Source: an uncultured Candidatus Rokubacteria bacterium (GTDB lineage Bacteria > Methylomirabilota > Methylomirabilia > Rokubacteriales > DASRDR01). Taken from it: 64,000 nt of DNA. The notes below the pieces were generated by a model. That model made no database searches. It was not told the origin of the DNA and saw only the letters and a list, made by a program, of their open reading frames with translations. The stretch is from the NCBI GenBank assembly GCA_963826115.1, contig CAWGVS010000005.1, forward strand, positions 704,001 through 768,000, given 5' to 3'. Positions 1 to 64,000 of this stretch are shown here, piece after piece (within the stretch, counting starts at the first letter, position 1; each line of letters begins with the position of its first letter). The position numbers and the translations under genes are program-made.

Positions 1-1
1 G

Positions 2-82
2 CAGCTCGAGGTGCGAGTCCAGGGTGAGGGGCTCGTCTTCGAGCCCGTATCCGAGCCTTCACTGAGCCTGGCGGAGCGCTGA
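2..82 (+). CDS. 3' end of an upstream CDS (unidentified, truncated by window edge)
   Basis: Open frame QLEVRVQGEGLVFEPVSEPSLSLAER* ending at TGA 80-82, just before the bamA RBS. Confidence 0.45.
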   Translation, partial: QLEVRVQGEGLVFEPVSEPSLSLAER

Positions 83-108
83 CCTCCCGGTCCCGGTTCG
101 CCCGAGGA

Positions 109-2442
109 GTGCCCTCGACCCTCGTTGAGGGGCGCCCGCAGGGGAGGCCCAGGACGAGAGGGCAGGTCCTTCTCCCGACGCTGGTCGCGCTTCTGGCCCT
201 CGTCGCCGGGACGGCATGGGCTCAGCAGACCCAGGCCCCGGCGCCGACCCCGGAGTCGCGCCCGCTGCCTCCCGTGCCCGTCGTCCGCGACATCGCGGTC
301 GAGGGCAATCGCCGGATCCAGGCCCCGGCCATCCTGAACCGGGTATCGACCAAGATCGGCGACCCGATGGCCCCCGCCGCGCTGCGGGACGACGTGCGCT
401 CCATCTTCGGCCTCGGGTTCTTCGACGACGTGCAGGTGCGCACCGAGGAGTTCGAGGGCGGGGTCCGGGTGATCTTCGCGGTGGCCGAGCGGCCGCTCCT
501 CCGGGAGGTGAGCTTCGAGGGGAACTCGGAGCTCAAGACCGAGGAGCTCCGCGAGAAGGCCACCATCCGGGTCGGCGTGCTCTACAACCCCGTCGAGGTG
601 CAGAAAGCCGAGGAGGGGATCCGGCAGAAGTACGAGGACGAGGGGTTCTTCGGCGTCCAGATCACCCCTCGCACCGAGCGGACCCCCGAGGGCGACCTCC
701 GGGTCGTGTTCCGGATCGAGGAGGGGCCGAAGCTCCACATCGACCGGATCATCATCGAGGGGAACCAGGCGCTCACCGCGAGCCAGATCAAGGGCGCGAT
801 GTCGACCAAGGAGAAGATCTACTGGATCTTCCCGTTCTCCACGGTCCAGCGGAAGATCTTCGACGACGACGTCGACCGGATCCTCCAGCTCTACGGCGAC
901 CACGGGTTCATCCAGGCCCGCGTGGAATCGACGGAGATCATCCCGGACCTGACCCGGAAGAAGGTCACGCTCAAGGTCCGGGTGGTGGAGGGGCCGCAGT
1001 TTCACACCGGCACCGTCACCATCACCGGCAACGAGCTCCTGTCGAACGAGGAGGTCCGCAAGCTCGTGCAGCTCCAGGAAGGCGCCGTGTTCAGCCGCGG
1101 CGCGCTCCGGAACTCGGTCCGGGCGATCGTCGACCGGTACTCCGAGTTGGGCCGGGCCCGCGCCGAGGCCGACCCGCGGACCCAGAACGACCTGGCGAAC
1201 CTGAAGGTCGACGTGTTGATCCCCATCGTCGAGGGCGGGCCGGTCTACGTCGAGCGGATCAACATCAGCGGCAACACGAAGAGCTCGGAGAAGGTCCTGC
1301 GCCGGGAGCTTCGGGTGGCCGAGGGCGAGCTGTTCACCTTCCAGAAGCTGGTGCGGAGCCGGCAGCGGCTCTTCAACCTCGGCTTCTTCGACGAGGTGAA
1401 CGTCGGCACCGAGCAGGGGACGACGCCGGACAAGATCGTCGTGAACATCGACGTGAAGGAGCGGGCGACCGGCGTCTTCAGCATCGGCGCGGGCTACTCG
1501 AGCCTGGACAGCCTGTTCGCGACCCTCGACGTGAGCCAGCGGAACCTTTTCGGCCGCGGCCAGGAGATCTTCCTCCGGATCCGGCTCGGGACCCAGAGCC
1601 GCCTCGGTCTCATCGGGTTCACCGAGCCGTACCTCTTCGACATCCCGCTCCGCGCCGGTTTCGACATCTACGACCGGGAGCGGGAGTACGACGACTTCAC
1701 GGAGGAGCGTCTCGGCGGCGACATCCGGGCCAGCTACCCCCTCACGGAGTTCATGACGCTGTCCGGCGTTTACCGGCTGGAGGACGTCACGATCTCCAAC
1801 ATCTCGCCGACGGCCAGCCAGGACCTGAAGAGCGAGGAGGGCACGAAGCTCAACTCGGTGATCGAGCTCTTGCTGGCGCGCGACACGCGGGACAACATCT
1901 TCGAGCCCTCCAAGGGCAGCCGGAACTCGCTGGAGTTCATGTTCGCGGGCCTCGGCGGGGACACGCAGTTCTACAAGATGATCGCCGAGTCGTCGTGGTT
2001 CGTACCGCTGCCGGTGTTCAACCTGGTGTGGGCGGTTCGCGGGCTCTTCGGCATGGCGGAGGGGTGGGGCGGCCAGGAGGTTCCGATCTTCGAGCGCTTC
2101 TTCCTGGGCGGCGCCACGACCCTGCGCGGCCAGCGGACGCGGTCCGTCGCGCCGAAGGACGCCCAGGGCGAGGTGATCGGCGGCGACAAGGAGCTCCTGT
2201 TCAACACCGAGCTGCTCATCCCGGTCTTCGCGCGGTTCCGCCTGGCGCTGTTCTTCGACGCTGGTAACGCATACGGTTTCGGCACCGACTTCGATCCCAC
2301 GGACCTTCGGTACGCGGCCGGCGCCGGTGTGCGGTTTTTCTCCCCGCTGGGCCCCATGCGGCTCGATCTGGGCTACAACCTGGACAAGCAGCCGGGAGAG
2401 AAATCCTGGCAGGTCAACTTCACGGTCGGGGCCCCGTTCTAG
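109..2442 (+). CDS. bamA: Outer membrane protein assembly factor BamA
   Basis: Signal peptide, repeated POTRA domains (VEGNRRI, INISGNTKS), Omp85 barrel with FFLGGATTLRG and SPLGPMRLD, C-terminal Phe. Confidence 0.97.
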   Translation: MPSTLVEGRPQGRPRTRGQVLLPTLVALLALVAGTAWAQQTQAPAPTPESRPLPPVPVVRDIAVEGNRRIQAPAILNRVSTKIGDPMAPAALRDDVRSIFGLGFFDDVQVRTEEFEGGVRVIFAVAERPLLREVSFEGNSELKTEELREKATIRVGVLYNPVEVQKAEEGIRQKYEDEGFFGVQITPRTERTPEGDLRVVFRIEEGPKLHIDRIIIEGNQALTASQIKGAMSTKEKIYWIFPFSTVQRKIFDDDVDRILQLYGDHGFIQARVESTEIIPDLTRKKVTLKVRVVEGPQFHTGTVTITGNELLSNEEVRKLVQLQEGAVFSRGALRNSVRAIVDRYSELGRARAEADPRTQNDLANLKVDVLIPIVEGGPVYVERINISGNTKSSEKVLRRELRVAEGELFTFQKLVRSRQRLFNLGFFDEVNVGTEQGTTPDKIVVNIDVKERATGVFSIGAGYSSLDSLFATLDVSQRNLFGRGQEIFLRIRLGTQSRLGLIGFTEPYLFDIPLRAGFDIYDREREYDDFTEERLGGDIRASYPLTEFMTLSGVYRLEDVTISNISPTASQDLKSEEGTKLNSVIELLLARDTRDNIFEPSKGSRNSLEFMFAGLGGDTQFYKMIAESSWFVPLPVFNLVWAVRGLFGMAEGWGGQEVPIFERFFLGGATTLRGQRTRSVAPKDAQGEVIGGDKELLFNTELLIPVFARFRLALFFDAGNAYGFGTDFDPTDLRYAAGAGVRFFSPLGPMRLDLGYNLDKQPGEKSWQVNFTVGAPF

Positions 2443-2467
2443 GTCGGTGGCCGTCAGAGGTGATGCC

Positions 2468-3010
2468 ATGAGAAACGGATGGGCAGTAGGGGTCTTCGCG
2501 CTGGTGGTCGCGGGGCTGGTCGGCGGACCGGCGGCGCGCACGGAAGCCGCGGGGACCCGCATCGGGTACGTCGACGTCCAGAGGGTCATCGTGCGCTCGG
2601 TCGCCGGCGTGGCGGCGCGGGAGCAGCTCGAGCGCGAGAAGGTGACCATGCAGAAGGACGTCGACAACCGCCGGGTGGAAGTCGACAAGCTCCGCGAGGA
2701 GATGGAGAAGAAGGGGCTGGTGTTGTCGGCCGAGGCGCGCCGCGAGAAGGAGGAGACCCTCCAGCGGAAGGTGCGCGACCTCCGGCGGCTCGCCGAGGAT
2801 CTCGAGAAGGAACTCCAGAAGAAGGAGCAGGCGGCCACGCAGAAGATCCTTCTGGAGCTGACCGGGATCATCGAGAAGATGGGTAAGGAGCGCGGGTTCC
2901 TCCTGATCGTCGAGCGGCGAAGCGGCGGCGTCATCTACGGGGATCCGGAAGGCGACGTCACCGACGAGGTGATCAAGCTGTACGACCAGGAGAAGGCGAA
3001 GAAGCAGTAG
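2468..3010 (+). CDS. skp: OmpH/Skp periplasmic chaperone
   Basis: ATG 2468 after [14 protein letters not shown] start, long coiled coil, [11 protein letters not shown] end; follows bamA. Confidence 0.93.
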
Positions 3011-3011
3011 G

Positions 3012-4070
3012 ATGCCCGCGCGCTCCCTCGGCGAGCTGGCCCGTCTGGTCGGCGGAGACCTCGAGGGGGATCCGTCGCTCGAGATCCGCGGCTTCGCGAG
3101 TCTCGAGAGCGCGGGCGCGGGGGACCTCTCCTTCGTCGTCTCCGAGCGCCACCTCGCGGCCGCGCGGCGGAGCTCGGCCGCCGCGCTGATCGCGCCCCCG
3201 GGGCTCGACGTGGCGGGCCGCCCGGCGATCCGGGTCGTGCAACCGTACGCCGCCGTCGCCGCGGTCGTCCGCGTGTTCTTCCCGGAGCCGGCGGTGGCCC
3301 CCGGCGTCCACCCGACCGCGCACATCGCCGACGGCGCGAGCGTCGCGCCAACCGCCACCGTGGGCGCGTATGCCGTGATCGGCGAGGGCTCCACGATCGA
3401 GGACCGGGCCGTGCTTCACGCCCACGTCTTCGTGGGCCCGGACTGCCGGGTCGGGGCGGAGAGCGTCCTCCACCCGCACGTCGTGCTGCGCGCGAGCGTG
3501 TCCCTCGGGCGCCGCGTGATCGTCCACCCCGGGAGCGTGCTCGGCGCCGACGGATTCGGCTACGTGTTCGACGGTCAGGCGCACCGGAAGATCCCCCAGG
3601 TGGGCGGGGTCGTGGTGGAGGACGACGTCGAGATCGGGGCGAACGTGGCCGTGGACCGGGCGACCCTCGGCGAGACCGTGATCGGCCGCGGGACCAAGAT
3701 CGACAACCTCGTGCAGATTGGCCATAATACCGTCGTCGGCGCGGGCGCCATCATCGTCGCGCAGGCGGGCATCGCGGGGTCGTGCCGGATCGGGCGCGGC
3801 GTCGTGATCGGCGGGCAGGTGGGCCTGGCCGACCACGTGACGATCGGCGACGGCGCGCAGATCGGGTCTCAGTCCGGCGTCCATCGCGACGTGCCGGCGG
3901 GCGCGGGGATGATCGGGACGCCGGCGATACAGGGCGACGCGGGGCTGCGCGCCCTGGCCGCCATCGGGCGCATCCCGGACCTCCTGCGGGAGGTGCGCAT
4001 GCTCGGCCGGCGGCTGGCGGCGCTGGAGCGGAAACTCGGGGCGGAAGGAGGACCCGCGGCGCGTGGGTGA
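3012..4070 (+). CDS. lpxD: UDP-3-O-acylglucosamine N-acyltransferase
   Basis: Hexapeptide repeats, [18 protein letters not shown]. Confidence 0.96.
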
Positions 4071-4848
4071 GCGGACGTCGGAGATCCATCCCACCGCGGT
4101 CGTCCACCCGGACGCGCGCTTCGGGCCCGGGGTGCGGGTCGGCCCGTTCGCGGTCATCGGCCAGGGCGTGTGCCTCGGCGAGGACGTCGAGATCGGCCCG
4201 CACGTGGTGCTGGAGGGGCCGCTCGAGATCGGGGCCCGCTGCCAGATCCACGTGGGGGCGGTGATCGGCCTGCCGCCACAGGACCTGAAGTGGAAGCCGG
4301 GCACGCCGTCGGGCGTGCGGATCGGCGAGGGCACGGTGATCCGTGAGTACGCGACGATCCACCGGGCGTCCACGCCCGACGGCTTCACGGTGCTGGGCAG
4401 GGAATGCTACCTGATGGCGCAGGGGCACATCGCCCATGACTGCCAGATCGGCGACCACGTGATCATGACCGGTTACACCGCGCTCACCGGCTTCGTGCAG
4501 GTCGGCGACCGCGCGGTGATCTCCGGCCTGACGGGGATCCACCAGTTCGTGCGGATCGGGACGATCGCGATGGTGAGCGGGTGCTCGCGGATCGGCCAGG
4601 ACGTGCCGCCGTACTTCATCGTCGAGGGGAACCCGGCCGAGGTGCGCGGGGTGAACATCGTCGGGCTGAGGCGCGCCGGCGTGCCGGCGGACGTCCGGCT
4701 CAACATCCAGCGCGCGTACAAGATCCTCTACCGGTCGGGGCGAGCCCCCGGGCCGGCGCTCGAGCAGATCCGCAGCGAGGTCGAGCCATCACCGGAGATC
4801 GAGCAGCTCTGCGACTTCATCGCGTCGTCGAAGCGCGGGATCTGCTAG
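4063..4848 (+). CDS. lpxA: Acyl-ACP--UDP-GlcNAc acyltransferase
   Basis: [36 protein letters not shown]. Confidence 0.96.
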
Positions 4849-4857
4849 GGGAGGGAG

Positions 4858-5865
4858 ATGGGCAAGCGCGAGCAGAACCGGCTGCGGGCCGGGGTCGTCG
4901 GGGCCGGCCACATGGGGCAGTACCACCTCCTGGTCTACGCCGAGCTGTGGGACGTCGACCTCGTGGGCATCGTGGACACCGACGCGGGGAAGGCGGCCCG
5001 CCTCGCCGCGCAGTACGATTCGCAGGCCTTCGCCGACCACCGCGAGCTGATCGGCAAGGTGGACGTGGTGTCCATCGCCGTGCCGACTCCGCTCCACTTC
5101 CAGGTCGCGAAGGAGCTCCTCGAGGCGGGGGTGAGCGTCCTGGTCGAGAAGCCGCTGACGCCGACGCTGGAAGAGGCCCGCGACCTGTTCCGGATCGCCC
5201 GCGAGCGGAACGTCGTGCTGCACGTCGGCCACGTCGAGCGGTTCAACGGGGCGGTGCAGGAGCTCCGCAAGATCGTCGCCAGCCCCATCCTGGTGGAGTC
5301 GCGGCGGCTCGGGCCCTTCGTCCCGCGGGTGCAGCACGACACCGTGGTCATGGACCTGATGATCCACGACATCGACATCGTGCTCGGGCTCGTGGACAGC
5401 GAGGTCCGGCGGATCAGCGTGGCGGGCTCGCGCGTCCACTCGGCGCGCTCCGACGTCGCCAACGTGCAGATCCTGTTCGAGAGCGGCACGGTCGCGAACA
5501 TCACCGCCAGCCGGGCCACCGAGCACAAGGTCCGGACGCTCGCGATCACGCAGCCGGACGCGTACATCTTCCTCGACTACACGGATCAGGACATCCAGAT
5601 CCACCGGCGGGCGGCTTCGGAGTACGTGCTGAACCGGGAGTCGATCCGCTACCGGCAGGAGTCCTTCGTCGAGCACCTGTTCGTGCACAAGGAGAACCCG
5701 CTCAAGTCGGAGATCCTCCACATCGTCAAGGCGGTTCGCGAGGCGCAGCGGACGGGCGTGGTCGAGCTCCTCGAGCAGGACGACGTCCGCTCGCTGGCCG
5801 TGGCGCTCGAGATCGAGCGCATGATCGAGGAAGGTCGGCCGAACCTCGACTGGCCGCCCCGCTGA
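4858..5865 (+). CDS. Gfo/Idh/MocA oxidoreductase, GnnA-like (UDP-GlcNAc 3-dehydrogenase candidate)
   Basis: GAGHMG Rossmann motif, EKP, GHVERFN, DLMIHDID; located between lpxA and lpxI/lpxB. Confidence 0.85.
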   Translation: MGKREQNRLRAGVVGAGHMGQYHLLVYAELWDVDLVGIVDTDAGKAARLAAQYDSQAFADHRELIGKVDVVSIAVPTPLHFQVAKELLEAGVSVLVEKPLTPTLEEARDLFRIARERNVVLHVGHVERFNGAVQELRKIVASPILVESRRLGPFVPRVQHDTVVMDLMIHDIDIVLGLVDSEVRRISVAGSRVHSARSDVANVQILFESGTVANITASRATEHKVRTLAITQPDAYIFLDYTDQDIQIHRRAASEYVLNRESIRYRQESFVEHLFVHKENPLKSEILHIVKAVREAQRTGVVELLEQDDVRSLAVALEIERMIEEGRPNLDWPPR

Positions 5866-5869
5866 GGGG

Positions 5870-6691
5870 ATGGCCGAGGCGCTGGGCCTCGTCGGCGGTG
5901 CCGGGGCGCTGCCGGCCCTGATGGCCCGCGAGGCGCGCCGCGCCGGCTGGCGCGTGATCGCCTTCGCGCTTGGGCCCCCGGACCTCCTCGAGCCCCACGC
6001 CGACCGCGTGGTGCCCTGCCAGCTGGGCGACGTCGGGCCCATCCTGGAAGTGCTCGGCGAGGAGGGCATCCGGCACGTGGTGCTCGCCGGCCGGGTGCGG
6101 AAGGACGTCCTGTTCCAGGGCGCCCCGCTGGATTCGGCCGCGCGCGATCTCCTCTCCCGGGCGAAGGACTGGACCGACGAGGGGCTCCTCGGCACGGCGG
6201 TGCGGGTGCTCGGCTCGATGGGCATCGAGGTGCTCGACCAGCGGAGGTTCCTGTCGCCCTGGCTCGTGCCCTCGGGCGCGGTGGCCGGCCCGCCGGTCCC
6301 GACGGAGTCCCGGGCGGACGTGGAGCGCGGCCTTGTCCTGGCCCGCGAGATGGCGGAGCGCGGCGTCGGCCAGACGGTCGTCCTTCGCGCCGGATCGGTG
6401 GCCGCGGTCGAGGCCATGGAGGGGACCGACGAGGCGGTGCGCCGGGGTCTGGCCCTCGCGGGGCGGGGCGCGGTCGTGGTCAAGGCGGCCGCGCCCGCGC
6501 ACGACTACCGGCTCGACGTGCCCACGGTCGGCCCGGACACGGTCGACCGCTGTGTCGCGGGCGGGGCGGCCGTGCTGGCGCTCGAGGCGGGGCGCGTGCT
6601 GCTCCTCGAGCGCGAGCAGGTCGAAGCGCAGGCGGCCCGGACGGGGATCAGCATTGTCGGGGTCGCGGAGCGGCCGGGCGTCGTCGACTGA
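5870..6691 (+). CDS. lpxI: UDP-2,3-diacylglucosamine diphosphatase LpxI
   Basis: LGLVGGAGALP, GVGQTVV, AVEAMEGTD, DVPTVGPDT. Confidence 0.9.
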   Translation: MAEALGLVGGAGALPALMAREARRAGWRVIAFALGPPDLLEPHADRVVPCQLGDVGPILEVLGEEGIRHVVLAGRVRKDVLFQGAPLDSAARDLLSRAKDWTDEGLLGTAVRVLGSMGIEVLDQRRFLSPWLVPSGAVAGPPVPTESRADVERGLVLAREMAERGVGQTVVLRAGSVAAVEAMEGTDEAVRRGLALAGRGAVVVKAAAPAHDYRLDVPTVGPDTVDRCVAGGAAVLALEAGRVLLLEREQVEAQAARTGISIVGVAERPGVVD

Positions 6692-7826
6692 CGTTCTGAT
6701 CGTGGCCGGCGAGGCCTCGGGGGACCTCCACGGGGCCACGCTGGCGCGGGCGCTCGCGTCGCTGGCGCCCGGCATCCGCATCGCCGGCATGGGCGGGGCG
6801 CGGATGGCGGCCGCCGGGGTCCGGCTCGTCCGGCGCGCCGAGCGCGTCACCGTCGTTGGCGGCACGGAGGTGTTTGGCCGCCTGCCCGCGCTCTGGTCCG
6901 CGTTCAAGGCGCTGCGGCGGGTCGTCCAGTACCGCCGGCCCGGGGTCCTCGTCCTGATCGACTTCCCGGAGTTCAACCTGCGCCTGGCGCGGATCGCCCG
7001 GCGGCGCGGCGTGCCGGTCGTGTACTTCATCGCCCCCCAGCTCTGGGCCTGGCGGCCCGGGCGCGTCCACACCATGGCGCGGGACGTGAGCCGCGTCCTG
7101 GCGATCTTTCCCTTCGAGGTGGGCCTCTACCAGGAGGCCGGCGTGCCGGTCGAGTTCGTCGGGCACCCGGTGCTCGACGTCCTGCCCGAGCTCTCGCGAG
7201 ACGCCGCGCGCGCGGAGCTCGCGGCCGAGGGTGAGACCCTGGTTGGCCTCCTTCCGGGCAGCCGGGACGCCGAGGTACGGCGTCACCTGCCCGTGCTGCT
7301 GGAGGTCTCGCGGCGGATCACGGCACGCCGGCCGCGCGCGCGGTTCGCGATCCCGGTCGCGTCGACCATCGCGGTGTCCGACGTGCGGGCGGCGGCGGAG
7401 GCCTCGAGCCTCCGGGTGACCGTCCTGCCGGGCGAGGCCTACCGCGTGATGGCGGCGGCGGACCTCGTGCTGGTCGCCTCGGGGACGGCGACGCTCGAGA
7501 CCGCCTGCTACGGGACGCCGATGGTCGTGCTGTACCGGCTGTCGGCGGTGTCCCACGCGATCGCCCGCCGCCTGGTCCGCGGCGTGACGCACATCAGCCT
7601 TCCGAACATCGTGGCCGGGCGCGAGATCGTGCGGGAGTTCATCCAGGACGACGCCACGCCGGAGGCGCTGACGGGAGCCGCGATGGAGCTGCTCGGGGAC
7701 GACGTGGCCCGGGCGGCGCAGCGGGCGGCGCTGGCCGAGGTGCGGGTCCGTCTCGGCGAGACCGGTGCCGCGCTGCGGGCCGCGCGGGCGGTCCTGCGGG
7801 AACTCGATGGGACCTCGGGTCGCTGA
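6654..7826 (+). CDS. lpxB: Lipid A disaccharide synthase
   Basis: IVAGEASGDLHG, IDFPEFN, PQLWAWR, LLPGSR, SGTATLE; TTG start at 6654 is uncertain. Confidence 0.93.
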   Translation: MSGSRSGRASSTDVLIVAGEASGDLHGATLARALASLAPGIRIAGMGGARMAAAGVRLVRRAERVTVVGGTEVFGRLPALWSAFKALRRVVQYRRPGVLVLIDFPEFNLRLARIARRRGVPVVYFIAPQLWAWRPGRVHTMARDVSRVLAIFPFEVGLYQEAGVPVEFVGHPVLDVLPELSRDAARAELAAEGETLVGLLPGSRDAEVRRHLPVLLEVSRRITARRPRARFAIPVASTIAVSDVRAAAEASSLRVTVLPGEAYRVMAAADLVLVASGTATLETACYGTPMVVLYRLSAVSHAIARRLVRGVTHISLPNIVAGREIVREFIQDDATPEALTGAAMELLGDDVARAAQRAALAEVRVRLGETGAALRAARAVLRELDGTSGR

Positions 7827-8544
7827 GCCGGCACGGGCGGGCGCGCTCGCGCGCGAGCGCCGCCGGCCCGGCCAGGCCCTGGCGGGCTCGCGGCCGGTGG
7901 TCGCGATGGGGCGGGGGCTCGTGCGCCTGCTCGCCCGGAGCCTCCGGCTCCGCGAGTTTCCCTCGCCGGGGCTCCGGATCCTCTGGCGCGACGGCACGCC
8001 GGTGATCTACACGGTCTGGCACGGGCAGATCCTGCTTCTGCCGTGGATCTACGGGCGGCGTTACCGGCTCCACGCGCTGACGAGCCGGTCCCGCGACGGC
8101 GAGATCTTGAGCCGGTTCATCCAGGGCTTCGGGATTCGCGTGGTCCGGGGCTCCTCGTCCCGCGGCGGCGCCCGCGCCCTTCTCGCCCTGGCCCGGGTGA
8201 TCAAGGACCTCCGGGAGAACGTGCTGATCGTCCCCGACGGGCCGCGCGGGCCGCGCCGCGTCGCGCAGAATGGCGCCGTCGTGCTGGCAAAGATGACCGG
8301 CGCCCCGATCGTGCCGCTGGCCTTCGGCGCCGTCCCGTGCCGCGTGCTCCGATCGTGGGACCGGTTCGTGGTGCCGAATCCGTTCGCGCGGGCCGCCGTC
8401 GTGTTCGGCGAGCCCATCCTCGTGCCGCGCGACGCCGACCGGGAGGGCATGGAGACGAAGCGCCGGGAGCTGGAGGCGGTCCTGACCCACGTGAGCGCCG
8501 AGGCGGACCGCGTCGCCGGGGGAGCCCGTGTACCGCGTCTATAG
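7807..8544 (+). CDS. DUF374 / lysophospholipid acyltransferase-family protein
   Basis: WHGQI, SRSRDGE, VRGSSSRGG, PDGPRGP, SWDRFVVPNPF. Confidence 0.88.
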   Translation: MGPRVAEPARAGALARERRRPGQALAGSRPVVAMGRGLVRLLARSLRLREFPSPGLRILWRDGTPVIYTVWHGQILLLPWIYGRRYRLHALTSRSRDGEILSRFIQGFGIRVVRGSSSRGGARALLALARVIKDLRENVLIVPDGPRGPRRVAQNGAVVLAKMTGAPIVPLAFGAVPCRVLRSWDRFVVPNPFARAAVVFGEPILVPRDADREGMETKRRELEAVLTHVSAEADRVAGGARVPRL

Positions 8545-9814
8545 CGCCGTCCTGGCGCTCCTGGCCATCGGGTACCTCCCGCTGTTCCTCGTGCGCAAGG
8601 TGTGGGGTGCGGGCTACCCCGTGGCCCTCCGGGAGCGCTTCGGCTTCCTCCGCGTCGCGCCCCCGCCCGCGCCGGGCGCCCGCTTCTGGGTTCACGCGGT
8701 GTCGGTGGGCGAGGTGATGGCCGCGGTGCCGCTCGTCCAGGCGCTCCGTGCGCGTTGGCCGGCGGCCGACGTCGTCGTGTCCACGGTGACCGCCACCGGG
8801 CAGCAGGTGGCGCGCGCGCGCCTGCCCGAGGCGGCGGCCATGCTCACGTTCCCGCTGGACTTCCGGGGAGCCGTCCGGCGCGCCGTCCGCCGGGTCGAGC
8901 CGGGCTGCTTCATCGCGCTCGAGACGGAGCTCTGGCCGAACCTCCTGCGGGCCCTGCGCGAGGGGAAGGTCCCGGCGGTGCTGGCGAACGGCCGGATCTC
9001 GGATCGGTCCTTCCGCCGCTACCGCCTGGTGCGCGGGCTCTTCCGGAAGGTGCTCGCCGACATCGCCCTGTTCTGCATGCAGTCGGAGGAGGACGCGCGC
9101 CGGATCATCAGCCTCGGCGCGCCGCCCGAGCGGGTGCTGGTGACGGGGAACTTGAAGATGGAGGCGCCGTCGGGGGACGCCGGCGCCGAGCAGCTCTGGC
9201 GGCGGCTCCTCCACATCGGACCGGCCCCCGTCGTCGTCGCGGGAAGCACCCACCGCGGCGAGGAGGGCGCCATGCTCGACGCGTTCGTGGCGCTCAGGCC
9301 GGTGGCGGACGGGCTCCGCCTCGTCCTGGCCCCGCGCCATCCGGAGCGGCTCGACGAGGTGGAGGAGCTGGCCCGGGGGCGCGGCCTCGCGGTCGTCCGG
9401 CGGAGCCGCGTGAGCCCGGGCAACGGCGCCCCCGTGATCCTGCTCGACACGATGGGGGAGCTCGCGTCGCTCTACGCGGTGGCCGACGTGATCTTCGTCG
9501 GCGGCAGCCTGGTCCCGATCGGCGGCCACAACGTGGTCGAGCCCGCGCTCCACGCCAAGCCTGTCGTTTTCGGCCCGCACATGACGAACTTCAGGGATGC
9601 CGCGGCGCTCCTCCTCAAAGCCGACGCGGCCATCCAGGTCGGGGACGGCGGCGAGCTGACGACGGCGCTTGGACGGCTCCTCGCCGACGCCCCGGGCCGC
9701 CAGGCGCTCGGGCGCGCCGCGTGGAGCGCCGTGCGCGCCCACCAGGGCGCGTGCACCCGGACGATCGCCGGGCTCGAGCGCGTGCTCGCGGTGTCGGCGC
9801 GCGCCGGCGCATGA
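8528..9814 (+). CDS. waaA: 3-deoxy-D-manno-octulosonate transferase
   Basis: WVHAVSVGE, ETELWPN, GSTHRGEE, APRHPER, GGHNVVEPA. Confidence 0.96.
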   Translation: MYRVYSAVLALLAIGYLPLFLVRKVWGAGYPVALRERFGFLRVAPPPAPGARFWVHAVSVGEVMAAVPLVQALRARWPAADVVVSTVTATGQQVARARLPEAAAMLTFPLDFRGAVRRAVRRVEPGCFIALETELWPNLLRALREGKVPAVLANGRISDRSFRRYRLVRGLFRKVLADIALFCMQSEEDARRIISLGAPPERVLVTGNLKMEAPSGDAGAEQLWRRLLHIGPAPVVVAGSTHRGEEGAMLDAFVALRPVADGLRLVLAPRHPERLDEVEELARGRGLAVVRRSRVSPGNGAPVILLDTMGELASLYAVADVIFVGGSLVPIGGHNVVEPALHAKPVVFGPHMTNFRDAAALLLKADAAIQVGDGGELTTALGRLLADAPGRQALGRAAWSAVRAHQGACTRTIAGLERVLAVSARAGA

Positions 9815-9848
9815 TCGCCCCGGGGGCCGCGGCGCGCGGGAGGGGCCG

Positions 9849-11000
9849 GTGAGGCGGGACCCGGGCGCGCTCCGCCGCGGCCGCATGCTCCGCGCCTGGC
9901 GCGAGGGTCGTGCGGGGGTGCTCGGGCTCGCGCTCTCGCCGGCGGCGTGGGCCTATCGCTTCGGCCTCGCGGTGCGGGAGGCGGCCTACCGGCGCGGGTG
10001 GCTCCACCGGGGGCGGGTGCCGTGTCCGGTGGTCTCCGTCGGGAACCTCACGGTGGGCGGCACCGGGAAGACGCCGGCGGTCGAGATGGTCGCGCGGCGA
10101 CTCGTCGAGGACGGGCGCCGCGTCGCGATCGTCAGCAGGGGATACGGCCGCCGCTCGAGCGCGGCAGTGGAGCTCGTGTCCGACGGTGGCGCGCCGCGCC
10201 TCACCGTCGAGCAGGCGGGGGACGAGCCGCTCCTCCTGGCCCGGCGGCTCCCCGGCGTGGCCGTCGTCGTCGGCGCCGATCGCCTGAGGGCGGCCCGGTG
10301 GACGGTCGAGCATCTCCGCCCGGACGTGGTCCTTCTGGACGACGGCTTCCAGCAGCGGCGGCTCCTCAAGGACGTGGAGATCGTGTGCGTCGACGCGCGC
10401 GCGCCCTGGGGTCCCGGCGGTCTGTTCCCGCGGGGCACGCTCCGTGAGCCGCCGTCCGCTCTCGCGCGGGCGCACCTCCTGATCGCGACCCGCGCCGGCG
10501 GGGGACGGAGTCACGCGGGACTCCTGGGCGAGCTTCGCCACCATGCGGGGCCGACGCCGTGCCTCGCCACGGACTACGTCGTGGAGGGGCTGGAGGACCT
10601 CGCGTCGGGGCAGCGCCACGATCTGAACGTGCTCCGGGGCCGCAGCGTCCTGGCGTTCGCAGGGATCGCGGCGCCGGAGCGGCTTGCCGACACCCTTGCG
10701 ACCGGCGGCGTGCTCGTGCGGGACGTCGTGGCGCTTCCGGATCACCACGCGTATCGGCCGCGGGACCTCGACGCCGTGACCCGGCGCGCGCGCGCGGTCG
10801 GCGCCGGCATCCTCGTCACCACGGAAAAGGACGCGATGCGCCTTCCGGCGGCCGGTGCGCCGGCGCTGCCCGTGTGGGTGCTCCGGGTCCGGCTGGAGCC
10901 GGTCGCGACCCAGGCGGACCTGGCGGAGGTGTGGTGGAGCGAGCTCCGCGCCCGCGTGGACCGGGCCGCCGGCGAGTCGCGCGCCGAGGCCCCGCCGTGA
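9849..11000 (+). CDS. lpxK: Tetraacyldisaccharide 4'-kinase
   Basis: SVGNLTVGGTGKTP, SRGYG, GDEP, LDDGFQ, TTEKDA. Confidence 0.95.
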   Translation: MRRDPGALRRGRMLRAWREGRAGVLGLALSPAAWAYRFGLAVREAAYRRGWLHRGRVPCPVVSVGNLTVGGTGKTPAVEMVARRLVEDGRRVAIVSRGYGRRSSAAVELVSDGGAPRLTVEQAGDEPLLLARRLPGVAVVVGADRLRAARWTVEHLRPDVVLLDDGFQQRRLLKDVEIVCVDARAPWGPGGLFPRGTLREPPSALARAHLLIATRAGGGRSHAGLLGELRHHAGPTPCLATDYVVEGLEDLASGQRHDLNVLRGRSVLAFAGIAAPERLADTLATGGVLVRDVVALPDHHAYRPRDLDAVTRRARAVGAGILVTTEKDAMRLPAAGAPALPVWVLRVRLEPVATQADLAEVWWSELRARVDRAAGESRAEAPP

Positions 11001-12022
11001 AGGCTCGGCCGATCCCCCCGAAGGAGATCGCACGCGTCCTGGTCCGGTTCCCGAACTGGCTGGGCGACACGGTGCTCGCGCTGCCGACCCTGCGGGCGCT
11101 CCGAGGCGCGCTCCAGGCCGCCGAGATCTGGGTCCTCGGGCCCTGGGTCGGCAGCATCCTGGAAAGCGAGCCCGGTCTCGCGCGCCGGGTCGTCACGCCC
11201 GGCGGCGTCGTGGCGCGGCTCGCCCAGGCGCGCCGCCTCAAGCAAGGACGCTTTGACCTTGCCCTCATCCTGCCGAACTCGTTCGAGACCGGGCTTGCCG
11301 CGTGGCTCTCGGGCGCGCGCTGGCGCGTCGGCTACGGCGAGGGGCGGGCTCGGCTCCTGACGCACGCGGTCGCGACGCCGGCCGGTCCCGTCCACCAGGT
11401 CGCGAGCTACCTGCGCCTCCTCGCGCCGCTGGGGATCGACGCGGCTCCGAGCGCGCCAGTGCTCGCCGTCGATCCCGCGCGGCGGGTGGAAGCGCGGCGG
11501 CTCCTGGAAGACGCGGGCGTGCCTTCCGGAGCCCCGCGGGTCGGGCTCCAGCTCGGGGCCGCGCTGGGACCGGCCAAGCTCTGGCCGGCGGCGCGCGTTG
11601 CGGCCCTGGCCTCGCGGCTGGAGTCTCAGGGCGTCGAGCCGGTCCTCCTCGGCAGCCCGCAGGCCGCCGGCCTCGCGGCCGCGGTCGCGGCGGAGGCCCC
11701 GCGCCCGATCCGGAGCCTCGTGGGCCGGGACCGCCCCGCGCTCCTGCCCGCGCTCCTTGCCGAGCTGGACGCGCTGGTCGGGGCGGACAGCGGGCCCGCC
11801 CACGTGGCCGCCGCGGTCGGGGTCCCGGCCGTGACCCTCTTCGGCCCCACGGACCCGCGCCTCACGGCGCCGGTCGGTCCCGGCCAGCGGGCCCTCTGGC
11901 ACCAGCCCGCGTGCGCTCCGTGCTTTCTTCGAGAGTGTCCGATCGACCACCGATGCCTCGAAGCGATCCAGGTCGACGAGGTGGAGGCGGCGGTACTGGC
12001 CGCGGTCGCGAGGCGCCGGTGA
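10997..12022 (+). CDS. waaF: LPS heptosyltransferase II (GT9)
   Basis: PNWLGD, AKLWP, DSGPAHVAAA, LFGPTD, CAPCFLREC; GTGA overlap with lpxK. Confidence 0.88.
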   Translation: MKARPIPPKEIARVLVRFPNWLGDTVLALPTLRALRGALQAAEIWVLGPWVGSILESEPGLARRVVTPGGVVARLAQARRLKQGRFDLALILPNSFETGLAAWLSGARWRVGYGEGRARLLTHAVATPAGPVHQVASYLRLLAPLGIDAAPSAPVLAVDPARRVEARRLLEDAGVPSGAPRVGLQLGAALGPAKLWPAARVAALASRLESQGVEPVLLGSPQAAGLAAAVAAEAPRPIRSLVGRDRPALLPALLAELDALVGADSGPAHVAAAVGVPAVTLFGPTDPRLTAPVGPGQRALWHQPACAPCFLRECPIDHRCLEAIQVDEVEAAVLAAVARRR

Positions 12023-13146
12023 GGCCGCTCCGGATCCTGCATGTCGTCGCGAACCGGTGGTGGACGGGCACCGCCGATCCGGCGCTCGATCTGGCGCGAG
12101 CTCTCAAGGAGCGGGGCCACGCGGTCTGGTTCGCCTGCATCCGCGGCGACGTGCTCGAGACCCGCGTCCGCGCGTCCGGCGTCCCGCTGGTCGAGGAGCT
12201 GTCTCTCGAGCGGACGGCCAGCCCGTTGCGCATCGGGGCCGAGGTGCGGGCGCTCCGGCGCATGCTGCGGTCGCTCGAGATCGACGTGATCCACGCCCAC
12301 CAGACGCACGACCACTGGCTGGCGGCGCTGGCCCGTCGCGGCACGGAGGTCCGACTGGTCCGCACGGTCCATCATCGCCGGGCCGCGCGCACGGGATCAC
12401 TGGGGCGCTGGCTCTGGCGTCGGACCGATGCGCTGATCGCCGTCAGCGAGGGTATCGCCGAGCGGCTGCGCGCCGTCGGGGCGCCTGCCGGCGCACTCAC
12501 GGTTGTGGGGGGCGCGGTCGACGTCGAGCGGTTCACACCAGCGGTCGCCGGCGCTCCGGTGCGGGCGGAGCTCGGGCTCGGCGAGGCGCCCGCCGCGGGG
12601 TGCGTCGCGCGCATGGTGCCCGGGAGAGGCCACGAGGTGCTGCTCCGGGCCGCCGTGCGGCTCCGCGACCGCCTTCCCGGGGCGCGCGTCGTCCTGGTGG
12701 GGCGGGGCGAGTCGCGGCCCGCCCTGGAGGGCCTCGCGCGCGATCTTGGCCTCGAACGCACGGTCGTGTTCGCGGGGTACCGGGGCGCCGACCTGCCGGC
12801 GACCCTGGCCGCGCTGGACTGCGTGGCGTTCCTGGGCGCGGGGTCGGAGGAGTCCTGCCGGGCCGTGCTCGAGGCCATGGCCGCGGGGCGTCCCGTCGTC
12901 GCGGCGCGCGTCGGCGCCGTGCCCGAGATCGTGATCGACGGCGAGACGGGCTGGCTGGTCGAGGCGGCGCCCGAGCCCGTCGCGGCCCGCCTTGAGGCGC
13001 TCCTCGCCGATCCAGCCCGCGCCCGGGAGATGGGCCGGGCCGGGCGACGGCGGGTCGAGGCGCTCTTCACCCCGGCCCGGCGCGCGGCCCTGGTCGAGGG
13101 GGTCTACGAGAGGGTCGCCGCCAAAGAACCGCTTCCCCACCGGTGA
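12019..13146 (+). CDS. Glycosyltransferase family 4
   Basis: ILHVVA start, LEAMAAGRPVVA..GAVPEIV.DGETG motif. Confidence 0.9.
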   Translation: MRPLRILHVVANRWWTGTADPALDLARALKERGHAVWFACIRGDVLETRVRASGVPLVEELSLERTASPLRIGAEVRALRRMLRSLEIDVIHAHQTHDHWLAALARRGTEVRLVRTVHHRRAARTGSLGRWLWRRTDALIAVSEGIAERLRAVGAPAGALTVVGGAVDVERFTPAVAGAPVRAELGLGEAPAAGCVARMVPGRGHEVLLRAAVRLRDRLPGARVVLVGRGESRPALEGLARDLGLERTVVFAGYRGADLPATLAALDCVAFLGAGSEESCRAVLEAMAAGRPVVAARVGAVPEIVIDGETGWLVEAAPEPVAARLEALLADPARAREMGRAGRRRVEALFTPARRAALVEGVYERVAAKEPLPHR

Positions 13147-13160
13147 GCGATCAGTATAAT
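13133..13160 (+). promoter_or_regulatory. Putative sigma70 internal promoter
   Basis: Perfect TATAAT at 13155-13160 in a GC-rich intergenic gap; -35 element is weak. Confidence 0.55.
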
Positions 13161-13234
13161 GGCGCAGATGAGCGGTTGTCTGGAAGTCCGCGTCGCCATG
13201 GACGGAACCCTCTCGACGCGTCCTCGATCCCACC

Positions 13235-14281
13235 GTGCAGAGCCCTGACGGCGCCGAGCTCCTCCAGGCCCTCCAGAAGTTCGAGGGCCGGCGGGTCCTC
13301 GTCGTCGGCGACCTGGTCGCGGACGAGTACGTCTTCGGGCGGCCCGAGCGCGTCTCGCGCGAAGCGCCGGTCCTGATCCTCCGCTACCTCTCCCAGGAGA
13401 CTCGCCTGGGTGGGGCCGCGAACGCGAGCCACAACCTCCACACGCTCGGCGCCACCGTCCTGCCGCTCGGCGTCGTCGGAGACGACGCGGCGGGCACGGC
13501 CATCCGGCACGCGCTGGCCACGCGGGGGATCTCGACCGAGGGCATCGTCTCCGTGCCGGACCGCCCCACTCCGGTCAAGACCCGGATCCTCGGGGGCGGG
13601 TGGGGATCCCAAACGGCCCGCCAGCAGATCGTGCGCGTGGATCGGGAGCCGGACGGCGGGATCTCGCCGGGGGCCGAGGCCACCATGGTCGAGCGGCTGC
13701 GGGGGTGGGCGGGCCGGGTGGATGCGGTGGTCCTGTCCGACTACGGGTACGGCACGGTGACGCCCCGCATCCTCGCCGAGGTGCGCGCGCTGGGGGAGCG
13801 GGGGGCGGTCGTGACGGCCGACTCCCGGTACGACCTCTTCCGCTTCGACCGGATTACGGCGGCGACGCCCAGCGAGTCGGAGGTGGAGCACCTCCTCGGG
13901 GTGTCGCTCGACGGGGACAAGATGGTCGAGCAGGCGGGCTGGCAGCTCCTCGAGCGGCTCGGCGCGCGCTACCTCCTGATCACGCGGGGCGCGAAGGGGC
14001 TCGCGCTCTTCGAGCGGGGCGGAGAGGCGACGTTCGTGCCCATCTTCGGGAGCGCCGAGATCGCCGACGTCACCGGCGCGGGAGACACGGTGATCAGCAC
14101 GTTCACGCTGGGGCTGGCGAGCGGGGCCCGCGCCGTGGTCGCCGCGCGCCTCTCCAACTACGCGGGCGGCCTCGTGGTCATGAAGCGCGGCACGGCCACC
14201 GTCTCCCGGGACGAGCTGGCCGGCGCGGTGCGCCGCGACACGGGCGCCGGGACACATGACGGGGCGAGTGCTCGACCTTGA
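13235..14281 (+). CDS. rfaE1: D-glycero-beta-D-manno-heptose-7-phosphate kinase (RfaE domain I, PfkB family)
   Basis: VVGDLVADEY, RVSREAPV, GGAANA, DVTGAGDTV. Confidence 0.92.
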   Translation: MQSPDGAELLQALQKFEGRRVLVVGDLVADEYVFGRPERVSREAPVLILRYLSQETRLGGAANASHNLHTLGATVLPLGVVGDDAAGTAIRHALATRGISTEGIVSVPDRPTPVKTRILGGGWGSQTARQQIVRVDREPDGGISPGAEATMVERLRGWAGRVDAVVLSDYGYGTVTPRILAEVRALGERGAVVTADSRYDLFRFDRITAATPSESEVEHLLGVSLDGDKMVEQAGWQLLERLGARYLLITRGAKGLALFERGGEATFVPIFGSAEIADVTGAGDTVISTFTLGLASGARAVVAARLSNYAGGLVVMKRGTATVSRDELAGAVRRDTGAGTHDGASARP

Positions 14282-14756
14282 GGGCGCGCGGCGCGTGGCC
14301 GAGGCGGCCCGTGCCTCCGGCCGCCGCGTCGTCCTCGCCAACGGCTGCTTCGACCTCCTTCACGTGGGGCACGTGCGGTACCTCGAGGACGCCCGCGCCC
14401 TGGGCGACGTCCTGATCGTGGGGATCAACGGCGACGCCTCCGTGCGGCGGCTCAAGGGCCCGGGGCGTCCTCTGATGCCGGCGACCGAGCGGGCGGAGAT
14501 TCTCGCGTCGCTCAGCGCCGTCGACCACGTCGTGGTCTTCGACGCCGACACGGCGGACGGGCTGATCGGCCTGCTGCGCCCGGACGTCCACGCGAAGGGG
14601 ACCGACTACACGGCGGAGTCGGTGCCCGAGCGCGCCGCCGTCCTCGCCGCGGGCGGGCGCGTCGCGATCGCCGGCGACCGGAAGCAGCACTCCACCCGCG
14701 ACCTGATCGCGGAGATCCTGGCGCGGTTCGGCCGGGACCGGGAGGCGATCCGTTGA
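14256..14756 (+). CDS. rfaE2: Heptose-1-phosphate adenylyltransferase (RfaE domain II)
   Basis: NGCFDLLHVGHVRYL, KGPGRP, KGTDY. Confidence 0.93.
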   Translation: MTGRVLDLEGARRVAEAARASGRRVVLANGCFDLLHVGHVRYLEDARALGDVLIVGINGDASVRRLKGPGRPLMPATERAEILASLSAVDHVVVFDADTADGLIGLLRPDVHAKGTDYTAESVPERAAVLAAGGRVAIAGDRKQHSTRDLIAEILARFGRDREAIR

Positions 14757-15790
14757 CGGCGGGCCGCGACGCGGCGCCGCGCATCGCGCTGGTGAAGCTC
14801 TCCGCGCTCGGCGACGTGGTGCACGCGCTCCCGTGCGCCCGGGCGATCCGTGCCTGGTGGCCGCGGGCCGAGCTCACGTGGGTGGTCGAGCGCCGCGAGG
14901 AGGCGATCCTCGAGGGCAACCCGGACCTCGACCACATCGTGCCCGTCGACACCCGGCTCTGGCGGCGCGAGTTCCGGCGGCCGAGCGGGGCGCCTGCGGT
15001 GGCGCTCAAGGTGCGGGGCCTGGTGCGCCGGCTCGCCGCGGGCCGGTTCGACGTGGCGGTCGACCTCCAGGGGCTCTGGAAGAGCGGGGCCATCACCGTC
15101 CTCACGCGCGCGCCTCTCCGCGTCGGGCTGGCGGCCGCGCGGTGCCGGGAGCGCGCCAACGCGTGGTTCACGAACCGGCGCGTGAACCCGCCGCCGGAGG
15201 CGACGCACGTCGTGGACCAGTACCGGGCCGTCGTGGCGGCGCTCGGGATCGACCTCGGTGTCGTGGGCCCGCCGGCGTTCCCGATCGCGCGGGCACCCGA
15301 CGCCGAGGCGCGGATGGCGGCCTGGCTCGAGGCGGAGGGCGTCAAGGCCAGTTCGCCCCTGATCCTGCTGAACCCCGGGTCGGGCGGCGACCACAAGCGC
15401 TGGGCGGTCGAGGCGTTCCGGCGGCTCGGCGAGGAGCTGGCCGTGCGGCTGGGGGCGCGCGTGGCCGTCACGTGGGGTCCGGGTGAGGAGACGCTCGCGA
15501 GCGCGATCGCCCACGGCATGCGGCCCGGGGCCCTCGTGCCGCCGCCCACGACCATCGCGGAGATGATCGCGCTCTTCCGTCGCGCGACGCTCGTCGTCGG
15601 CGGGGATACGGGTCCGGTCCACGTGGCGGCGGTGCTCGGGGTCCCGACGGTCGGGCTCTACGGGCCGACGAGCGCCCAGCGGAACGGTCCGTACGGCGCG
15701 CGCGTGACGACCATCCAGAGCCCCACCGGCCGGATGGACGGGGTGTCCGTCGAGGCCGTCCTCGGCGCGGCGCAGGCGCTCCTCCGGTGA
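14753..15790 (+). CDS. waaC: LPS heptosyltransferase I (GT9)
   Basis: VKLSALGDVVH, DLQGLWKS, GGDTGPVH. Confidence 0.85.
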   Translation: MTAGRDAAPRIALVKLSALGDVVHALPCARAIRAWWPRAELTWVVERREEAILEGNPDLDHIVPVDTRLWRREFRRPSGAPAVALKVRGLVRRLAAGRFDVAVDLQGLWKSGAITVLTRAPLRVGLAAARCRERANAWFTNRRVNPPPEATHVVDQYRAVVAALGIDLGVVGPPAFPIARAPDAEARMAAWLEAEGVKASSPLILLNPGSGGDHKRWAVEAFRRLGEELAVRLGARVAVTWGPGEETLASAIAHGMRPGALVPPPTTIAEMIALFRRATLVVGGDTGPVHVAAVLGVPTVGLYGPTSAQRNGPYGARVTTIQSPTGRMDGVSVEAVLGAAQALLR

Positions 15791-16554
15791 AGACGGGCGG
15801 CGCGGTGCCGAGCCTGTCGGTGGCCGTGGTGGTGCTCAACGAGGAGGAGCGTCTCCGCGCGTGCCTCGAGAGCGTGGTGTGGGCCGACGAGATCGTGGTG
15901 GTCGATGCCGGGTCGAGCGACAAGACGGTGGCGATTGCCCGCGAGTTCACCGACCGGGTGCTGTTCCGGCCGTGGGACGGCTACGTGCCGCAGAAGAACT
16001 ACGCGCTCGACCAGTGCCGGGGCGACTGGCTCCTGTCGCTCGACGCGGACGAGCGGGTGTCGGATGCCCTTCGTGACGAGATCCGGGCCACGCTCCGCGG
16101 CGGCGGCCCCGAGGCGGGCTTCCAGCTCCCGCGGCGGAACCTCTTCCAGGGGCGGTGGGTGCGCCACGGCGGGCTCTACCCCGACTGGCAGCTCCGGCTG
16201 CTCCGCCGCGGGCAGGGGGCGTTCGCCGCGCGCGCGGTCCACGAGTCGGTCACGGTGGACGGGCCGGCGGGGCGGCTCCGGTCGCCGCTGGTCCACGAGA
16301 GCTACCGGAGCATCGGCGACGCGGTCGCGCGCCTGAACCGCTACTCCGATCTCGCCGCCACCGAGCTCGCCCGCGCGGGCCGCGGGGGGAGTCTCCTCGA
16401 CCTCCTGGGCCGGCCGGTGTGGCGGTTCCTGTCGATGTACGTCCTGCGCGCGGGCTTCCTCGACGGGTGGCGCGGCCTGGTGCTCGCCGGGCTCCATGCT
16501 CACTACGTCTTCCTCCGGGCCGCCAAGGTCCGGGAGCGGCGGTGGGCGGCGTGA
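15787..16554 (+). CDS. Glycosyltransferase family 2 (KdtX/WaaE-like)
   Basis: NEEERL, VVDAGSSD, LDADE, YPDWQLRL, GFLDG. Confidence 0.9.
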   Translation: MKTGGAVPSLSVAVVVLNEEERLRACLESVVWADEIVVVDAGSSDKTVAIAREFTDRVLFRPWDGYVPQKNYALDQCRGDWLLSLDADERVSDALRDEIRATLRGGGPEAGFQLPRRNLFQGRWVRHGGLYPDWQLRLLRRGQGAFAARAVHESVTVDGPAGRLRSPLVHESYRSIGDAVARLNRYSDLAATELARAGRGGSLLDLLGRPVWRFLSMYVLRAGFLDGWRGLVLAGLHAHYVFLRAAKVRERRWAA

Positions 16555-17294
16555 CGCGGACCGTGGCCGTGATTCCCGCGCGCTGGGCCTCGATGCGCTT
16601 TCCGGGCAAGGCGCTCGTCGTGATCGGCGGCAAGCCGCTCGTGCAGCACGTCTGGGAGCGCGCGTCCGAGCTCGAAACCGTGGAGCGCGTGGTGGTCGCG
16701 ACGGACGACGAGCGGATCGCCGCCGCGGTGCGCGGGTTCGGCGGCACCGCCGTCATGACCAGCGAGGCCTGCGTGAACGGGACGGACCGCGTCGCCCAGG
16801 CGACTCGGGACTGGCCCGCGGACCTGATCGTGAACCTCCAGGGGGACGAGCCGACGTTCGAGGTGAAGGCGCTCGACCAGCTGGTCCGGGCGATGGCGGA
16901 CGACCCGTCGATCGAGATGGGCACGCTCGCGCACCCGGTCGCGGACGAAGCCGAGCACAAGGACCCGAACGCCGTGAAGGTCGTGCTCGACCAGTCCGGC
17001 CACGCGCTCTACTTCACGCGGGCGCCGGTGCCCTACGCGCGCCAGCCCGGTCTCGTCGTCCCCCTTCGCCACGTGGGGATCTACGTGTTCCGTCACGCGT
17101 TCCTCCAGCGCTACGCGCGGCTGGCCCCGACGCCGCTCGAGCAGACCGAGCGGCTCGAGCAGCTCCGGGCGCTCGAGCACGGCGTCCGCATCCGGGTCCT
17201 GCTGACGCCGCACGGCTCGATCGGCGTGGACACCCCGGCCGACGTCGACCGGCTCGCGGCGTACCTCGCGAGTCGCGAGGGGCGGAGACGGTGA
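16551..17294 (+). CDS. kdsB: CMP-Kdo synthetase
   Basis: VIPARWASMRFPGK, GTDR, NLQGDEP, LEQLRALE. Confidence 0.96.
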   Translation: MTRTVAVIPARWASMRFPGKALVVIGGKPLVQHVWERASELETVERVVVATDDERIAAAVRGFGGTAVMTSEACVNGTDRVAQATRDWPADLIVNLQGDEPTFEVKALDQLVRAMADDPSIEMGTLAHPVADEAEHKDPNAVKVVLDQSGHALYFTRAPVPYARQPGLVVPLRHVGIYVFRHAFLQRYARLAPTPLEQTERLEQLRALEHGVRIRVLLTPHGSIGVDTPADVDRLAAYLASREGRRR

Positions 17295-18277
17295 CCGCCC
17301 GGGCGCGGGTCCTGTCGGGGATGCGGCCCACGGGGCGCCTCCATCTCGGGAACCACCTGGGGGCGCTCGACAACTGGGTGCGCATGCAGGCGGACTACGA
17401 CTGCTTCTACTTCGTCGCCGACTGGCACGCGTTCACCACCGACATCCCGGCCAAGGGGGAGATCGCGACCAACACGCTCGAGATGGTGGCGGACTGGCTC
17501 GGCGCCGGGCTCGATCCCGAGCGCAGCACCTTGTTCGTGCAGTCGCTCGTGCCCGAGCACGCCGAGCTCCACCTCGCCTTCTCGATGGTCACGCCGGTCT
17601 CGTGGCTCGAGCGCGTCCCGACCTACAAGGAGATGGTGGAGCAGCTCGGGATCCAGTCGCCGTCCTACGGGCTCCTCGGGTACCCCTTGCTCCAGGCGGC
17701 GGACATCCTCATCTACCGGCCGCGCTACGTGCCCGTCGGGGTCGACCAGGCGCCGCACATCGAGCTGACCCGCGAGGTCGCGCGACGCTTCAACCACCTC
17801 TTCGGGCCCGTCCTCCTCGAGCCGGAGATCAAGCTGACGTCGATCCCCAAGGTGCCGGGGACCGACGGGCGCAAGATGTCGAAGTCCTACGGCAACGCGA
17901 TCTACCTCGCCGACCCGCCCGACGTGACGGTGCCGAAGATCAAGACGATGGTGACCGACCCGGCGCGGAAGCGTCGGGCGGACCCCGGGAATCCCGACGT
18001 CTGCCCGGTGTTCGACCTCCACAGGATCTTCACGCCCGATGCGCCCCGCGAGGCCGCGGCCCGGGGCTGCCGGACGGCGGGCATCGGCTGCATCGACTGC
18101 AAGGGCGTGCTGATGGAGCACATGCTGCCGCCGCTCGAGGCGATCCGCGAGCGGCGGGAACGCATGGCCGCGCGCCCCGGCCACCTGCGGGAGATCCTCC
18201 AGGAGGGCTCGGCCCGCGCCCGGCGCATCGCCTCCGAGACCTTGGCGGACGTGAAGGCCGCCGTGGGAGTTGCCTAG
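17291..18277 (+). CDS. trpS: Tryptophan--tRNA ligase
   Basis: SGMRPTGRLHLGN (HIGH), YPLLQAADI, KMSKS. Confidence 0.97.
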   Translation: MTARARVLSGMRPTGRLHLGNHLGALDNWVRMQADYDCFYFVADWHAFTTDIPAKGEIATNTLEMVADWLGAGLDPERSTLFVQSLVPEHAELHLAFSMVTPVSWLERVPTYKEMVEQLGIQSPSYGLLGYPLLQAADILIYRPRYVPVGVDQAPHIELTREVARRFNHLFGPVLLEPEIKLTSIPKVPGTDGRKMSKSYGNAIYLADPPDVTVPKIKTMVTDPARKRRADPGNPDVCPVFDLHRIFTPDAPREAAARGCRTAGIGCIDCKGVLMEHMLPPLEAIRERRERMAARPGHLREILQEGSARARRIASETLADVKAAVGVA

Positions 18278-19067
18278 CGTGACCGACACCACGACCGCCG
18301 CTCCCGACGTCGCCACGCCGCCGCCGTCGCCCCTGACGGTGCACCTCGAGGAGTTCGAGGGCCCCCTCGACCTTCTCCTGCACCTGGCGCGGACGAACGA
18401 GATCGATCTCGCGCGGCTGCCCATCCGGCAGATCACGGACCAATACCTGGCGTACCTCGAGTCGGTCGAGTTCCGCGACCTGGACGACGCGGGCGCCTTC
18501 CTCGTCCTGGCCGCGACCCTCGTCTACCTGAAGTCGCGCCTCCTGCTGCCGCCGTCGGAGACCGCGGAGGAGGGTCTGGAGGAGGACGCGGAGGTTCTGC
18601 GGCTGGAGCTCGAGGCTCGGCTCCGCGCCTACGCGCGGGTGAAGGAGCTCGGCGTCTGGCTCCGCGAGCGCGAGACCGAGTGGAGCACGCGCTTCATGCG
18701 GACCTGGAGCGAGCTGCCGGCTCCCGAGTACGTGCCGATCGAGAGCCTGTCGCTCTGGGATCTCACCCAGGCGTACCGGGCATTCCTGACCCGGCTCGCG
18801 CAGGCCGAGCCGACCCGCGAGGTCCAGCCGGAGGGACCGCCCCTCCTCGAACGCATGGAGATGATCACGAGTGTGCTGGAGCAGTCCTGGTACGTGCTGT
18901 TCTCCGCGCTTCTCGGGGTCTCGCCGCCCCGGCCGGAGGTGGTGGTGACGCTGCTCGCGGTGCTCGAGCTCGTGCGGCTCCAGCGCGCGCGGGCGCAGCA
19001 GCGGGAGCTGTTCGGGGACATCGTCATCGAGCGTGGGTCCGGGGAGGCGACCGTCCGTGGCGCCTGA
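18270..19067 (+). CDS. scpA: Segregation and condensation protein A
   Basis: FEGPLDLLL, YLKSRLLLP, LAVLELV. Confidence 0.94.
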   Translation: MPSVTDTTTAAPDVATPPPSPLTVHLEEFEGPLDLLLHLARTNEIDLARLPIRQITDQYLAYLESVEFRDLDDAGAFLVLAATLVYLKSRLLLPPSETAEEGLEEDAEVLRLELEARLRAYARVKELGVWLRERETEWSTRFMRTWSELPAPEYVPIESLSLWDLTQAYRAFLTRLAQAEPTREVQPEGPPLLERMEMITSVLEQSWYVLFSALLGVSPPRPEVVVTLLAVLELVRLQRARAQQRELFGDIVIERGSGEATVRGA

Positions 19068-19083
19068 GGCCGGGGGATCGGCG

Positions 19084-19743
19084 ATGTCCGACGTGGTGAC
19101 CCCCGGGCTCGTGGGCCAGGTGGAGGCGCTCCTCTTCGCCTCCGACGTCCCGCTTCCCTACGAGCGGATCGCCGAGGTCCTGGAGATCTCGCCGCTCGAC
19201 GCCCGCGCGGCCGTCCAGGCGCTTCGGGTGGCTTGCGACGAGCCCGGTCGCGGACTCGCGGTGGCCGAGGTCGGTGGGGGCGTGCGCCTCGTCACGCGGC
19301 CGGAGCACGCGCCCGTGCTCGTGAGCCTGCAGCGGCTCCGGCTGAAGAGCCGGCTGTCGCGGGCCGCAGTGGAGACCCTCACCATCATCGCCTATCGCCA
19401 GCCGATCTCGCGCCCCGAGATCGAGCAGCTCCGCGGCGTCGGGAGTGACAGCGTGGTCACGCACCTGCTCGAGCGCCGCCTCATCCGGATCGTGGGCCGA
19501 AAGGAGACCCCCGGGCGGCCGGTGCTCTACGGGACGACCCGCGAGTTCCTCGAGCACTTCGGCCTCCGGGACCTCGAGGAGCTTCCGCCCTTCGAGTCTC
19601 CCGGCGACGCGGCCGTCGAGGCGGGGGCGGGGACCGACGCGGCGGCGACCGTCGAGGAGCGCGCCGCGGACGACGCGGCCCCCGGGGACGACGCCGGTCC
19701 CGACGAAGTCGGCGAGGAGCGCGAGCGCCCGACGCCCGCCTGA
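19084..19743 (+). CDS. scpB: Segregation and condensation protein B
   Basis: VEALLFAS, ETLTIIAYRQPISR, GRPVLYGTTREFLEHFGL. Confidence 0.95.
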   Translation: MSDVVTPGLVGQVEALLFASDVPLPYERIAEVLEISPLDARAAVQALRVACDEPGRGLAVAEVGGGVRLVTRPEHAPVLVSLQRLRLKSRLSRAAVETLTIIAYRQPISRPEIEQLRGVGSDSVVTHLLERRLIRIVGRKETPGRPVLYGTTREFLEHFGLRDLEELPPFESPGDAAVEAGAGTDAAATVEERAADDAAPGDDAGPDEVGEERERPTPA

Positions 19744-19749
19744 CGGGCC

Positions 19750-20499
19750 ATGCCTCCGGTCCGGCTCCACAAGCTCCTGGCCGAAGCAGGCGTCGCGTCG
19801 CGGCGGGCCGCGGAGCGGCTCATTGCGGCGGGCCGCGTGAAGGTCAACGGCCTGCCGGTGGTGGAGGCGGGCGCCCACGCCGATCCCGATCAGGACGCGA
19901 TCGAGGTCGACGGCCGGCCGCTTCCGCGGGCGGAGCCCAAGCGCTACGTCCTCCTCCACAAGCCTCGCGGATACCTCACCACGCGCGAGGACCCCCGCGG
20001 CCGGCCCCGCGTGTTCGACCTGGTCCCGGAGCCGGGCGTCCGCCTCCACTCGGTCGGCCGGCTCGACTTCGACGCGGAGGGGCTCCTCCTCCTGACCAAC
20101 GACGGCACGCTGACGTTCCACCTCACGCACCCCAGCCACGGCGTCCGGCGCGTCTACCACGTCCTGGTCGAGGGGCGCCTCGAGCCGGACACGCTCCGAG
20201 CGCTGGAGCACGGGGTCGTGCTGGAGGACGGGCCGGCGCGCGTCGACCGGGCGCGGCGGCTCCGGGACGGCGGAAGCGGCCTCCGCTGGATCGAGCTCGC
20301 CCTGTCCGAGGGGCGCTACCGGGAGGTCAAGCGGCTCTGCCGCGCGGTGGGCCTGGTCGTGCACCGCCTCCGCCGCGTCGCCTTCGGCCCGCTCGAGCTG
20401 GGAGAGCTCCCGCTGGGGCAGTGGAGGGAGCTGACGCGCGCCGAGGTGGAGCGCCTGGCGCGGTCCGGCTCCGGGCCGGCCGGGCGGCCGCAGGGCTAG
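19750..20499 (+). CDS. rluB: rRNA pseudouridine synthase, RsuA/RluB family
   Basis: S4 domain RLHKLLAEAGVASRR, GRLDFDAEGLLLLTNDG. Confidence 0.88.
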   Translation: MPPVRLHKLLAEAGVASRRAAERLIAAGRVKVNGLPVVEAGAHADPDQDAIEVDGRPLPRAEPKRYVLLHKPRGYLTTREDPRGRPRVFDLVPEPGVRLHSVGRLDFDAEGLLLLTNDGTLTFHLTHPSHGVRRVYHVLVEGRLEPDTLRALEHGVVLEDGPARVDRARRLRDGGSGLRWIELALSEGRYREVKRLCRAVGLVVHRLRRVAFGPLELGELPLGQWRELTRAEVERLARSGSGPAGRPQG

Positions 20500-20555
20500 G
20501 GGCCCGGAGCCGGCCCCGGGAGGGCCCGCGAGGGCTGTCCCCGCAGGGGGCTTGC

Positions 20556-20584
20556 TTGCGCCCCGGCCACCGCTGCCATATACT
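20556..20584 (+). promoter_or_regulatory. Putative sigma70 promoter of the pheA operon
   Basis: TTGCGC-N17-TATACT. Confidence 0.6.
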
Positions 20585-20620
20585 ATGCGGGCTTTTCTAC
20601 GCCCCCCTCCTGGAGATCTG

Positions 20621-21685
20621 ATGGGTTTGGACGAATGGCGAACAAAGATCGATGAGATCGACCGCCAGCTCCTCCGGTTACTCAACCAGCGCGCCGAGCT
20701 ATCCCTCGAGATCGGCCGGGTCAAGCGCCAGTCCGGGGAGCCGATCCACGTTCCCGAGCGCGAGCAGGGGATCCTCGACGAGCTCGTTCGCCTGAATCCC
20801 GGACCGCTGCCGCCGGGAGCCATCCGCTCGGTCTGGTCCGAGGTCCTGTCCGCATCGCGATCCCTCCAGCGGCCGTTCCGCGCGGCCTACCTCGGCCCCC
20901 AGGGGACCTACACCCACATGGCGGCGCTCCGTCACTTCGGATCGAGCGCGGAGCTGGTCCCGGCGCGCGGCATTCCCGACGTGTTCGAGGAAGTGGAGCG
21001 CGAGCGGGCCGACGTCGGGATCGTGCCCATCGAGAACTCGAGCGAGGGCGTGGTGAACCACACGCTCGACGGGCTGATCGATTCCGAGCTCCTGGTCTCC
21101 GGGGAAGCGTCGCTCGAGATCCACCACCAGCTCCTCTCGCGGGCCGCCGACCTCGGCGACGTGAAGCGCGTGTTCTCCCACCCCCAGGCGCTCGGCCAGT
21201 GCCGCGGCTGGCTCGCCCGGCACCTGCCGGACGCCGAGATCGTGGAGACCGCGTCGACGTCGATCGCGGCCGAGCAGGCGGCGCTCGACGCCGCCACGGC
21301 AGCGGTGGCGAGCGAGCTCGCCGGCCAGCTCTACCGGGTGCCGACGCTCCGCGAGCGCATCGAGGACTACGCCAACAACGTGACTCGGTTCGTCGTGATC
21401 GGCCGGCGACCCGCGGGGCGGACGGGACGCGACAAGACCTCGATTCTCTTCTCGATCCAGGACGAGGTCGGGACGCTCCACCGGATCCTGGAGCCGTTCG
21501 CGAGCGCGCGCCTGAGCCTGACCAAGATCGAGTCGCGGCCGACGCGGCGGCGGCCGTGGGAGTACGTCTTCTTCGTCGACTTCGAGGGCCACCGGGACGA
21601 TCCGGTCACGCAGGGCGTGCTGGCGGCGGTCCGGGAGCGCTGCCTCTTCCTCAAGGTGCTGGGCTCCTACCCGGTGCTGAAGTGA
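20621..21685 (+). CDS. pheA: Chorismate mutase/prephenate dehydratase
   Basis: RTKIDEID (CM), YLGPQGTY, PIENSSEG, NVTRF, TKIESRP, LGSYP. Confidence 0.96.
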   Translation: MGLDEWRTKIDEIDRQLLRLLNQRAELSLEIGRVKRQSGEPIHVPEREQGILDELVRLNPGPLPPGAIRSVWSEVLSASRSLQRPFRAAYLGPQGTYTHMAALRHFGSSAELVPARGIPDVFEEVERERADVGIVPIENSSEGVVNHTLDGLIDSELLVSGEASLEIHHQLLSRAADLGDVKRVFSHPQALGQCRGWLARHLPDAEIVETASTSIAAEQAALDAATAAVASELAGQLYRVPTLRERIEDYANNVTRFVVIGRRPAGRTGRDKTSILFSIQDEVGTLHRILEPFASARLSLTKIESRPTRRRPWEYVFFVDFEGHRDDPVTQGVLAAVRERCLFLKVLGSYPVLK

Positions 21686-21695
21686 GGCGCCACGC

Positions 21696-21824
21696 TTGAG
21701 CGTCGCCTGCATCGCGTTCGTGAACCGCATCCGTCACCCCTTCAACGTGAACACGCTCGCCCCGGTCGCGGCCCTGGCCGCCCTCGGCGACGAGGCGCTC
21801 GAGAAGGGGGCCACGCGCTCGTGA
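21696..21824 (+). pseudogene. hisC: 42-codon relic of histidinol-phosphate aminotransferase
   Basis: Translates LSVACIAFVNRIRHPFNVNTLAPVAALAALGDEALEKGATRS*; the R.PFNVN.LA..AA.AAL.D segment is typical of HisC; usual position between pheA and tyrA. Confidence 0.75.
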
Positions 21825-22672
21825 GCGCCCCTCGCTGGTCGCGCGTGACGGTGGTGAGCCCGGGCCTCATCGGCGGCTCGGTGGCCCGCGGGCTCCGGAC
21901 GCGCGGCCTGGCCCGGGAGGTGGTCGTCGTCGCCCGGCATGCCGCCGCCGTCCGGGCGGTGCTCGACGCGGGGGCGGCGGACGTGGGGACCACCGACCTC
22001 GTCGCCGGGGTTGCGGGCGCGAGCCTGGTCGTCCTGTGCGCCCCGGTGGGCGCCCTGCCGGGGCAGATCCGCGCCGCCTGGCCACACCTCATGCCGAGCG
22101 CCGTCCTGACCGACGCGGGCAGCGTCAAGCGGAGCGTGGTCGACGCCGCGCGCGCGTGTCCGGCCCGGGCCGGCGTCCACTTCGTGGGCGCGCATCCGAT
22201 GGCCGGCTCCGAGCGCTCGGGCTTCGAGGCCTCGGATGCGGACCTCTTCGACGGACGGGTCGCGCTGGTGACGCCGACCGCCGACACACCGGAGAGTGCC
22301 GTCCAGGCGGTGATCGCTCTCTGGGAGGGGCTCGGCAGCACCGTGCGCCGGCTGTCCCCCGACGTCCACGACCACCTGGTCGCGCAGATCAGCCACCTGC
22401 CGCACCTCGCCGCCTACGCTCTCGTGGCCGGCGCCGAGGCGGATGCCCTCCCGCTCTCCGGCCGGGGTTTCGTGGACACGACGCGCGTCGCGGCCTCGGC
22501 CGAGGCGCTGTGGACGGACATCTTCCGCGAGAATCGCGCGCCGCTCCTCGCCGCCCTCGGCCGGTACGAGGCGATCCTCGGCCGGTGGCGGGAGCTCGTG
22601 GCGACGGGCGACTGGGCGACCCTCGAGGCGGAGCTCGGCCGCGCCCGCGAGGTGCGGGAGAAGCTCTCGTGA
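21821..22672 (+). CDS. tyrA: Prephenate/arogenate dehydrogenase
   Basis: GLIGGS, TDAGSVK, HPMAGSE, SHLPH, DTTRVA. Confidence 0.92.
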   Translation: MSAPRWSRVTVVSPGLIGGSVARGLRTRGLAREVVVVARHAAAVRAVLDAGAADVGTTDLVAGVAGASLVVLCAPVGALPGQIRAAWPHLMPSAVLTDAGSVKRSVVDAARACPARAGVHFVGAHPMAGSERSGFEASDADLFDGRVALVTPTADTPESAVQAVIALWEGLGSTVRRLSPDVHDHLVAQISHLPHLAAYALVAGAEADALPLSGRGFVDTTRVAASAEALWTDIFRENRAPLLAALGRYEAILGRWRELVATGDWATLEAELGRAREVREKLS

Positions 22673-23994
22673 ACGCCGTGGTCCGTCCGGCCCGCCGCAT
22701 CGCCGGCACGGTGACCGTGCCCGGCGACAAGTCCGTCTCGCACCGCGCGGCGCTCCTCGGGGCGCTCGCCGACGGCCTCACGGAGGTGCAGGGGTTCCTC
22801 GAGGGCGAGGATTGCCTCGGGACCCTCCGGGCCGTGGCCGCGCTCGGGGCGGAGGTGGCGCGGAAGGGGCCCGGCCACTTCGTGATCCAGGGGGTCGGGC
22901 TCGACGGGATGACGGAGCCCGGCGACGTCGTCGACTGCGGCAACTCCGGCACCACCGCGCGGCTCCTGGTGGGTGTCCTGGCGGGCCAGCCCTTCGCGAC
23001 GGTCCTCACCGGCGACGAGTCGCTGCGCCGCCGGCCGATGGACCGCGTCATGGAGCCGCTCACCCGGATGGGCGCTCGCGTCGTCGGCCGGCGTGGCGGG
23101 GCCCGACTCCCGCTCGCGATCGCGGGCGCGCGCCCGCTCCGGCCCATCCGTCACGTGTCGCCCGTGGCGAGCGCCCAGGTGAAGTCCGCGGTCCTCCTGG
23201 CCGGGCTGTCCGCGTCCGGCGCCGTGAGCGTGGTCGAGCCGGCCCGGAGCCGCGACCACACGGAGCGCATGCTGACGGCGTTCGGCGGCGAGGTCCACGT
23301 GGACGGCCAGACGGTGACCGTCGTTCCCGGCCGCCGGCTTTCGGGGCACCTCTGCCGGGTGCCGGGCGACATCTCCTCGGCCGCGTTCTTCCTGGTGGCG
23401 GGCGCCGCGGGGCGGGACGCGGACGTGACGGTCCGCGGGGTGGGCGTGAACCCGACGCGCACCGGGGCCCTCGACGTCCTCGAGGCGATGGGGACGCGGG
23501 TCGACGTCGCGCCGCGCGAGGGCCACGGCGAGCCGATCGCCGACCTCCGGGTCCGCTCGGCGGCGCTCCGGGGTGCGGAGGTGGGCGGCGCGCTCGTGCC
23601 GCGGGCGATCGACGAGATGCCGATCCTGGCCGTGGCCGCCGCGTGCGCCGAGGGCCCGACCCTGGTCCGCGACGCGGCCGAGCTCAGGGTGAAGGAGTCG
23701 GACCGCATCCGCGCCCTCGCCTCCGAGCTCGGCAAGATGGGCGTCGCGATCGAGGAGCGGCCCGACGGCTTCCGCGTGCCGGGGCGGACCGCGGGGTCCG
23801 CCGCGCCGTTCCGCGGGGCGCGCGTCTCGAGCTGGGGGGACCACCGTCTCGCGATGGCGCTCGTGGTGGCGGGCCTCATGGCGGACGGGCCGACCGTCGT
23901 CGAGAACATCGACTGTATCGCCACGTCCTACCCGGACTTCGTCGCGACATGCCGCGCGCTGGCCGGCGCGGACGCGGTCGAGGTGGTCGCGTGA
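22669..23994 (+). CDS. aroA: EPSP synthase
   Basis: PGDKSVSHR, GNSGTTAR, ASAQVKS, ELRVKESDR, DHRLAM. Confidence 0.97.
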   Translation: MNAVVRPARRIAGTVTVPGDKSVSHRAALLGALADGLTEVQGFLEGEDCLGTLRAVAALGAEVARKGPGHFVIQGVGLDGMTEPGDVVDCGNSGTTARLLVGVLAGQPFATVLTGDESLRRRPMDRVMEPLTRMGARVVGRRGGARLPLAIAGARPLRPIRHVSPVASAQVKSAVLLAGLSASGAVSVVEPARSRDHTERMLTAFGGEVHVDGQTVTVVPGRRLSGHLCRVPGDISSAAFFLVAGAAGRDADVTVRGVGVNPTRTGALDVLEAMGTRVDVAPREGHGEPIADLRVRSAALRGAEVGGALVPRAIDEMPILAVAAACAEGPTLVRDAAELRVKESDRIRALASELGKMGVAIEERPDGFRVPGRTAGSAAPFRGARVSSWGDHRLAMALVVAGLMADGPTVVENIDCIATSYPDFVATCRALAGADAVEVVA

Positions 23995-24662
23995 CGCTCT
24001 GCGAGCGCGCGGGCGACCGGGGCCGGAGCGTCGTCGTGACGATCGACGGGCCGGCGGGCGCCGGCAAGAGCACCGTGGCCCGCCGGCTGGCCGAGCGGCT
24101 CGGCTTCGCCTACGTCAACAGCGGCGCCATCTACCGGGCGATCGCGTGGCGCGTGTCCCAGGGCGAGCCCGTCGACCGCATCTTGCCGAGCCTCAGCGTG
24201 GATCCGGGCGGCCGCGTCCTCGTCGACGGCCAGGACGTCACCGAGCTCCTCTACATGCCGGCGGTGAGCGAGCGGGCGGCCGCGCTGTCCCAGCGCCCGG
24301 ACGTGCGCGCGTTCGCGGACGGCCTCCAGCGGAAGGCCGCCGCGCGGGGACCGGTGATCGTCGAGGGCCGGGACGCGGGGACGGTGGTCTTCCCGGACGC
24401 CGAGTGCAAGTTCTATCTCGACGCCTCGCACGACGCGCGCGCCCGGCGCCGCTTCGCGGAGCAGCCGGGAGGCGCGGCCGGGAACCTCGAGACGATCCGC
24501 GCCGCCATCGCGGCGCGAGACGACACGGACCGGACGCGGCCCGTCGCCCGGCTCGAGCGGAGCGCGGATGCCACGTACGTCGACTCGAGCGACATGACGG
24601 TGGACGAGGTGGTGGACCTGATGGCGAAGGAGGTCGAGCGGGCTTGCTCTACGCGTGCCTGA
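23991..24662 (+). CDS. cmk: Cytidylate kinase
   Basis: IDGPAGAGKST, SGAIYR, EGRDAGTVVFPDA. Confidence 0.95.
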   Translation: MTLCERAGDRGRSVVVTIDGPAGAGKSTVARRLAERLGFAYVNSGAIYRAIAWRVSQGEPVDRILPSLSVDPGGRVLVDGQDVTELLYMPAVSERAAALSQRPDVRAFADGLQRKAAARGPVIVEGRDAGTVVFPDAECKFYLDASHDARARRRFAEQPGGAAGNLETIRAAIAARDDTDRTRPVARLERSADATYVDSSDMTVDEVVDLMAKEVERACSTRA

Positions 24663-25324
24663 AGCCGACCATCCGCGCCATCGGCCGCGTCTGGTTCCGT
24701 CTCTCGGTGAGCGGCGCGGAGCGGGTTCCGCGGGAGGGCCCGGTGCTCCTGGCCTCGAACCACCTGAGCGTGCTCGATCCGGCGCTGATCGGCTCCGTCA
24801 TGCCGCGCGAGCTCGACTACTTGGCGAAGACCGAGCTGTTCCAGATCCCCGGTTTCGGCGGGCTGATCCGCCGGCTGAATGCCCACCCGGTGGACCGCAC
24901 GGGATCGGATTCGGCCGCCCTGCGCCTGGCGCTCCGGCTGCTCCAGGGGGGGCGCGCGGTCCTGGTGTTCCCGGAGGGGACGCGCGGCACCGAGGGAAAG
25001 CTCCAGGAGGCCCGGGCGGGTACCGGGATGCTGGCGACGCTCTCCGGCGCGCCCGTGGTGCCGGTCTACGTCCAGGGCTCGGGGCGCGCCCTGCCGCGCG
25101 GCGCGGCGATGCCGCGTCCGGTCCGGGTGAGCGTCACGGTCGGCGCGCCGCTCCGGTTCGGCCGAGAGCGCGGGCGCGCGCGGTACCAGGAGATCAGCGA
25201 CGAGATCATGGCGGCGATCGGCCGCCTGAAGGCGGAGACCGAGCGGGGACACACCGCCGTCCCCGAGAGTGCACGTACGGATCGCACGACCCCGGGGCGA
25301 GCCCCGGCCGGTCGAATTCACTAA
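24644..25324 (+). CDS. plsC: 1-acyl-sn-glycerol-3-phosphate acyltransferase
   Basis: NHLSVLDP, FPEGTR; TTG start after AAGGAGG. Confidence 0.9.
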   Translation: MLYACLKPTIRAIGRVWFRLSVSGAERVPREGPVLLASNHLSVLDPALIGSVMPRELDYLAKTELFQIPGFGGLIRRLNAHPVDRTGSDSAALRLALRLLQGGRAVLVFPEGTRGTEGKLQEARAGTGMLATLSGAPVVPVYVQGSGRALPRGAAMPRPVRVSVTVGAPLRFGRERGRARYQEISDEIMAAIGRLKAETERGHTAVPESARTDRTTPGRAPAGRIH

Positions 25325-25341
25325 ACGGAGGAACAACAGGA

Positions 25342-27156
25342 ATGGACCAGTTCACACGGAATCCCGGCGCCCACGCTACGGGGCGGCACGGCGGGGGGGC
25401 CGGGACCGGAGCATCCCCGTGGGAGGTTGGGGAAGGCCCGATGGCGTCGACGAACCGGAGAGTGCTGGCGGCCCGGCCCATCGCGGGTGGCAGCGCTCCC
25501 GAGGCGCAGGACGAGATCGAGGACATGTACCAGCAGAGTCTCCAGGACCTCCAGGAAGGCGAGGTGGTCAAGGGGACCATCATCGGCCTGACGAGCAGCG
25601 AGGTGCTGGTCGACGTCGGCTACAAGAGCGAGGGGACGATCCCGATCGACGAGTTCCACCGGAGCGGCATCACCCCCGAGATGGGCATGGAGATCGAGGT
25701 CTACCTCGAGGCCAAGGAAGACTCCGAGGGCCTCATCGTCCTCTCCAAGGAGAAGGCCGACAAGATCAAGGTCTGGGACGTCATCACGCGCGCCTACGAG
25801 AAGGGCGCGCCGGTCGACGGCAAGGTCGTGGAGGTCGTCAAGGGCGGCCTGGCGGTCGACGTCGGCGTGAAGGCGTTCCTGCCCGGCTCCCAGGTCGACC
25901 TGCGGCCGGTCAAGAACCTCAACTCCATGATCGGCCAGCACATCAAGGCGCGCGTGATCAAGTTCAACCGGCGGCGGGGCAACGTCGTGCTCTCGCGCCG
26001 GGTCGTCCTGGAAGAGGAGCGCGAGGAGAAGCGGAAGCATACGCTGGCGGTCATCCACGAGGGCATGGTCACCAGCGGCGTCGTGAAGAACATCACCGAC
26101 TACGGCGCGTTCATCGACCTGGGCGGCGTCGACGGCCTGCTCCACATCACCGACATGTCCTGGGGCCGCATCAGCCATCCCTCGGAGCTCGTGCAGGTGG
26201 GGGACAAGCTCGACGTGGTCGTCCTTCACTTCGACAAGGAATCCGGGCGCGTCTCCCTCGGACACAAGCAGAAGGGACCCGACCCCTGGGAGTCGGTCGC
26301 CGAGCGCTTCTCGGTCGGCAGCCGCCATCAGGGCAAGGTGGTGAGCCTCACGAACTACGGCGCCTTCATCGAGCTCGATCGCGGCATCGAGGGCCTGGTC
26401 CACGTGTCGGAGATGTCGTGGACCCGGCGCGTTCGCCATCCGTCCAAGCTCGTCAACGTCGGCGACGACGTCGAGGTGATGGTCCTGGCGGTCGACAAGG
26501 GCCAGAAGCGCATCTCGCTCGGCATGAAGCAGGTCGAGTCCGACCCCTGGGACTCGATCGAGGAGCGCTTCCGACCCGGCGTCAAGGTGCAGGGGAAGGT
26601 GCGGAACCTCACCGACTTCGGGGCGTTCGTGGAGCTCGAGCCGGGCATCGACGGCCTCCTCCACATCTCGGACATGACGTGGGCCCGCAACGTCGCGCAC
26701 CCCTCCGAGCTCCTCAAGAAGGGGCAGCCGATCGAGACGGTCATCCTCCACGTCGACAAGGAGAACAAGCGGATCTCGCTGGGCCTGAAGCAGCTCCAGC
26801 GCGACCCGTGGGAGGACGTCACCCGGAAGTTCCCGGTGGGGTCCAACGTCAAGGGGAAGGTCGTGAGGCTCACGGAGTTCGGCGCCTTCGTCGAGCTCGA
26901 GGCGGGCGTCGACGGCCTGCTCCACATCTCCCAGATGTCGGCCCGGCCGGTGGCGGCGCCCCAGGACGTGGTGCAGCTCGGCGACGAGCTGACGGTGAAG
27001 GTGATCCGGATCGAGCCCAACGAACGGCGCATCGGGCTGTCGCTCAGGGATCTCGCGGCCGACATCCCGGTACTGGAGGAAGAGGATCACCGGGGTCGCC
27101 GCGGTCGTGGGAAGCGCGATCGCGACCGGTACGGGGACGGCGACGACGACGAGTAA
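25342..27156 (+). CDS. rpsA: 30S ribosomal protein S1
   Basis: Six S1 repeats (DVGYKSEG, FLPGSQVD, DYGAFIDLGG..); alternative start at 25441. Confidence 0.97.
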   Translation: MDQFTRNPGAHATGRHGGGAGTGASPWEVGEGPMASTNRRVLAARPIAGGSAPEAQDEIEDMYQQSLQDLQEGEVVKGTIIGLTSSEVLVDVGYKSEGTIPIDEFHRSGITPEMGMEIEVYLEAKEDSEGLIVLSKEKADKIKVWDVITRAYEKGAPVDGKVVEVVKGGLAVDVGVKAFLPGSQVDLRPVKNLNSMIGQHIKARVIKFNRRRGNVVLSRRVVLEEEREEKRKHTLAVIHEGMVTSGVVKNITDYGAFIDLGGVDGLLHITDMSWGRISHPSELVQVGDKLDVVVLHFDKESGRVSLGHKQKGPDPWESVAERFSVGSRHQGKVVSLTNYGAFIELDRGIEGLVHVSEMSWTRRVRHPSKLVNVGDDVEVMVLAVDKGQKRISLGMKQVESDPWDSIEERFRPGVKVQGKVRNLTDFGAFVELEPGIDGLLHISDMTWARNVAHPSELLKKGQPIETVILHVDKENKRISLGLKQLQRDPWEDVTRKFPVGSNVKGKVVRLTEFGAFVELEAGVDGLLHISQMSARPVAAPQDVVQLGDELTVKVIRIEPNERRIGLSLRDLAADIPVLEEEDHRGRRGRGKRDRDRYGDGDDDE

Positions 27157-27177
27157 TTCACGGCAGAAGGGATTGCC

Positions 27178-28098
27178 ATGAGTGGACGGCTGGCCAGGGC
27201 GCTCGGCATCACGGTGCTCGTCTTCGCCGGCTGCTTCGCGGTGGTTCTGGGGGCCCTCGTCTTCGGCGAGCCCGGTGTCCCGTCACTCGGCGGGAACCGG
27301 GTCGCGCTCGTCGAGGTCGAGGGCCTGATCGTCGACGCCGACCGGGTGGTGCGCGAGCTCCACGACTACGGCGAGGATCCCTCGATCCGCGCCATCGTCG
27401 TGCGCATCCAGAGCCCGGGCGGCGTGGTGGGACCGACGCAGGAGATCTACGACGCCATCCTGCGCATCCGCAACCAGGGCAAGCCCGTCGTCGCGTCCAT
27501 GGGATCGGTCGCGGCGTCGGGCGGCTACTACCTCGCGGCGGCCGCGACCCGCATCGTCGCGAACCCTGGCACGCTGACGGGCTCGATTGGCGTGATCATG
27601 CAGCTCGCCGAGATCGAGGGGCTCCTCAAGAAGGTCGGGATCCGCTACGAGGTCATCAAGGCCGGGCGCCTCAAGGACAGCGCCTCGTTCGCCCGGCCGA
27701 TGACCCCGGAGGAGCGGGCGGTCCTCCAGGCGGTGCTCGACGACATGCACGACCAGTTCATCACGGCCATTGCCGAGGGACGCCGCCTCGCGAAGGACCG
27801 GGTCCGGACGCTCGCCGACGGGCGGGTGTACTCGGGCCGGATGGCGAAGGACCTCGGTCTGGTCGACGCCCTGGGTGGCTTCGACGAGGCCGTCCGGCTG
27901 GCCGGCGAGCTGGCCGGAATCCCCGGCAAGCCACGCCTCGTGCGGCCCCGCCGCGCCTGGCGCCTGGGGGACCTGGTCGACCTGGCAGGTGGGCAGAGCG
28001 CCGTCACGTGGCTCCGGTCCGTCGGCTGGCCCGGCCAGGCCCTGCCGGCGCTCCCGATCCTCGGGTCGCCGAAGCTCCCGCTCTACCTCCTGGACTGA
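27178..28098 (+). CDS. sppA: Signal peptide peptidase SppA (S49)
   Basis: SPGG, AASGGYY, TGSIGVI, ADGRVYSG. Confidence 0.94.
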   Translation: MSGRLARALGITVLVFAGCFAVVLGALVFGEPGVPSLGGNRVALVEVEGLIVDADRVVRELHDYGEDPSIRAIVVRIQSPGGVVGPTQEIYDAILRIRNQGKPVVASMGSVAASGGYYLAAAATRIVANPGTLTGSIGVIMQLAEIEGLLKKVGIRYEVIKAGRLKDSASFARPMTPEERAVLQAVLDDMHDQFITAIAEGRRLAKDRVRTLADGRVYSGRMAKDLGLVDALGGFDEAVRLAGELAGIPGKPRLVRPRRAWRLGDLVDLAGGQSAVTWLRSVGWPGQALPALPILGSPKLPLYLLD

Positions 28099-28131
28099 CC
28101 GGTTGGGATCCCCGGCCTGGAACCTCGCGGC

Positions 28132-28161
28132 TTGACAGGCGTTTTTGGCGCGTGATAGGTT
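28132..28161 (+). promoter_or_regulatory. Putative sigma70 promoter of ihfB
   Basis: TTGACA-N18-TAGGTT with extended -10 TG. Confidence 0.6.
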
Positions 28162-28200
28162 GACCTCGAACTCCCCGGATCCTCCCGAAGGAGGGCGAGT

Positions 28201-28485
28201 GTGCCGACGATGACGAAGGCCGACCTCGTCGACGAGGTCGCCAAGCTGTCGAACCTGACCAAGAAGGAAACCGAGTTGATCGTCAACACGATCTTCGACA
28301 GCATCTCCTCGGCGCTCGCCCGCGTCGAGAAGGTGGAGCTCCGAGGTTTCGGGAGCTTCAGGGTCCGTCGTCGCAACTCCCGCCGGGGCCGCAATCCGAA
28401 GACGGGCTCGACCGTCAGCGTGCCCGAGAAGCGCGTCCCCTTCTTCAAGGTCGGCAAGCGCCTGAAGGAGCTGGTCAACACGTGA
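28201..28485 (+). CDS. ihfB: Integration host factor beta / HU family
   Basis: MTKADLV, VELRGFGSF, GRNPKTG, PFFKVGK; follows rpsA-sppA. Confidence 0.9.
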   Translation: MPTMTKADLVDEVAKLSNLTKKETELIVNTIFDSISSALARVEKVELRGFGSFRVRRRNSRRGRNPKTGSTVSVPEKRVPFFKVGKRLKELVNT

Positions 28486-28590
28486 AGGCAGAGCCGCGCC
28501 CCCGCCCCGGGCGGTCGCGGCGGGTGGTGAGATCGCGCCGGGCCATGGCCAGCCCCCCGGCGGCCTCCTGATCGACCGGCGCGCGCCCTG

Positions 28591-31332
28591 ATGGGCGAAG
28601 ACCAGAGCCTTCCGCGGTCCGGATCGACCCCGCATCCGGCCGGCGGGGCGGATCTCGCCGAGCCGACGGGAGACAGCGCGGCGGCATCCGCCGCGGCGCT
28701 CACCCCGATGATGCGCCAGTACCAGGAGTGGAAGCGGCGCTACCCTGACTACCTGCTCCTGTTCCGCCTCGGCGACTTCTACGAGGCGTTCCACGAGGAC
28801 GCCGCCGTCGCGGCCCGCACCCTCGACATCACGCTCACGTCCCGGCAGAAGGGCGAGGGCGCCATCCCGATGGCCGGGGTTCCCCACCACGCGCTCGACG
28901 TGTACCTCGCGCGACTCGTCCGGGCCGGCTTCAAGGTCGCGATCTGCGACCAGGTGGAGGCGGCGCCGGCCAAGGGGCGGCAGCTCATCCGCCGTGAGGT
29001 GGTGCGGCTCGTCACGCCCGGGACCGTCACGGAGTCGGGGCTTCTCGATGGGCGGCTCAACAACTTCCTCGCCGCGGTCTGGCGCGCGGGCGACCACCTG
29101 GGGGTCGCGCTGGTCGACGTCACGACCGCCGAGTTCTGGGTGGGGGAGTCGACGGACGCCGAGGGGCTGACCGAGGCGCTCCTCCTCCGCCGGCCCGCGG
29201 AGGTGCTGCTCCCGCCGGGGATTCCGCCGGACGATCCGCTGGCCGCGCGTCTTCAGGCGGCGGGCGCCGCCGTGACCGCGCGCGACGCGCCGGCCTTCGG
29301 GCTCCGCGAGGGCGAGGAGCGCCTGCGGGCCCACTTCCGCGTCGCCGCCGTCGAGGGCCTCGGGCTTCCGCGGCGGGGGGGCGCGATCCGCGCGGCGGGC
29401 GCCGTCCTCGGATACCTCCAGGAGACCCAGCAGACGCCGCCCGCGCACCTCACGCGGATCCAGACCCTCGCGCTCGAGGACCACCTGGCGCTCGACGAGA
29501 GCGCCGCGCGCAATCTGGAGCTGGTCGAGAGCCTTCAGGACCGCGGCGGCGCGGGGACCCTCCTCTGGGCGATGGACCGGACCCGCACCGCGATGGGCGG
29601 GCGGCTCCTCCGCCAGTGGCTCCTCCGGCCGCTCCTCCGCGCGCGCGAGGTCGCGGAGCGCCTGGACGCGGTCGGGGCGCTGGTGGAGGCGCCCGCGCTC
29701 CTGGACGAGATCCGCGCGGCGCTCGAGGGCATCGGCGACCTCGCGCGGCTCGCGAGCCGCGTGGCGCTCGGGATGGCCCCCCCGCGCGACCTCGGCGCCC
29801 TTCGCGCCACGCTCGGGGCCTTGCCCGCGCTTCGCGAGCATGCCGAGCGCTCCGCGGACCCGCTGGTGCGCCAGTGCGCGGAGGCCGTGGAGGACCTGGG
29901 CGGCCTCGCGAAGACGCTGGAGTCCGCTCTCGCGGACGACCTGCCCCTCGGCGTCCACGACGGGGGGCTGATCCGCGAGACCTGGAACCCCGCGCTCGCC
30001 GAGGTCCGGCGCGAGGTGCGCGACGCGCGCGCGTGGATCGCGGGGCTCGAGGGTCGGGAGCGCGCCCGCACCGGGATCAACACCCTGCGCGTCCGCTACA
30101 ATCGCGTGTTCGGCTACGGGATCGAGATCCCGAAGAGCCAGGCGCGATCGGCGCCGGCGCTGCCGGAGGAGTACGTGCGCCGGCAGACGCTGGTCGGCGC
30201 CGAGCGCTACGTGACGGCCGAGCTCCGCGAGCAGGAATCGCGGGTCCTCGGTGCCGAGGGCCGCATGAACCGCCTGGAGTTCGAGCTGTTCGACGAGCTC
30301 CGGCGGAGCGTGGCGGGGGAGGCCGAGCGGCTCCTCCGGACGGGACGCGCGGTCGCGACGCTCGACGTGCTGGCCTCGCTCGCGCACGTGGCCCGGGAAC
30401 GCGGCTACGTCCGCCCGACCGTCGACGACGGGGGCGCCATCGACATCCAGGGCGGGCGCCACCCGGTGCTCGAGCTCCGGACCGAGGGCGCGCGCTTCGT
30501 CCCGAACGACACGATGCTGGCGTCGGGCGAGGTCGAGTGCCTGGTGATCACCGGGCCGAACATGGCGGGGAAGTCCACGTACATGCGGCAGGTCGCGCTC
30601 ATCGTGCTTCTGGCCCAGATCGGGAGCTTCGTCCCCGCGGCGAGCGCCCGGGTCGGGGTCGTGGACCGCGTCTTCACCCGCATCGGCGCCCAGGACAACC
30701 TGGCCCGCGGCCACAGCACGTTCCTCGTCGAGATGACGGAGACGGCCGCGATCCTCCGGCACGCGACGCCGCGGAGCCTCATCCTCCTCGACGAGATCGG
30801 CCGAGGCACGTCGACGTTCGACGGTCTCTCGATCGCCTGGGCGGTGGCCGAGTACCTCCACGAGCGCCGGGCCGGCGCGAAGGTTCTCTTCGCGACGCAC
30901 TACCACGAGCTGACGCGGCTGGCCGCCGAGCTGCCCCGGGTGCAGAACGTCCACGTGGCCGTCCGCGAGTGGAAGGACGACATCGTGTTCCTCCACCGCG
31001 TGGTGGCAGGCGGGACGGACCGCTCGTACGGCATCCAGGTGGCGCGCCTGGCCGGGCTGCCCGGGGAGGTGATCGCCCGCGCCCGCGCGCTGCTCCGAGA
31101 GTTCGAGCAGGGCGCGCCGGCCCCGGCGGCGCCGGCGGGCTCCGACGCGGGCCAGCTCGCGCTCTTCGGGGGGCGAGCGGCCCGACCGGACGAGCCAGCT
31201 CTCCCCGCGGCGGGGCCGGCGCGGCACCCCGTGCTCGACGCCCTCGCGGCGCTCGACCCGGAGCGGATGACGCCCATCGAGGCCCTGGCGGCCCTCGACG
31301 AGTTCCGGCGGCGGCTCGCGGACGAGCCGTGA
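28591..31332 (+). CDS. mutS: DNA mismatch repair protein MutS
   Basis: TPMMRQY, FRLGDFYE, GPNMAGKST, STFLVEM, DEIGRGTST, SYGIQVA. Confidence 0.98.
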   Translation: MGEDQSLPRSGSTPHPAGGADLAEPTGDSAAASAAALTPMMRQYQEWKRRYPDYLLLFRLGDFYEAFHEDAAVAARTLDITLTSRQKGEGAIPMAGVPHHALDVYLARLVRAGFKVAICDQVEAAPAKGRQLIRREVVRLVTPGTVTESGLLDGRLNNFLAAVWRAGDHLGVALVDVTTAEFWVGESTDAEGLTEALLLRRPAEVLLPPGIPPDDPLAARLQAAGAAVTARDAPAFGLREGEERLRAHFRVAAVEGLGLPRRGGAIRAAGAVLGYLQETQQTPPAHLTRIQTLALEDHLALDESAARNLELVESLQDRGGAGTLLWAMDRTRTAMGGRLLRQWLLRPLLRAREVAERLDAVGALVEAPALLDEIRAALEGIGDLARLASRVALGMAPPRDLGALRATLGALPALREHAERSADPLVRQCAEAVEDLGGLAKTLESALADDLPLGVHDGGLIRETWNPALAEVRREVRDARAWIAGLEGRERARTGINTLRVRYNRVFGYGIEIPKSQARSAPALPEEYVRRQTLVGAERYVTAELREQESRVLGAEGRMNRLEFELFDELRRSVAGEAERLLRTGRAVATLDVLASLAHVARERGYVRPTVDDGGAIDIQGGRHPVLELRTEGARFVPNDTMLASGEVECLVITGPNMAGKSTYMRQVALIVLLAQIGSFVPAASARVGVVDRVFTRIGAQDNLARGHSTFLVEMTETAAILRHATPRSLILLDEIGRGTSTFDGLSIAWAVAEYLHERRAGAKVLFATHYHELTRLAAELPRVQNVHVAVREWKDDIVFLHRVVAGGTDRSYGIQVARLAGLPGEVIARARALLREFEQGAPAPAAPAGSDAGQLALFGGRAARPDEPALPAAGPARHPVLDALAALDPERMTPIEALAALDEFRRRLADEP

Positions 31333-33071
31333 GCGCCCAGCCGGTCGTCCGCCGGCTCCCCGACGCCGTCGTCAACAAGATCGCGGCCGGCGAGGTCGTC
31401 GAGCGCCCGGCGTCGGTCGTGAAGGAGCTCGTCGAGAACAGTCTCGACGCCGGGGCGACGCGCATCGAGATCGCGCTGCGCGGCGCCGGGCGCCAGCTCA
31501 TCGCGGTGACGGACGACGGGCGCGGCATGCTGCCCGCGGACTGCCTCCTCGCGCTCGAGCGGCACGCGACCTCGAAGCTGCGAACGGAGACCGACCTCGA
31601 CGCGATCGGAACGCTCGGGTTCCGCGGGGAGGCGCTCCCCGCGATCTTCGCGGTCTCGCGGATGTCGCTCCTCTCGCGCGCGGCCGGCGAGGCGCGCGGC
31701 TTCCTCGTGGTGGGGGAAGGCGGCGTCCCGGCCGAGTCCGGCGCCGCCGACGCGCCGCCGGGGACGTCGGTGGAGGTCCGGGACCTGTTCTTCAACACCC
31801 CGGCCCGGGCGAAGTTCCTCAAGAGCCCCGCCACGGAGCAGACCGCCATCGTCCGCGTCGTCACGCAGCTGGCGCTGGCCCACCCGCGGGTCCACGTGCG
31901 CCTTCTCGCGAACGGGCGCGTCCTCATGAGCGCGCCGGCGGCGGGGAGCCTCCGGGAGCGCGTCGGCGGGCTCTACGGCTTCGGGCTCGCGCCGCGGCTC
32001 CTCGACGTGGCGGGGGAGGGAGGGGGCGCGCGGCTCCACGGCGTCGTCGCGCCTCCGGCCCTCGCCCGCAGCCATCGCGACGACATCCACCTGATCGTCA
32101 ACGGCCGCGTCGTGCGCGACACGCTCCTGACGCAGGCGCTCCTCGAGGCCTTTCGGCCCCAGCTCCCGCGCGACCAGTTTCCGCTGGCCGCCATCGCGTT
32201 CGACGTGGATCCGGGCGAGGTCGACGTGAACGTCCACCCCGCCAAGACCTGGGTGCGCTTCCGCCGGCCGCGGGTCCTCTACGGTGTCCTCCTCGACGCG
32301 GTGCGGGCGTCGCTCCGCCAGCTGGACGCGGCGCCGGCGGGACTGGCCGCCCGGGTTGCGGGCGACGAGACGGTCCCCGGGGCCGTCCAGGGACCCGGCC
32401 TTGGCGGGATGCCCACGCCAGCCGGCGGGGACGGCAGCGACGCGGGACAGGCCTCGCTGTTCCGCGAGGGCGAGGCGGGCTACCGCAGCGAGCCCTTCTT
32501 CGGCCGCGTCGTCGGCCAGATCGAGGACACGTTCATCGTGGCCCACACGCCCGACGAGGTCTTCTTCGTGGACCAGCACGTCGCGCACGAGCGTGTCCTC
32601 TTCGAGCGTCTCCGAGCGGAGCTCGACGCGGGCGTCCTCGCGTCGCAGGAGCTCCTGTTCCCGCTGCCCCTCGAGGTCGCGCCGGCGCGGCTCCGGGCGC
32701 TCGAGCGGGCGCGCCCGGAGCTCGAGCGCCTCGGGTTCGCGCTGGAGGGATTCGGAGCCGGCGCCGCTCTCCTCCGAGCGGTGCCCTCGCTCCTCCGGAC
32801 CGAGGACGTGGCCCGCCTGGCCGACGAGCTCGCCCAGGAGCTGGACGAGGACGCGGGGCCGGGCGCCTCGCCCGTCCTGGACCGTCTCCTCGCCTTCGTC
32901 GCGTGCCGCGCGGCGATCAAGGCCCACCAGCCGCTCGCCACCGAGGAGATGGCGCAGGTCCTGACCGACCTCGCCGGGACGGCGACGCCGTACTACTGCC
33001 CACACGGCCGGCCGATCGTCTCGCGGATCCCGCTCGGAGAGATCAAGCGCGAGCTGCGCCGGACCTGGTGA
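31329..33071 (+). CDS. mutL: DNA mismatch repair endonuclease MutL
   Basis: IAAGEVVERPASVVKELVENS, GFRGEAL, DQHVAHER, CPHGRP. Confidence 0.97.
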   Translation: MSAQPVVRRLPDAVVNKIAAGEVVERPASVVKELVENSLDAGATRIEIALRGAGRQLIAVTDDGRGMLPADCLLALERHATSKLRTETDLDAIGTLGFRGEALPAIFAVSRMSLLSRAAGEARGFLVVGEGGVPAESGAADAPPGTSVEVRDLFFNTPARAKFLKSPATEQTAIVRVVTQLALAHPRVHVRLLANGRVLMSAPAAGSLRERVGGLYGFGLAPRLLDVAGEGGGARLHGVVAPPALARSHRDDIHLIVNGRVVRDTLLTQALLEAFRPQLPRDQFPLAAIAFDVDPGEVDVNVHPAKTWVRFRRPRVLYGVLLDAVRASLRQLDAAPAGLAARVAGDETVPGAVQGPGLGGMPTPAGGDGSDAGQASLFREGEAGYRSEPFFGRVVGQIEDTFIVAHTPDEVFFVDQHVAHERVLFERLRAELDAGVLASQELLFPLPLEVAPARLRALERARPELERLGFALEGFGAGAALLRAVPSLLRTEDVARLADELAQELDEDAGPGASPVLDRLLAFVACRAAIKAHQPLATEEMAQVLTDLAGTATPYYCPHGRPIVSRIPLGEIKRELRRTW

Positions 33072-33075
33072 CGCC

Positions 33076-34059
33076 GTGGCACCGGAGCCCGAGGCCCCGG
33101 CGGCGGCCGTGCCGCTCCTCGCGATCCTCGGACCGACCGGCGTCGGGAAGACACGTGTCGCGGGCGCGCTCGCCGAGGAATGGCCGATCGAGGTGGTGAG
33201 CGTGGACTCCCGGCAGGTGTACCGGCGGATGGACATCGGCACCGCCAAGCCCACGCCCGCGGAGCGCCGCGCGGTCCGCCACCACCTGGTCGACGTCGTC
33301 GAGCCTGACGAGGCATACGACGCGGGCCGCTTCGTCCGCGAGGCGGCCGCCGCGATCGAGGACGCACGTCGCCGCGGGCGCCGGCCGATCCTGGTCGGGG
33401 GCACGGGCCTCTACTTCCGGGCGCTCGTGCGTGGGCTTCTCCCGCGCCCGCCCGCCGACCCGGCGCTCCGCGCCACGCTCCAGGCCGAGGCGCGCGCCGC
33501 AGGGTCCGAGTCTCTCCACCGCCGGCTCCGCGACCTCGACCCCGAGGCGGCGACGCGGCTCCACCCGAACGACGCGCTCCGGGTCACGCGGGCGCTCGAG
33601 GTCGCGATCCAGACCGGCGCACCGGGCGAGCGGCGCGGCCCGGGCCGGTGGGCGGAGCGCGCCGCCGCACCGCGCTACCGCATCGTGGGGATTGGGCTCA
33701 CGGCGCCGCGCCCGGCGCTCTACGCGACGCTCGACGCCCGGGTGGACCGCATGCTCGCCGACGGGCTCCTCGACGAGGTCCGCGCCCTCCTGGCGGCGGG
33801 GTACGGTCCGGACCTCCCGGCCATGCGAGGGATCGGCTACCGGCACCTCGGCCCCGTCGTCCGGGAGGGCCGGAGCGTCCAGGCCGCGGTGGCGGCCATG
33901 AAGCGGGACACGCGCCGGTACGCGAAGCGCCAGTGGACCTGGTTCGCGCGCGAGCCGGACCTCGCCTGGGTCGAGACGAGCCCCGGCGACGTGTCGACCG
34001 CGATCGACGCGATCAAGAAAATCGTTGAACGGACGCGGCCTTTCGACTACCCTGGCTGA
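33076..34059 (+). CDS. miaA: tRNA dimethylallyltransferase
   Basis: GPTGVGKT, DSRQVYRRMDIGTAKP, GGTGLY, YAKRQWTW. Confidence 0.96.
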   Translation: MAPEPEAPAAAVPLLAILGPTGVGKTRVAGALAEEWPIEVVSVDSRQVYRRMDIGTAKPTPAERRAVRHHLVDVVEPDEAYDAGRFVREAAAAIEDARRRGRRPILVGGTGLYFRALVRGLLPRPPADPALRATLQAEARAAGSESLHRRLRDLDPEAATRLHPNDALRVTRALEVAIQTGAPGERRGPGRWAERAAAPRYRIVGIGLTAPRPALYATLDARVDRMLADGLLDEVRALLAAGYGPDLPAMRGIGYRHLGPVVREGRSVQAAVAAMKRDTRRYAKRQWTWFAREPDLAWVETSPGDVSTAIDAIKKIVERTRPFDYPG

Positions 34060-34061
34060 GC

Positions 34062-35405
34062 GTGCCGCGCGTAGAGAGGGCTGTCGATCGGGCCATCCTC
34101 ATGGGGCTCCGGCTTCCCCGCCAGAAGCGCTGGGAGGTGGAGGAGTCGATGGAGGAGTTGAGCCGCCTGGCCGAGAGCGCGGGCGCGTCGGTCGTCGCCA
34201 GCGTCGTCCAGGAGCGCACCGAGCGGAACCCGCGGCTCCACTTCGGCAAGGGCAAAGTGGAGGAGGTGCGCGGCCTCGCCCGGGCCCTCGGCGCCGGGCT
34301 CCTGATCTCCGACGATCCACTGACGCCGGTCCAGGAGCGCAATCTGACCCGCGCGCTCGAGCTCCGCGTGATCGACCGGACCGCCCTGATCCTCGACATC
34401 TTCGCCCAGCGGGCGCGGACGAGCGAGGGGAAGCTCCAGGTGGAGCTCGCGCAGCTGACGTATCTCCTGCCGCGCCTCGTGAGGCAGTGGGCCCATCTCG
34501 AGCGGCTCGGAGGCGGAATCGGGACGCGCGGACCCGGTGAGACGCAGCTGGAATCCGACCGGCGCGTCGTGCGACGGCGTATCGGCCAGATCCACGAGGC
34601 GCTGACGGACGTCCAGCGTCACCGGCGACTCCTCCGGACGCACCGGCGCGACGTCGGCCTTTCCGTGGTGGCGCTGGTCGGGTACACGAACGCCGGGAAG
34701 ACGACCCTCCTCAACCGGATCGCCGGCGCGAACGCGCCGACGGCCGACCAGCTGTTCGTGACGCTCGACCCCGCGGCGCGGCTCGTGTCGGGCGGCCGTC
34801 GGGCCCCGTTCGTGCTGACCGACACGGTCGGCTTCATCCAGAAGCTCCCGACCCAGCTCGTCGCCGCCTTCAAGGCGACCCTCGAGGAGCTGGAGGACGC
34901 GCAGCTCCTCCTGCACGTCGTCGACGCGAGTCATCCCCAGGCGCGGGAGCACATGTCGGCCGTCTACCGCGTGCTCGAGGACCTGGGGCTCGAGGACCGC
35001 CCCTCGCTGGTGGTGATGAACAAGATCGACCGCCTGGCGGAGGCGAACGGATTCCTCCGCGAGCTGGAGGTCGAGGGCGCGACGGCGGTATCGGCGCGGA
35101 CCGGGCAGGGGCTGGACACGCTCCTCGCGAGGATCGGCGCGGCGCTCGGCGCGACGCGCTCGACCTGTCGCCTGCGCGTACCCTACGAGCGCGGCGGAGT
35201 CCTGAGTCGCGTGTACGCGCGCGGCCGTGTGCTGGGGCGGGAAGACCGCCCGGACGGAATCTGGCTCGACGTCGAGGTCCCACACGCGCTGGAGGGTCTG
35301 GTGCGACCCTACCGCGTCTCGGGTCCGAATGGTGCCGGCGCGCGAGAGCCCCTCGAGGCCTGGGCGGCCGGTCGTGGAACCACTCTTCAGGAGGCAGGGT
35401 CATGA
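34062..35405 (+). CDS. hflX: GTPase HflX
   Basis: ILDIFAQRA, GGGIGTRGPGETQLE, GYTNAGKT, DTVGF, NKID. Confidence 0.96.
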   Translation: MPRVERAVDRAILMGLRLPRQKRWEVEESMEELSRLAESAGASVVASVVQERTERNPRLHFGKGKVEEVRGLARALGAGLLISDDPLTPVQERNLTRALELRVIDRTALILDIFAQRARTSEGKLQVELAQLTYLLPRLVRQWAHLERLGGGIGTRGPGETQLESDRRVVRRRIGQIHEALTDVQRHRRLLRTHRRDVGLSVVALVGYTNAGKTTLLNRIAGANAPTADQLFVTLDPAARLVSGGRRAPFVLTDTVGFIQKLPTQLVAAFKATLEELEDAQLLLHVVDASHPQAREHMSAVYRVLEDLGLEDRPSLVVMNKIDRLAEANGFLRELEVEGATAVSARTGQGLDTLLARIGAALGATRSTCRLRVPYERGGVLSRVYARGRVLGREDRPDGIWLDVEVPHALEGLVRPYRVSGPNGAGAREPLEAWAAGRGTTLQEAGS

Positions 35406-36637
35406 GAGCGTGGGCGCGAGTGCTCCTGATGTTGGCGGCGGCGGGGATGATCTGGGGCGGGACGGCCGAGGCGCAGCTCTTCGGCCCCAAGGCCACCGTG
35501 ACCAGTCCCACGGACGGGAAGTCGATCGACCAGGCGCAGCAGGAGGCCTACGACGGGCCCAAGGCCCGGGTGGCCGTCTCGCAGTTCAAGGACAAGACCG
35601 GCAAGGGCTGGTGGACCGGTGCGATCGGCGACGGCATGGCCGACATGCTCTCGACCGCCCTGTTTCATTCCAATCGCTACATCCTCCTCGAGCGGCAGCA
35701 GGTCAGCGACGTCCTGCGCGAGCAGGACCTCGGCGCGTCCGGGCGGATCCAGAAGGGCACCGAGGCGCCCATCGGCCAGATCGAGGGCGCGGAGCTCCTG
35801 ATCACCGGCGCCGTGACCGAGTTCGAGGGCGCGGCGTCGGGCGGGGGCGGCGGGATCGGCGGCATCGGCGGGACGGCCGGGCGCGTGCTCGGCGGGATCG
35901 CCGGCGGGATCAAGAAGGCCCACATGGCCATCGACGTCCGCGTGATCGACACGCGGACCTCCCGCGTGGTGGCCGCGACGTCGGTCGAGGGCGAGGCCAC
36001 GGACTTCGCGCTGGGTGGCGCTCTTGCGGGGGCGGGGAGCGGCGGAGCGCTCGGTGGAGCGCTCGGCGGCTGGTCGAAGACGCCCACGGAGAAGGCGCTC
36101 CGGCTCTGCATCCAGGAGGCCGTGAAGTTCATCGTGTCGAAGACGCCGCAGACCTACTACCACTACGGGGCGAGCGGCCAGCCCGTCGCGGCGGCCGCCC
36201 CGAAGGCGGCTCCGGCGGCGGCGCCCGCCGCGGCGGCCGCGACGACGATGGCGGCGGCCGCGCCCGCGGACGCCACCGGGACCCCGTCGGCGCTCAAGGT
36301 CATCCAGACCATCAAGGCCGACCAGGACAAGGCACTGCTCGTCGATCTGAACGAGGCGAGGGTCCGGGGGGCGACCCTGTCCGTCGTGGTGACGCTGCGT
36401 CACACCGGCGGCAAGCCCTCGGCGTGGGTCCTCATCAACGACAAGAAGAGCGGGGTCATGAGCTACGACTCCGGCGAGACGGCCGAGACCATCAAGCTCG
36501 ACGACATAGTGAACTCGGCACTGAAGCCCGGCGAGGTCAGGACCGTCCGCGCGGTGTTCAAGGTGCCGAAGGGCGCCAAGAAGGTCGCGATCACGCTCGG
36601 CGGTGTCGGGACCTTCGACGACGTCGATCTCCAGTAA
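35402..36637 (+). CDS. CsgG/HfaB-family exported protein with an extra C-terminal beta domain
   Basis: Signal peptide; VAVSQF..LSTALFHSNRYILLERQ..EQDL..GAELLITGAVTEFE..IDVRVID; Ala/Pro linker. Confidence 0.8.
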   Translation: MRAWARVLLMLAAAGMIWGGTAEAQLFGPKATVTSPTDGKSIDQAQQEAYDGPKARVAVSQFKDKTGKGWWTGAIGDGMADMLSTALFHSNRYILLERQQVSDVLREQDLGASGRIQKGTEAPIGQIEGAELLITGAVTEFEGAASGGGGGIGGIGGTAGRVLGGIAGGIKKAHMAIDVRVIDTRTSRVVAATSVEGEATDFALGGALAGAGSGGALGGALGGWSKTPTEKALRLCIQEAVKFIVSKTPQTYYHYGASGQPVAAAAPKAAPAAAPAAAAATTMAAAAPADATGTPSALKVIQTIKADQDKALLVDLNEARVRGATLSVVVTLRHTGGKPSAWVLINDKKSGVMSYDSGETAETIKLDDIVNSALKPGEVRTVRAVFKVPKGAKKVAITLGGVGTFDDVDLQ

Positions 36638-36673
36638 CAGGCCCGGTACCGCACGCCGGATCGGCTCGACAGG

Positions 36674-36696
36674 GGGCCCCGGGAGATCCGGGGCCC
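36674..36696 (+). terminator. GC-rich hairpin after the CsgG-like gene
   Basis: GGGCCCCGG-GAGAT-CCGGGGCCC; weak U-tract. Confidence 0.45.
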
Positions 36697-36809
36697 TCGC
36701 CCTTTGCGGCAGCGTTCACGCGGCGCGTCATCCACCCCCGTGGTATGCTGGCGCAGCCTGGCGGGCTCCCAGGGAACGCCACAGGACCGCCCCCCGGCAA
36801 CACACCCCC

Positions 36810-37355
36810 ATGGGTCTAGCAAACTGGCTGACAATCGTACGAATCCTCCTCGTCCCGGTGCTCGTGATCTGCCTGGTCTACAACCGGGTGCTCCTGGCGC
36901 TGAGCACGTTCATCGTGGCGGGGGTGACCGACACGATGGACGGGTACATCGCCCGGACGCGGGGCACGAAGACCCGGCTGGGCGCGTTCCTGGACCCCCT
37001 GGCCGACAAGCTCCTCCTGATCGCGTCCTTCGTCACCCTCACGTACAAGTTCCCGAAGATCCTGCCCTTCTGGCTGACCGCGATCGTGCTGAGCCGTGAC
37101 CTCCTGCTCACCGTCGTCGTGGTGCTGATCATGCTCACCGGCGGCCAGCTGAACCCCACGCCGACCTGGCTCGGCAAGCTCAGCACGGTGGTCCAGATGG
37201 TGACGGTCGGCGTGGCGCTCTTCATCGTCGGAGGCGGGCACGACTTCTGGCTGGTGCGGAAAGGCCTTCTCGTCCTGACGGCGGTGCTCACCGTCGGGTC
37301 CGGCATCCAGTACCTGCTGGTCGCGCCGCGGTACGTGGACTGGGGGAACCGCTGA
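36810..37355 (+). CDS. CDP-alcohol phosphatidyltransferase (PgsA-like)
   Basis: ANWLTIVR, TDTMDGYIAR..T.LG.FLDPLADK; extended -10 TGgTATGCT at 36741-36749. Confidence 0.9.
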   Translation: MGLANWLTIVRILLVPVLVICLVYNRVLLALSTFIVAGVTDTMDGYIARTRGTKTRLGAFLDPLADKLLLIASFVTLTYKFPKILPFWLTAIVLSRDLLLTVVVVLIMLTGGQLNPTPTWLGKLSTVVQMVTVGVALFIVGGGHDFWLVRKGLLVLTAVLTVGSGIQYLLVAPRYVDWGNR

Positions 37356-38698
37356 TGCCGAAGAAGGTCCCCGAGGCGGGCGTCCGCGTGCTGCAGGTGG
37401 ACCCGAAGGGACTCGCCGCGCGCGCCGGGCTCCGGCCGGGCGACCGGCTCCTCCGCGTGAACGGGCAGGGGCTGCGCGATCTCGTCGACTTCCACGCGCA
37501 GGCCGGCGAGGAGGAGCTCGCGATCGACGTCGAGCGCGCCGGGCGGCCGTGCTCGGTCACGCTCGAGCGGAAGTGGGGACAGGACCTTGGCCTCGAGTGC
37601 GAGCCCCCGGTCCCCGCGGAGATCTCGACCTGCGCCAACAAGTGCGTGTTCTGCTTCATCCACCAGCTGCCGAAGGGCCTCCGGAAGAGCCTCTACGTCA
37701 AGGACGACGACTACCGGCTCTCGTTCCTCCACGGGAACTACATCACGCTGACCGACCTCCCCGAGGCCGAGATCCAGCGCATCGTGGACCTCCGGCTCTC
37801 GCCGCTCTACATCTCCGTGCACGCGACGGACCCGGTGCTGCGGCACTTCCTCCTCGGGAGCCCGAAGACGATCCGCGGTGACCTCATGGACCGGATGCGC
37901 CGCCTCGCCGATGCCGGGATCCGGATGCACGCGCAGATCGTGCTCTGCCCGGGGCTCAACGACGGCGCGCCCCTCGAGCAGAGCGTCCGGGAGCTGGGGG
38001 CGCTCCATCCCGGCGTGGCGACGGTGGCCGTCGTCCCGGTGGGCCTCACGCGCCACCGGGACGGTCTCTATCCGCTCCGGTCGATCACTCCCGTCGAGGC
38101 GGCCGCGACCCTCGACGCGATCCACGGCTGGCAGGCGAGCTTCCTCGAGCGCCACGAGACGCGGTTCGTCTTCGCGGCGGACGAGCTCTACCTCCAGGCC
38201 GGCCGCCCGATCCCGCCCGCCGCGGCCTACGAGGGCTTCACGGTCGTCGAGGACGGCGTCGGGCTCGTCCGCCGGTTCGAGGACGACTTCCGGCGCATCG
38301 CAGCCCGGCCCGGACGGCCCCGCTGGCGCGGGGCGCGCGCGGCCACCGTGGTGACGGGCGAGCTCTTCGGCCCGATCCTCCGGCCGCTCCTCGAGCGGCT
38401 CCGCGTGCCGGGCCTCCGCGTCGAGGTCGCCCCGGTGCCGAACGAGTTCTTCGGTCGCGCGATCACGGTGGCCGGGCTCCTGACGGGCCAGGACGTGTCC
38501 CGCGCCCTCACCGGCCGGCCGCTCGGAGACGTGGTCCTGATCCCGCGCGTCGCGCTGACGGAGACGAAGGGCGTCTTCCTGGACGACGTGGCGCCGGAAG
38601 ACCTGTCGGGCCACCTCGGCGCGCCGGTGGTCACCGTGGACGCGAGCGCGCGCGGGCTCGTCGACGGTCTCCTCGGCCGGCCGCCGGCCGCGGCGTAA
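37355..38698 (+). CDS. DUF512 PDZ + radical-SAM-like Fe-S protein
   Basis: PDZ-like N-terminus, CANKCVFC, SLYVKDDDYRLSFLHGNYITLT; precedes der. Confidence 0.9.
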   Translation: MPKKVPEAGVRVLQVDPKGLAARAGLRPGDRLLRVNGQGLRDLVDFHAQAGEEELAIDVERAGRPCSVTLERKWGQDLGLECEPPVPAEISTCANKCVFCFIHQLPKGLRKSLYVKDDDYRLSFLHGNYITLTDLPEAEIQRIVDLRLSPLYISVHATDPVLRHFLLGSPKTIRGDLMDRMRRLADAGIRMHAQIVLCPGLNDGAPLEQSVRELGALHPGVATVAVVPVGLTRHRDGLYPLRSITPVEAAATLDAIHGWQASFLERHETRFVFAADELYLQAGRPIPPAAAYEGFTVVEDGVGLVRRFEDDFRRIAARPGRPRWRGARAATVVTGELFGPILRPLLERLRVPGLRVEVAPVPNEFFGRAITVAGLLTGQDVSRALTGRPLGDVVLIPRVALTETKGVFLDDVAPEDLSGHLGAPVVTVDASARGLVDGLLGRPPAAA

Positions 38699-38709
38699 GG
38701 GGAGATCCG

Positions 38710-40050
38710 GTGCGGCTCCCGGTGGTCGCGATCGTCGGACGGCCCAACGTCGGGAAGTCCACCCTCTTCAATCGCCTGACCGGGAGCCGGAAGGCGATCG
38801 TCCGCGACACCCCGGGGGTGACGCGCGATCGCATCCACGGCGTGTGCGAGTTCGCCGGCTGGCGGGCCACCGTGATCGACACGGGCGGGCTCGACCCGAG
38901 CTCGGAGGAGCCGCTCGCCACGCAGGTCCGGAAGCAGATCCTCGCCGCCATCGCCGAGGCGGACGCGCTGGTCTTCGTCATCGACGGGCGCGATGGGCTG
39001 ACGCCGATCGACGAGGAGGTCGCGCGCCTCCTCCGCCGCGTGGCGAAGCCGGTGGTGGTCGCGGTCAACAAGGTGGACGCGCGGGGGCACGAGGCCGCGG
39101 CGGCCGAGGCCTACCGGCTCGGGATGGATCCGGTGCTGCCGGTCTCCGCCGAGCACGGGCGCGGCGTCGCCGAGCTGATCGAGGCGCTCGCGATGCGACT
39201 CCCCATGGTGCCGGGCGCGGGCGCCGACGAGGAGGCCAGCCCCCTCCGGATCGCGGTCGTCGGCCGCCCGAACGTCGGGAAGTCCTCGCTGGTCAACGCG
39301 ATCGCCGGGCAGGACCGCGTCGTGGTCCACAGCGAGCCGGGCACCACGCGCGACGCCGTCGACACGCTGGTGACGGTCGAGGGGCGCCCCTACGTCATCG
39401 TCGACACCGCCGGCCTGCGCCGCAAGGGGCGGACCGAGGGCGCGCTCGACAAGCTCGCCGCCGTCATGGCCAGGCGGAGCCTGGAGCGCGCGGACCTCGC
39501 CCTGGTGGTCCTGGACGGCGGCGAGGGCGTGACGACGCAGGACGCGCGGATCGCCGGCTACGCCGAGGCAGCGGGTCGCGCCGTGGTGCTGGTGGTCAAC
39601 AAGTGGGACCTCGTGGAAGCCGCGGACCGGGCGCCCAAGATCGTGCGCTCGCTCCGCGAGCGACTCCCGTTCCTGGCGCACGCCCCGGTCGTCTTCACGT
39701 CCGCGCGCGATGGCACCGGGCTCCGCGAGCTCTTCGAGACGGTCGACCGCGTCGCGCTCGACTACGCGAAGGAGATCTCGACCGGCGAGCTGAACCGCGT
39801 CCTCACGGCCGCGGTGGAGCGGCGGCCGCCGGGCGGGGTGCACGGGAAGACGCTGAAGATCTTCTACGCGACGCAGACCGCGACCCGGCCGCCCACCTTC
39901 CTCCTGTTCGTCAACGATCCGGCCGCGCTCCACTTCTCCTACGAGCGCTACCTGGTGAGCGCGCTCCGCGAGCGCTTCGGGCTGGCGGGCTGCGCATTGC
40001 GGCTCAAGCTCCGGCGGCGGCGACCCGCGCGCACGCGCCTGTCGACGTGA
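38710..40050 (+). CDS. der: Ribosome biogenesis GTPase Der
   Basis: Two GRPNVGKS G-domains, DTPGVTRD, NKWD, KH-like C-terminus. Confidence 0.97.
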   Translation: MRLPVVAIVGRPNVGKSTLFNRLTGSRKAIVRDTPGVTRDRIHGVCEFAGWRATVIDTGGLDPSSEEPLATQVRKQILAAIAEADALVFVIDGRDGLTPIDEEVARLLRRVAKPVVVAVNKVDARGHEAAAAEAYRLGMDPVLPVSAEHGRGVAELIEALAMRLPMVPGAGADEEASPLRIAVVGRPNVGKSSLVNAIAGQDRVVVHSEPGTTRDAVDTLVTVEGRPYVIVDTAGLRRKGRTEGALDKLAAVMARRSLERADLALVVLDGGEGVTTQDARIAGYAEAAGRAVVLVVNKWDLVEAADRAPKIVRSLRERLPFLAHAPVVFTSARDGTGLRELFETVDRVALDYAKEISTGELNRVLTAAVERRPPGGVHGKTLKIFYATQTATRPPTFLLFVNDPAALHFSYERYLVSALRERFGLAGCALRLKLRRRRPARTRLST

Positions 40051-40724
40051 CGCGGGGGCTCGGGCTCGTCCTTGGCCTGGCCCTCGCCGGCTGCGCCGCG
40101 GCGGCGCCCGCCCGTGATCCGCTGAGCGCCGAGCAGCACAACGACCTTGGGGTTCTCTACTTCGGGCGGGGCGAGCCGGCCCGAGCCGTCACGGAGTTCG
40201 AGCGCGCCGTGACGCTCCGACCGGGCTGGGCGCGCGCGCTCGTGAACCTGGGCGACGCGCGCCTCGCGGCGGGCGACGTGAAGGCGGCCATCGCGGCGTA
40301 CGAGCGCGCGGTGGCGGTCGCGCCCGACGATCCGGCTGCCGCGAACAACCTCGCCTGGGCCCTCCTCCAGGATCCGACGCGCTGGCCGGAGGCGGAGCCG
40401 ATCATCGACGCCGCGCTCGCGCGGCGCCCCGAGCCCCGCGGCTACTACCTCGACACCCTCGGCGTCCTGCGCCTTCGCCAGGGGCGCGATCGGGACGCGC
40501 TCGATCTGTTCCGGGAGGCCCTGGCCGACGGCGCGCTCGAGCTGGGCGCGTCGCGCGCGCTGGTCCTGGATCACGCCGCCGACGCCCACGCGCGCCTGGG
40601 CGACCTCGCCGCCGCGGCCCGTTGCCGCGCCCTGGCCGAGCGCGAGCGGTTGGCGCCGCGCTCCGCCGGGGTGTCCGGGTCCGCCGGGATTCCACCTGTT
40701 GGTGAGGGCGGGACCGTGTGCTAG
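40047..40724 (+). CDS. TPR-repeat lipoprotein
   Basis: Lipobox LALAGC; HNDLGVLY, ALVNLG, NNLAWAL, LDTLG TPR motifs. Confidence 0.85.
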   Translation: MTRGLGLVLGLALAGCAAAAPARDPLSAEQHNDLGVLYFGRGEPARAVTEFERAVTLRPGWARALVNLGDARLAAGDVKAAIAAYERAVAVAPDDPAAANNLAWALLQDPTRWPEAEPIIDAALARRPEPRGYYLDTLGVLRLRQGRDRDALDLFREALADGALELGASRALVLDHAADAHARLGDLAAAARCRALAERERLAPRSAGVSGSAGIPPVGEGGTVC

Positions 40725-40727
40725 GAT
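40699..40727 (+). promoter_or_regulatory. Putative promoter of SPOR-ihfA-MerR
   Basis: TTGGTG-N17-TAGGAT with extended TG. Confidence 0.45.
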
Positions 40728-40766
40728 TGGCCAGCTAACATCCTGTCGTATTTGGGGAATTCGAGC

Positions 40767-41699
40767 ATGAGGCGAGTTAAGCCCGACGTGTCGCACCGGA
40801 TACGACGCCAGCCGAGCATCTTCAGCGTGCGCTGGTTCCGGATCGCGCTGGGCGTCGGCCTGGTGCTCATCCTCGCGCTCCTGGTGGGTCCCTCCGTCGC
40901 GAGCTGGTTCCGGGGCGATCTGCCGAAGAGCGCCTTCCTCCTGGTACCGGGCGGCGGGCCCGCGAAGACGGCAGAAACGACGACGCCGGACTCGTCCTCC
41001 GCGCGGCCGACCGCGCCGCCGACCGCGCCGCCATCCGCTCCGCCGTCTGCCGGTGGAACGGCCTCGGCGTCGTCCGCCGGGAAGAGCGCGGCGGCTCCGG
41101 CCGAGGGCGCGCCCGCGAACCCGCCGATCGTGGGCAGCCCGTCGCCCGCGCCCTCGACGACGAGCGCGATGCCCTCGGCTCCCCGGGAGACGGCAAAGGC
41201 CGCGCCGGCCGCCGGCGATGGCGCGGCGCCGCGCCCCGGCTCGCTCTCGTCGCCCCCCTCCGTCTACTGGATCCAGGTGGGGGCGTTCCTGGACCACAAG
41301 AACGCCGACCGTCTCGCCGAGCGGCTGAAGAACGACGGGCTCTCCGCGTCGACGACCTCCTTCGAGCAGAGCCGCGTGATGTACCGCGTGCTCCTGACGA
41401 GCGCCGACGGCGGCCGCGGGCCCGACGAGGCCGTCGAGCGCGCGAAGGGCCTCGGGCACCCGGTGGAGGCGACGGCGGACGGGCCGGCGGTGACCGGCCT
41501 GGTCCCGCTCCGGAAGGCGGTGGAGACGTCGCACGCCCTCCGGCAGCAGGGGATCCCGGTGCGCTTGAAGCAGGAAGTGAGCTCGTCGACCTTCCGCGTC
41601 GTGCGCGTGGGATCGTTCCCGACGGTGGCCGAGGCCGAGACGGCGCTCGCGGCGCTCTCCGTCAAGGGCGTCGAGGGCGTGGTGGTCCGGGAGCGCTGA
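40767..41699 (+). CDS. SPOR-domain membrane protein
   Basis: One TM helix, Pro/Ser/Ala linker, YWIQVGAF..NA, VRVGSFPT. Confidence 0.85.
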   Translation: MRRVKPDVSHRIRRQPSIFSVRWFRIALGVGLVLILALLVGPSVASWFRGDLPKSAFLLVPGGGPAKTAETTTPDSSSARPTAPPTAPPSAPPSAGGTASASSAGKSAAAPAEGAPANPPIVGSPSPAPSTTSAMPSAPRETAKAAPAAGDGAAPRPGSLSSPPSVYWIQVGAFLDHKNADRLAERLKNDGLSASTTSFEQSRVMYRVLLTSADGGRGPDEAVERAKGLGHPVEATADGPAVTGLVPLRKAVETSHALRQQGIPVRLKQEVSSSTFRVVRVGSFPTVAEAETALAALSVKGVEGVVVRER

Positions 41700-41732
41700 G
41701 TCCTCCGATGGACAGCATGACGGCGAGGGGGG

Positions 41733-42017
41733 GTGAGTAGGCTGACGAAGAACGACCTCATCAACTCCGTTGCGGGGCACGGGCTCTCGAAGCGACAGTC
41801 CGCCGCGGTCGTCGAGGCCGTGTTCGACAGCATGATCCGGGCGTTCGAGCAGGGCAGCGACGTCAAGATCGTGGGATTCGGGCACTTCAAGCTGCGGAAG
41901 AAGGCGTCGCGCAAGGGCCGCAACCCGCAGACCGGCAACGAGATCGAGATCACAGCTCGCCGGGTGCTGACGTTCAAGCCATCGAAGGGATTGAAGGCGC
42001 AGGTGAACCACCGTTGA
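41733..42017 (+). CDS. ihfA: Integration host factor alpha / HU family
   Basis: [31 protein letters not shown]; ihfA-MerR-tRNAPro synteny. Confidence 0.88.
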
Positions 42018-42427
42018 TCGAGCCGGAGGTCGACCGCGAGCGGCGAGTCGTGGAGGTCGGGGTCGAGGCCCCGATTCCCGACAAGCTGTTCTTCCGGATC
42101 GGCGAGGTGGCCGACCTCACCGGCGTGCCGCCCTACGTGCTGCGGTACTGGGAGTCGGAGTTCAAGCTCCTCCGGCCGCGGAAGAATCACGCGGGCCAGC
42201 GTGTCTACCGGAAGCACGACGTGCAGATGGTGCTCCGCATCAAGAGTCTCCTGTACGAGGACCGCCTGACGCTGGAGGGCGCGAAGAAACGTCTTCAGCA
42301 GGAAGGCCGGCAACGCAACCAGCAGCTCGAGCTCCCGGCGCCGGATCCGCAGACGCTGGCCGCGCTCCGGTCGATTCGGGCCAGGCTGGAGGCCATCCGC
42401 CAGACGCTCCGACGAACTGCCCCTTGA
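42014..42427 (+). CDS. MerR-family regulator
   Basis: [28 protein letters not shown]. Confidence 0.92.
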
Positions 42428-42452
42428 ACCGCTCCGGGGCGCAACGTACAAT
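42424..42452 (+). promoter_or_regulatory. sigma70 promoter of tRNA-Pro(GGG)
   Basis: TTGAAC-N17-TACAAT ending 10 nt before the tRNA. Confidence 0.7.
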
Positions 42453-42462
42453 CCGTGGGGTT

Positions 42463-42539
<77 letters not shown>

Positions 42540-42614
42540 TTTCCCGCCGACCCCCAGGCGCGGCGTCCTCGCGGCGTTGCGGTCCCGGTCGCGACCGGAA
42601 AGACCGCACGCCGC

Positions 42615-43412
42615 GTGACGAGACCGAGCCGCCCCGTCATCCTCGTCTCCAACGACGACGGCATCCACGCGCCCGGCATCGCGGCGCTGGCCACCGCGCT
42701 CGACTCCGTCGGCGAGGTGTGGGTCGTCGCGCCCGACCGCGAGCGAAGCGCCGTCGGGCACGCGCTGACGCTCCATCGTCCGCTCACCGCCGACCAGCTC
42801 GGGCCGCGCCGCTTCGCCGTCAACGGCACGCCGTCGGACTGCGTGAACCTGGCGCTCCTCGGGCTTCTGCCGGTGCGCCCGCATCTCGTCGTCGCGGGCG
42901 TCAACGCCGGCTCGAACCTCGGCGACGACGTGACGTACTCCGGCACGGTCTCGGCCGCCCTCGAGGGCGCGCTCCTCGGCGTTCCCGGGCTCGCCGTCTC
43001 GCTCATCAAGCCGGCGGGGCCGGCGAGCTACCGGCCTGCCGCGCGCGCGGCCGCGCGGCTGGTCGGGCTTCTCCTCCGAGACCCGGGCCGCGGCGCGACG
43101 CTCCTCAACGTGAACGTCCCGCCCGGGCAGCCCCGGGGCGTGCGCGTCACGCGCCTCGGGCGGCGCCTCTACAGCGAGAAGGTCGTCGAGCGCCAGGATC
43201 CACGCGGACGACGCTACTTCTGGATCGGCGTCGGCCCGCCGGCCTGGGAGGCGGGGGAGGACACCGACTACGCGGCCGTCCACGCGGGCTACGTCTCGGT
43301 CACGCCGCTGATGCTCGATCTCACGGACTATCCGGGCCTCCGCGCGCTGAAGGACTGGGAAGGGGAGTCGCGGCGACCGTCGCGGAGCCGGGTCCCGGGC
43401 GGCCCGCGGTGA
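42615..43412 (+). CDS. surE: 5'/3'-nucleotidase SurE
   Basis: ILVSNDDG, GTPSDCV, GVNAGSNLG, YSGTV, VSVTPL. Confidence 0.96.
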   Translation: MTRPSRPVILVSNDDGIHAPGIAALATALDSVGEVWVVAPDRERSAVGHALTLHRPLTADQLGPRRFAVNGTPSDCVNLALLGLLPVRPHLVVAGVNAGSNLGDDVTYSGTVSAALEGALLGVPGLAVSLIKPAGPASYRPAARAAARLVGLLLRDPGRGATLLNVNVPPGQPRGVRVTRLGRRLYSEKVVERQDPRGRRYFWIGVGPPAWEAGEDTDYAAVHAGYVSVTPLMLDLTDYPGLRALKDWEGESRRPSRSRVPGGPR

Positions 43413-44095
43413 GCGGGGGCCGGGCCGTCGGGACGGGAGCGGGCTGGCAGGAGGCGCGGGCCGCCCGCGAGCGGGAGCGCATGGTCGAGGAGCAGCTCGT
43501 GCGGCGCGGGGTCACGGATCCCCGGGTGCTCGACGCCATGCGGCGGGTTCCGCGCCACCGGTTCGTCGAGGAGGCGCTGCGGGATCGCGCATACGGCGAT
43601 CACCCGCTGCCGATCGGCGAGAACCAGACGATCTCCCAGCCCTACATCGTGGGGATGATGACGCAGCTCCTCGCGCTCACCGGGACGGAGAAGGTGCTCG
43701 AGATCGGCACCGGCTCCGGCTACCAGACGGCGGTCCTGGCGGAGCTGGTGCGGCGCGTGTGCTCGGTCGAGCGGTTCATGTCGCTCGGGGTCCGGGCCCG
43801 GCGCATCCTGGAGGAGTTGGGGTATACTAGCGCAGTCGTCAAGATGGCCGACGGGACGTACGGGTGGGCCGACGAGGCCCCCTTCGAGCGGATCATCGTG
43901 ACGGCCGGCGCACCGGCGATCCCGGCGCCCCTGGTGCAGCAGCTGGCCGAGGGCGGTCGGATCGTGGTGCCGGTGGGCGGACCGCAGTCCCAGGTGCTGC
44001 ATGTCGCCGAGAAGGTGGACGGTCGCATGCGGCTCACGATGGACTGCGACTGCTCGTTCGTGAAGCTTGTCGGGAAGTACGGATGGGAGACCTGA
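43409..44095 (+). CDS. pcm: Protein-L-isoaspartate O-methyltransferase
   Basis: VPRHRF, QTISQP, VLEIGTGSGYQ. Confidence 0.96.
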   Translation: MSGGRAVGTGAGWQEARAARERERMVEEQLVRRGVTDPRVLDAMRRVPRHRFVEEALRDRAYGDHPLPIGENQTISQPYIVGMMTQLLALTGTEKVLEIGTGSGYQTAVLAELVRRVCSVERFMSLGVRARRILEELGYTSAVVKMADGTYGWADEAPFERIIVTAGAPAIPAPLVQQLAEGGRIVVPVGGPQSQVLHVAEKVDGRMRLTMDCDCSFVKLVGKYGWET

Positions 44096-44148
44096 GCCCC
44101 CGATTCCGGGGGCGGCTCGGGCTGATGGTTCCGAGGCCCGGGTGGGGT

Positions 44149-44225
44149 CGGGGCGTAGCGCAGCTTGGTAGCGCGCCTGCTTCGGGAGCAGGAGGTCGCT
44201 GGTTCAAGTCCAGTCGCCCCGACCA
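44149..44225 (+). tRNA. tRNA-Pro(CGG)
   Basis: CGGGGCG acceptor, CCTGC-TTCGGGA-GCAGG anticodon arm, GGTTCAAGTCC, CCA. Confidence 0.96.
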
Positions 44226-44276
44226 TCTCCTTCCATCCCGTGGTCATCCGGATCGTCGTGAGAACCTTCGGCGCAG

Positions 44277-44609
44277 ATGAGTGAGGCGGACAGCCGCGCG
44301 GGCCATCGCCGCCCCGGCGGACGTCTGGGCGCCGTGGAAGTCCTGGTCGGGGGACGCGTCCAGGGGGTCGGCTACCGGAACTTCGCTCAGCGGCGCGCTC
44401 TCGAGCGGCGCCTCACCGGATACGCGGTGAATCTCCCGAACGGCAGCGTCAAGATCCGAGCGGAGGGGGACCTGGAGGCCATCGAGCAGTTCGTGCGTGA
44501 CCTCGGGAAGGGCCCGCCCCTGGCCCGCGTGGAGCGCATCGACGTGAGCGCGGTCGCGTTCACCGGACGCTACGGGGAGTTCGGCATCCGGTTCTCGGAG
44601 GGGCGGTGA
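44277..44609 (+). CDS. acyP: Acylphosphatase
   Basis: [23 protein letters not shown]. Confidence 0.92.
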
Positions 44610-45409
44610 GGGACCGGCCGACGCGGTGGGCGGTCCTGGTCGCGGTCCCGCTGACCCTGGTCGGGGTTCCGGCGGGGGCCGCCGGCCCCCCGAGCCCCCA
44701 GCGAACGGCCCCGAAGTCCCAGGGCATCGCCGTGAAGCTCCGGCAGCCGGCCCCGCCGGCCGCGACCCTCGGGCACGTCGTCAGGCCCGGGGAGACCCTC
44801 TGGAGCATCGCCCGCGAGCACGGCGTGTCGGTCGAAGCGCTCATGCGGGCCAACCGGCTGACGCCCAAGTCGAAGCTCCAGGTCGGCCAGCGCGTCAGCA
44901 TCCCGCTCACCGAGGTCCAGGAGGGGAGCCAGGAGCCTCCGTCCCTCGCCGACATCGTGCTGGAGAGGCCGCCGATGGCCTCCGTCGTGAGCCTCGTGCG
45001 CCCGGTGCCCGGGCCCATCGTGTCGCCCTTCGGTCCACGAGGCCGAGCCTGGCACGGCGGCGTCGACCTCCGGGCCGAGCGCCACGATCCCATCCACGCC
45101 GCCCTGGCGGGCATGGTGATCTCGAGCAGCTGGGAGCGCGCCTACGGCCACGTGATCAAGATCTGGCACCACAGCGACCTCATGACCGTGTACGCCCACA
45201 ACCTCGAGAACCTGGCGAAGGTCGGCGACTGGGTCGAGCAGGGCCAGGTGATCGCGGTCGTCGGGAGCACGGGCCGCGCCACCGCGCCCCACCTCCACTT
45301 CGAGGTGCGCCTGAACGGGCGGAAGTACGACCCCGCCTTCTGGCTGCCCGAGTCGGAGGCTCTCGCGCCCCCCGTCCGGGACCTCCGGAGTCCCGCCGCC
45401 GACCCATGA
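44606..45409 (+). CDS. LysM + M23 peptidase (NlpD-like)
   Basis: [13 protein letters not shown]ysM; HGGVD, YAHN, HLHFEVR. Confidence 0.92.
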
Positions 45410-46413
45410 CCGCCGCGCGCGAGCCGCCGCCGCGTGGGGACGACGATCCCGCGCGCCGGCTGCCGCCGGACCCGCCGCCGGACGACCCCGAGGCGGAGTC
45501 CGCGGACGACCTCGCCGACGACGGCGCCGCGCTCGAGCTCCCGGCCGACGAGGAGCTCGACGCCGAGGAAGCGGAGGGACCGGGGTACCGCCCTCCCATC
45601 GAGATCTACCTCAGCGAGATCCGCCAGATCCCGCTCCTGACGCGGGAGCAGGAGGTCGAGCTCGCGAAGCAGGTCGCCGCGGGCAGCGAGACCGCGAGGA
45701 AGAGGATGGTGGAGGCGAACCTCCGCCTGGTCGTGATGCTGGCGCGCCGCTACCAGCACCGCGGGCTCCCGCTGGGCGACCTCATCGCCGAGGGGAACCT
45801 TGGCCTGATCCGCGCCGTCGAGAAGTTCCGCTGGGACCGCGGGACGCGCTTCTCCACGTACGCCACGTGGTGGATCCGGCAAGCGATCCAGCGCGCGCTC
45901 GCGAACCAGGCGCGGCTGATCCGGCTTCCGGTGCACGTGGAGGCCCAGCTGGGAAAGCTCCGCCGGACGCAGGAGCGGCTCACCAAGGAGCGCGGCGAGC
46001 CGCCCGTGCCTGCCGAGGTGGCCGCCGAGATGGGCGTGACGGTGAGGGACCTCCAGGCGCTCGAGGAGGCGGCCAAGATGCCGCTCTCGCTCGAGACGCC
46101 GGTCGGCGGGGACATGGAGGGCGTTCAGCTGAAGGACGTGGTTGCCGACCGGGACGACCTGGGCGCGTCGGCGATCGCCGGTCTGCTGCGCCGTCAGGCG
46201 AGCCTCCGGGAGCTCCTGGACGACCTGCCGCCGCGAGAGCGGGAGATCCTCGTCGACCGCTTCGGCCTCGGCAGCGAGACGCCCATGACCCTCGAGGCGA
46301 TCGGCCACCGGATGGGCCTGACGCGGGAGCGCGTCCGGCAGATCGAGGCCGCCGCGCTCCAGAAGCTCCGCGGCCGGCTCCAGGCGCGTGGCATCGACAT
46401 GCCAGGAGCGTGA
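45406..46413 (+). CDS. Group 2 sigma70 factor (RpoS-like)
   Basis: [42 protein letters not shown]; lacks region 1.1; follows nlpD-like gene. Confidence 0.9.
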
Positions 46414-46415
46414 CC

Positions 46416-47432
46416 ATGGCGGGCCTGGAGATCCTGTTCCTGTCCAAGGAGGACGTGGACGCCGTCGAGCTCGGGCTCGGTGAGGCGATGGACGCCATCG
46501 AGCTGGGGCTGCGCGCCCACGGCCAGAAGAAGGTGGTGATGCCCTCCAAGGACCACCTCGCCCTCGACCGCTCCGAGCGCCACTGGAACATCCTGAAGGG
46601 CTACGTCGAGCCGATCGACGTCGCCGGCGTGAAGGTGATCGGGGACTTCGAGGGGAACTACCGGTTCGGACTGCCCTCGGAGCTGGCGCTGATCACGCTG
46701 TACCGGTCGGACACCGGGGCGCCGTTCGCCATCGTCGACGGCACGCTCATCACGTGGATGCGCACCGGGGCGGTGACCGCGGTCGGCGCGAAGTACCTCG
46801 CCCCGGACCGGCCGCGTGTCCTCGCGCACGTGGGCGCTCGCGGCACCGCCTGGTACAACGTCCCGATGCTGGACCGGCTGTTCGACTTCGAGGAGATCCG
46901 GGTCACCAGCAAGCGGCCCGAGTCTCGCGAGCGGTTCGCAGCGAAGGTGTCCGGGCAGCTCGGGAAGCCCGTCCGGGTCACGGCGACGGTCGAGGAGACG
47001 GTGCGGGACGCCGACATCATCATCGACGCCTCGCGGCTCGTGACGGCGGAGGTCCTCGTCAAGGACGCGTGGGTCAAACCGGGCGCCCTGATCCAGCCCT
47101 ACGGGGTGGAGCAGTCCGTCGAGTCGTCGCTCCCGCTCTCGGTCGACAAGATGGTCGTCGACGACTGGAACCAGTGCCAGAAGTCGGAGTACGGGCAGTT
47201 CGCCGCGATGATCCGCGCGGGCGCGCTCCGTGGGGAGCACATCTACGGCGAGATCGGGGAGATCGTCGCCGGGCTGAAGCCGGGCCGCGAGTCGCCCCGG
47301 GAGCGCATCCTCTTCTGGCACAAGGGCTTCGCGATCAGCGACATCGTGCTGGCCCACGTGGCCTACGAGAAGGCCCGGGCCAAGGGGATCGGCACGGTCC
47401 TGAGCTACTACCGCCGCCCCCAGGACATGTGA
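46416..47432 (+). CDS. Ornithine cyclodeaminase/mu-crystallin family protein
   Basis: GVKVI, ITWMRTGA, GARGTA, EIGEIVAG.KPGR. Confidence 0.9.
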   Translation: MAGLEILFLSKEDVDAVELGLGEAMDAIELGLRAHGQKKVVMPSKDHLALDRSERHWNILKGYVEPIDVAGVKVIGDFEGNYRFGLPSELALITLYRSDTGAPFAIVDGTLITWMRTGAVTAVGAKYLAPDRPRVLAHVGARGTAWYNVPMLDRLFDFEEIRVTSKRPESRERFAAKVSGQLGKPVRVTATVEETVRDADIIIDASRLVTAEVLVKDAWVKPGALIQPYGVEQSVESSLPLSVDKMVVDDWNQCQKSEYGQFAAMIRAGALRGEHIYGEIGEIVAGLKPGRESPRERILFWHKGFAISDIVLAHVAYEKARAKGIGTVLSYYRRPQDM

Positions 47433-47790
47433 GGGGCCGGGGCGGCCGGCGGTCGCGGGCAGCCCGGCCGGGCTGACGCGACGATGCGCGCCGTGCGTCA
47501 GCCGAGCTAGCCTGCGGATCGCGTGACGGCTCGAGCTGCGGGCCCGGTCGAGGAACGGTCGTGCCCTCCTGATGCCACCCGCGCCGGGCCGCATCCGCCT
47601 CTACGCGCGTGACTACAAGTGCGCCCCGATTGCCGCGAAGGCGCGCTTCCTCGCGGCCGGGCTTGCCGTGCTGGCCTGCAGTCTCTCTACGCGCCGTGCG
47701 CTCGCGCGCTGACCGGCCACGGCGAGACGCTGACGGTCGCCTGCCGACCGACGCCGTCGTGAGCGGCTCGCGCTCGCCCGCTCCTCGGGA

Positions 47791-47799
47791 TGCTAGAAT
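47791..47799 (+). promoter_or_regulatory. Extended -10 promoter of tRNA-Arg
   Basis: TGcTAGAAT ending 28 nt before the tRNA. Confidence 0.6.
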
Positions 47800-47827
47800 C
47801 AAGGCCGACCGTCCCGCGAATCCGCGT

Positions 47828-47904
47828 GCCCCCGTAGCTCAGTTGGATAGAGCAAGGGTTTCCTAAACCCTGGGCCGGGTGTTCGATTCACCCCGGGGGC
47901 ACCA
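47828..47904 (+). tRNA. tRNA-Arg(CCT), island integration site
   Basis: GCCCCCG acceptor, AGGGT-TTCCTAA-ACCCT anticodon arm, GTTCGATTC, CCA. Confidence 0.96.
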
Positions 47905-49555
47905 ACTCCGCTACAGCACCCTCGAGCAGCGGGTCCACCGTCACCGTCCCGGTGATTTCGTAGCAGCGACCCTCCGGGGTCTCCCGTGGCGTCAGCGTCA
48001 ACCGGCCCGGCAACAGGCGCCGCAGAATGGGTCGGGCCTCGCTGGGCTCACCGCGCAGCAAGGTGGCCCACTCAGCCAACACCGCGCGCACCATCGCCTT
48101 CAGGGCCGGGGTGACCGTGGGCCGGGTTGACCGACGTCGCGCCTCGACGTTCTGTAGCTGGGCCGCCAGGGTGGCCCGGTGCTGCTCCTGCTCGCGCATC
48201 TTCTCCATCAGGCGCGCCGGGGGCTTGCCATCGGCGATGGCCGACACGAAGTTGTCGAGGATCCGGTCCACTCGCTTCATGTCGCGCTCCAGACGCTGGC
48301 ACTGGGCGTCGAGCGTGGCGTACTGCGCCGCGGCCTCCGCCACGGCCTGCGCCAGCACGTCCTCCAGCAAGGTGGTCGTCAGCACCTCCTCGTCCAACAC
48401 CGCCAGCATCGCCGCGTCCAGGTCGGGCAGGGGCAGGGACCAGCCGTTCGTACAGGTGCCATCGACGCGCCAGCCGTTGCAGACGTAGTAGACGCGCGGG
48501 GTGCCGCGTCGGCTCGTCCGCTTGATTGCATGCATCGCCCCGCCACACGTTCCACAGCGGACCAGGCCTCCGAACAGGTGGCGCGACTCCAGCGCCGGGT
48601 CGGGGCGCGCCCCCGTCTCCCGATGATTGCCGACGCCCCCGGTGTACGTCTGCCGGGTGCGTGCCAGGCGAGCATGGGCGGCGGTCCACAGGGTCTCGGG
48701 GATGATCCGGCACTCGGGCACCTTGACGTCGATCCAGTCGTCGGCAGGGACGGCTTCCTTGACCTTGGTGCCGCCGCGGTCCACCCAGCGTGTCTTGCCG
48801 TAGATCGACCGGCCTCGGTACAGGTCGCGGAAGGCCATCTCCCACAGGCACGTCTTCGCCCACCCTCGGCCCGGTCGTGGCCCCGGCACCCCCTCGGCAT
48901 TGAGCCCGCGGGCGATGCGCGCGTAGCCGCGGCCCTGGGCGATCTCCGTGAACACGCGGGTGACCACGGCGGCCTGGGTCGGGTCGATCACCCGCACCAC
49001 ATGGCCCTCGCGCCGCACGTTGGTGTACCCGTAGACCTTGCCGCCGGCCACGTGGCCGGCGCGTGCCTTGCCCCGCCCGACATCGCGCGCACGCTGCTGG
49101 TCCTGCTGTCGGTGCATCTCATCCACCATCGCCATCGTGGACACTAGGTACCGGTCCAGGAGGGTGTCGCGCTTCACCTCGCTGTCGGTGAGGTAGCAGT
49201 AGATGCGCACCCCGGCGTCGGTGATGCGTTTGAGCGCCACGGGGACCTCCTCCAGCGAGCGTCCCAGCCGGCTTTGCTCCATGGTGACCACCACCTGGAA
49301 TGAGGGCCGGGGTTTCAGGGCGTTCATCAGCCGCAGGAACCCTGGCCGCTTCACGAACTCGGCCCCGCTGATGCCGTCGTCGATGTACACGTGCGCGGGG
49401 TCCACCGTCCAGCCCTTGCGTGTCGCGTAGGCGGTGGCGTGCTCGACCTGGCGGGTGACGCTCTTGGCCTCGTCGGCCACCCCGCCTTGCTCGGTGCTCT
49501 TGCGAGCGTAGATGGCTGCGGTCAGGTGGGGGGGTGCTACACTGGGCCTGCTCAT
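47888..49555 (-). CDS. Large serine recombinase (integrase), integrated form ending within the tRNA antisense
   Basis: AIYARKS catalytic motif, DDGISG, SRLGR, YGY recombinase domain, CGTCG..YYVC..C zinc ribbon, coiled coil; GGAGG RBS before ATG 49555. Confidence 0.95.
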   Translation of the reverse strand: MSRPSVAPPHLTAAIYARKSTEQGGVADEAKSVTRQVEHATAYATRKGWTVDPAHVYIDDGISGAEFVKRPGFLRLMNALKPRPSFQVVVTMEQSRLGRSLEEVPVALKRITDAGVRIYCYLTDSEVKRDTLLDRYLVSTMAMVDEMHRQQDQQRARDVGRGKARAGHVAGGKVYGYTNVRREGHVVRVIDPTQAAVVTRVFTEIAQGRGYARIARGLNAEGVPGPRPGRGWAKTCLWEMAFRDLYRGRSIYGKTRWVDRGGTKVKEAVPADDWIDVKVPECRIIPETLWTAAHARLARTRQTYTGGVGNHRETGARPDPALESRHLFGGLVRCGTCGGAMHAIKRTSRRGTPRVYYVCNGWRVDGTCTNGWSLPLPDLDAAMLAVLDEEVLTTTLLEDVLAQAVAEAAAQYATLDAQCQRLERDMKRVDRILDNFVSAIADGKPPARLMEKMREQEQHRATLAAQLQNVEARRRSTRPTVTPALKAMVRAVLAEWATLLRGEPSEARPILRRLLPGRLTLTPRETPEGRCYEITGTVTVDPLLEGAVAELVPPG

Positions 49556-49663
49556 CACGGTCCTCCTCCAAAGGTCGGGCTTGATGGGCCAGCGCCCGGC
49601 GGTGTGCACCGCGCGGGCGCTACCTATTTACGGTCACGCAGCATACACGACCGTCCTGCCAGG

Positions 49664-51046
49664 CTACGCTCTCTTCGCCGACGCCCTCGGCCCCGGCCCC
49701 TCCGTGCGTGCCATGGTCGCGACGGGGGCGGGGATACCCGAGATCAACGCGAACCACGTCTCCCGCGAGACGACCACATCGGCGCGCAGCACGGCCCGAA
49801 TCCACAGTTGGTAGGCCGCGAATGCGCTACCGCTGCTGTCGGCCGCGTCCCGACTGATGGTCAGTTCCAGGGCCAGCCGCAGGCAGATGAACAGGTTCGC
49901 GAACGGCCCGAGGTAGGCTTCGCTTTCGTTTGTCCCGGCGCCGCCGGTGGCACTCACCTGCGTGGTGACGAACTTCTGGAGCCGGCCCCAAGACTCCGGG
50001 GGCCGCAGCGGCTGCTGGGTGCTGTCCTTCAGGCGATCCAGCGCCCCGGCATCCCGCGGGTGCAGAATCAACGACACGCCCTCCGCCGGCCCGTTGGCCG
50101 CCAGGATTCCTTCGTAGGCTTCGCTGATCGTGTCGTAGGTCAGCGCGCCGCCGGCCGGCATCGCGATGATGCCAGGCGTGAACTTGATGCCGCGCGGCTG
50201 GTCCTGGCCGGCGGCGGAGGGATCGCCCCGAAGGGCCGCGAGGTCGAGGCCGTTCGCGAGTTCCTCGCCGAAGACCTGCTCGATGACCGGCGGCGCGCTG
50301 GGCGAGCTGTCCCGGGCCAGCTCTTCGCTCATCTTCACCCAAATCATCTGCGTCCGCGCCTTCGCGGACACGCGATCCAGCACCACGTCGGTCGCCGGGG
50401 CGGCGACATTCTCCGGCTTCCAGAGCGGCGGCCCGGCCGACACGACTCGGGCGAAGTGTAGTTCCTGCGTGTCCATCGGAATCGTGCGAGCCCCGGCCCG
50501 AAAGACGGTACTGGCGGCGCGCGCGCGGTCCAACACATCGAGGGCTATCGCCTCCGGGACGAGATAGCCGCCACTGGCGCCGGGGCTGGTGGCCATCACG
50601 CGCTGTTCGGCCTGGGCGTCGCGCCAGTCCCCGGTGATGATCGCCCGCAGGGCGCGACCGAACGAGAGGTCGCCCGGCCGGATACCATCCGGCAACCGCA
50701 CCGGCACGTGGCTGCGCAGCGACTCGGATGGCGTCAGCGCCAGCACAGACCCTCGGTCGCTGATCGCCGCGTCCTCCTGCCGGCGAGCGGCCCGGGTCGG
50801 CAGCGGCTCGCTCAGTTCGCGCTCCACCGCGTCGAGGTTCTCGCGGCCGGCGATGTACGACCGCCGCGGGGCGTGGTCGGGGTCGAGGGCGGCGATCTGC
50901 TCGGCCGCGCGGCCCTGCACCAAGTCGAGGCGATCCCACTCGGCCGACTCCGTGTCGGTCATCGCGCGGCCCTCGGTGCTGGCCACCAGGGCGCGCATGG
51001 ACTGGACGATTTCTCCCCGCTTCTGCCGTAATTCCGTGAGGGTCAT
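49664..51046 (-). CDS. HK97-fold phage major capsid protein with N-terminal delta domain
   Basis: LTELRQKR coiled-coil start, SGGYLVPE, W.PEN, KMSEEL.RDS, D.AAL.GD..QPRGI, LKDSTQQPL. Confidence 0.9.
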   Translation of the reverse strand: MTLTELRQKRGEIVQSMRALVASTEGRAMTDTESAEWDRLDLVQGRAAEQIAALDPDHAPRRSYIAGRENLDAVERELSEPLPTRAARRQEDAAISDRGSVLALTPSESLRSHVPVRLPDGIRPGDLSFGRALRAIITGDWRDAQAEQRVMATSPGASGGYLVPEAIALDVLDRARAASTVFRAGARTIPMDTQELHFARVVSAGPPLWKPENVAAPATDVVLDRVSAKARTQMIWVKMSEELARDSSPSAPPVIEQVFGEELANGLDLAALRGDPSAAGQDQPRGIKFTPGIIAMPAGGALTYDTISEAYEGILAANGPAEGVSLILHPRDAGALDRLKDSTQQPLRPPESWGRLQKFVTTQVSATGGAGTNESEAYLGPFANLFICLRLALELTISRDAADSSGSAFAAYQLWIRAVLRADVVVSRETWFALISGIPAPVATMARTEGPGPRASAKRA

Positions 51047-51323
51047 CGGGCACGCTCCCCTACTGCGGGCCTCGGGAGCGGGTGGGAGGGCGTGGCGGAG
51101 GCCCAATCGTGGCCACGCGTCCACCCGCCCCCGAAGCACGCATGCTCGGACGGTGATGGTCGCGCGCCTGATCGCCTGAGCCACAGCCGGCGGGCCAGCG
51201 CAGCGCCGGTCGCGCCCGGTGCCCCACAGGGCCGCGCGCGCCGGTGGCCGGTTCAGTTGTGGGCGCATCATATGGCAGAGCGGGGCTGAGAAGGCAAATC
51301 CCCCTGGTGATACCCTGGTGCCC

Positions 51324-52082
51324 GTGTCTCCGCGGGTCGAAGTCCTTCCCATCCGCCTGATGCTGCCGGGAGCCTTGCCCGAGAGCGACGTTCGCACGGT
51401 CCCGCTCCTGCGGCTCATGGCGGCCACGAACGACACCCGCCTGATGGAGCGGCTGTTCTTGGTGACCCGCCGGCCCGAGAATCACATCGAGAGGCTCGTA
51501 TGCCTCGCAGAGGCGGGCTACTACGGTCGCATGTTCCTGGCGCACCTCTACGAAAGCGGAGAGGCGCTCGGAGCCTTGGACCATGTGGCCCACGCCTGGG
51601 TGACGAACACCGCCGCCAGCTCGGCTGAAGCCCAGGCGGCACTGACCAGCTTGCGGGAGGCCTTTGCGGGTGAACCCACGGCGGGCTTCTACGGGTTCTT
51701 GGCGTGGATGCGCACGAAGGCCGCGTTCCACTACAAGGACGCCTCGTTCCGGGACGCACTGAAGACCACCGGGAGGCAATCGGGCCACGTCATCCTCGGT
51801 AGGTATGCCGGAGCGAGTCGGTACATCGTCGTGGACGTCCTGATGGATGAGGTCCTCAAGAAGGCGGGGAAGGAGATGATGGTGGACTACGACGCGGCCC
51901 TTGGTCGCGCGGTCGAACTGGGGAACGCCCTGGAGCGGCTCGTCGCCCATCTCCTCACCCACTACCTGCAGGAGCGCCCTGCCACGTGGCGCGAGGAACC
52001 GTGGGAGACGGTGCACTGGCCCGCAGCCCTGAGGAAGCGGACGAAACAAAGCGAGACAGACGAAGGGCCGCCGGCATGCTAG
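51324..52082 (+). CDS. Accessory protein with HEPN-like RxxxxxH motif
   Basis: Long ORF opposite to the element operon; WMRTKAAFHY at about 51705-51734; start uncertain (possible leaderless GTG after TGaTACCCT). Confidence 0.65.
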   Translation: MSPRVEVLPIRLMLPGALPESDVRTVPLLRLMAATNDTRLMERLFLVTRRPENHIERLVCLAEAGYYGRMFLAHLYESGEALGALDHVAHAWVTNTAASSAEAQAALTSLREAFAGEPTAGFYGFLAWMRTKAAFHYKDASFRDALKTTGRQSGHVILGRYAGASRYIVVDVLMDEVLKKAGKEMMVDYDAALGRAVELGNALERLVAHLLTHYLQERPATWREEPWETVHWPAALRKRTKQSETDEGPPAC

Positions 52083-52456
52083 GCCTGGCCCTCCTGATTC
52101 GTTTCGGCCGCCGCGGTGATCTCGGCCCAGGGCACCGCGAGTAGTTCCGTCAGTTGCACGTCCCGGCCTTCGGCATCCACGGGAAACAGCATGACCCGGT
52201 CGAATCCCAGCAGTCCCGCACAGGCGGCATTGAAGCGCGTGGACTCCTGGAAGAAGCGCCGGATGGTGGCCCAGCGTTCCCGTTCCGCGTCATCCGTGGC
52301 CCGCCGCTCGTTGAGCCAGTGCCGCGCATCCCGGTCGAATCCGTAGGCCAGCGCCCCCAGCACGTTCAGCGGCTGGCCCTGCAGCAGCCGCACCGTCTGC
52401 AGGTGGGCCAAGGCCACCGCGGTGCCGGGTGTCATCGGTCCGGGGTCGGTTGTCAT
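52079..52456 (-). CDS. Hypothetical protein (125 aa)
   Basis: ATGA overlap with terS, GGAGG RBS. Confidence 0.7.
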   Translation of the reverse strand: MTTDPGPMTPGTAVALAHLQTVRLLQGQPLNVLGALAYGFDRDARHWLNERRATDDAERERWATIRRFFQESTRFNAACAGLLGFDRVMLFPVDAEGRDVQLTELLAVPWAEITAAAETNQEGQA

Positions 52457-52926
52457 GGGCGGCCCCCCTCCTGCGCCCGCAGCAGTGACTCCATGGCGTC
52501 CGGCGGGGCCGCGGGCGTTAACGGTTCCACCGTGCCGCGGGCTGCCGGTGCCAGCCCCAGCGCGCGCAATGCGAGCAGACAACGGCGCCACGCATCGGCC
52601 ATCAGCGCGCACTCGGGCCGTACCCGGATGAGTCCGTTGTGGGCGTACGACTCTCCGTGCTCACGGAGGAACGCGCGGTGCCGATCGAAGTCGGCCCGTG
52701 CACTGGCCGCCAGCAGGATCGCGGCGCCGTCTCCCCGCGTGGCGAGCCGCTGCGCGTCCATCTCGGCCGCCAGGGCGTCGTAGTGGGCGCGCACGTCAGC
52801 ATCGAGCCCCAGCGGGGCCGGCGGCGCTCCCACGTCCGCGGGTTTCATCTCCAGCGCCGGCCGCTCGCGGTCGGGGCGCAGCGTGCCGCGGCGGGCCTTC
52901 GATTCACGGCGACGGCGAGGAGGCAT
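52453..52926 (-). CDS. Phage terminase small subunit, P27 family
   Basis: RGTLRPDR, PPAPLGL, G....RP...M.DAWRR, LGLAPAAR. Confidence 0.85.
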   Translation of the reverse strand: MPPRRRRESKARRGTLRPDRERPALEMKPADVGAPPAPLGLDADVRAHYDALAAEMDAQRLATRGDGAAILLAASARADFDRHRAFLREHGESYAHNGLIRVRPECALMADAWRRCLLALRALGLAPAARGTVEPLTPAAPPDAMESLLRAQEGGRP

Positions 52927-52949
52927 CAGTCAGACCACCGGGTGCCCAG

Positions 52950-53045
52950 GAATCTCGGCGCGCGTGGCCATCGGACCGTCGTGCCTGCGCAGGCGGGTAG
53001 GGACCACTCAGGCGCTAGCTTTTTGCCCCGCCCTCCCCCGCGCGA
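52950..53045 (-). other. Candidate cos/packaging site
   Basis: Non-coding gap upstream of terS reading GGGGGAGGGCGGGGCAAAAAG..ACCCGCC..GCGCGCCGAGATT on the minus strand. Confidence 0.5.
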
Positions 53046-53153
53046 ATCCGACGCACAGGCCACAAGGTGGCCCGCCGTCCCCACGCCCAGCCCTTGGCCT
53101 ATGTGCACGTAGCTCCCCCCTCCACCCCCGTGGGGCTCAGGGCAACGTCGGGG

Positions 53154-53390
53154 TCATGCATGGAGCGGGCAGGCGCACCGCGCGGGGTGCGGGGGCATCG
53201 GAGCCGTCGGGCAGTTCCCGCAATCGCAGCCCGCCCGGTGGGGCTGGTTGAGCCGCAGGAGTCGCATCCCGAACACGCGCTTCCGCATCCGGCGAAACCG
53301 CGGCGGGGGCTTCTGCTCTTTCTGTGCGGCTGCGACGGCGCGGTAGGCGTCCTTCGGGGTGGTGCTGTCGTCGTTCGTCCTGTCCGTCAT
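53154..53390 (-). CDS. Small basic Cys/His-rich protein (78 aa)
   Basis: AGGGAG RBS; ends HRAGCDCGNCPTAPMPPHPARCACPLHA. Confidence 0.55.
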   Translation of the reverse strand: MTDRTNDDSTTPKDAYRAVAAAQKEQKPPPRFRRMRKRVFGMRLLRLNQPHRAGCDCGNCPTAPMPPHPARCACPLHA

Positions 53391-53473
53391 GGTCGTGTCC
53401 TCCCTGCTGTTGGTGTGGGGCTGGGGCGCTCCATCAAAGAGGCCGATCTCCAGGTCGCTCCATCGCCGGCCCA

Positions 53474-53755
53474 TCATCGAAGCTCCTGCAGGTCGGGCGT
53501 GCGTGCTCGGTGCCGCCAGCGGTGCAGCAGCTTGCGCACGTTGGGCGGCACCGCGTACTCGGTCAGAGCCGCGCGCTCCAGCAACCCCGGCCAGTCCCGC
53601 GTGCGCACCTGCACCAGCACCACGTCGGTGGTGCCGATGCCGACGATGTCCCACTCGCCCAACGAGGCCGCACTGCGCGTGCAGCGGTAACCCGCGGCTT
53701 CCAGCAGGGCCATGGAGCGGTGCTCGTTCCGGGTGCCCTTCCGCTTCGCGTTCAC
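53474..53755 (-). CDS. Hjc-like PD-(D/E)XK Holliday-junction resolvase
   Basis: NAKRKGTRNE..LEAAGY...RSAAS..WDIVG..VLVQVR. Confidence 0.75.
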   Translation of the reverse strand: MNAKRKGTRNEHRSMALLEAAGYRCTRSAASLGEWDIVGIGTTDVVLVQVRTRDWPGLLERAALTEYAVPPNVRKLLHRWRHRARTPDLQELR

Positions 53756-54283
53756 TCCAGGGGCTCCAACGACGACGGCCGCTGCGGCAGGCGGGCACCG
53801 AGACGACGCGGGCCGGGGTCGGCGGCCGGTGCCGGCGGGGGTGAGGGCACGCTCGGCTGCGGGGCCGGCGCCAGGGCGCTCGCCCGGTGCAGAAACTCCG
53901 GGGGCAGGCCGCCCAGCCGGCGCAGCGCCTGGGTGTACACGGCCTGCACGACGGCCTCTTGCTGCTGGAGCCACTGAAGCTCCCGGCGGAACGGAGCCAG
54001 CCGATGGTCGCGGGTGCGGGCCGTCGTGGCCGTCGCGAGCGCCGTGCAGCCGGCTGACGACGGTCTCCGTGCAGCGTGGGCAGGCCAACGCGGTGCTCTG
54101 GTCCTCCGTGTTGAAGACTGCGAACGTGACGAGGAAGTGATCGAGCAGGACCCCACACCAGGCGCAGCGGGTCAGTCGGGGCACGAACCACGACAGACGG
54201 TCAATCGGTGGCGGCACCGGTCGCCGGCGGCGCGGCTTGCCCTTCTTCGTCGGCTGGGTCATGTCGTCGGGCTGGCCGCTCAT
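53752..54283 (-). CDS. Zn-finger hypothetical protein(s), frame ambiguous
   Basis: ATGA-coupled to rep; CAWC..CPRC; a second coding-like frame ends at 53752 with GTGA overlap onto the Hjc start. Confidence 0.5.
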
Positions 54284-55266
54284 GCGGCCTCCGCCCCGAC
54301 GTTGCCCGCGCCCCAGCCATACCGAACCAGATCGCCCCAGCGGCGCGGTCGGCCCGTCACGCTGGGGTCGTCGTCGGGGTCGGCCACCTCCAGGTCGTCT
54401 CCTGGTGGCGGGGCCGGTGCCTGCGCCCCGCCGTCGTCGCCGGTCGGGTGATCGTCGTTCTCGGTGTGCATCCGTGCCTCCGGTTCTCGCCCGTAGGTTG
54501 CGCAGCGCGCCAGCGTGGCCATGAATCCATCGTCGCGGTCCAGGATCGGTCCGATCCGCTCCGGTCCGGTTTCGATCCGGCCCCTTGAGGCTGAAAGCCC
54601 ATCCGAACCCCCCCGTGCGTCGGGGGGGTAGGGGGGGTTCTTTCGAACCCTTTCTGTCGGAGTCTGAGAAGAAGTCGGCGGGACCATCGGCGCTCGCGTG
54701 TCTGGGACCATCGGCGCTCGCGCAACACCCGGCGCGGAATCGGTAGACCTGGAGCGGCGATTCCTGGGCGATACCATCGGCGCTCGCGGGTCGTCTACCA
54801 TCGGCGCTACCATCGGCGCTGACCCCCCTAGCATCGGCGCTCCGCTGGGCTGCACCATCGGCGCTGGCGCCAGGCCGTCACTCCGTGATGGCACGTCTTC
54901 GTGCGGGGTTGCGGTGCCACGGACCATCGGCGGTGACGCGCCGTGTACCATCGGCGCTTCCAGGCCCATGGCCCCCGGCAGGATGCGGATGGTGGTGAAG
55001 CCGGCGCTGCCCTCGTCGGGGTACCGCACAGCCTCCGTGGCGATCCAGCCGCGGGTCCGCAAGGTCTGAAGGAACCGACTCACGGCACGCGGGCTCCACC
55101 CCCAGCGCCGGGCGAGTTCGACCTGGGACGTGTCGAGCACCAGCGCGCCTGTGTGCCAGTGTGCGGAGAGCAACAGGTACAGCCAGGCGTCCAGGCGGTT
55201 GATGCGTCCCGTTGGCCAGAGCGGATCATCCAGGAGCGAACGCGGCAGCTTCACCCAGCCGGTCAT
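54280..55266 (-). CDS. Phage replication initiator (replisome-organiser type wHTH)
   Basis: GWVKLPRS..W..RLDAWLYLLL..LARRWGWS..V.RFL; KNPPYPP motif; internal iterons. Confidence 0.85.
   Translation of the reverse strand: MTGWVKLPRSLLDDPLWPTGRINRLDAWLYLLLSAHWHTGALVLDTSQVELARRWGWSPRAVSRFLQTLRTRGWIATEAVRYPDEGSAGFTTIRILPGAMGLEAPMVHGASPPMVRGTATPHEDVPSRSDGLAPAPMVQPSGAPMLGGSAPMVAPMVDDPRAPMVSPRNRRSRSTDSAPGVARAPMVPDTRAPMVPPTSSQTPTERVRKNPPYPPDARGGSDGLSASRGRIETGPERIGPILDRDDGFMATLARCATYGREPEARMHTENDDHPTGDDGGAQAPAPPPGDDLEVADPDDDPSVTGRPRRWGDLVRYGWGAGNVGAEAA
54683..54958. repeat. Iteron array (putative ori) within rep
   Basis: ACCATCGGCGCT perfect at 54683, 54707, 54773, 54797, 54809, 54854, 54947; one-mismatch copies at 54830, 54923. 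Confidence 0.85.
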
Positions 55267-55469
55267 TCCCTCGTCTCCGGCCGAGTGCCCGGCTGGTCCG
55301 ACTCCGCGGCCAGCCGACGCTCGGCCTCGCGCAGGATCATCCTCGCCAGCAGGCCCACCAGGTCCTCGTACTCGACCGACCCGCGGGTCGGCACGCGGAA
55401 GAGCCGTGCACCGGCGACCGGCCGCGCCTGGTGGATCACGCGGGCGGGGCGGGGGCGCGCTGTCCTCAT
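55263..55469 (-). CDS. Small hypothetical protein (68 aa)
   Basis: ATGA overlaps with both the HTH and rep genes; amphipathic helix LVGLLARMILREAERR. Confidence 0.7.
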   Translation of the reverse strand: MRTARPRPARVIHQARPVAGARLFRVPTRGSVEYEDLVGLLARMILREAERRLAAESDQPGTRPETRE

Positions 55470-55687
55470 GGCTGGCCGTTGCGGGCGAGAGGCGGGTCGA
55501 ACAGGTTGCCCAGCGGGACGCGGAGGGAGCGAGCAAGGCGCACCTTGGTCTGCCAGGACGGCACGGACAGACCTCGTTCCGCGCGCGAGATGGTGCCGAT
55601 GTCGAGGCCGGTCAGGTGGGAGAGGTCGCGCAGCGTGAGGCCACGCTCCTTCCGCCAGCGCCGCAGAGGATGCGGGTGCGCGCCCAT
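55466..55687 (-). CDS. XRE/Cro-like HTH regulator
   Basis: LRRWRKERGLTLRDLS.LTGL...TISRAERG. Confidence 0.9.
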   Translation of the reverse strand: MGAHPHPLRRWRKERGLTLRDLSHLTGLDIGTISRAERGLSVPSWQTKVRLARSLRVPLGNLFDPPLARNGQP

Positions 55688-55892
55688 GGGTCCACCACGC
55701 GGTCACAAGGTGGCTGGCGAGCGCGAAGCGGCACCGCCATGGTGCTGAACCGCTCGCCGGACCGGCACCCGCTCGTTGTGTGGGCGCGCGCGCAGGTGCT
55801 CGCTGAGAGCACCGCCGATCCGCGATGTGGGTGGGGACGCGGGGTGGTGCTCTCAGCCGTATCATCTACACCGGCCCCATGGGCAGCGCAAC

Positions 55893-55920
55893 AAAAAAAC
55901 GCTTGGCTCGGGTCGCCGCG
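55893..55920 (-). terminator. Putative intrinsic terminator after the inner integrase tail
   Basis: CGCGGC-GACCCGA-GCCAAGCG followed by T7 on the minus strand, immediately after TGA 55921-55923. Confidence 0.5.
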
Positions 55921-55995
55921 TCAGGCGGCGCGACGAAGGGTGACGATTGTCCGGATCGGCCAGGCGTAGCGCGGGCCGGACCCCGCCGGGGGCAC
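55921..55995 (-). other. attP half-site encoding integrase C-terminal tail (inner copy)
   Basis: Reads VPPAGSGPRYAWPIRTIVTLRRAA* in the integrase frame across the core. Confidence 0.8.
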
Positions 55996-56045
55996 ACCCT
56001 TACACCTGGTGCGCGGTGCTATCCAGAATTCGCGCGGGCGCCCGC

Positions 56046-56372
56046 TTACTTGAGCATGCGAATCATCAACGCGACGACTAGTAGACTGGAGATCGGAACG
56101 GTCAGGACCAACCAGGTTAGGACATGGAGTTGCCGGCGAAGTCTCAGCAGGGCAGTGTCACCGCGAAGGATCTCCGCCGATCGCTGCCGATAGAAGAAGA
56201 ACAGCTGTTCCGGATGGCGTATCCCCCAAAAGGCCTCGGGCATCACCTTCTCTGCAACGTTGGGGTACCGTCGCATGAACTGAAGCTGCAATCGGGCGCC
56301 CACGATGCCCATTGCAAGGAAGAGGATCCCGTTGCCGAGGAACAGAAGCACACCTACCAGCGGGCTGACCAC
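56046..56372 (-). CDS. Small two-TM membrane protein
   Basis: 108-aa ORF with hydrophobic N- and C-terminal helices; TAGAAT -10 at 56418-56423 (minus). Confidence 0.7.
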   Translation of the reverse strand: MVSPLVGVLLFLGNGILFLAMGIVGARLQLQFMRRYPNVAEKVMPEAFWGIRHPEQLFFFYRQRSAEILRGDTALLRLRRQLHVLTWLVLTVPISSLLVVALMIRMLK

Positions 56373-56428
56373 GACCCCACCCCCGCGCGACTCCTCAGGT
56401 TTGTGTCGGCGGCCGCTATTCTACGCTC

Positions 56429-56506
56429 CTACGCTGCGCGCCGGAGCGCGACGAGTCGCCGGATCGGTCGCGAGTAGCGTGGGCCGGACCCCGCCGGGGG
56501 CACCAA
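56429..56506 (-). other. attP half-site encoding integrase C-terminal tail (outer copy) / attR
   Basis: Reads LVPPAGSGPRYSRPIRRLVALRRAA*; 29/30 nt identical to 55966-55995 over 56474-56503. Confidence 0.8.
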
Positions 56507-56548
56507 TTAATCAAGTAGTTACGCGACACCATTTCTGAGACGAGCCGG

Positions 56549-56572
56549 TTTTGTGGCGATTTTTGTGGCGAT
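56549..56572. repeat. 12-bp tandem repeat, tyrosine-integrase arm-site-like
   Basis: TTTTGTGGCGAT x2, 42 nt after the att core. Confidence 0.6.
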
Positions 56573-56761
56573 CTTGAGTCGGAGGTCCTGAGACGGCCCC
56601 CAACATCCCAGGCGGCGGAAGGAACCGTTATCATCCCAGTCGTGGGCTAGGCGTCGGCTACCTACCGACGTTTAACGAGCAGAATCCTCGCCGCCCTGCC
56701 CGCGGAATGTCCCCCGAGGCGTTCCACCCGAGGAGAAGCGACACGTAGAGGAGGGCGATCA

Positions 56762-57187
56762 ATGCCGGCGAATCCGCTCATCGGGACGTGGCGGCTCGTG
56801 TCGTGGGAGCTGCGGGACGCGGATGGCCGTGTCACGTACCCCTGGGGTCGCGATCCAGTAGGGTTCATCACGTATACCGTGGACGGGCGCATGGCTGTGC
56901 AGTTTGGGCGTTCGGACCGCGCTCAGCTCTCCGTTGCCGATTGGCTGGCCGCATCTGACGCGGAGATCGTGGCGGCGGCCCGGGGCTACTTCGCATACTG
57001 CGGCACCTACGAGTGCCGAGACGACACGGTCGTGCACCGGCTGGACCTCTGCCTGATGCCCAACTGGATCGGCGGAGAGCAGGTGCGCCAGGTCGCGTTG
57101 AAGGGGGACACCGTCACTCTCTTCACGCCGCCCACCCAGCTCGGCGGCCAGCAACGGGCCAGCAGCCTCGTCTGGCGGCGAGTGTGA
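56762..57187 (+). CDS. Lipocalin-like domain protein
   Basis: LIGTWRLVSW, P.G.ITYT.DGRM, YFAYCGTY, PNWIG.EQ.R, LVWRR. Confidence 0.88.
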   Translation: MPANPLIGTWRLVSWELRDADGRVTYPWGRDPVGFITYTVDGRMAVQFGRSDRAQLSVADWLAASDAEIVAAARGYFAYCGTYECRDDTVVHRLDLCLMPNWIGGEQVRQVALKGDTVTLFTPPTQLGGQQRASSLVWRRV

Positions 57188-57221
57188 AGCCAACCCCGTA
57201 AGCGACAGGCTCGTGGGCTAG

Positions 57222-57252
57222 TGAACCGCCCCGGGAAACCCGGGGCGGTTCA
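57222..57252. repeat. Perfect 14-bp palindrome resembling fused IS3-family ends
   Basis: TGAACCGCCCCGGG-AAA-CCCGGGGCGGTTCA. Confidence 0.75.
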
Positions 57253-57416
57253 GTCGCACGGTGCGAGCTTGGGCGCTTCCGTTCTTCGCTACGCGTCCTG
57301 GCCATCGCTTTTCAAGGCCATGAAAGTGTGGGAGGGGTTATGTACCATCTGAACGACTCGACCCACACGGAGGTCGATCCAAGCGCGGCAGTTCAATGCT
57401 CACCAGGAGGCGGGAC

Positions 57417-57914
57417 GTGACAACACACACCGCGGAGAACCCCGGCGAGGCGCAAGCCAAGCGTCTTGAGCATGTCTACGAGGAGGTGGCCAAGCTGCTG
57501 CGAGACCCCAAGGTGGCCTCGCGTCTGCGCACGGCGCCGGGTGAAAATGAGTGGTCAGCGATGCAGACGCTGGGACACATGACGGAGCTGATCCCGTACT
57601 GGTTGCATCACTGTCGCGCCCTGATCGCCGCGACGGGAGCCCCGCCCACGTTCGGACGCACGCCCGGCTCGCCTGAGCGACTCGCTGGGGTCGCGTACGG
57701 GGCTGCCGCTCAACCCGACGTGCTGTTGTCCCAGCTAGAGAAGGAAGTTCGGGCAGCAGCCGGCACGATCCGGAACCTGTCCACAGCCGAGCGCGGTAAG
57801 CGGGGTATTGACCACGAGAGGGGCGAGGTGACCGTCGCCGACGTCCTCGAGAGGTTCATTGTCAGCCACGCCGAAGGGCACTTGGCACAGGCACAGGCCG
57901 CGCTTCGGGGTTAG
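57417..57914 (+). CDS. DinB-family protein
   Basis: GGAGG RBS; EWSAMQTLGH..YW, HAEGHLAQ. Confidence 0.85.
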   Translation: MTTHTAENPGEAQAKRLEHVYEEVAKLLRDPKVASRLRTAPGENEWSAMQTLGHMTELIPYWLHHCRALIAATGAPPTFGRTPGSPERLAGVAYGAAAQPDVLLSQLEKEVRAAAGTIRNLSTAERGKRGIDHERGEVTVADVLERFIVSHAEGHLAQAQAALRG

Positions 57915-58071
57915 TCATCGGCCTCCGGCACCCGACGTGGTCTTCGCCCTTGACGTGGACTGGCGGCCCGCAGGCGCGACCCGACGGCTGGCCCGTGGGC
58001 AAGCGCGGCCTTTGATCTCAGTCCCGCCGCGCGATGATGAGCCAGCGAGGTAACTCGGCACCGCTGCGCAC

Positions 58072-58215
58072 TTACTCGATCACCTCATCCGCCCGTGCCA
58101 GCACCGCCGAGGGCAGGTCGGTCGGCTTGGCGCCTTTGAGGATCTTGTCCACGTAGGTGGCGACGCACCGAAACAAATCACCAAGGGCTGCACCGTGAGA
58201 GATGAGGCCCCCGGA
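58072..58215 (-). pseudogene. C-terminal relic of an ABC transporter substrate-binding protein (ABC_sub_bind type)
   Basis: [47 protein letters not shown], with the usual VEQPTKFELVINLKTAKALG segment missing. Confidence 0.75.
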
Positions 58216-59187
58216 TCAGCGGGTGGAAAACTCCTGCTGGATGCGAGCCACGTCGGTGATGTTGTTGGCCAGGAGCAGCTGGAGCAGCACGCGGGCCTTG
58301 GGCGGGTTGAGATCGAGCGCGGCCACGAAGCCCAGTTGGTCGTCGTTGAGCTCCGCGTTGCGGAGTGTGAAGCCCGAGCCGACTCGGCTGGAGCGGACCA
58401 CGATGACCCCCTGTTTCGCGGCGGCGGACAGCGCGTCGACGACCGCCTTGGACGAGTTGCCGTCGCCGACGCCGGCGAGGACGATACCCTTGGCGCCGCG
58501 CTTCACTGCGTCGGACACCTCATCGGCCATCATGTGTGAGTGCGAGTAGATAATGTCCACGCGGGGGAGGGGAGCCTTGTCGGGCGCCTTGAAGCGAGGA
58601 CGCGGGTAGTTCACAAGGGGAGCGACAAACCGCACGGACGCGGCGTCGACGTAACCGGCCGGGCCGCTGTTCGGGGAAGCGAACGTCTGCAGGCTCGTGG
58701 TGTTGGTCTTGGTCGCGTCGCGTGACTCGTGGATCGTGTCGTTCAGGACGAGCAGCACGCCGCGCCCGCGCGCCTCCTCGGAGGCGGCGACCTTCACCGC
58801 GGCGTAGAGGTTGGCAGGGCCGTCGGCGCCGACGGCGGTGGATGGGCGCATGGACCCCACCAGCACCACCGGCTTGTCGCTGGCGACGACCTGCTCGAGG
58901 AAGAACGCCGTCTCCTCCATGGTGTCGGTGCCGTGCGTGACCACGACTCCGTCGGCATCTCCCGTGCTGAAGAGCTCGTTGATCCGCCTGGCCAGGGTGA
59001 CCCACACCTCGTCGTTCATGTCCTGGCTGCCGATATTGGAGATCTGGTCGGTGGTGAGCATCGCGAGCTTCTCGATGCCAGGGACGGCGTCGATGAGGTC
59101 TTTGGCGGATGCCTGGCCCGACGTGTAGCCCACCTCGGAGATGGTGTTGGCCTTGCCGGCGATCGTCCCGCCCGTGGCGAGGATGGT
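58216..59187 (-). pseudogene. Type II L-asparaginase, 5'-truncated
   Basis: TILATGGTIAG, HGTDTMEET, GSMRP, LNPPKAR; no in-frame start codon upstream of the ATGGTIAG motif before TGA at 59224-59226. Confidence 0.75.
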
Positions 59188-59541
59188 CCAAAGCCTGTTG
59201 CGTGCCCCCTCCCCAGGCTCGTGTCAGCTCAGCGGGCGGATTCCCAGGGTGGCCGGACTCTATCGCGCGGCGGGCCGGCCCGGCAAGGGCCAGAGCGGGC
59301 CGGGACAGCCTCGGGGAGACGTAGGTGAGAACCGGCTTCCAGGGGTCGACGGGCAGACTGGGATGGCGGCGGCTGGGACGTCGAGATCGACGGCGGGTCA
59401 CGGGGCGGTGAGTGAACAGTACGGCGACGGCTGGGCCGCCAGTCCGAGCGCGCCGACCAGATGCCGCACACGTGCGGTTCCGTCAGCGCCCCAGGGTCCG
59501 CCGCGGGCCGCCGCAGCGCGGACAGACCAATGCTCCGGTCT

Positions 59542-59619
59542 CTACGCCGCGCGAATCAGAAGCGTCCCGCCAAGGGGAACTGTGTCATACCGGGCAGTCT
59601 CCTTCGGGGCCACCAACTC
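59542..59619 (-). other. Degenerate tRNA-end copy with a third integrase-like tail
   Basis: CGGGGCCACCAACTC (14/15 match to 47894-47908); reads ELVAPKETARYDTVPLGGTLLIRAA*. Confidence 0.6.
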
Positions 59620-59862
59620 TTTCGAATACCTACCCGACCGAGTCCGCGACGATCCCGGCCGATTTGGACCGTTCTGACACTGAACCACTCGGATCTCTCC
59701 GACCAACCGGAGCCAAAAGTGGATCGACGTGTAGACCCCGGGACCACGGTATACTGGGGGCCTCGAATCACGCCCGGATCGGCCGCAAAGCGATTGAGCT
59801 TCTGCGGTACCCGCCTCCCCGTGCAACGAGCCACGCAGCCATCCCCCGGGTGAGGTGTCTTC

Positions 59863-60138
59863 ATGACGAACGTCGATCCCGAACTTGCTCGGCCGCGATT
59901 CACGCTCCACGGCCCGATCCGGATCCTGGACCTCCCGGAGCGGCGGCTGAGCCTCGGCGAACGTAATCTCTGGCTGGCGCCGGACGTCCCGACCGGCGAC
60001 CTCGAATTCGGCGCGGAGGTGGTGGCGAAGGGCTACAAGGAAGAGGATCGATGGATCGTGGATCTCATCACGATCACCAGCGTCGCGGCCTCGAGGCGCC
60101 GGCCGATCTCACTTCGAAGCTCGCGACCTCGTTACTAG
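59863..60138 (+). CDS. Hypothetical protein (91 aa)
   Basis: GAGG RBS, globular beta-rich composition. Confidence 0.55.
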   Translation: MTNVDPELARPRFTLHGPIRILDLPERRLSLGERNLWLAPDVPTGDLEFGAEVVAKGYKEEDRWIVDLITITSVAASRRRPISLRSSRPRY

Positions 60139-60596
60139 CCGTGAGGGAGCCGCATCCGGAAGCGGTCGTGGAAGGTCCGAGAGCCACATCCAGTAGAGGG
60201 CGGGTAGACCAGGACGCGCGGGGCGCGGCGTCGGAGAGCTCGGAGCCGGCCGGGGGCGGCCGAAGGGCGGGGACGAGATCAGTCGCGCGACGCGCCGACC
60301 ACGCTCTCGCCGTCGTGCGCGAGCAGGATTTCGCCGTTCGACAGGGCCGTGATCGTGAAGTCCTCCGCGTCGCTCCGCCGCTTCTTGTCGTCGCGGACGT
60401 CACACATCGCAGGAGGTTGGCAAGGGTCCACGGGCCCGCACCAGGTGGTGCCAGGCCTAGTGTCACTAGCGGTGTCAGTTCAGGAGTACACCTTACGTAC
60501 CGTTGACCTGTTACCGCCCGTCGGGCAGTATGGCCGCGTCCTTGCGATGCAGCTACCTACGTGTCAACCCGAACCGTCGAGAGAATGGAGTGTCCG

Positions 60597-60905
60597 ATGC
60601 GCTTTGTCATGAAAGTCAGCATTCCGGTCGAGAAGTTCAACGCTGCGGTCCGAGACGGGAGCGCAGGTAAGAAGCTCCAGCAGATCCTGGACGACACGAA
60701 GCCTGAGGCGGTGTACTTCTGGGAGGAAGACGGCAAGCGCGGAGGCATCATGGTCGTCAACCTCGAGAAGGCGTCCCAAATCCCAGCGTTTGCCGAGCCG
60801 TGGTTCCTGTCTTTCGATGCGAGTGTGGCGTTTCACCCTTGCATGACACCGCAGGATCTCGCTGCGGCGGGTCTGGACGCGCTGGGAAAGAAGTACGCCC
60901 GCTAG
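60597..60905 (+). CDS. Conserved hypothetical small protein (ferredoxin-like/DUF3303-like)
   Basis: KPEAVYF.E.DGKR, SQIPAFAEPWF..F.A.V.FHP.MTP.DL; GGAG RBS; TTGACC-N17-CAGTAT at 60503-60531. Confidence 0.8.
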   Translation: MRFVMKVSIPVEKFNAAVRDGSAGKKLQQILDDTKPEAVYFWEEDGKRGGIMVVNLEKASQIPAFAEPWFLSFDASVAFHPCMTPQDLAAAGLDALGKKYAR

Positions 60906-61265
60906 AAGGTTCGGTACCGAGATCGACACTCCGGCTTGACGTGGGTCGGGAGGTCGGAGGGGTGGAGCCCGGCCGGTGAGGCCGATGCCCAGCATTCGCG
61001 GGGCGACACCGGCGAGCTTCATCGCGCGTTGCTGTCGGAGGTGCGGAGGCGGCCGAGCCGGTAGGGCCGGATCCACGTTTCTCCGGTGTCGGAGCATTCG
61101 ATCCGCGGTCGCCACGTCTACACCGAGCTCTTGCGCGATCGTGGTGCAGGAATGCCCCCTCCCGCCTCGCGTCGCCAGCGCGTCGGTGACGTGCACCGGG
61201 CCGATTCTGGTCCTCTGGCGTCGCTTGGAGGGCACGAGTGGGCCGCGTTCGTGTTTCGATGCCGT

Positions 61266-61366
61266 GTGAACAAGCTCGAAGCCGGGAAGGAGGACCCTTC
61301 ATTGGCCACGATCAGTTCGCTCGCCAAAGCGCCCTCGGCCTGCCGGTGACGGCGCTGCTGGAGTAG
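61266..61366 (+). pseudogene. C-terminal half of an XRE HTH regulator, frameshifted
   Basis: VNKLEAGKEDPSLATISSLAKA/LGLPVTALLE* with 2 extra nt near 61332. Confidence 0.65.
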
Positions 61367-61369
61367 GAG

Positions 61370-61915
61370 ATGCCCAGTCGGCTCCTGGTCGAGCCCGAGC
61401 AAGAGCACGTCGAGCCGGAAAATGCCGTTGGAAGTTTCTCCCTGTTTCGGATCGCAGCGCGCGGGGGAGCATCGCGGCGGCGCGGTTTCGGCGTAGCTGC
61501 ACTTCTCTTCTTTCTGTTTGACGGGTGCGCCGCGTCGGGACCGAAGCTTAGTCCGGCGGACTACGCATTCCATAGCGTGGTGCTGCCAACGGCGGAATAC
61601 CCGGCGGTCTATCCATTGCCCAGCGTGGAGCCTCAAATCGAGCTCCACTGGCGGGTGATCGTGGATTCGAACCGTGTTCAAGCCGACGGATTGATGGAGC
61701 GGCAGCGTGAGTCCCACATCAAGGAGGCGTGGCTGCAGCTCGTCGGAATCGACGCGACGGGCCGGATCGTGAGCTTCACGCCGCCAACCCGGTTCTCCTG
61801 GCGATCTGCCAGCGCGCTCGAGTCGTTCATGATTGCGCTCGAGCCTCGGGGCGGCGAGAAGCGCTACGAAGTGCAGCTGTACATGTTCGAGTTTGAGCCG
61901 CAGTTGACGCATTAG
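61370..61915 (+). CDS. Hypothetical exported/lipoprotein-like protein
   Basis: Hydrophobic stretch ending FDGC, followed by a beta-rich domain; start uncertain. Confidence 0.6.
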   Translation: MPSRLLVEPEQEHVEPENAVGSFSLFRIAARGGASRRRGFGVAALLFFLFDGCAASGPKLSPADYAFHSVVLPTAEYPAVYPLPSVEPQIELHWRVIVDSNRVQADGLMERQRESHIKEAWLQLVGIDATGRIVSFTPPTRFSWRSASALESFMIALEPRGGEKRYEVQLYMFEFEPQLTH

Positions 61916-62042
61916 TCCGGCGGCCCGCGATGCTCTTGTCATGGCGTCGTGGAGCTTAGCCAGAGCGGTGATGCGGGCCACGCGGCCGTGGTGACTCAGG
62001 CGTCGTTCTGACTGGGGGCAAAGGCGCGGCTGGGCCGATGGC

Positions 62043-62124
62043 GACCTCGAGGCCGGTTCACGTACTCGCGGGTGATCTTTGCCCGTTTCGCCAGCTCGGC
62101 CTGGCCATATTCTTGGTCCCGCAG
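62043..62124 (-). pseudogene. N-terminal half of an XRE HTH regulator
   Basis: QAELAKRAKITREYVNR/LEV with a frameshift. Confidence 0.55.
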
Positions 62125-62200
62125 ATCAGATGATGTGGATGAGGGTGGCCGCCGTCGAGAGGACGAGATACAAGAAAGCCGCGGCGGATACCGATGAGAG

Positions 62201-62644
62201 CTAACTGGCGCATTTGAGTGTCCGTACTCGCGTCTGCATGTACTTCACGAACTCAGGCGAGTAGTCACCACAGTTGAAGACACCCTGTTCCAGATAGCCA
62301 CGGTGTTGGCGAAGTATTGAGGCGATGGCTCTCTCCCATCGCGGGTCATTGCCAACCAGGTCCCAAAGAGTCTCGGCAGTGAACAGCGCGTGCGTGGCAA
62401 ACCAGCCATATCGGGCATCCACGGGTTGGTCGTGGCTTCGGCTGGCCAAGTCAGGGTGCTCTACGGTCAGCTTGAGGTACTCCTGAAGAACGCCGAGGGC
62501 AGCAACTTGCCGTTGCTCGGCCGCGCTGCGCTGATACGTCAGCACCCCGAACACCACGGATACGGCGGTGACGACTGCGCCAAGAATCGTCGCTAAGTGC
62601 GCCGGGCGCTGCCATCTCAGTTCAGGTGTGGCAATCCTGTCCAC
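62201..62644 (-). CDS. Hypothetical protein with N-terminal TM helix
   Basis: 147-aa ORF, GGAGG RBS, visibly lower GC than the core genes. Confidence 0.7.
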   Translation of the reverse strand: MDRIATPELRWQRPAHLATILGAVVTAVSVVFGVLTYQRSAAEQRQVAALGVLQEYLKLTVEHPDLASRSHDQPVDARYGWFATHALFTAETLWDLVGNDPRWERAIASILRQHRGYLEQGVFNCGDYSPEFVKYMQTRVRTLKCAS

Positions 62645-62762
62645 CGGCGGCCTCCATCGCTATGCGCGGGCGGGACGGTCGGTGCAGCGGGGAGAGTAGC
62701 GCAGCGCCCGAGGGCCGAGGGCTGACCCGCAGTCGATTCGACGCCACGACACGTGAACTTCT

Positions 62763-62774
62763 CCGGGGGCACCA
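62763..62774 (+). repeat. Outermost copy of the tRNA-Arg 3' end (att scar)
   Basis: CCGGGGGCACCA identical to 47893-47904. Confidence 0.7.
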
Positions 62775-63040
62775 TTGTCAGGCAGTCGAGATCAGCCGCC
62801 GCCTAGCCCGCGAGGCCTACGCCACTCGTCATACTTCGGCTCGCAGCGCGGGCATGTCGGCGACTCGACCCGAGACGAACCTGAGGAGCTTCCCGTTCCT
62901 CGTAGGCCAGGTGGAAGCACTTGCCTTGGATGCCCGACTCGCGGAGCGATCCGCTGGCCGGGCAGCCTTGCAGGGGCTACGCCGCCACGAGGTCGGGGCA
63001 AGCCCGACCGACGTGGCGGCGACGCGCAGCCGAGGGCCGC

Positions 63041-64000
63041 TCAGCTCCCTGGCGCGTTGGGGACGAACTGGTTGGTGTAGAACGCGTCGGCGCTCATGCT
63101 CGTCTCCAGTCCCATGAACTGCTTCATGAGCGACAGTGTCTGGGCCCAGTCCTCGGGCGCGAGGTAGCCGATCGGCTTGCCGGCGGTGGCCTTCGACGGC
63201 ATCAGCGAGATCCCGACCCTGAGCTGCTCGAGGCCGAGCTCGGTCTCGAGATCGGCCTTCACCTTCTGTCCGGCCTTGATCGCCGCCGCCGGGTCGGCGA
63301 TCGCGGCCTGGAAGCTGCGCACCGTCGCCTTGACGAATCGCCGGACGAGGTCGGGGTTCGACTTGATGGTGTCCTCGTGGGTGTGGATCTGGAGCCCGGT
63401 GGTGTTGACACCGTACTTTGCGTACCCGAAGTCGGTGATCGGCACGCCTTGCCGCGGCAGGGTGATCGACTGGTTGTCGAGCCCGGCCATGATCGCCTCG
63501 ACGCGCTTCTCGGCGATCGCCACCATCTTGCCCGCGCCCTCGACGCGCAGGATCTTGACCTTGTCGCCGTCGACGCCATTGGCCTTCCACAGTGCGGGCA
63601 GCAGCTGAAGCCCCGCCTCTCCGGGCGCGCTGGCAATCGTCTTGCCCTCGAGATCCTTGAGCGCCTTGACGCCGGCGTCGGTGCGCACCGAGACGGCGTA
63701 GGGCGAGGAGCTGGTCACCGACATGACGGCGCGGATCGCCCCGCCCTTGGTCGCGACGTTGATCACGCTGGGGCCGTCGGACAGGCCGAACATGTCGCCC
63801 TTTGCGCCGACGGTCTGCGCCGAGCGCACCGAGCCCTGACCCTCGCCGATCTCGAGCGCAATGCCCTCCTCGCGGTAGTAGCCGCGCTCGAGCCCGAGAT
63901 AGAAAGGCGTGTGGAAGCCGTACATGATCCAGTTCAGGCGGAACGTCACCTTGTCCTGCGCGGACGCGCCGCCGGCGGCGAGCAACGCCGCCGCCAACAC
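63041..64000 (-). CDS. NMT1/THI5-like (SsuA-type) ABC substrate-binding protein, 5' end outside window
   Basis: VTFRLNW....H.PFY.G.ERGYY.EEGI, LKDLEGKTI, NPDLVRRFVKAT, YTNQF. Confidence 0.9.
   Translation of the reverse strand: MLAAALLAAGGASAQDKVTFRLNWIMYGFHTPFYLGLERGYYREEGIALEIGEGQGSVRSAQTVGAKGDMFGLSDGPSVINVATKGGAIRAVMSVTSSSPYAVSVRTDAGVKALKDLEGKTIASAPGEAGLQLLPALWKANGVDGDKVKILRVEGAGKMVAIAEKRVEAIMAGLDNQSITLPRQGVPITDFGYAKYGVNTTGLQIHTHEDTIKSNPDLVRRFVKATVRSFQAAIADPAAAIKAGQKVKADLETELGLEQLRVGISLMPSKATAGKPIGYLAPEDWAQTLSLMKQFMGLETSMSADAFYTNQFVPNAPGS

Follow-up and report, generated by a model that had tools for sequence, protein, structure and literature searches.

A large serine recombinase gene with a predicted attachment site in its last codons and a conserved tail that integration may remove

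We find that an integrated element in the window (by which we mean the whole 64,000-nucleotide stretch of Candidatus Rokubacteria DNA that was analysed) carries a large serine recombinase (LSR) whose own gene holds the reconstructed attP within its last codons. The P′ arm of this site encodes ..ELVPP, which is the antisense of the acceptor stem of a tRNA-Arg(CCT) gene, and its P arm specifies a conserved tail of 21 residues that ends in RRAA. Because attP lies inside the last codons of the LSR gene, integration would swap this tail for one Gly and a TGA from the T-arm of the tRNA. We give roughly even odds (about 0.5) to the reading in which this architecture makes the tail a regulatory module, most likely an Ala-Ala proteolysis tag of the ssrA/ClpXP type.

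Table 1. Features of the element and its borders, with positions in the window
Feature	Position	Strand	Evidence
tRNA-Arg(CCT), intact, with CCA	47828..47904	+	ARAGORN; sequence
LSR gene, integrated form, 555 aa, ending ..ELVPPG then stop	47888..49554	-	Pfam, start site, homologue alignment
attL core CCGGGGGCAC, identity common to sites 55986, 56494 and 62763	47893..47902		core search
HK97-type major capsid protein gene, start codon uncertain	49664..51436	-	PF05065 5e-22; phrog_10 4.6e-33; GC3 0.87
ORF, no assigned function	51219..52082	+	GC3 0.83; no Pfam or PHROG match
Small terminase subunit gene	52453..52926	-	PF05119 3.5e-10; phrog_83 2.3e-16
Winged-helix / DnaD-like, putative replication initiator or regulator	54280..55536	-	HTH_Crp_2 4.5e-6; phrog_186 DnaD-like 6.8e-8
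Tail exon A (P arm): 21 codons AGSGPRYAWPIRTIVTLRRAA + TGA, in frame with core VPP	55921..55986	-	sequence
Core copy 2, attR of the initial annotation, right arm ACCCTTACACC..	55986..55995		core search; arm comparison
Small ORF P0013, between the two tail-bearing sites	56046..56372	-	translation; GC2 0.40, GC3 0.73; no family match
Tail exon B: 21 codons AGSGPRYSRPIRRLVALRRAA + TAG	56429..56494	-	71-bp homology to exon A, ending at stop codon
Core copy 3, right arm CAATTAATCAAGTAGTTACGCGAC	56494..56503		core search; arm comparison

The window's recombinase is a large serine recombinase. Its reading frame is open on the minus strand from 47888 to 49609, with a start at ATG 49554 or GTG 49557 that is preceded by an SD box (GGAGGAGGA), and its product matches the Pfam families Resolvase (PF00239, 1.3e-21), Recombinase (PF07508, 1.6e-16) and Zn_ribbon_recom (PF13408, 3.6e-13). 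The YARKST motif that bears the catalytic serine falls on alignment columns A, Y, R and S that hardly vary, and the homologue alignment also has invariant Cys columns. Long paired helices, as in the coiled coil of this class, appear in the predicted models, which are of the homologues P0007 and P0039 rather than of the window's own protein, and a Foldseek search with the P0007 model gave the LSR-DNA complexes 9y66, 9dxh, 9rah, 4kis and 9iu2 as best matches. As the initial annotation had described, the frame crosses the att core and ends ..AVAELVPPG within the 3′ end of the tRNA gene, at TGA 47888-47890, so that the final 12-17 bases of tRNA-Arg(CCT) double as the antisense of the integrase's last codons; the protein aligns with homologues that likewise end in VPPG.

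At the far end of the element, the minus strand reads VPP from the core at 55986-55995 and continues into AGSGPRYAWPIRTIVTLRRAA (tail codons 55924-55986, TGA 55921-55923), which bears out the in-frame continuation proposed earlier. The possibility that the crossover spoils this frame had been raised with it; the fusion is in frame for any crossover within the shared core. The proposed layout was nonetheless oversimplified in naming a single attR at 55995, because a tail can be read at either of two sites separated by 508 bp. A second, homologous arm with its core (56432-56503) was overlooked, as was a fourth core copy at 62763, and the RRAA tail is in frame from either 55986 or 56494. Exons A and B encode tails with 16 of 21 residues identical; four of their last five codons (LRRAA) differ at the third position only, and the homology ends at the stop codon. 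A frame on the plus strand has its third codon positions at the same bases as the tail frame, and thus the synonymous pattern alone leaves the strand unfixed. The site at 56494 may be the outer attR, because its right arm is similar to what lies downstream of the tRNA in relatives (21/36 identities with G003, and AGTTA..CGAC in common with G012 and G011). The contigs of four runs contained no attP or empty-attB junction.

A terminator directly after the tail, consisting of a hairpin and a T7 run, had also been proposed, and this we do not support. The T7 run is present, but a terminator scan found 0 sites in 55700-56600, and the best hairpin near the tail stop (z-score -0.77) includes the stop codon and ends 12 nt short of the T run. 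An intrinsic terminator, for which a G+C-rich hairpin immediately ahead of a T run would be expected, is not supported here.

One could suppose that the 10-mer at 55986 matches by chance, that the element ends elsewhere and that the tail is never fused to the integrase. Ten bases is short for DNA of 70% G+C, and the arm to the right of 55986 does not resemble the sequence that follows the tRNA in relatives (5-11/36 identities with every other arm compared). We nevertheless consider this extremely unlikely: the window has four copies of the core, all on its plus strand, against 0.91 copies expected (at least four in 0 of 100 shuffles); a 22-mer of P arm and core is duplicated exactly, along with a homologous 71-bp arm, and has just these two occurrences in the 6.2-Mb genome; the arm is homologous to P arms of other genomes; and genes of phage type stop at 55.9 kb, with ordinary genes starting at 56.7 kb.

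The best explanation of these borders is an element of 8.1 kb (to 55995) or 8.6 kb (to 56503), inserted at the 3′ end of tRNA-Arg(CCT). Its content is best explained as that of a phage-satellite-like element, with a serine integrase, a capsid protein, a small terminase and a DnaD-like protein in some 8 kb, alongside several ORFs that have no assignment. The large terminase, portal and tail families found no match in Pfam or PHROG among the ten ORFs scanned. The ORF at 51219..52082 is the sole clear plus-strand gene of the element, and the coding signal of the DnaD-like gene is weak. Hydrophobic stretches in its translation suggest that P0013 is a membrane protein.

Comparison of relatives indicates that a two-state ending, as predicted here, is common to a large clade of LSRs from soil bacteria that target tRNA 3′ ends. 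In a family census of 119 representatives of at least 500 residues, 40 end in tRNA-antisense peptides; among the other 79, an AA ending occurs in 18 and is absent from 61, against 69 of 3118 (2.2%) coding-like host ORFs. On the tree, these two classes of ending are intermixed (11 changes, against a shuffle mean of 15.7). In metagenomes, a C-terminal match was found at 57 of 66 loci; 26 of the 57 end in VPPG or APG, and 22 of these endings sit within a tRNA-Arg(CCT) called by ARAGORN. The tails themselves are recognizable at several sites. In another genome, G039, an LSR of 44% identity also overlaps tRNA-Arg, and the attR at a distance of 17.4 kb from it encodes the in-frame tail GWAARSRPVAFSATWRPAA before a stop codon; G001 and G003 hold tail remnants ending ..IRAA; and more in-frame tails occur in the metagenomic tandem arrays L110 and L115, which are contiguous tailed forms. 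P0007 is a contiguous predicted protein ending ..VPPGANERAYNIQVSVLVRAA, and its four relatives P0163-P0166 (66-79% identical over the C-terminal stretch searched) all stop at VPPG. With attP inside the integrase frame, and with tailed P0007, L115 and L110 set against the VPPG forms, the arrangement is of the kind known from phage Mx8.

Tail length and ending both depart from chance. Twelve of 15 tails are 17-24 aa long and seven end in AA, compared with 6.2% and 2.1% of random continuations in this genome, although binomial figures for such counts overstate their significance because the sequences are relatives. The expectation that homologues would conserve in-frame tails is thus borne out, and that of a uniform AA ending in part only: of the 15 in the VPP subgroup, eight lack it, with the endings VT, TA, VA, AAG, SC and HS and one long tail. 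The tails share a motif, an aromatic residue that leads into alternating hydrophobic positions (WNAPLTVTLHGR, WKTPLEVPFVGR, YAWPIRTIVTL, YNIQVSVLV).

LSRs bind ~25 bp in a P arm, and the first 8-10 tail codons fall within this stretch, which raises the alternative that the tail is chance coding of the P arm, conserved for DNA recognition by the integrase. The window's P and P′ arms share an inverted GTAGCG/CGCTAC (seen by eye), 15-20 bp away from the CC on the left edge of the 10-bp core. There are also short or long tails that do not end in AA (GFARSC, GNARQPHS, one of 44 aa), and in a subgroup at tRNA-Glu the ending ..GFEPVFQP is found at an intact tRNA and also at L028, a locus that has no tRNA call from ARAGORN. 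We regard this alternative as doubtful, since the tails span 50-70 bp, far past a half-site, the position of the stop is conserved, endings and lengths are far from random, and AA endings recur across subfamilies that have different tRNA targets and unrelated arm sequences.

The best reading of the tail is that it is a putative degron removed by integration, because the tmRNA tag of the host ends in LALAA and clpX is present in the host genome (660 bits). Together with the AA enrichment, these points favour either a degron or a directionality module. Against the degron stand the tails that lack AA and the residue preceding AA in the others, which is mostly R, unlike the L of ssrA; ClpX prefers LAA. 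A second possibility, which we hold to be somewhat unlikely, is that the tail is not a degron but a structural or directionality element, either a last β-strand that would complete the C-terminal domain by the coiled coil or a contact for a directionality factor, such that activity or preferred direction would differ between the full-length enzyme of the episome and the truncated one of the prophage. In the AlphaFold model of P0007 the tail forms a β-strand (residues 326-333, pLDDT 81-90) after a hairpin at 283-302, which points to a structural role for the predicted strand, and the shared tail motif fits such a role. The phiC31 integrase touches its RDF through residues D590-592 at the extreme C-terminus (10.1101/2025.05.02.651858). 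However, disorder is predicted for the tail of P0039 (pLDDT 33-37, below 50), a protein of another subfamily, the exposed sheet edge in P0007 may attract the tail artificially because P0007 is a fragment, and a structural role leaves the AA enrichment unexplained. Of the interpretation in the initial annotation, then, the architecture stands (an attP in the 3′ end of the LSR gene and a conserved tail), the proposed function is at best consistent with the data, and the terminator falls away.

If the tail is a proteolysis tag, the enzyme of the free element would be short-lived; its brief presence would restrict or gate integration and keep an excised element from inserting again. The enzyme encoded by the prophage would lack the tag and would persist, harmless in the absence of a directionality factor. 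The tail would be restored by excision, or by the P arm of a tandem neighbour. A bolder version, which we think improbable, is that recombination itself sets direction: the tailed form would only integrate and be cleared fast, and the long-lived tail-less form would be competent for excision or more easily licensed for it. If true, directionality would be partly written in the att site, and a large, so far undescribed clade of serine integrases that target tRNA 3′ ends would share this logic.

Serine integrases are the leading tools for unidirectional DNA insertion, and their natural control is only partly understood. With an att site inside the gene of the enzyme itself, a new layer of control would be added, because each recombination event would rewrite the C-terminus, removing or restoring a conserved Ala-Ala tail. 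Synthetic circuits could take over this design directly, as a self-limiting integrase.

Known systems offer partial parallels. The Int of myxophage Mx8 reportedly has its C-terminal segment replaced and its activity reduced, and we know of no Ala-Ala tail or family-wide pattern described for it. For Mx8 IntP/IntX, attP is placed inside the integrase coding region, so that integration alters the C-terminus (Islander; Tojo et al. 1996), as in the window's LSR; Mx8 Int, however, is a tyrosine recombinase and the window's enzyme a serine recombinase. Integration-dependent immunity is described for the mycobacteriophages BPs, Brujita and Charlie, with relatives in Gordonia, Bifidobacterium and M. 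abscessus (PMC3694055, PMC6109161, PMC5559632, PMC9934374): attP lies in the 3′ end of a gene, integration strips an ssrA-like AA tag along with the ~18 C-terminal residues bearing it, Int is tagged too, and there are tandem prophages with tail remnants at attR. The C-terminal tags on both Rep and Int are a precedent for a tagged integrase (PMC3694055). There the repressor gene is split and the tyrosine integrase keeps its own tag, whereas in the window the serine integrase gene is split. We reject immunity of this Broussard type for the element, given attP in the integrase gene and serine recombinase domains; Pfam and PHROG identified no repressor gene at attR. The SSV-type 'suicidal' archaeal integrases also have the recombination site within the integrase ORF (PMC7253208), but in SSV the gene of a tyrosine recombinase is split into two large parts and inactivated, whereas in the window only the last 21 codons are exchanged and all catalytic and DNA-binding domains are intact.

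Our literature search returned no report of a serine integrase gene rewritten by its own integration. The integrases of phiC31, Bxb1, A118/LI and SPbeta have the same domain set as the window's LSR, and their core is short too; the phiC31 integrase also ends in VAA (10.1101/2025.05.02.651858). In canonical phage serine integrases, attP lies outside the gene and attB is usually in protein-coding genes (PMC6109161). According to the Islander survey of 2014, no targeting of tRNA genes was known for serine integrases, and the largest LSR census makes no mention of tRNA 3′-end targeting in its main text. Unlike the canonical enzymes, the sizeable clade to which the window's LSR belongs targets tRNA 3′ ends and reads into them.

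The integrase gene at the left end of the element lies on the minus strand and ends inside the antisense of a tRNA-Arg(CCT) gene. The three domains found in its open reading frame (ORF; see the table) class the product as a large serine recombinase (LSR), and a GGAGGAGGA box stands immediately upstream of GTG 49557 / ATG 49554, which is consistent with the 555 residues proposed in the initial annotation. The final codons, ..GAG TTG GTG CCC CCG GGG TGA, read antisense across the tRNA's acceptor stem, CCA end and T-arm. The ORF, the ARAGORN call and this codon reading together bear out the earlier claim that the gene stops within the tRNA antisense. The VPPG ending is that of the tail-less integrated form; a tailed form would continue past VPP into an in-frame C-terminal extension (the tail) encoded by the P arm next to the att core.

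Judged by its gene content, the element looks like a small phage satellite: capsid, small terminase and DnaD-like genes lie within it, and ordinary genes lie beyond 56.7 kb. From there onward the genes encode a lipocalin-like protein, a DinB-family protein and an asparaginase, and G+C drops from about 0.71 to 0.63-0.68. Two further tRNA genes, tRNA-Pro(GGG) at 42463-42539 and tRNA-Pro(CGG) at 44149-44225, are found a few kb upstream of the tRNA-Arg gene; the identical trio, in identical order, stands beside an LSR at a Limnocylindria locus (L065).

Features of the integrase region and of the far end of the element
Feature	Position	Strand	Evidence or content
tRNA-Arg(CCT)	47828-47904	+	ARAGORN
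LSR ORF	49609 to TGA at 47888-47890	-	Resolvase, Recombinase, Zn_ribbon_recom domains
HK97-type capsid gene	right of integrase		PF05065 5e-22; phrog_10 4.6e-33
Small terminase gene	right of integrase		PF05119; phrog_83
Winged-helix/DnaD-like gene	right of integrase		
Several ORFs without assignment	right of integrase		
Segment between the tail-bearing sites	55996-56493		498 bp; core on left, tail arm and core on right

The 10-mer of the tRNA end that forms the core, CCGGGGGCAC, occurs four times in the window, at 47893 (attL), 55986, 56494 and 62763, always on the plus strand; 0.91 copies are expected, and 0 of 100 shuffles reach four. Two of these copies are candidate attR sites that carry a tail. 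Read on the minus strand in the ..VPP frame, the arm left of 55986 encodes AGSGPRYAWPIRTIVTLRRAA and then a stop, exactly as the initial annotation gave it, and the arm left of 56494 encodes AGSGPRYSRPIRRLVALRRAA and then a stop; the hairpin+T7 terminator that had been placed after the tail was not supported. The two arms can be aligned over 71 bp, with homology reaching no further than the stop codon, which is TGA in one arm and TAG in the other, and four of the last five codons, LRRAA, differ between them at third positions only. The synonymous/non-synonymous pattern was dropped as proof of the tail's strand, since third positions coincide in both frames. A 22-mer comprising the inner arm and the core has exactly two occurrences in the 6.2-Mb genome. 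As all copies have an identical core, the frame stays the same wherever in the core the crossover falls, and an in-frame RRAA tail would result whichever of the two sites pairs with attL.

The right arm of 56494, CAATTAATCAAGTAGTTACGCGAC.., is like the tRNA-downstream sequence of relatives, with 21 of 36 positions in common with the relative's genome G003 and an AGTTA..CGAC motif shared with G012 and G011. We infer from this ungapped and modest similarity that the arm is B'-like; some of the relatives' tRNA-adjacent arms may be island DNA themselves. The right arm of 55986 is unlike all of the relatives' tRNA-downstream arms (5-11 of 36 identities). Between the two sites there is a single small ORF (P0013), with no family match, whose hydrophobic stretches suggest a membrane protein, and the segment as a whole looks like a miniature cassette movable by the integrase. 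We read the layout as a tandem, in which the segment would be a remnant or a miniature element possessing a P arm of its own, or else cargo that the element has taken up; M. abscessus offers a parallel in its tandem integration-dependent prophages, as outlined in PMC9934374. At the fourth core (62763-62772), 12 bases match the tRNA end, CCA included, and no related tail is encoded in the arm to its left. The 6.3 kb ahead of it (56504-62772; lipocalin-like, DinB and asparaginase genes; G+C 0.60-0.69) may be a further, integrase-less island of the array. Within this stretch, a block of 523 bp (62188-62711) that contains an ORF of 147 aa is 90% identical to positions 6662-7184 of G003 locus L058 (G003:C8), where it is reversed relative to the cores and adjoins an integrase-end remnant. 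This hints at inversion or reshuffling inside the array, and integrase-mediated inversion may be the cause.

Excised forms were sought in four sequencing runs (X1-X4), which contain small shares of the window's words (at most 8%). In contigs of X1 the attL junction (47864-48014) and the junction at 55986 (55958-56108) are both unbroken, with 100% identity. Joints of the attP or empty-attB kind were not found in the X1-X4 contigs, where the DNA is in pieces and absence carries no weight. Soil-run contigs also contain two low-depth joints with a few extra letters, from 49455 to 55785 (X3) and from 54795 back to 49438 (X2); neither is at an att site, both connect the 5' region of the integrase with the element's right part, and relatives with another gene order or a far smaller element may exist. 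Among 26 integrated homologues with VPPG/APG endings (25 metagenome loci and locus L060 of genome G039), the available flanks contain no exact second core on the LSR's strand; at six loci with 8-10 kb upstream the element is longer than the flank, and most other contigs are too short to tell. Viral contigs yielded no relative, and isolated phages and plasmids yielded relatives at 32% identity or less, none of them close.

The initial annotation had raised the question of whether homologues encode in-frame tails as well, and such tails are present in an attR-like copy, in remnants, in arrays and in a predicted protein. In G039, which belongs to another family of the same order, a 44%-identical LSR ends in ..VVPPG inside tRNA-Arg(CCT), and a core copy 17.4 kb off on the same strand continues into GWAARSRPVAFSATWRPAA and a stop; the sequence ahead of this core is closed by a stop, and the copy fits the expectation for an attR. 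In G001 the C-terminal 200 residues of an LSR read unbroken through VPP into AGSVRSATATIHGRLQIRAA and a stop. In G003 a homologous arm adjoins a 92-bp integrase-end remnant 4.5 kb from tRNA-Arg, and reading from VPP yields EGSVRSATTTIQGRLQIRAA before a stop; the remnant is a dead relic because of a 5-nt deletion upstream; a pseudogene copy (L062) carries ERFAAFAQHPIDVLLVA before its stop. The C-terminus was matched at 57 of 66 metagenome loci, with a terminal VPPG or APG in 26 of the 57, and tRNA-Arg(CCT) called by ARAGORN encloses 22 of these 26 ends. Seven metagenome loci read past VPP, into GFARSC (four loci), GNARQPHS (one), ARNAQRWNAPLTVTLHGRVT (L115), each then a stop, and 44 residues (L110). 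L110 and L115 also have arrays of extra core copies between integrase and tRNA, each followed by a tail (GDPYPTHVPFEGLVRAA, ARHVEPWKTPLEVPFVGRVVVAAG, AGLVVGWRTPLAVPFVGRVVVAAG and GWGVHSDRRRFTFRGTIGVTA, all stop-terminated). Finally, the predicted protein P0007, from a contig of 1708 bp, has the ending ..GLVPPGANERAYNIQVSVLVRAA, and four relatives (P0163-P0166; 66-79% identity over the stretch searched) stop at VPPG. The tails number 15, including three close-kin pairs that bring the effective n nearer 12; 12 of the 15 are 17-24 residues long and 7 end in AA, compared with 6.2% and 2.1%, respectively, of random open continuations in the window's genome. That the architecture is real is, in our judgment, almost certain.

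The endings of the wider family were surveyed in an exhaustive search that gave 150 representatives of 50% clusters, 119 of them with at least 500 residues. Peptides antisense to a tRNA T-arm/acceptor stem end 40 of the 119 (..SPTGFEPVFWP, ..CPRGDSNTRHAV, ..VPPG), AA is the ending of 18 (among them ..RVLRLAA, ..RGLVRAA, ..YADLRAA and ..GTTRRAA) and the other 61 end differently; many of the AA-enders part from the tRNA-type ending right after SPxG, the counterpart of VPPG here. The AA share of the non-tRNA ends is 18/79 versus 69/3118 (2.2%) of host coding-like ORFs, a binomial enrichment of about 1e-13 that kinship overstates. When the family tree is built with the last 45 residues left out, 11 changes between AA and tRNA-type ends are needed across 59 tips, compared with a mean of 15.7 and a minimum of 11 for shuffled labels. 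The endings are thus interleaved among relatives, as would be expected for two states of the same genes. The nearest-neighbour listing was left out, as it was distorted by the partial sequence P0055.

LSR relatives in same-genus and same-order genomes read likewise into tRNA-Glu(CTC). Related LSRs read antisense into tRNA-Glu(CTC), tRNA-Leu(CAA) or, deeper and in another frame, tRNA-Arg(CCT), at loci L030, L032, L033 and L034 (G003, G012, G035 and G018), L101 and L065, with endings ..GFEPVFQP and ..GDSNTRHAV, each then a stop, and ..GESNPH..; locus L028 has a tRNA-Glu-type ending where ARAGORN calls no tRNA. In G008, a same-genus genome, the window's integrase finds 28 matches, several full length, an unusual load of such elements. 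Repeats of 45-49 bp of the same tRNA-Arg's 3' half occur in relatives at L061 (G014:C10), L135 (G010:C32) and L136 (G015:C60), the signature of longer-core islands, probably of the tyrosine-integrase type; two kinds of element would then compete for tRNA-Arg. The LSR clade was seen in genomes and metagenomes only, mostly from soil, with Methylomirabilota/Rokubacteria, Limnocylindria and Gemmatimonadales named in the records.

The conservation of the architecture argues for function, and we consider it improbable that the tail is a neutral by-product. The best single reading, to which we assign a probability of about 0.5 (a figure that includes the architecture), is that the tail would act as a proteolysis tag removed by integration. 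Counted for this degron, one of two roles proposed at the outset, are the AA at the tail's end, a tmRNA tag in the host that closes with LALAA, the presence of a clpX gene, the predicted disorder of the P0039 tail (pLDDT 33-37) and, as a precedent described in PMC3694055, the tags on Rep and Int in integration-dependent immunity. A structural or directionality role strikes us as rather unlikely. It draws on a motif common to the tails (an aromatic residue, then alternating hydrophobic residues), on the P0007 model, in which the tail is predicted to form a strand (pLDDT 81-90) after the C-terminal hairpin, and on the reported contact of the extreme C-terminus of phiC31 integrase with its RDF (10.1101/2025.05.02.651858). 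The P0007 model matches the LSR-DNA complexes 9y66, 9dxh, 9rah, 4kis and 9iu2, which confirms the family and does not address the tail. The degron and the structural or directionality role do not exclude each other. According to a linker description in the phiC31 source (10.1101/2025.05.02.651858), that integrase ends in VAA, and Ala-Ala ends may extend beyond this clade to serine integrases more widely.

According to Islander (2014), targeting of tRNA genes is not known for serine integrases, and neither 'tRNA' nor 'C-terminal' appears in the main text of the largest LSR survey. The literature searched yielded no description of an LSR with attP in its own gene or with a tag removed by integration; an earlier report may exist, and attB sites next to tRNA genes or serine integrases with tags may be listed in supplementary tables by Durrant et al. 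or from the Hatfull lab. The switch logic is the same as that of Mx8 IntP/IntX, but the enzyme here is a serine recombinase. It is also the same as in integration-dependent immunity, although here a serine recombinase is at work and the rewritten gene is that of the integrase itself. This is a known kind of switch in an enzyme family where it was unexpected, and it is open to direct test.

Follow-up and report, generated by a model that had tools for sequence, protein, structure and literature searches.

Satellites with a homolog of the phage capsid protein are already in print. The capsid-protein homolog Ccm of SaPIbov5 is described as filling pentamers and making small T=4 heads (PMC8569155), and PmCI172 and EcCICFT073, from Gram-negative hosts, are presented as satellites with such a homolog as the main structural gene (PMC6092414); the two accounts give precedent for redirection of head size by a satellite capsid homolog (PMC8569155, PMC6092414). 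Tycheposons with a major capsid protein (MCP) or a small terminase subunit (TerS) are described in a preprint (10.1101/2020.12.28.424599), and EPIPs have a serine integrase together with TerS and MCP (PMC12822802). The satellite lifestyle is therefore known, and a sequence-only reading of the present locus as a distinct satellite type overstated the case; this lineage and layout have not been described.

The element lies in the genome of an uncultured soil bacterium of the Rokubacteria (Methylomirabilota), within the window, the whole 64-kb stretch of DNA that was analysed, and is probably a PICI-like phage satellite of the integrative type. Because it carries only two virus-particle genes, for a capsid protein and TerS, a helper phage most likely supplies the remainder of the particle in which it spreads. 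With the cos-type PICIs SaPIbov5, PmCI172, and EcCICFT073, to which it is likened by their descriptions, it shares a small integrative island, an HK97-type capsid homolog as main structural gene, and the lack of portal, TerL, and tail genes. It differs from them in its integrase, a large serine recombinase (LSR) whose gene follows that of the capsid protein and comes last, in an initiator of the wHTH/iteron type without primase or helicase, in the lack of AlpA or a Stl-type layout, in the additional P27 TerS, and in its host, which belongs to an uncultured soil phylum.

PLEs of Vibrio cholerae remodel ICP1 capsids with a scaffold (TcaP), not with a capsid-protein homolog, and have no evident gene overlap with the window element except the recombinase class. 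They had been counted among satellites with tyrosine integrases, but the reference PLEs are described as encoding serine recombinases and integrating by a large serine recombinase (PMC9618062). Extracellular Prophage-Inducing Particles (EPIPs) of Mycolicibacterium aichiense, compared by description, are satellites of ~11 kb with a serine integrase, TerS, MCP, and HTH protein, for which TerL and portal are not listed (PMC12822802); however, the EPIP gene set further includes a scaffolding protein, a head-to-tail adaptor and stopper, and a tape measure protein, to none of which the window element yielded a match, and EPIPs were isolated as particles, whereas the window element is a predicted satellite. 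The cf-PICIs (e.g., EcCIEDL933) likewise have their own HK97-type capsid protein and TerS, but the SatelliteFinder model, as set out in PMC10085698, has 11 core components, at least nine of which are needed, and the window element has five analogues, without TerL, portal, protease, HNH, head-tail adaptor, or connector. PICI-like tycheposons of Prochlorococcus, again compared by description, are reported without cargo in the relevant passages of their source and have an unrelated host phylum, whereas the window element carries a cargo gene and encodes MCP as well as TerS.

Insertion site and ends

The insertion of 8,601 bp (8.6 kb) occupies the 3′ end of tRNA-Arg(CCT), which the element rebuilds, between 13-bp direct repeats (Table 1). 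The boundaries proposed from sequence alone, 47893 and 56506, match the two repeat copies exactly. Sequence to the right of 56506 resembles native tRNA-downstream sequence at three of the four same-genus loci with an identified tRNA 3′ end (L187, L190, and L191, but not L189), so the true right end is 56506. The att ends had been called intact, and this holds for the perfect 13-bp repeat, but a second, diverged right-end copy (82% to the 71-nt right end, including 10 bp of the core) complicates the unit, so that the active unit may end at 55995 (8.09 kb) or at 56506 (8.60 kb). The segment between the two copies has a GC content of 0.63-0.67, encodes a membrane protein that matched no family in Pfam, PHROGs, NCBIfam, or PADLOC, and is either cargo or left over from an older element. 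Neither an excised circle nor an empty site was seen in four soil and plant runs, where all contigs are of low depth and one of them spans attL in the integrated state.

The LSR matches Pfam Resolvase (1.3e-21), Recombinase (1.6e-16), and Zn_ribbon_recom (3.6e-13), as well as the integrase PHROG 95 (5.9e-73), and its final five codons and stop fall within the att core and tRNA. In the reconstructed attP, outer 6-bp inverted repeats flank a G+C-rich dyad, and the core overlaps the end of the LSR gene, so the C-terminus would be ~20 residues longer in the excised form. Among the 120 LSR homologs listed (≤61% identity), none is on a contig matching those of the closest capsid homologs in size.

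Table 1. Features of the element and its insertion site, in window coordinates.
Feature	Position	Strand	Evidence or remark
tRNA-Arg(CCT), integration target	47828..47904	+	ARAGORN; Rfam tRNA 67 bits
LSR, 555 aa	47888..49555	-	Pfam, PHROGs, GC3 frame plot, start and RBS
attL core, left copy of 13-bp direct repeat CCGGGGGCACCAA	47893..47905		identical to 56494-56506
HK97-type major capsid protein, 460 aa	49664..51046	-	PF05065, TIGR01554, PHROG 10, GC3
22-nt inverted repeat (86%), candidate regulatory site	51064..51142		in 313-bp capsid/cargo intergenic region
Cargo gene, 240 aa	51360..52082	+	conservation, ESM Atlas, AF2
hyp125, helical protein, translationally coupled to TerS	52079..52456	-	ATGA overlap
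TerS, P27 family	52453..52926	-	PF05119, PHROG 83, GC3
Small Cys-rich protein	53154..53477	-	GC3 frame, start inspection
Hjc-like PD-(D/E)xK nuclease, 93 aa	53474..53755	-	GTG start overlaps upstream stop (GTGA)
Zinc-finger (ZnF) protein gene, CxxC...CxxC	53752..54283	-	GC3 plot, both frames read
Replication initiator (Rep)	54280..55266	-	Pfam, PHROGs, GC3
Iteron array, ~10 copies of ACCATCGGCGC, inside rep	54675..54958		repeat search, shuffles
sm68, small protein	55263..55469	-	GC3; ATGA overlaps both sides
Cro/CI-type HTH regulator, first gene of leftward unit	55466..55687	-	HTH_31 5.8e-10, HTH_3 3.7e-09
15-nt inverted repeat (93%, 26-nt spacer), candidate operator	55802..55857		115-170 bp upstream of HTH gene
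Inner diverged right-end copy, second attR-like site	55925..55995		repeat search, read in sequence
108-aa membrane protein, lower-GC segment between right-end copies	56046..56372	-	ORF, GC3
attR, element-side arm and 13-bp core (56494-56506)	56433..56506		then native tRNA-downstream sequence

Gene content and layout

The identities first proposed for the capsid protein, TerS, LSR, iteron Rep, and HTH protein are borne out by agreement between Pfam, PHROGs, NCBIfam, and the GC3 frame plot, and the proposed absence of further virion genes is likewise upheld, as none of the other ORFs had a match among the portal, TerL, protease, tail, and lysis families of Pfam, PHROGs, or NCBIfam. The capsid protein matches PF05065 on residues 159-434 (5e-22) and TIGR01554 across residues 3-430 (3.8e-27), with an N-terminal delta/scaffold-like region of ~158 aa. 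TerS matches PF05119 (3.5e-10; 40.6 bits, cut-off 24.7) and PHROG 83 (2.3e-16), and scores 29.4 bits with TIGR01558, under the cut-off of 45.6. Its partner hyp125 has only five weak relatives among 1.84 billion representatives and an AF2 pLDDT of 90, with no fold match at E≤0.001.

Proteins of the HK97 fold have uses outside viruses too, and together with the lack of a portal or terminase motor this would fit an integrative plasmid-like element in which the HK97-fold protein is non-viral, serving an encapsulin-like compartment or a gene-transfer-agent-like particle. Such a role is highly improbable, given that the match to phage capsid families is full length and includes the delta region, that the gene is accompanied by a phage TerS, and that elements of some relatives hold S78 proteases, portals, and TerL.

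The genes had been read as one minus-strand operon, but the plus-strand cargo gene, which lies tail-to-tail with hyp125, separates capsid and LSR from the remaining genes; because of this gene and the 313-bp gap before the capsid gene, capsid and LSR are probably a separate transcription unit. The integrase is indeed last and directly behind the capsid gene, although only as the end of that probable unit. The reported ATGA/GTGA coupling is present at six junctions (HTH/sm68, sm68/Rep, Rep/ZnF, ZnF-tail/Hjc, Hjc/next ORF, and TerS/hyp125). Intactness apparently applies to the LSR, capsid, TerS, Rep, and HTH genes, which are full length with family-wide coverage, but not to the ZnF gene, where coding changes frame at ~54000-54030 by GC3, the first frame having no stop and the second no start, an apparent +1 frameshift or assembly indel.

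Rep has an N-terminal winged HTH (DnaD/lambda-O-like), iteron-encoded APMV repeats, and an acidic C-terminus, with matches to Pfam HTH_Crp_2 (4.5e-06) and to DnaD-like (1.9e-07) and O-like (5.2e-05) PHROGs (186 and 391). The iteron ACCATCGGCGC (≤1 mismatch) has 15 matches in the window, ten of them in 54683-54957 inside rep, against 4.5 expected in the whole 64 kb, and none of 100 shuffles reached 15; the array is the presumed origin. The Hjc call is supported by ESM Atlas (score 0.98, 229/256 features, phage clusters with PF01870 Hjc in 26-60% of members) but its Pfam matches are weak (Hjc E 0.13, UPF0102 E 0.0067). The small Cys-rich protein, which has 78 aa if translated from 53390 and 107 aa if the ATGA-coupled start at 53477 is used, matched no family in PHROGs, NCBIfam, or Pfam. 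The element showed no recognisable excision-directionality factor, cos/pac site, promoter, or terminator; sm68 is a candidate for the first of these.

The cargo protein is a probable HEPN (AbiU2-like) protein. R118 and H124 (Rx5H spacing) are invariant in all eight homologs, ESM Atlas places it at 0.92-0.96 to unnamed and AbiU2-like clusters, and the best VIA rows for its AF2 model (pLDDT 78.8) are HEPN toxins at Z scores of 8.5, 7.9, and 7.3, modest for helical bundles; PADLOC and Pfam gave no match.

Capsid relatives and the search for a helper

The closest capsid homologs (74-82% and 50% identity) are on contigs of 4.9-8.7 kb, and the best capsid from an isolated phage is only 28% identical. 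Relatives at 30-43% identity, from several phyla, are mostly in similar small islands or in circular contigs of 6.5-10.8 kb, which number five and are closed circles by their direct terminal repeats. Integrases at these loci are of the tyrosine or serine type and replicases vary; the LSR is a swappable module, the capsid protein's nearest relatives having either tyrosine integrases or LSRs. Three further loci pair an LSR with this capsid (L148, L088, and L092), none with a recognisable portal, TerL, or protease, and in the first two the LSR follows the capsid gene, as in the window element. L148, 9.1 kb long, is an island that interrupts comM and in which an LSR comes directly after the capsid gene, and L088 (9,627 bp) has a circular gene order (LSR, primase-helicase, TerS, capsid) that matches the window element. 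Methylase-Mrr genes, cargo of the restriction-modification type, are present in L148 and L152.

By Pfam, 14 of 21 annotated capsid-relative loci are without portal, TerL, or protease nearby, two have a protease only, and five have a portal. The first set contributed nine of nine genomic or metagenomic loci without these genes within 7 kb (L153, identical to L080, was left out beforehand), and the second set of 12 contributed five without any, two with protease only, and five with a portal. Custom HMMs found none of the three genes at 13 of 23 loci, including the seven best-scoring, in a set with at least 4 kb on both flanks from which eight distant loci under 61 bits, whose genes the HMMs may miss, were dropped; three of the 13 are near-identical Azospirillum copies. 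The capsid-only label comes partly from these HMMs; in L015 they overlooked a portal-like ORF of the SPP1 type for which Pfam gave a match. In the tree of capsid proteins, the window element belongs to a group of 22 rows (SH-aLRT 83), 17 of them capsid-only, and the label changes six times against 11.5 in shuffles, with 0 of 500 as low. Some relatives on the tree are cf-PICI-like (L006, L009, L165, and G087, from the same order). The prevalence of small islands and circles among the 30-43% relatives, together with the three LSR-capsid loci, argues that the element is not a gutted prophage, and the Pfam counts likewise favour the earlier choice of a satellite over a deleted prophage.

An HK97-like helper had been proposed by inference only. 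None was found in the element's own genome, which is 99% complete and has no TerL (PF20441, PF03354, PF03237), portal (PF04860), or S78 protease; its single PF05065 and single PF05119 matches are both inside the element. The capsid protein is a singleton in the genus (one of 15 genomes), and among 183 genomes of the order, this one included, the one other match, in G087, is in a tail-less element with its own head genes, not a phage.

These observations also bear on whether the element has lost its mobility and is decaying, as what is left of a larger own-head element (cf-PICI-like) or of a prophage, stranded in this genome. The apparent ZnF frameshift, a past rearrangement suggested by the second right-end copy and the lower-GC 0.5-kb segment, singleton status in genus and order, the lack of a helper in the genome or of an excised form, and the portal, TerL, and protease in elements of some capsid-tree relatives all speak for decay. 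It is nonetheless unlikely, as the LSR, capsid, TerS, Rep, and HTH genes are full length, the six overlapping stop/start junctions are kept, and the att repeat is perfect, while the ZnF frameshift may be an assembly indel; moreover, capsid-only loci from several phyla cluster on the tree, and the same reduced gene set is present in complete circular elements of 9-10 kb.

Proposed life cycle

As a satellite, the element would be released when a helper phage relieves the HTH-controlled leftward unit, and the LSR with some directionality factor would excise it. Rep would fire the origin inside its own gene with host helicase and primase, and the Hjc-like nuclease would trim branched DNA. TerS would mark satellite DNA and recruit the helper's TerL, while the satellite capsid protein, matured by the helper's protease, would assemble on the helper's portal, forming the whole shell or else taking up defined positions, like Ccm in SaPIbov5. 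The resulting particles would combine helper tails with small heads that fit 8-9 kb, and the HEPN-like gene may pay the host through abortive-infection defence.

The same genes could belong mainly to a defence island, in which capsid and TerS act as decoys that poison phage head assembly and packaging alongside the HEPN-like abortive-infection gene, with transfer secondary or absent. Ccm of SaPIbov5 is described as blocking phage reproduction through capsid redirection (PMC8569155; PMC6092414), the cargo here is HEPN-like, and related islands such as L148 and L152 carry cargo of the restriction-modification type. This is quite unlikely as the main role, since a pure decoy needs none of the LSR and att sites, Rep and iterons, resolvase, and TerS that the element has kept as a full set for an independent life cycle; satellite-size circular relatives exist, and known satellites combine interference with transfer.

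Gene content and predicted functions

[quoted passage not shown] Genes were called by combining a GC3 frame plot, start-codon context, and family scans (Pfam, PHROGs, and NCBIfam), and most of them run leftward in the order of the table, with ATGA or GTGA overlaps at six gene junctions. The gene set described in the sequence-only reading is largely right, including its missing functions, as portal, large terminase (TerL), prohead protease, tail, lysis, primase, and AlpA families matched no element ORF. The single operon of that reading does not hold, because a plus-strand cargo gene and a 313-bp gap separate the capsid and integrase genes from the rest. This opposite-strand gene lies tail-to-tail with hyp125, a helical protein gene beside TerS, and is separated by 313 bp from the capsid gene, so capsid and integrase probably have their own promoter.

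Features of the element, listed leftward from its right end in window coordinates
Feature	Position	Strand	Details
Right 13-bp direct repeat	56494-56506		CCGGGGGCACCAA, identical to the left copy, read from sequence
Membrane protein gene	between the two right-end copies		108 aa, in a lower-GC 0.5-kb segment
Diverged copy of the element's last 71 bases	55925-55995		82%
Inverted repeat	55802-55857		15 nt, 93%, upstream of the HTH gene in a long non-coding stretch
Cro/CI-type HTH regulator	55466-55687	leftward
68-aa protein	between HTH and Rep	leftward
Replication initiator (Rep)	54280-55266	leftward	N-terminal winged HTH; DnaD/lambda-O-like by PHROGs
Zinc-finger protein gene	after Rep	leftward
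Hjc-like nuclease	53474-53755	leftward	93 aa
Small Cys-rich protein	between Hjc-like nuclease and TerS	leftward
Predicted P27-family TerS	52453-52926	leftward
hyp125		leftward	125 aa
Cargo gene	51360-52082	plus	240-aa form on record
Inverted repeat	51064-51142		22 nt, 86%, upstream of the capsid gene in a long non-coding stretch
Predicted HK97-type major capsid protein	49664-51046	leftward
Large serine recombinase	47888-49555	minus	555 aa; PF00239 1.3e-21, PF07508 1.6e-16, PF13408 3.6e-13
Left 13-bp direct repeat	47893-47905		CCGGGGGCACCAA
tRNA-Arg(CCT)	47828-47904

The integrase is a large serine recombinase (LSR) of the phage type, with the resolvase catalytic, recombinase, and zinc-ribbon domains and the length (∼450-700 aa) that define the class; it matches PHROG 95 at 5.9e-73, and its translation shows the catalytic-serine context YARKSTEQ. 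The predicted major capsid protein (MCP) scores 79 bits against PF05065 (cut-off 24.2) and 95.4 bits against TIGR01554 (cut-off 27.5) over residues 3-430, a full-length match including the N-terminal delta region by which HK97-family capsid proteins are recognized. The predicted TerS scores 40.6 bits against PF05119 (cut-off 24.7) and 29.4 bits against TIGR01558, below the equivalog cut-off of 45.6, and is thus a P27 family member rather than a curated equivalog. The neighboring hyp125 has a confident AF2 fold (pLDDT 90), with no fold match at E≤0.001 by Foldseek in PDB and BFVD. A terminase small subunit row for it at E 1.2 is not evidence for that role, and profile comparison with the element's TerS gave a probability of 0.2 for a relationship.

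The rep gene contains 10 of the 15 copies of the iteron ACCATCGGCGC (≤1 mismatch) in the window, a total that compares with 4.5 expected in 64 kb and was reached by 0/100 shuffles. The zinc-finger gene changes coding frame near 54000-54030, where the first frame has no stop and the second no start, through either a real +1 frameshift or an assembly indel. The Hjc-like protein matches Pfam Hjc weakly (E 0.13) and phage Hjc clusters of the ESM Atlas strongly (0.98), with no match to PDB sequences below E 0.33.

The cargo gene is assigned with moderate confidence as a probable HEPN abortive-infection-type gene; AbiU2-like HEPN proteins are defined by a helical HEPN fold in which an Rx4-6H motif is conserved. 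Seven relatives were found besides its own record, and R118 and H124, in Rx5H spacing, are invariant in 8/8 sequences. The AlphaFold model is all-helical (pLDDT 78.8), and VIA-align placed HEPN toxins at ranks 1-3, with Z scores (8.5, 7.9, and 7.3) that are weak for helical bundles. The ESM Atlas pointed toward AbiU2-like HEPN clusters as a lead only, Foldseek found nothing in PDB at E≤0.001, and there was no PADLOC match and no Pfam match even at E 5.

Boundaries and attachment sites

Of four same-genus loci in which the tRNA 3′ end could be located, three (L187, L190, and L191) continue past the tRNA with sequence resembling that to the right of 56506, and the fourth (L189) differs. The 8,601 bp between the 13-bp repeats are therefore an insertion, and its ends lie exactly where the sequence-only reading had drawn them. 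A second, inner copy of the right end means that the mobile unit may be 8.09 or 8.60 kb. A tandem integration was considered as the origin of this copy and rejected, as the sequence past 55995 is unlike an LSR gene end. G+C is 0.63-0.67 across 55996-57300, from the inner copy through lipocalin-like and DinB genes, in a window of ∼70% G+C. Homologs of the DinB gene sit on other contigs in relatives, so the right flank of the element may itself be accessory DNA.

LSRs act on short attachment sites that share a small core of identical sequence and are imperfectly dyad-symmetric, recombining attP with attB. The reconstructed attP has 6-bp outer inverted repeats around a G+C-rich dyad, and the 13-bp core is identical at both element ends. 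The LSR gene ends within the att core and the tRNA, which contain its stop codon and five final codons, and in the modelled excised form the reading frame would gain ∼20 codons. Overlap of attP with the end of the integrase gene is known in other elements.

In this genus the tRNA-Arg is a hot spot of integration: two other genomes (G174:C10:334248-353892 and G163:C32:14169-19873) have partial copies (45-49 nt) of its 3′ end 6-19 kb downstream. These copies suggest islands in tandem, with long att repeats of the sort usual for tyrosine integrases, in contrast to the 13-bp core found here. The two inverted repeats of the table are candidate regulatory or packaging sites. Rfam matched the tRNA alone. 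A promoter scan returned 0 promoter-like sites and a terminator scan 5 weak terminator-like sites against 2.5 expected, both being uninformative in a G+C-rich genome.

Comparison with described satellites and proposed life cycle

The element fits no named family (PICI, cf-PICI, tycheposon, PLE, or EPIP) cleanly, but would work like them. PICIs (Fillol-Salom 2018; SatelliteFinder) combine an integrase, an Stl/AlpA/MerR-type regulator, a primase-replicase with adjacent ori, and TerS and/or a capsid-morphogenesis gene, lack further genes for virions or lysis, and are excised, replicated, and packaged at high frequency when a helper induces them. The element has a functional analogue of each of the five components, with an integrase that is serine-type and at the operon end, a regulator of Cro/CI type, and an initiator that carries iterons inside its gene and has no primase or helicase domain. 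Of the 11 core components in the cf-PICI model (PMC10085698), among them TerL, portal, protease, HNH, head-tail adaptor, and connector, a member must have at least nine; the element has five analogues (integrase, regulator, replication, TerS, and capsid) and no match to the remaining components in Pfam, PHROGs, and NCBIfam. P4-like satellites have a primase (alpha), AlpA, Sid/Psu/Delta/Eps genes, and a tyrosine integrase; here the integrase is serine-type and primase, HTH_17/AlpA, and Psu-type matches are absent. Mycolicibacterium EPIPs (PMC12822802) share a serine integrase, TerS, and MCP with the element and have, in addition, scaffold, adaptor, stopper, and tape-measure genes; scans of the element turned up none of the adaptor, stopper, or tape-measure families.

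Serine recombinases and satellite capsid genes each have precedents. The sequence-only reading had counted PLEs among satellites that typically use tyrosine integrases, yet PMC9618062 describes serine recombinases in PLEs and also in some marine VEIMEs, which are there said to lack capsid genes. A study (10.1101/2020.12.28.424599) describes PICI-like tycheposons with 'either' MCP or TerS, a few of them with large serine recombinases. In SaPIbov5 (Ccm), PmCI172, and EcCICFT073, a capsid-protein homolog is the main structural gene, according to PMC6092414, and the proposal of a distinct satellite type was therefore overstated: the element's biology extends known satellite strategies and is not a new principle. 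A literature search of partial coverage, supplements aside, returned no description of this capsid lineage or of any Rokubacteria satellite.

Beyond gene content and boundaries, the life cycle is proposed by inference. A helper phage would derepress the HTH-controlled unit, and the LSR would excise the element. Rep would then start replication at the iteron origin with the help of host enzymes, while branched DNA would be cleared by the Hjc-like nuclease. TerS would mark satellite DNA for the helper's TerL, while a self-scaffolding capsid protein would assemble on the helper's portal and be matured by the helper's protease. HK97 has a T=7 shell and packages ∼40 kb; scaling from it suggests a T=3 shell for 8-9 kb. 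The satellite protein might form the whole shell or take defined positions, as PMC8569155 describes for Ccm in SaPIbov5. The HEPN-like gene may protect the host.

No helper phage was found in the element's own genome or by a capsid scan of 183 genomes of the order. The own genome (99% complete, 12 contigs) has one PF05065 and one PF05119 match, both in the element, and no TerL (three families), PF04860 portal, or S78 protease. The scan, own genome included, matched the capsid protein only there and in one other genome (G087:C71, ∼9800-19800). The latter match was rejected as a helper: it is a ∼10-kb tail-less element with its own head genes, a cf-PICI-like satellite rather than a phage, encoding a tyrosine integrase, an AlpA-like HTH, a DUF3854 primase and AAA_25 helicase, HNH, TerL, an S78 protease-capsid fusion, and a portal.

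Only five public DNA runs contained 5-8% of the element's words, and no RNA run was listed. Four of the DNA runs gave low-depth contigs, one bridging attL, and no excision or empty-site joints, a result uninformative about excision and expression. Two odd contig junctions (54795>49438 and 49455>55785) correspond to neither an excised circle nor an empty site.

Rokubacteria are an abundant soil lineage. The literature searches yielded no cultured phage or satellite of Rokubacteria, and the full-text query 'Rokubacteria' with 'phage satellite' also returned none. An intact-looking satellite offers a defined tRNA-Arg att site and a candidate serine integrase with short att sites, a kind of enzyme useful in genome engineering, and its capsid/TerS pair predicts the type of helper phage to seek.

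Relatives of the capsid protein

The sequence-only reading would have fallen if close relatives of the element were full prophages from which it derived by deletion; such relatives were not seen among those reached (21-43% identity). A large protein collection held 28 homologs of the capsid protein, mostly on short contigs. The five closest, on contigs of 4.9-8.7 kb, have identities of 74%, 82% (over 69% of the length), and, for three of them, about 50%. Loci with relatives of 21-43% identity comprised 63 viral, 80 metagenomic, and 29 genomic ones; the narrower capsid alignment (A2) reached relatives of ≤43% identity only, and a related-locus search of genome contigs with a single capsid protein returned nothing. 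When all element proteins were compared by tblastn with 144 loci, leaving out two copies of the window's own locus, a second shared gene appeared in only seven, where it was the LSR or TerS at 25-39% identity; relatives of hyp125, the cargo, Rep, zinc-finger, and small proteins appeared in none. The LSR itself has 1,502 homologs, the best at 61% identity, and among 120 listed none lies on a contig equal in length to those of the closest capsid homologs, so conserved LSR-capsid pairing in the nearest relatives is not supported.

Pfam annotation of 21 loci found 14 without portal, TerL, or protease near the capsid gene (capsid-only), two with an S78 protease only, and five with a portal, with or without TerL and protease. 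HMMs built from the annotated portals, TerLs, and proteases, applied to loci with flanks of ≥4 kb each and with 8 distant loci dropped, found none of the three in 13 of 23, including all seven best-scoring loci; three of the 13 are near-identical Azospirillum copies, and the HMMs missed an SPP1-type portal-like ORF in one locus (L015). A quick maximum-likelihood tree of 37 capsid proteins placed the window in a group of 22, of which 17 are capsid-only, with SH-aLRT support of 83 that is not strong. The capsid-only label changed 6 times on the tree against 11.5 in shuffles, 0/500 being as low, and is thus clustered.

Capsid-only islands carry tyrosine integrases (L147, L154, L156, L080, and L077) or LSRs (L148, L088, and L092), variable replication genes (AAA_25 helicases, Prim-Pol, DUF927, and D5-like or DnaB-like proteins), and frequently an HNH nuclease or P27 TerS. 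L148, in a Sphingomonadaceae MAG (6453-17108), is a 9.1-kb island that splits comM (Mg-chelatase-like) and has its LSR directly behind the capsid gene; it also has HNH and a DNA methylase-Mrr fusion as cargo, and BREX genes (PglZ and BrxL) adjoin it. L088 is a 9,627-bp contig whose 127-bp terminal repeat indicates a closed circle, on which LSR, primase-helicase, TerS, and capsid follow the element's circular order. Four further relative-bearing contigs are circular (6.5-10.8 kb).

These findings suggest that small elements that have kept only the capsid gene, in some cases plus TerS or HNH, occur commonly and in many phyla. Such elements were seen in Methylomirabilota, Chloroflexota, Pseudomonadota, Acidobacteriota, Myxococcota, Bacillota, and Actinomycetota. 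It is conceivable, at a probability we place on the low side, that the element belongs to a cross-phylum 'capsid-swap' class, which has kept just a self-scaffolding HK97 capsid protein, frequently accompanied by TerS or HNH, and would build its own complete small shell on a stolen portal, protease, motor, and tail. PICIs remodel the shell of the helper and cf-PICIs supply a complete head; such a class would stand between the two as a stable intermediate. The element would then be the first of its kind to be proposed in Rokubacteria and would imply yet-unseen HK97-like phages infecting the phylum. Current satellite finders, with models for P4, PICI, cf-PICI, and PLE, may miss capsid-only elements.

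Among other records, a circular contig of an isolate genome, Roseomonas sp. contig67 (L165; 10,833 bp, 123-bp terminal repeat), encodes TerL, capsid, S78 protease, portal, AAA_25 helicase, and primase without integrase or tail genes, and may be a plasmid-like capsid-forming satellite. The best capsid match from an isolated phage has 28% identity. Several records named 'Escherichia phage vB_EcoS-...' (among H2-H10 of the phage collection) match the capsid protein at 23%, and their size of 11-21 kb suggests satellite (cf-PICI-like) genomes deposited as phages.

What the first reader, a model, noticed from the sequence alone, without database searches (positions are those of the whole stretch)
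55921..56506. Two diverged, frame-conserved integrase tails flank a 508-bp single-gene module (cassette-like)
Seen: 55966-55995 and 56474-56503 match at 29/30 nt. Beyond that the DNA diverges but the peptides are kept: AGSGPRYAWPIRTIVTLRRAA* vs AGSGPRYSRPIRRLVALRRAA* (16/21 identical, same length). Synonymous swaps occur at Pro CCG/CCA, Leu CTT/CTC, Arg CGT/CGG, Ala GCC/GCA and GCC/GCG, plus stop TGA/TAG. Between the copies lies one membrane-protein gene with its own TAGAAT -10. Inference: the synonymous pattern indicates selection on the tail as protein. The element may excise as 8093 or 8601 bp circles with alternative tails, with or without the cargo gene. The 508-bp unit is either a minimal non-autonomous cassette mobilised by the LSR (integron-like accretion at a tRNA) or the eroded end of an earlier sister element.
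Basis: partly seen in the sequence, partly recalled or inferred. Interest (0 to 1): 0.85.

Follow-up and report, generated by a model that had tools for sequence, protein, structure and literature searches.

The report
Doubled integrase-tail attachment site at tRNA-Arg
A small capsid-carrying mobile island sits in a tRNA-Arg gene, its serine integrase gene runs across its own attachment site, and a second diverged copy of that site 508 bases further on most likely marks the stump of an earlier sister island.

Summary
55921-55995 and 56429-56503 are direct repeats: the last 30 nt match 29/30, the other 45 nt differ at 15 positions, yet both read 21-residue peptides that are 16/21 identical, each closed by a stop.

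Each copy is the island-side arm of an attachment site plus the last 21 codons that the large serine recombinase gene (47888-49609, minus strand) gains when the island is not integrated. When integrated, the gene ends ...LVPPG* inside tRNA-Arg(CCT). Relatives share this layout. Eight of 14 metagenome loci scanned and 6 of 29 genome loci end in that tRNA. Eight other tails were found, and 7 of all 10 end in Ala-Ala.

The outer copy abuts DNA resembling the native flank of the tRNA in same-genus genomes; the inner copy does not. The 508 bp between them carry a real small membrane-protein gene, found in no other genome searched in the phylum (0 of 250).

The likeliest reading (0.6) is a stump or miniature of an earlier sister island. 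No other array or cassette was found in a limited search. Integron-like sites are not supported. Circles could not be tested.

The parts
47828..47904 (+). tRNA-Arg (anticodon CCT), target of the island. Its 3' end is rebuilt by island DNA.
   Evidence: ARAGORN; sequence.
47893..47905 (.). attL core CCGGGGGCACCAA (13 nt), shared with the outer site; 10 nt (CCGGGGGCAC) are shared with the inner site.
   Evidence: Read; position.
47888..49609 (-). Large serine recombinase (integrase), 573-aa frame (database form 555 aa). It ends ...AELVPPG* with its last codons and stop inside the tRNA.
   Evidence: Pfam Resolvase 1.3e-21, Recombinase 1.6e-16, Zn_ribbon_recom 3.6e-13; phrog_95 integrase 2.9e-73.
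49664..51436 (-). HK97-type major capsid protein. The true start is probably inside the listed frame, near MTLTELRQKRGE.
   Evidence: Pfam Phage_capsid 5e-22; phrog_10 major head protein 4.6e-33.
52453..52926 (-). Small terminase subunit.
   Evidence: Pfam Terminase_4 3.5e-10; phrog_83 2.3e-16.
54280..55536 (-). Winged-helix replication-initiator-like protein. It contains the ACCATCGGCGCT repeats at 54675-54958, which look like iterons.
   Evidence: HTH_Crp_2 4.5e-6; phrog_186 DnaD-like loader 6.8e-8 and phrog_391 O-like initiator 8.4e-5; repeat families D1/D2.
55466..55687 (-). Xre-type helix-turn-helix regulator.
   Evidence: HTH_31 5.8e-10, HTH_3 3.7e-9.
55921..55995 (-). Inner copy: island-side arm of the attachment site (30-mer 55966-55995) plus 21 codons and stop, AGSGPRYAWPIRTIVTLRRAA*, in frame with VPP.
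55996..56045 (.). Flank to the right of the inner copy. It is not native chromosome. Its first bases read, on the minus strand, ...GGTGTAAGGGT|GTGCCCCC, a weak likeness to integrase 3' ends, with GGTGTA 4 nt nearer the core.
   Evidence: The likeness is by eye and not significant in a local alignment (1776/2000 shuffles score as well).
56046..56372 (-). 108-aa protein with hydrophobic segments at both ends (tm108), of an unnamed family of about 105-115 aa proteins. It looks like cargo foreign to the phylum.
   Evidence: no Pfam or NCBIfam family; own genome only among 183 and 251 genomes.
56418..56423 (-). TAGAAT hexamer, 46 nt before the GTG start of tm108. A possible -10, not verified.
   Evidence: Read; no promoter in the consensus scan. 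A TAGAAT also lies at the tail stop in G001:C15.
56429..56503 (-). Outer copy: island-side arm (30-mer 56474-56503) plus 21 codons and stop, AGSGPRYSRPIRRLVALRRAA*. This is the junction with the chromosome (attR).
56504..56543 (.). Native-like flank of the tRNA (CAATTAATCAAGTAGTTACGCGAC...). It starts with the displaced CA of the tRNA's CCA end.
   Evidence: 26/40 aligned matches to G011 with an identical 11-mer; 19/30 ungapped to G003.

Best explanation
An 8.1-kb island lies in the 3' end of tRNA-Arg(CCT). It carries a large serine recombinase, an HK97 capsid protein, a small terminase, an initiator with repeats and an Xre regulator.

In this recombinase family the attachment site attP lies inside the integrase reading frame. 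The crossover falls right after the codons V-P-P, which are the complement of the tRNA acceptor stem. When integrated, the gene ends ...VPPG* in the tRNA. When excised, or in any attP-type junction, it reads on for 17-21 codons into the other arm.

Each of the two 75-nt copies is that other arm. The 30-mer is the integrase half-site, held at the DNA level. The 21 codons behind it are held as protein. The outer copy is the junction with the chromosome. The inner copy is the end of the integrase-bearing island.

The 508 bp between them are what is left of an earlier sister island of the same recombinase family at the same tRNA. Its interior is deleted, but its own arm, tail and one foreign cargo gene remain. 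The present island joined on the tRNA side, or the older one was cut down after a tandem integration.

Shown: the anatomy, the frames, the family-wide layout and the native flank. Inferred: the order of events, and that the tail has a function. Because 7 of 10 tails end in Ala-Ala, I think the likeliest function is a C-terminal degradation tag or activity switch that integration removes.
For: (1) Domains and tRNA overlap.

(2) Family layout. In alignment A2, 8 of the 9 homologues that reach the C-terminus stop at ...PG and 1 (P0007) reads on GANERAYNIQVSVLVRAA (10 of the 13 hits were aligned). The integrase end overlaps tRNA-Arg(CCT) in 8 of 14 metagenome loci scanned and in 6 of 29 genome loci.

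(3) Far ends with in-frame tails: L068, 11,031 bp away, EGLARLAQQPIEILIAA*; L070, 17,349 bp away, GWAARSRPVAFSATWRPAA*.

(4) Tails read straight from an integrase frame: L073 ERFAAFAQHPIDVLLVA*; G001:C15 AGSVRSATATIHGRLQIRAA*.

(5) Coding signal. The window pair differs 5/2/9 by codon position, P about 0.008. The L068/L073 pair differs 6/3/10, with the same length and TGA vs TAG.

(6) Ala-Ala ends: 7 of 10 distinct tails, against 27 of 1033 open frames in the window.

(7) The repeat stops exactly at the core and at the stop codon.

(8) The outer flank is native-like and the inner flank is not.

(9) tm108 was found in 0 of 250 other genomes of the phylum but has 96 relatives in the global library.

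(10) Relics of this family occur elsewhere: G001:C15, G039:C9, and broken integrases in L028-L031.

(11) A 151-nt contig of another run spans 55958-56108 with 0 differences.
Against: No relative was found that carries tm108 next to such a site, so 'cargo of a sister island' is inferred from position only.

The stretch after the inner copy shows no significant likeness to an integrase 3' end. If a whole sister island once lay there, its integrase end is gone or nearly gone.

Serine integrases normally do not join attP to attL or attR (established knowledge, recalled). Tandem entry is therefore harder to explain than for tyrosine integrases and needs a tolerated pseudo-site or a later deletion.

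The native-flank test is modest. For G014 the crude alignment score is higher for the inner flank (6 vs 4), and 3 of 8 genus genomes have unrelated flanks.

Three of 10 tails do not end in Ala-Ala (GGFARSC, GGNARQPHS, ...LLVA). The tails are homologous, so the count is not of independent events. Proteolysis was not tested.
Confidence: 0.6

Rival explanations
1. The 508-bp unit is a non-autonomous mini-element or cassette: one gene plus an attachment site. The island's serine recombinase inserted it in trans, as a small circle, into the island's right junction, and it can leave again. On this view the tRNA collects such units.
For: The unit is bounded exactly by two site copies whose 30-nt half-sites are 29/30 identical. 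It holds a single intact foreign gene. Its left edge has a weak likeness to the integrase-side arm. Staphylococcal SCC composite islands show that serine recombinases can handle arrays that include units without a recombinase (abstracts of PMC5964201 and 10.1101/336396, seen in the listing).
Against: No second example was found. The 30-mer occurs only twice in the genome. The P arm was absent from viral contigs as an exact 22-mer and from all held loci other than those cut from the window's own contig, as an exact 20-mer. Across 183 genomes of the order the near-matches are about as many as control hits and none is paired. The only near relative of tm108 (P0015) could not be seen in its context. 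Insertion of an attP into an attR is not a reaction serine integrases are known to perform (recalled). No 508-bp joint was seen (low depth).
Confidence: 0.12
2. The whole 8.6 kb is one island that uses the outer site. The inner copy is an internal relic from an old exchange between related islands, for example a swap of the right end by recombination. It may be kept as a spare right end or as a binding site for the integrase next to the regulator's control region.
For: The outer site is the one on native-like flank and shares the longer 13-nt core with attL, against 10 nt for the inner site. In an 8601-bp circle tm108 would lie directly behind the integrase on the same strand, like an ordinary first gene after attP. 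TAGAAT follows the tail stop here and in G001:C15.
Against: Both tails keep an open frame, the same length and a stop, which an unused relic need not do, although 21 codons are a small target. The repeat ends exactly at the crossover core, the mark of a recombinase-made junction rather than of homologous exchange. G+C drops from about 0.70-0.74 to about 0.61-0.64 across the unit, though the chromosome beyond is also lower.
Confidence: 0.15
3. Assembly artefact: two strain variants of the right end were stitched one behind the other.
For: The genome comes in 12 contigs with 5.3% contamination. I could not lay deep reads of the source sample.
Against: The copies are separated by 433 nt of unique DNA holding an intact conserved gene. 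A contig from another run covers 55958-56108 without a difference, and others cover 56065-56242 and 56558-56700. The flanks of the two copies are unrelated.
Confidence: 0.03

Closest known systems
Myxophage Mx8 integrase (intP/intX) and archaeal SSV-type 'suicidal' integrases: attP inside the integrase gene
   Same: The attachment site lies within the integrase coding sequence, so integration gives the gene a new 3' end. For Mx8 I saw passages of PMC6070905 and of PMC4383910. For archaeal integrases I saw passages of PMC8371274. Mx8 also targets a tRNA locus (recalled).
   Different: Those are tyrosine recombinases; this one is a large serine recombinase. Here only the tail is exchanged: one Gly against 17-21 residues. 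SSV splits the gene, and Mx8 replaces a long C-terminal stretch (recalled).
Integration-dependent immunity of actinobacteriophages (BPs, Brujita, cluster P and others)
   Same: attP lies inside a reading frame, so integration removes a C-terminal tag. Int and Rep carry C-terminal tags for proteolysis, often ssrA-like XXXAA (passages of PMC3694055, and PMC8092301). Here 7 of 10 tails end in AA.
   Different: There the gene that spans attP is the repressor and the integrase is a tyrosine enzyme. Here the integrase itself spans attP. No repressor switch is implied, and no proteolysis has been shown.
Staphylococcal SCC composite islands with pseudo-SCC units (CcrAB/CcrC serine recombinases at rlmH)
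   Same: Serine recombinases insert into the 3' end of a conserved host gene. Arrays of units are bounded by repeated sites, and some units have no recombinase of their own (abstracts of PMC5964201 and 10.1101/336396, listing).
   Different: The target here is a tRNA, not rlmH. The unit is 508 bp with one gene. Only one array was found, and its mobility is unknown. I did not test whether the recombinase is related to Ccr.
Tandem genomic islands at tRNA genes (Islander-type arrays)
   Same: There is an intact tRNA, a displaced 3' piece and more than one island-end signature in a row. Islander counted 125 arrays of two or more among 3919 islands (passage of PMC4383910). Same-genus genomes G014 and G010 also carry extra 46-48-nt tRNA-Arg fragments.
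   Different: Those arrays are made by tyrosine integrases. [quoted passage not shown] The core here is short (13 nt) and the second member is a 508-bp stump without an integrase.
Phage satellites that carry packaging or capsid genes (PICI, capsid-forming PICI)
   Same: It is a small island with integrase, regulator, replication module, small terminase and a capsid protein, and no tail, lysis or large-terminase gene was recognised.
   Different: Only 10 frames were scanned. No portal or protease was recognised, no helper is known, and the integrase is a serine enzyme. Membership was not tested with a satellite finder.

Membership tests
Large serine recombinase (phage-type serine integrase) | N-terminal resolvase catalytic domain followed by the recombinase domain and a zinc-ribbon domain | tested here: met
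   Pfam PF00239 1.3e-21, PF07508 1.6e-16, PF13408 3.6e-13, in that order. The YARKST motif with the presumed catalytic Ser is visible.
Large serine recombinase (phage-type serine integrase) | Short common core between attL and attR, and partly palindromic attP of about 50 bp | tested here: met
   The core is 13 nt (outer) or 10 nt (inner), read. GTAGC lies in the integrase-side arm and GCTAC at the mirror position in the 30-mer (by eye).
Large serine recombinase (phage-type serine integrase) | Catalyses attP x attB integration, and excision with a directionality factor | not testable with these tools
   No activity data. No directionality factor was identified.
tRNA-targeting integrative island | Intact tRNA at one end, displaced 3' piece and native flank at the other, integrase next to the tRNA | tested here: met
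   Only 11 nt of the tRNA are repeated at the outer site.
attP-within-gene systems (Mx8, integration-dependent immunity) | The crossover lies inside a reading frame, so integrated and free forms encode different C-termini | tested here: met
   The frame is continuous at GTG CCC CCG G in attL, in both copies and in relatives.
attP-within-gene systems (Mx8, integration-dependent immunity) | The free-form C-terminus is a degradation tag (ssrA-like ...AA) or changes activity | tested here: inconclusive
   7 of 10 tails end AA, against 2.6% of open frames. The tails are homologous, and proteolysis or activity cannot be tested here.
Integron gene cassette | IntI tyrosine recombinase with attI, and cassettes ending in attC sites that fold as single strands | tested here: not met
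   The recombinase is a serine enzyme. The sites show no fold beyond shuffles (z = -0.01 for all three). There is no Rfam hit.
SCC-like composite island | Several units in a row bounded by repeated recombinase sites, some without a recombinase | tested here: met
   There are two units here, and one lacks a recombinase. This is a likeness in architecture only.
SCC-like composite island | Ccr-family recombinase and the rlmH target | tested here: not met
   The target is tRNA-Arg. Kinship to Ccr was not tested.
Mobile cassette family mobilised by this recombinase | Other loci with different genes between pairs of such sites | tested here: not met
   None in the genome itself, in the 95 loci held, in 183 genomes of the order or in viral contigs.
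Phage satellite (PICI-like) | Small island with integrase, regulator, replication module and packaging-hijack genes, and without a full virion set | tested here: inconclusive
   Integrase, Xre, initiator-like protein, small terminase and capsid protein were recognised. The other frames scanned gave no family. No helper or induction data.

The most novel reading that the evidence does not exclude
This family of serine integrases uses its own attachment site as a switch on the protein. Free DNA encodes an integrase with a conserved 17-21-residue tail ending in Ala-Ala, which would be a protease tag or an activity module. Integration into tRNA-Arg cuts the tail off. The same enzyme can also carry along minimal units made of one gene plus one site, so islands grow at the tRNA by accretion, as SCC elements do at rlmH. 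If so, the 508-bp unit would be the first 'serine-integrase cassette' at a tRNA.
Probability: 0.15. Interest if true: 0.8.

Novelty: new variant of a known kind. Interest (0 to 1): 0.55.

Why it matters
The doubled site by itself is an ordinary sign of repeated use of a tRNA hotspot. What it exposes is less ordinary.

It reveals a family of large serine recombinases that target a tRNA gene. A 2014 survey stated that this was not known for serine integrases (PMC4383910, passage). My four searches found no later report, but they cover open-access text only.

The family's own gene also runs across attP, so the integrated and free forms of the enzyme differ by a conserved tail ending in Ala-Ala. 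That gives a direct, testable link between the integration state and the stability or activity of a serine integrase, a class much used as a genome-engineering tool.

The stump also shows that serine-integrase islands can stack at one site, which bears on how strict the attP x attB rule is in nature.

Tried and rejected

Collection scans.
- The species-genome collection with the integrase alignment gave one irrelevant locus.
- Viral contigs gave nothing for the integrase, for tm108 or for the 22-mer.

Relatives' cargo. tblastn of all island proteins against the 21 metagenome loci found only the integrase, plus one 30% lipocalin match in L025 in the opposite relative orientation, which I do not use. 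So relatives carry other cargo. Ten frames of the L068 island gave no Pfam family.

L028. It first looked like a second array: integrase, 2.8 kb, then the tRNA. The 2.8 kb hold what reads, by eye and untested, as a tyrosine-recombinase gene. It is therefore a stack of unlike elements, not a copy of this case.

Sequencing runs. All 5 listed held only 5-8% of the words. The 4 I laid gave short, low-depth contigs with no joints for circles. This says nothing about excision or about habitat.

tm108. The ESM Atlas gave only unnamed small-protein clusters at 0.92, one with 11% UspB members. No Pfam or NCBIfam family was shared by the 30 aligned relatives.

The flank after the inner copy. Alignment tests do not support the idea that it is a decayed integrase end or a look-alike of the native flank. 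I keep it only as a by-eye hint.

Rejected ideas. An RNA gene or a folded site. A + strand reading of the repeat (8/15 residues kept against 10/15).

Not done. I did not fold the integrase with its tail. The excised form would be a joined sequence, and the natural read-through forms are fragments or broken. Structure prediction, fold search, complex prediction and the PDB search were not used. Supplements of papers were not opened and may hold lists of serine-integrase targets that bear on the novelty claim. The Durrant et al. survey of serine recombinases is recalled only and was not read.
Full report
WHAT IS THERE

The window is G+C-rich (about 0.70). tRNA-Arg (anticodon CCT) lies at 47828-47904 on the + strand. 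Directly behind it, on the minus strand, a 573-codon frame (47888-49609) encodes a large serine recombinase with resolvase, recombinase and zinc-ribbon domains that matches phrog_95 'integrase' at 2.9e-73. Its last codons, GTG CCC CCG GGG TGA (V P P G stop), are the complement of the tRNA's acceptor stem and T stem.

Further on, all on the minus strand, lie:
- an HK97-type capsid gene (49664-51436);
- a small terminase (52453-52926);
- a winged-helix protein like DnaD or O initiators (54280-55536), which contains four to five ACCATCGGCGCT repeats at 54675-54958;
- an Xre regulator (55466-55687).

This is a small, satellite-like island.

THE OBSERVATION

It is confirmed in every detail.
- 55925-55995 and 56433-56503 are 82% identical direct repeats, 508 nt apart.
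- The last 30 nt match 29/30. They are the only two matches in the 6.24-Mb genome at up to 3 mismatches.
- On the minus strand both read V P P followed by 21 residues and a stop, 16/21 identical.
- Beyond the 30-mer, 15 of 45 nt differ, falling 5/2/9 on the three codon positions, and 10 of 15 codons keep their meaning. Only 0.8% of 100,000 random placements of 15 substitutions do as well. No other frame is as well kept.
- The likeness ends abruptly on both sides, at the stop codon and at GGGGGCAC.

WHAT THE COPIES ARE

The shared GTGCCCCCGG is in the same frame in the integrase end (attL) and in both copies. Recombination at that core would therefore replace the final Gly and stop by Ala plus 20 more residues.

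This is a property of the family, not of this locus. In an alignment of 10 of the 13 database relatives, 8 of the 9 that reach the C-terminus stop at ...PG. One, P0007, reads on: GANERAYNIQVSVLVRAA.

In metagenome loci (21 found) the integrase end overlaps tRNA-Arg(CCT) in 8 of the 14 I scanned. In genomes of the same order, 38 of 183 hold a relative at E <= 1e-40, and 6 of the 29 loci returned end VPPG* in that tRNA.

I fetched 20 kb for those six and one more.
- Two showed the far junction with an in-frame tail: L068 at 11,031 bp (EGLARLAQQPIEILIAA*) and L070 at 17,349 bp (GWAARSRPVAFSATWRPAA*).
- Two were cut by contig ends.
- Two showed none within reach.

Three further places read straight from an integrase frame into a tail:
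- L073 (ERFAAFAQHPIDVLLVA*; the integrase is broken);
- G001:C15, in a genome of the same genus (a 251-codon C-terminal relic ending ELVPPAGSVRSATATIHGRLQIRAA*);
- P0007.

G039:C9 holds a lone tail, EGSGRDRTRVLPGMIRAA*. L068 and L073 have tails of equal length that differ 6/3/10 by codon position, with TGA against TAG.

So the tail is a real, conserved 3' extension of the integrase gene across attP. The 30-mer in front of it is the island-side half-site. It carries GCTAC at the mirror position of the GTAGC found in most integrase ends (14 of 17 listed have TGTA-like letters there, by eye). This fits the partly palindromic attP of serine integrases. It also explains why these 30 nt are held at the DNA level while the rest is held as protein.

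Seven of the 10 distinct tails end in Ala-Ala (7 of the 8 that are 17 residues or longer). Only 27 of 1033 open frames in the window do so. The tails are homologous, so this is one conserved trait, not seven events.

WHICH COPY IS THE CHROMOSOME JUNCTION

In same-genus genomes the tRNA is followed by CAA(T/C)...TAGTTACGCG or TACTTAGGCGAC in 5 of the 8 genomes where I could read the flank (G011, G012, G003, G014, G005).

The outer copy is followed by CAATTAATCAAGTAGTTACGCGAC. That gives 26 of 40 aligned matches to G011, including an identical 11-mer, and 19 of 30 ungapped matches to G003. The inner copy's flank reaches at most 9 of 30. The test is modest: for G014 the crude score favours the inner flank, 6 against 4.

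The outer copy also shares the longer core with attL (13 against 10 nt) and restores the CA of the CCA end. I conclude that the whole 8601 bp are inserted DNA. The outer copy is the junction with the chromosome, and the inner copy ends the 8093-bp integrase-bearing island.

THE 508-BP UNIT

It holds one gene (56046-56372, minus strand) for a 108-residue protein with hydrophobic stretches at both ends.
- It has one relative at 71% identity and 96 cluster representatives at E <= 0.001, mostly 105-115 residues long.
- It has no Pfam or NCBIfam family.
- It was found in no other of 183 genomes of the order. A profile of 30 relatives found it in no other of 251 genomes of the phylum.

It is therefore a real, imported gene. 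TAGAAT lies 46 nt before its start, but the consensus scan found no promoter or terminator.

MOST LIKELY HISTORY

The two copies are far too diverged (one third of the positions outside the half-site) to be a recent duplication. They end exactly at the crossover, which is the mark of junctions made by the recombinase. The simplest account is two sister islands of one integrase family at one tRNA. The older, distal one has been reduced to its last gene, its tail and its arm.

Relics of this family are common. The tRNA is a busy hotspot in the genus: G014 and G010 carry extra 46-48-nt fragments of it.

One step needs explaining. Serine integrases do not normally join attP to attL (recalled). So either the stump's tRNA-side junction was tolerated as a pseudo-site, or a full tandem was later cut down. 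The cut could have been made by the integrase acting on the hybrid attP that a tandem creates. These steps are inferred. I put this reading at 0.6.

RIVALS

- A trans-mobilised cassette (0.12) would give the same picture, but I found no second example.
- One island with an internal relic or spare end (0.15) cannot be excluded without read data.
- An assembly artefact (0.03) is unlikely. Unique DNA with an intact gene separates the copies, and a contig from another run spans the inner junction without a difference.
- Integron-type sites are excluded. The enzyme is a serine recombinase, and the sites have no single-strand fold (z about 0) and no Rfam match.

COMPARISON WITH WHAT IS KNOWN

attP inside the integrase gene is known for Mx8 and for SSV-type archaeal integrases, which are tyrosine enzymes (passages in PMC6070905, PMC4383910 and PMC8371274).

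Removal of a C-terminal tag by integration is known for repressors of integration-dependent immunity phages. There, Int and Rep often end XXXAA (PMC3694055, PMC8092301).

Stacks of units at one serine-recombinase site, some without a recombinase, are known from SCC composite islands (abstracts seen).

New here are three things: the combination in a large serine recombinase, the tRNA target, and the tail exchange on the integrase itself. A 2014 survey said serine integrases were not known to target tRNA genes. Mycobacterium abscessus serine-integrase prophages all sit in protein genes. My searches found no report of a serine integrase that targets a tRNA or spans its own attP. They cover open-access full text only, and supplements were closed.

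VERDICT

'Integrase tails kept as protein' is right, and relatives now support it. The 508-bp module is best read as the stump or miniature of an earlier sister island. The cassette and integron ideas lack support. Interest 0.55: the duplication itself is ordinary island stacking, but the integrase architecture that it reveals is a new variant worth testing.

Noticed in passing
window 47888-55995: The island looks like a minimal phage satellite: serine integrase, HK97 capsid protein, small terminase, initiator-like protein with internal ACCATCGGCGCT repeats (54675-54958) and an Xre regulator. No portal, protease, large terminase, tail or lysis gene was recognised among the 10 frames scanned.
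   Followed up: partly
window 51219-52082 (+): This is the only long frame on the opposite strand inside the island. It encodes 287 aa with no Pfam or PHROG family, in a stretch of lower G+C (0.65-0.66). It may be an accessory gene.
   Followed up: no
G014:C10:334248-353892 and G010:C32:14169-19873: Same-genus genomes carry extra 46-48-nt copies of the 3' part of tRNA-Arg(CCT), 6-13 kb apart. This is the signature of stacked islands of another, long-core type at the same tRNA.
   Followed up: no
L028 3666-6582: A broken relative of the integrase reads into a short tail (GGNARQPHS*). Then come 2.8 kb with what looks by eye like a tyrosine-recombinase gene (5799-6476, minus strand), and only then the tRNA-Arg. 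Unlike elements are stacked at one tRNA.
   Followed up: partly
L104 9232-9987 (G001:C15): A 251-codon relic of the integrase C-terminus is still fused to its 20-residue tail, inside a 409-kb contig and with no catalytic domain upstream. TAGAAT overlaps the tail's stop, as a TAGAAT follows the outer tail in the window.
   Followed up: partly
window 56481-56488 and 47872-47879: The 8-mer TGGGCCGG of the 30-mer also occurs in the tRNA's variable and T-stem region, 8 nt further from the core. The island-side arm looks like the tRNA arm with the T loop left out (read). This may be chance or a shared integrase half-site motif.
   Followed up: no
L079, L081, L082, L093, L094 (flanks after the tRNA): The first 25-30 nt after tRNA-Arg(CCT) are unusually alike among five species of the genus (TAGTTA/TACTTA followed by GCGAC). 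This intergenic stretch may be held as a terminator or as the integrase's chromosomal half-site.
   Followed up: no
window 42463-44225: Two tRNA-Pro genes (GGG and CGG) lie 3.6-5.4 kb before the tRNA-Arg. The same tRNA-Pro/tRNA-Arg neighbourhood appears in metagenome loci L017, L018 and L030, so the chromosomal context is conserved across hosts of this integrase family.
   Followed up: no
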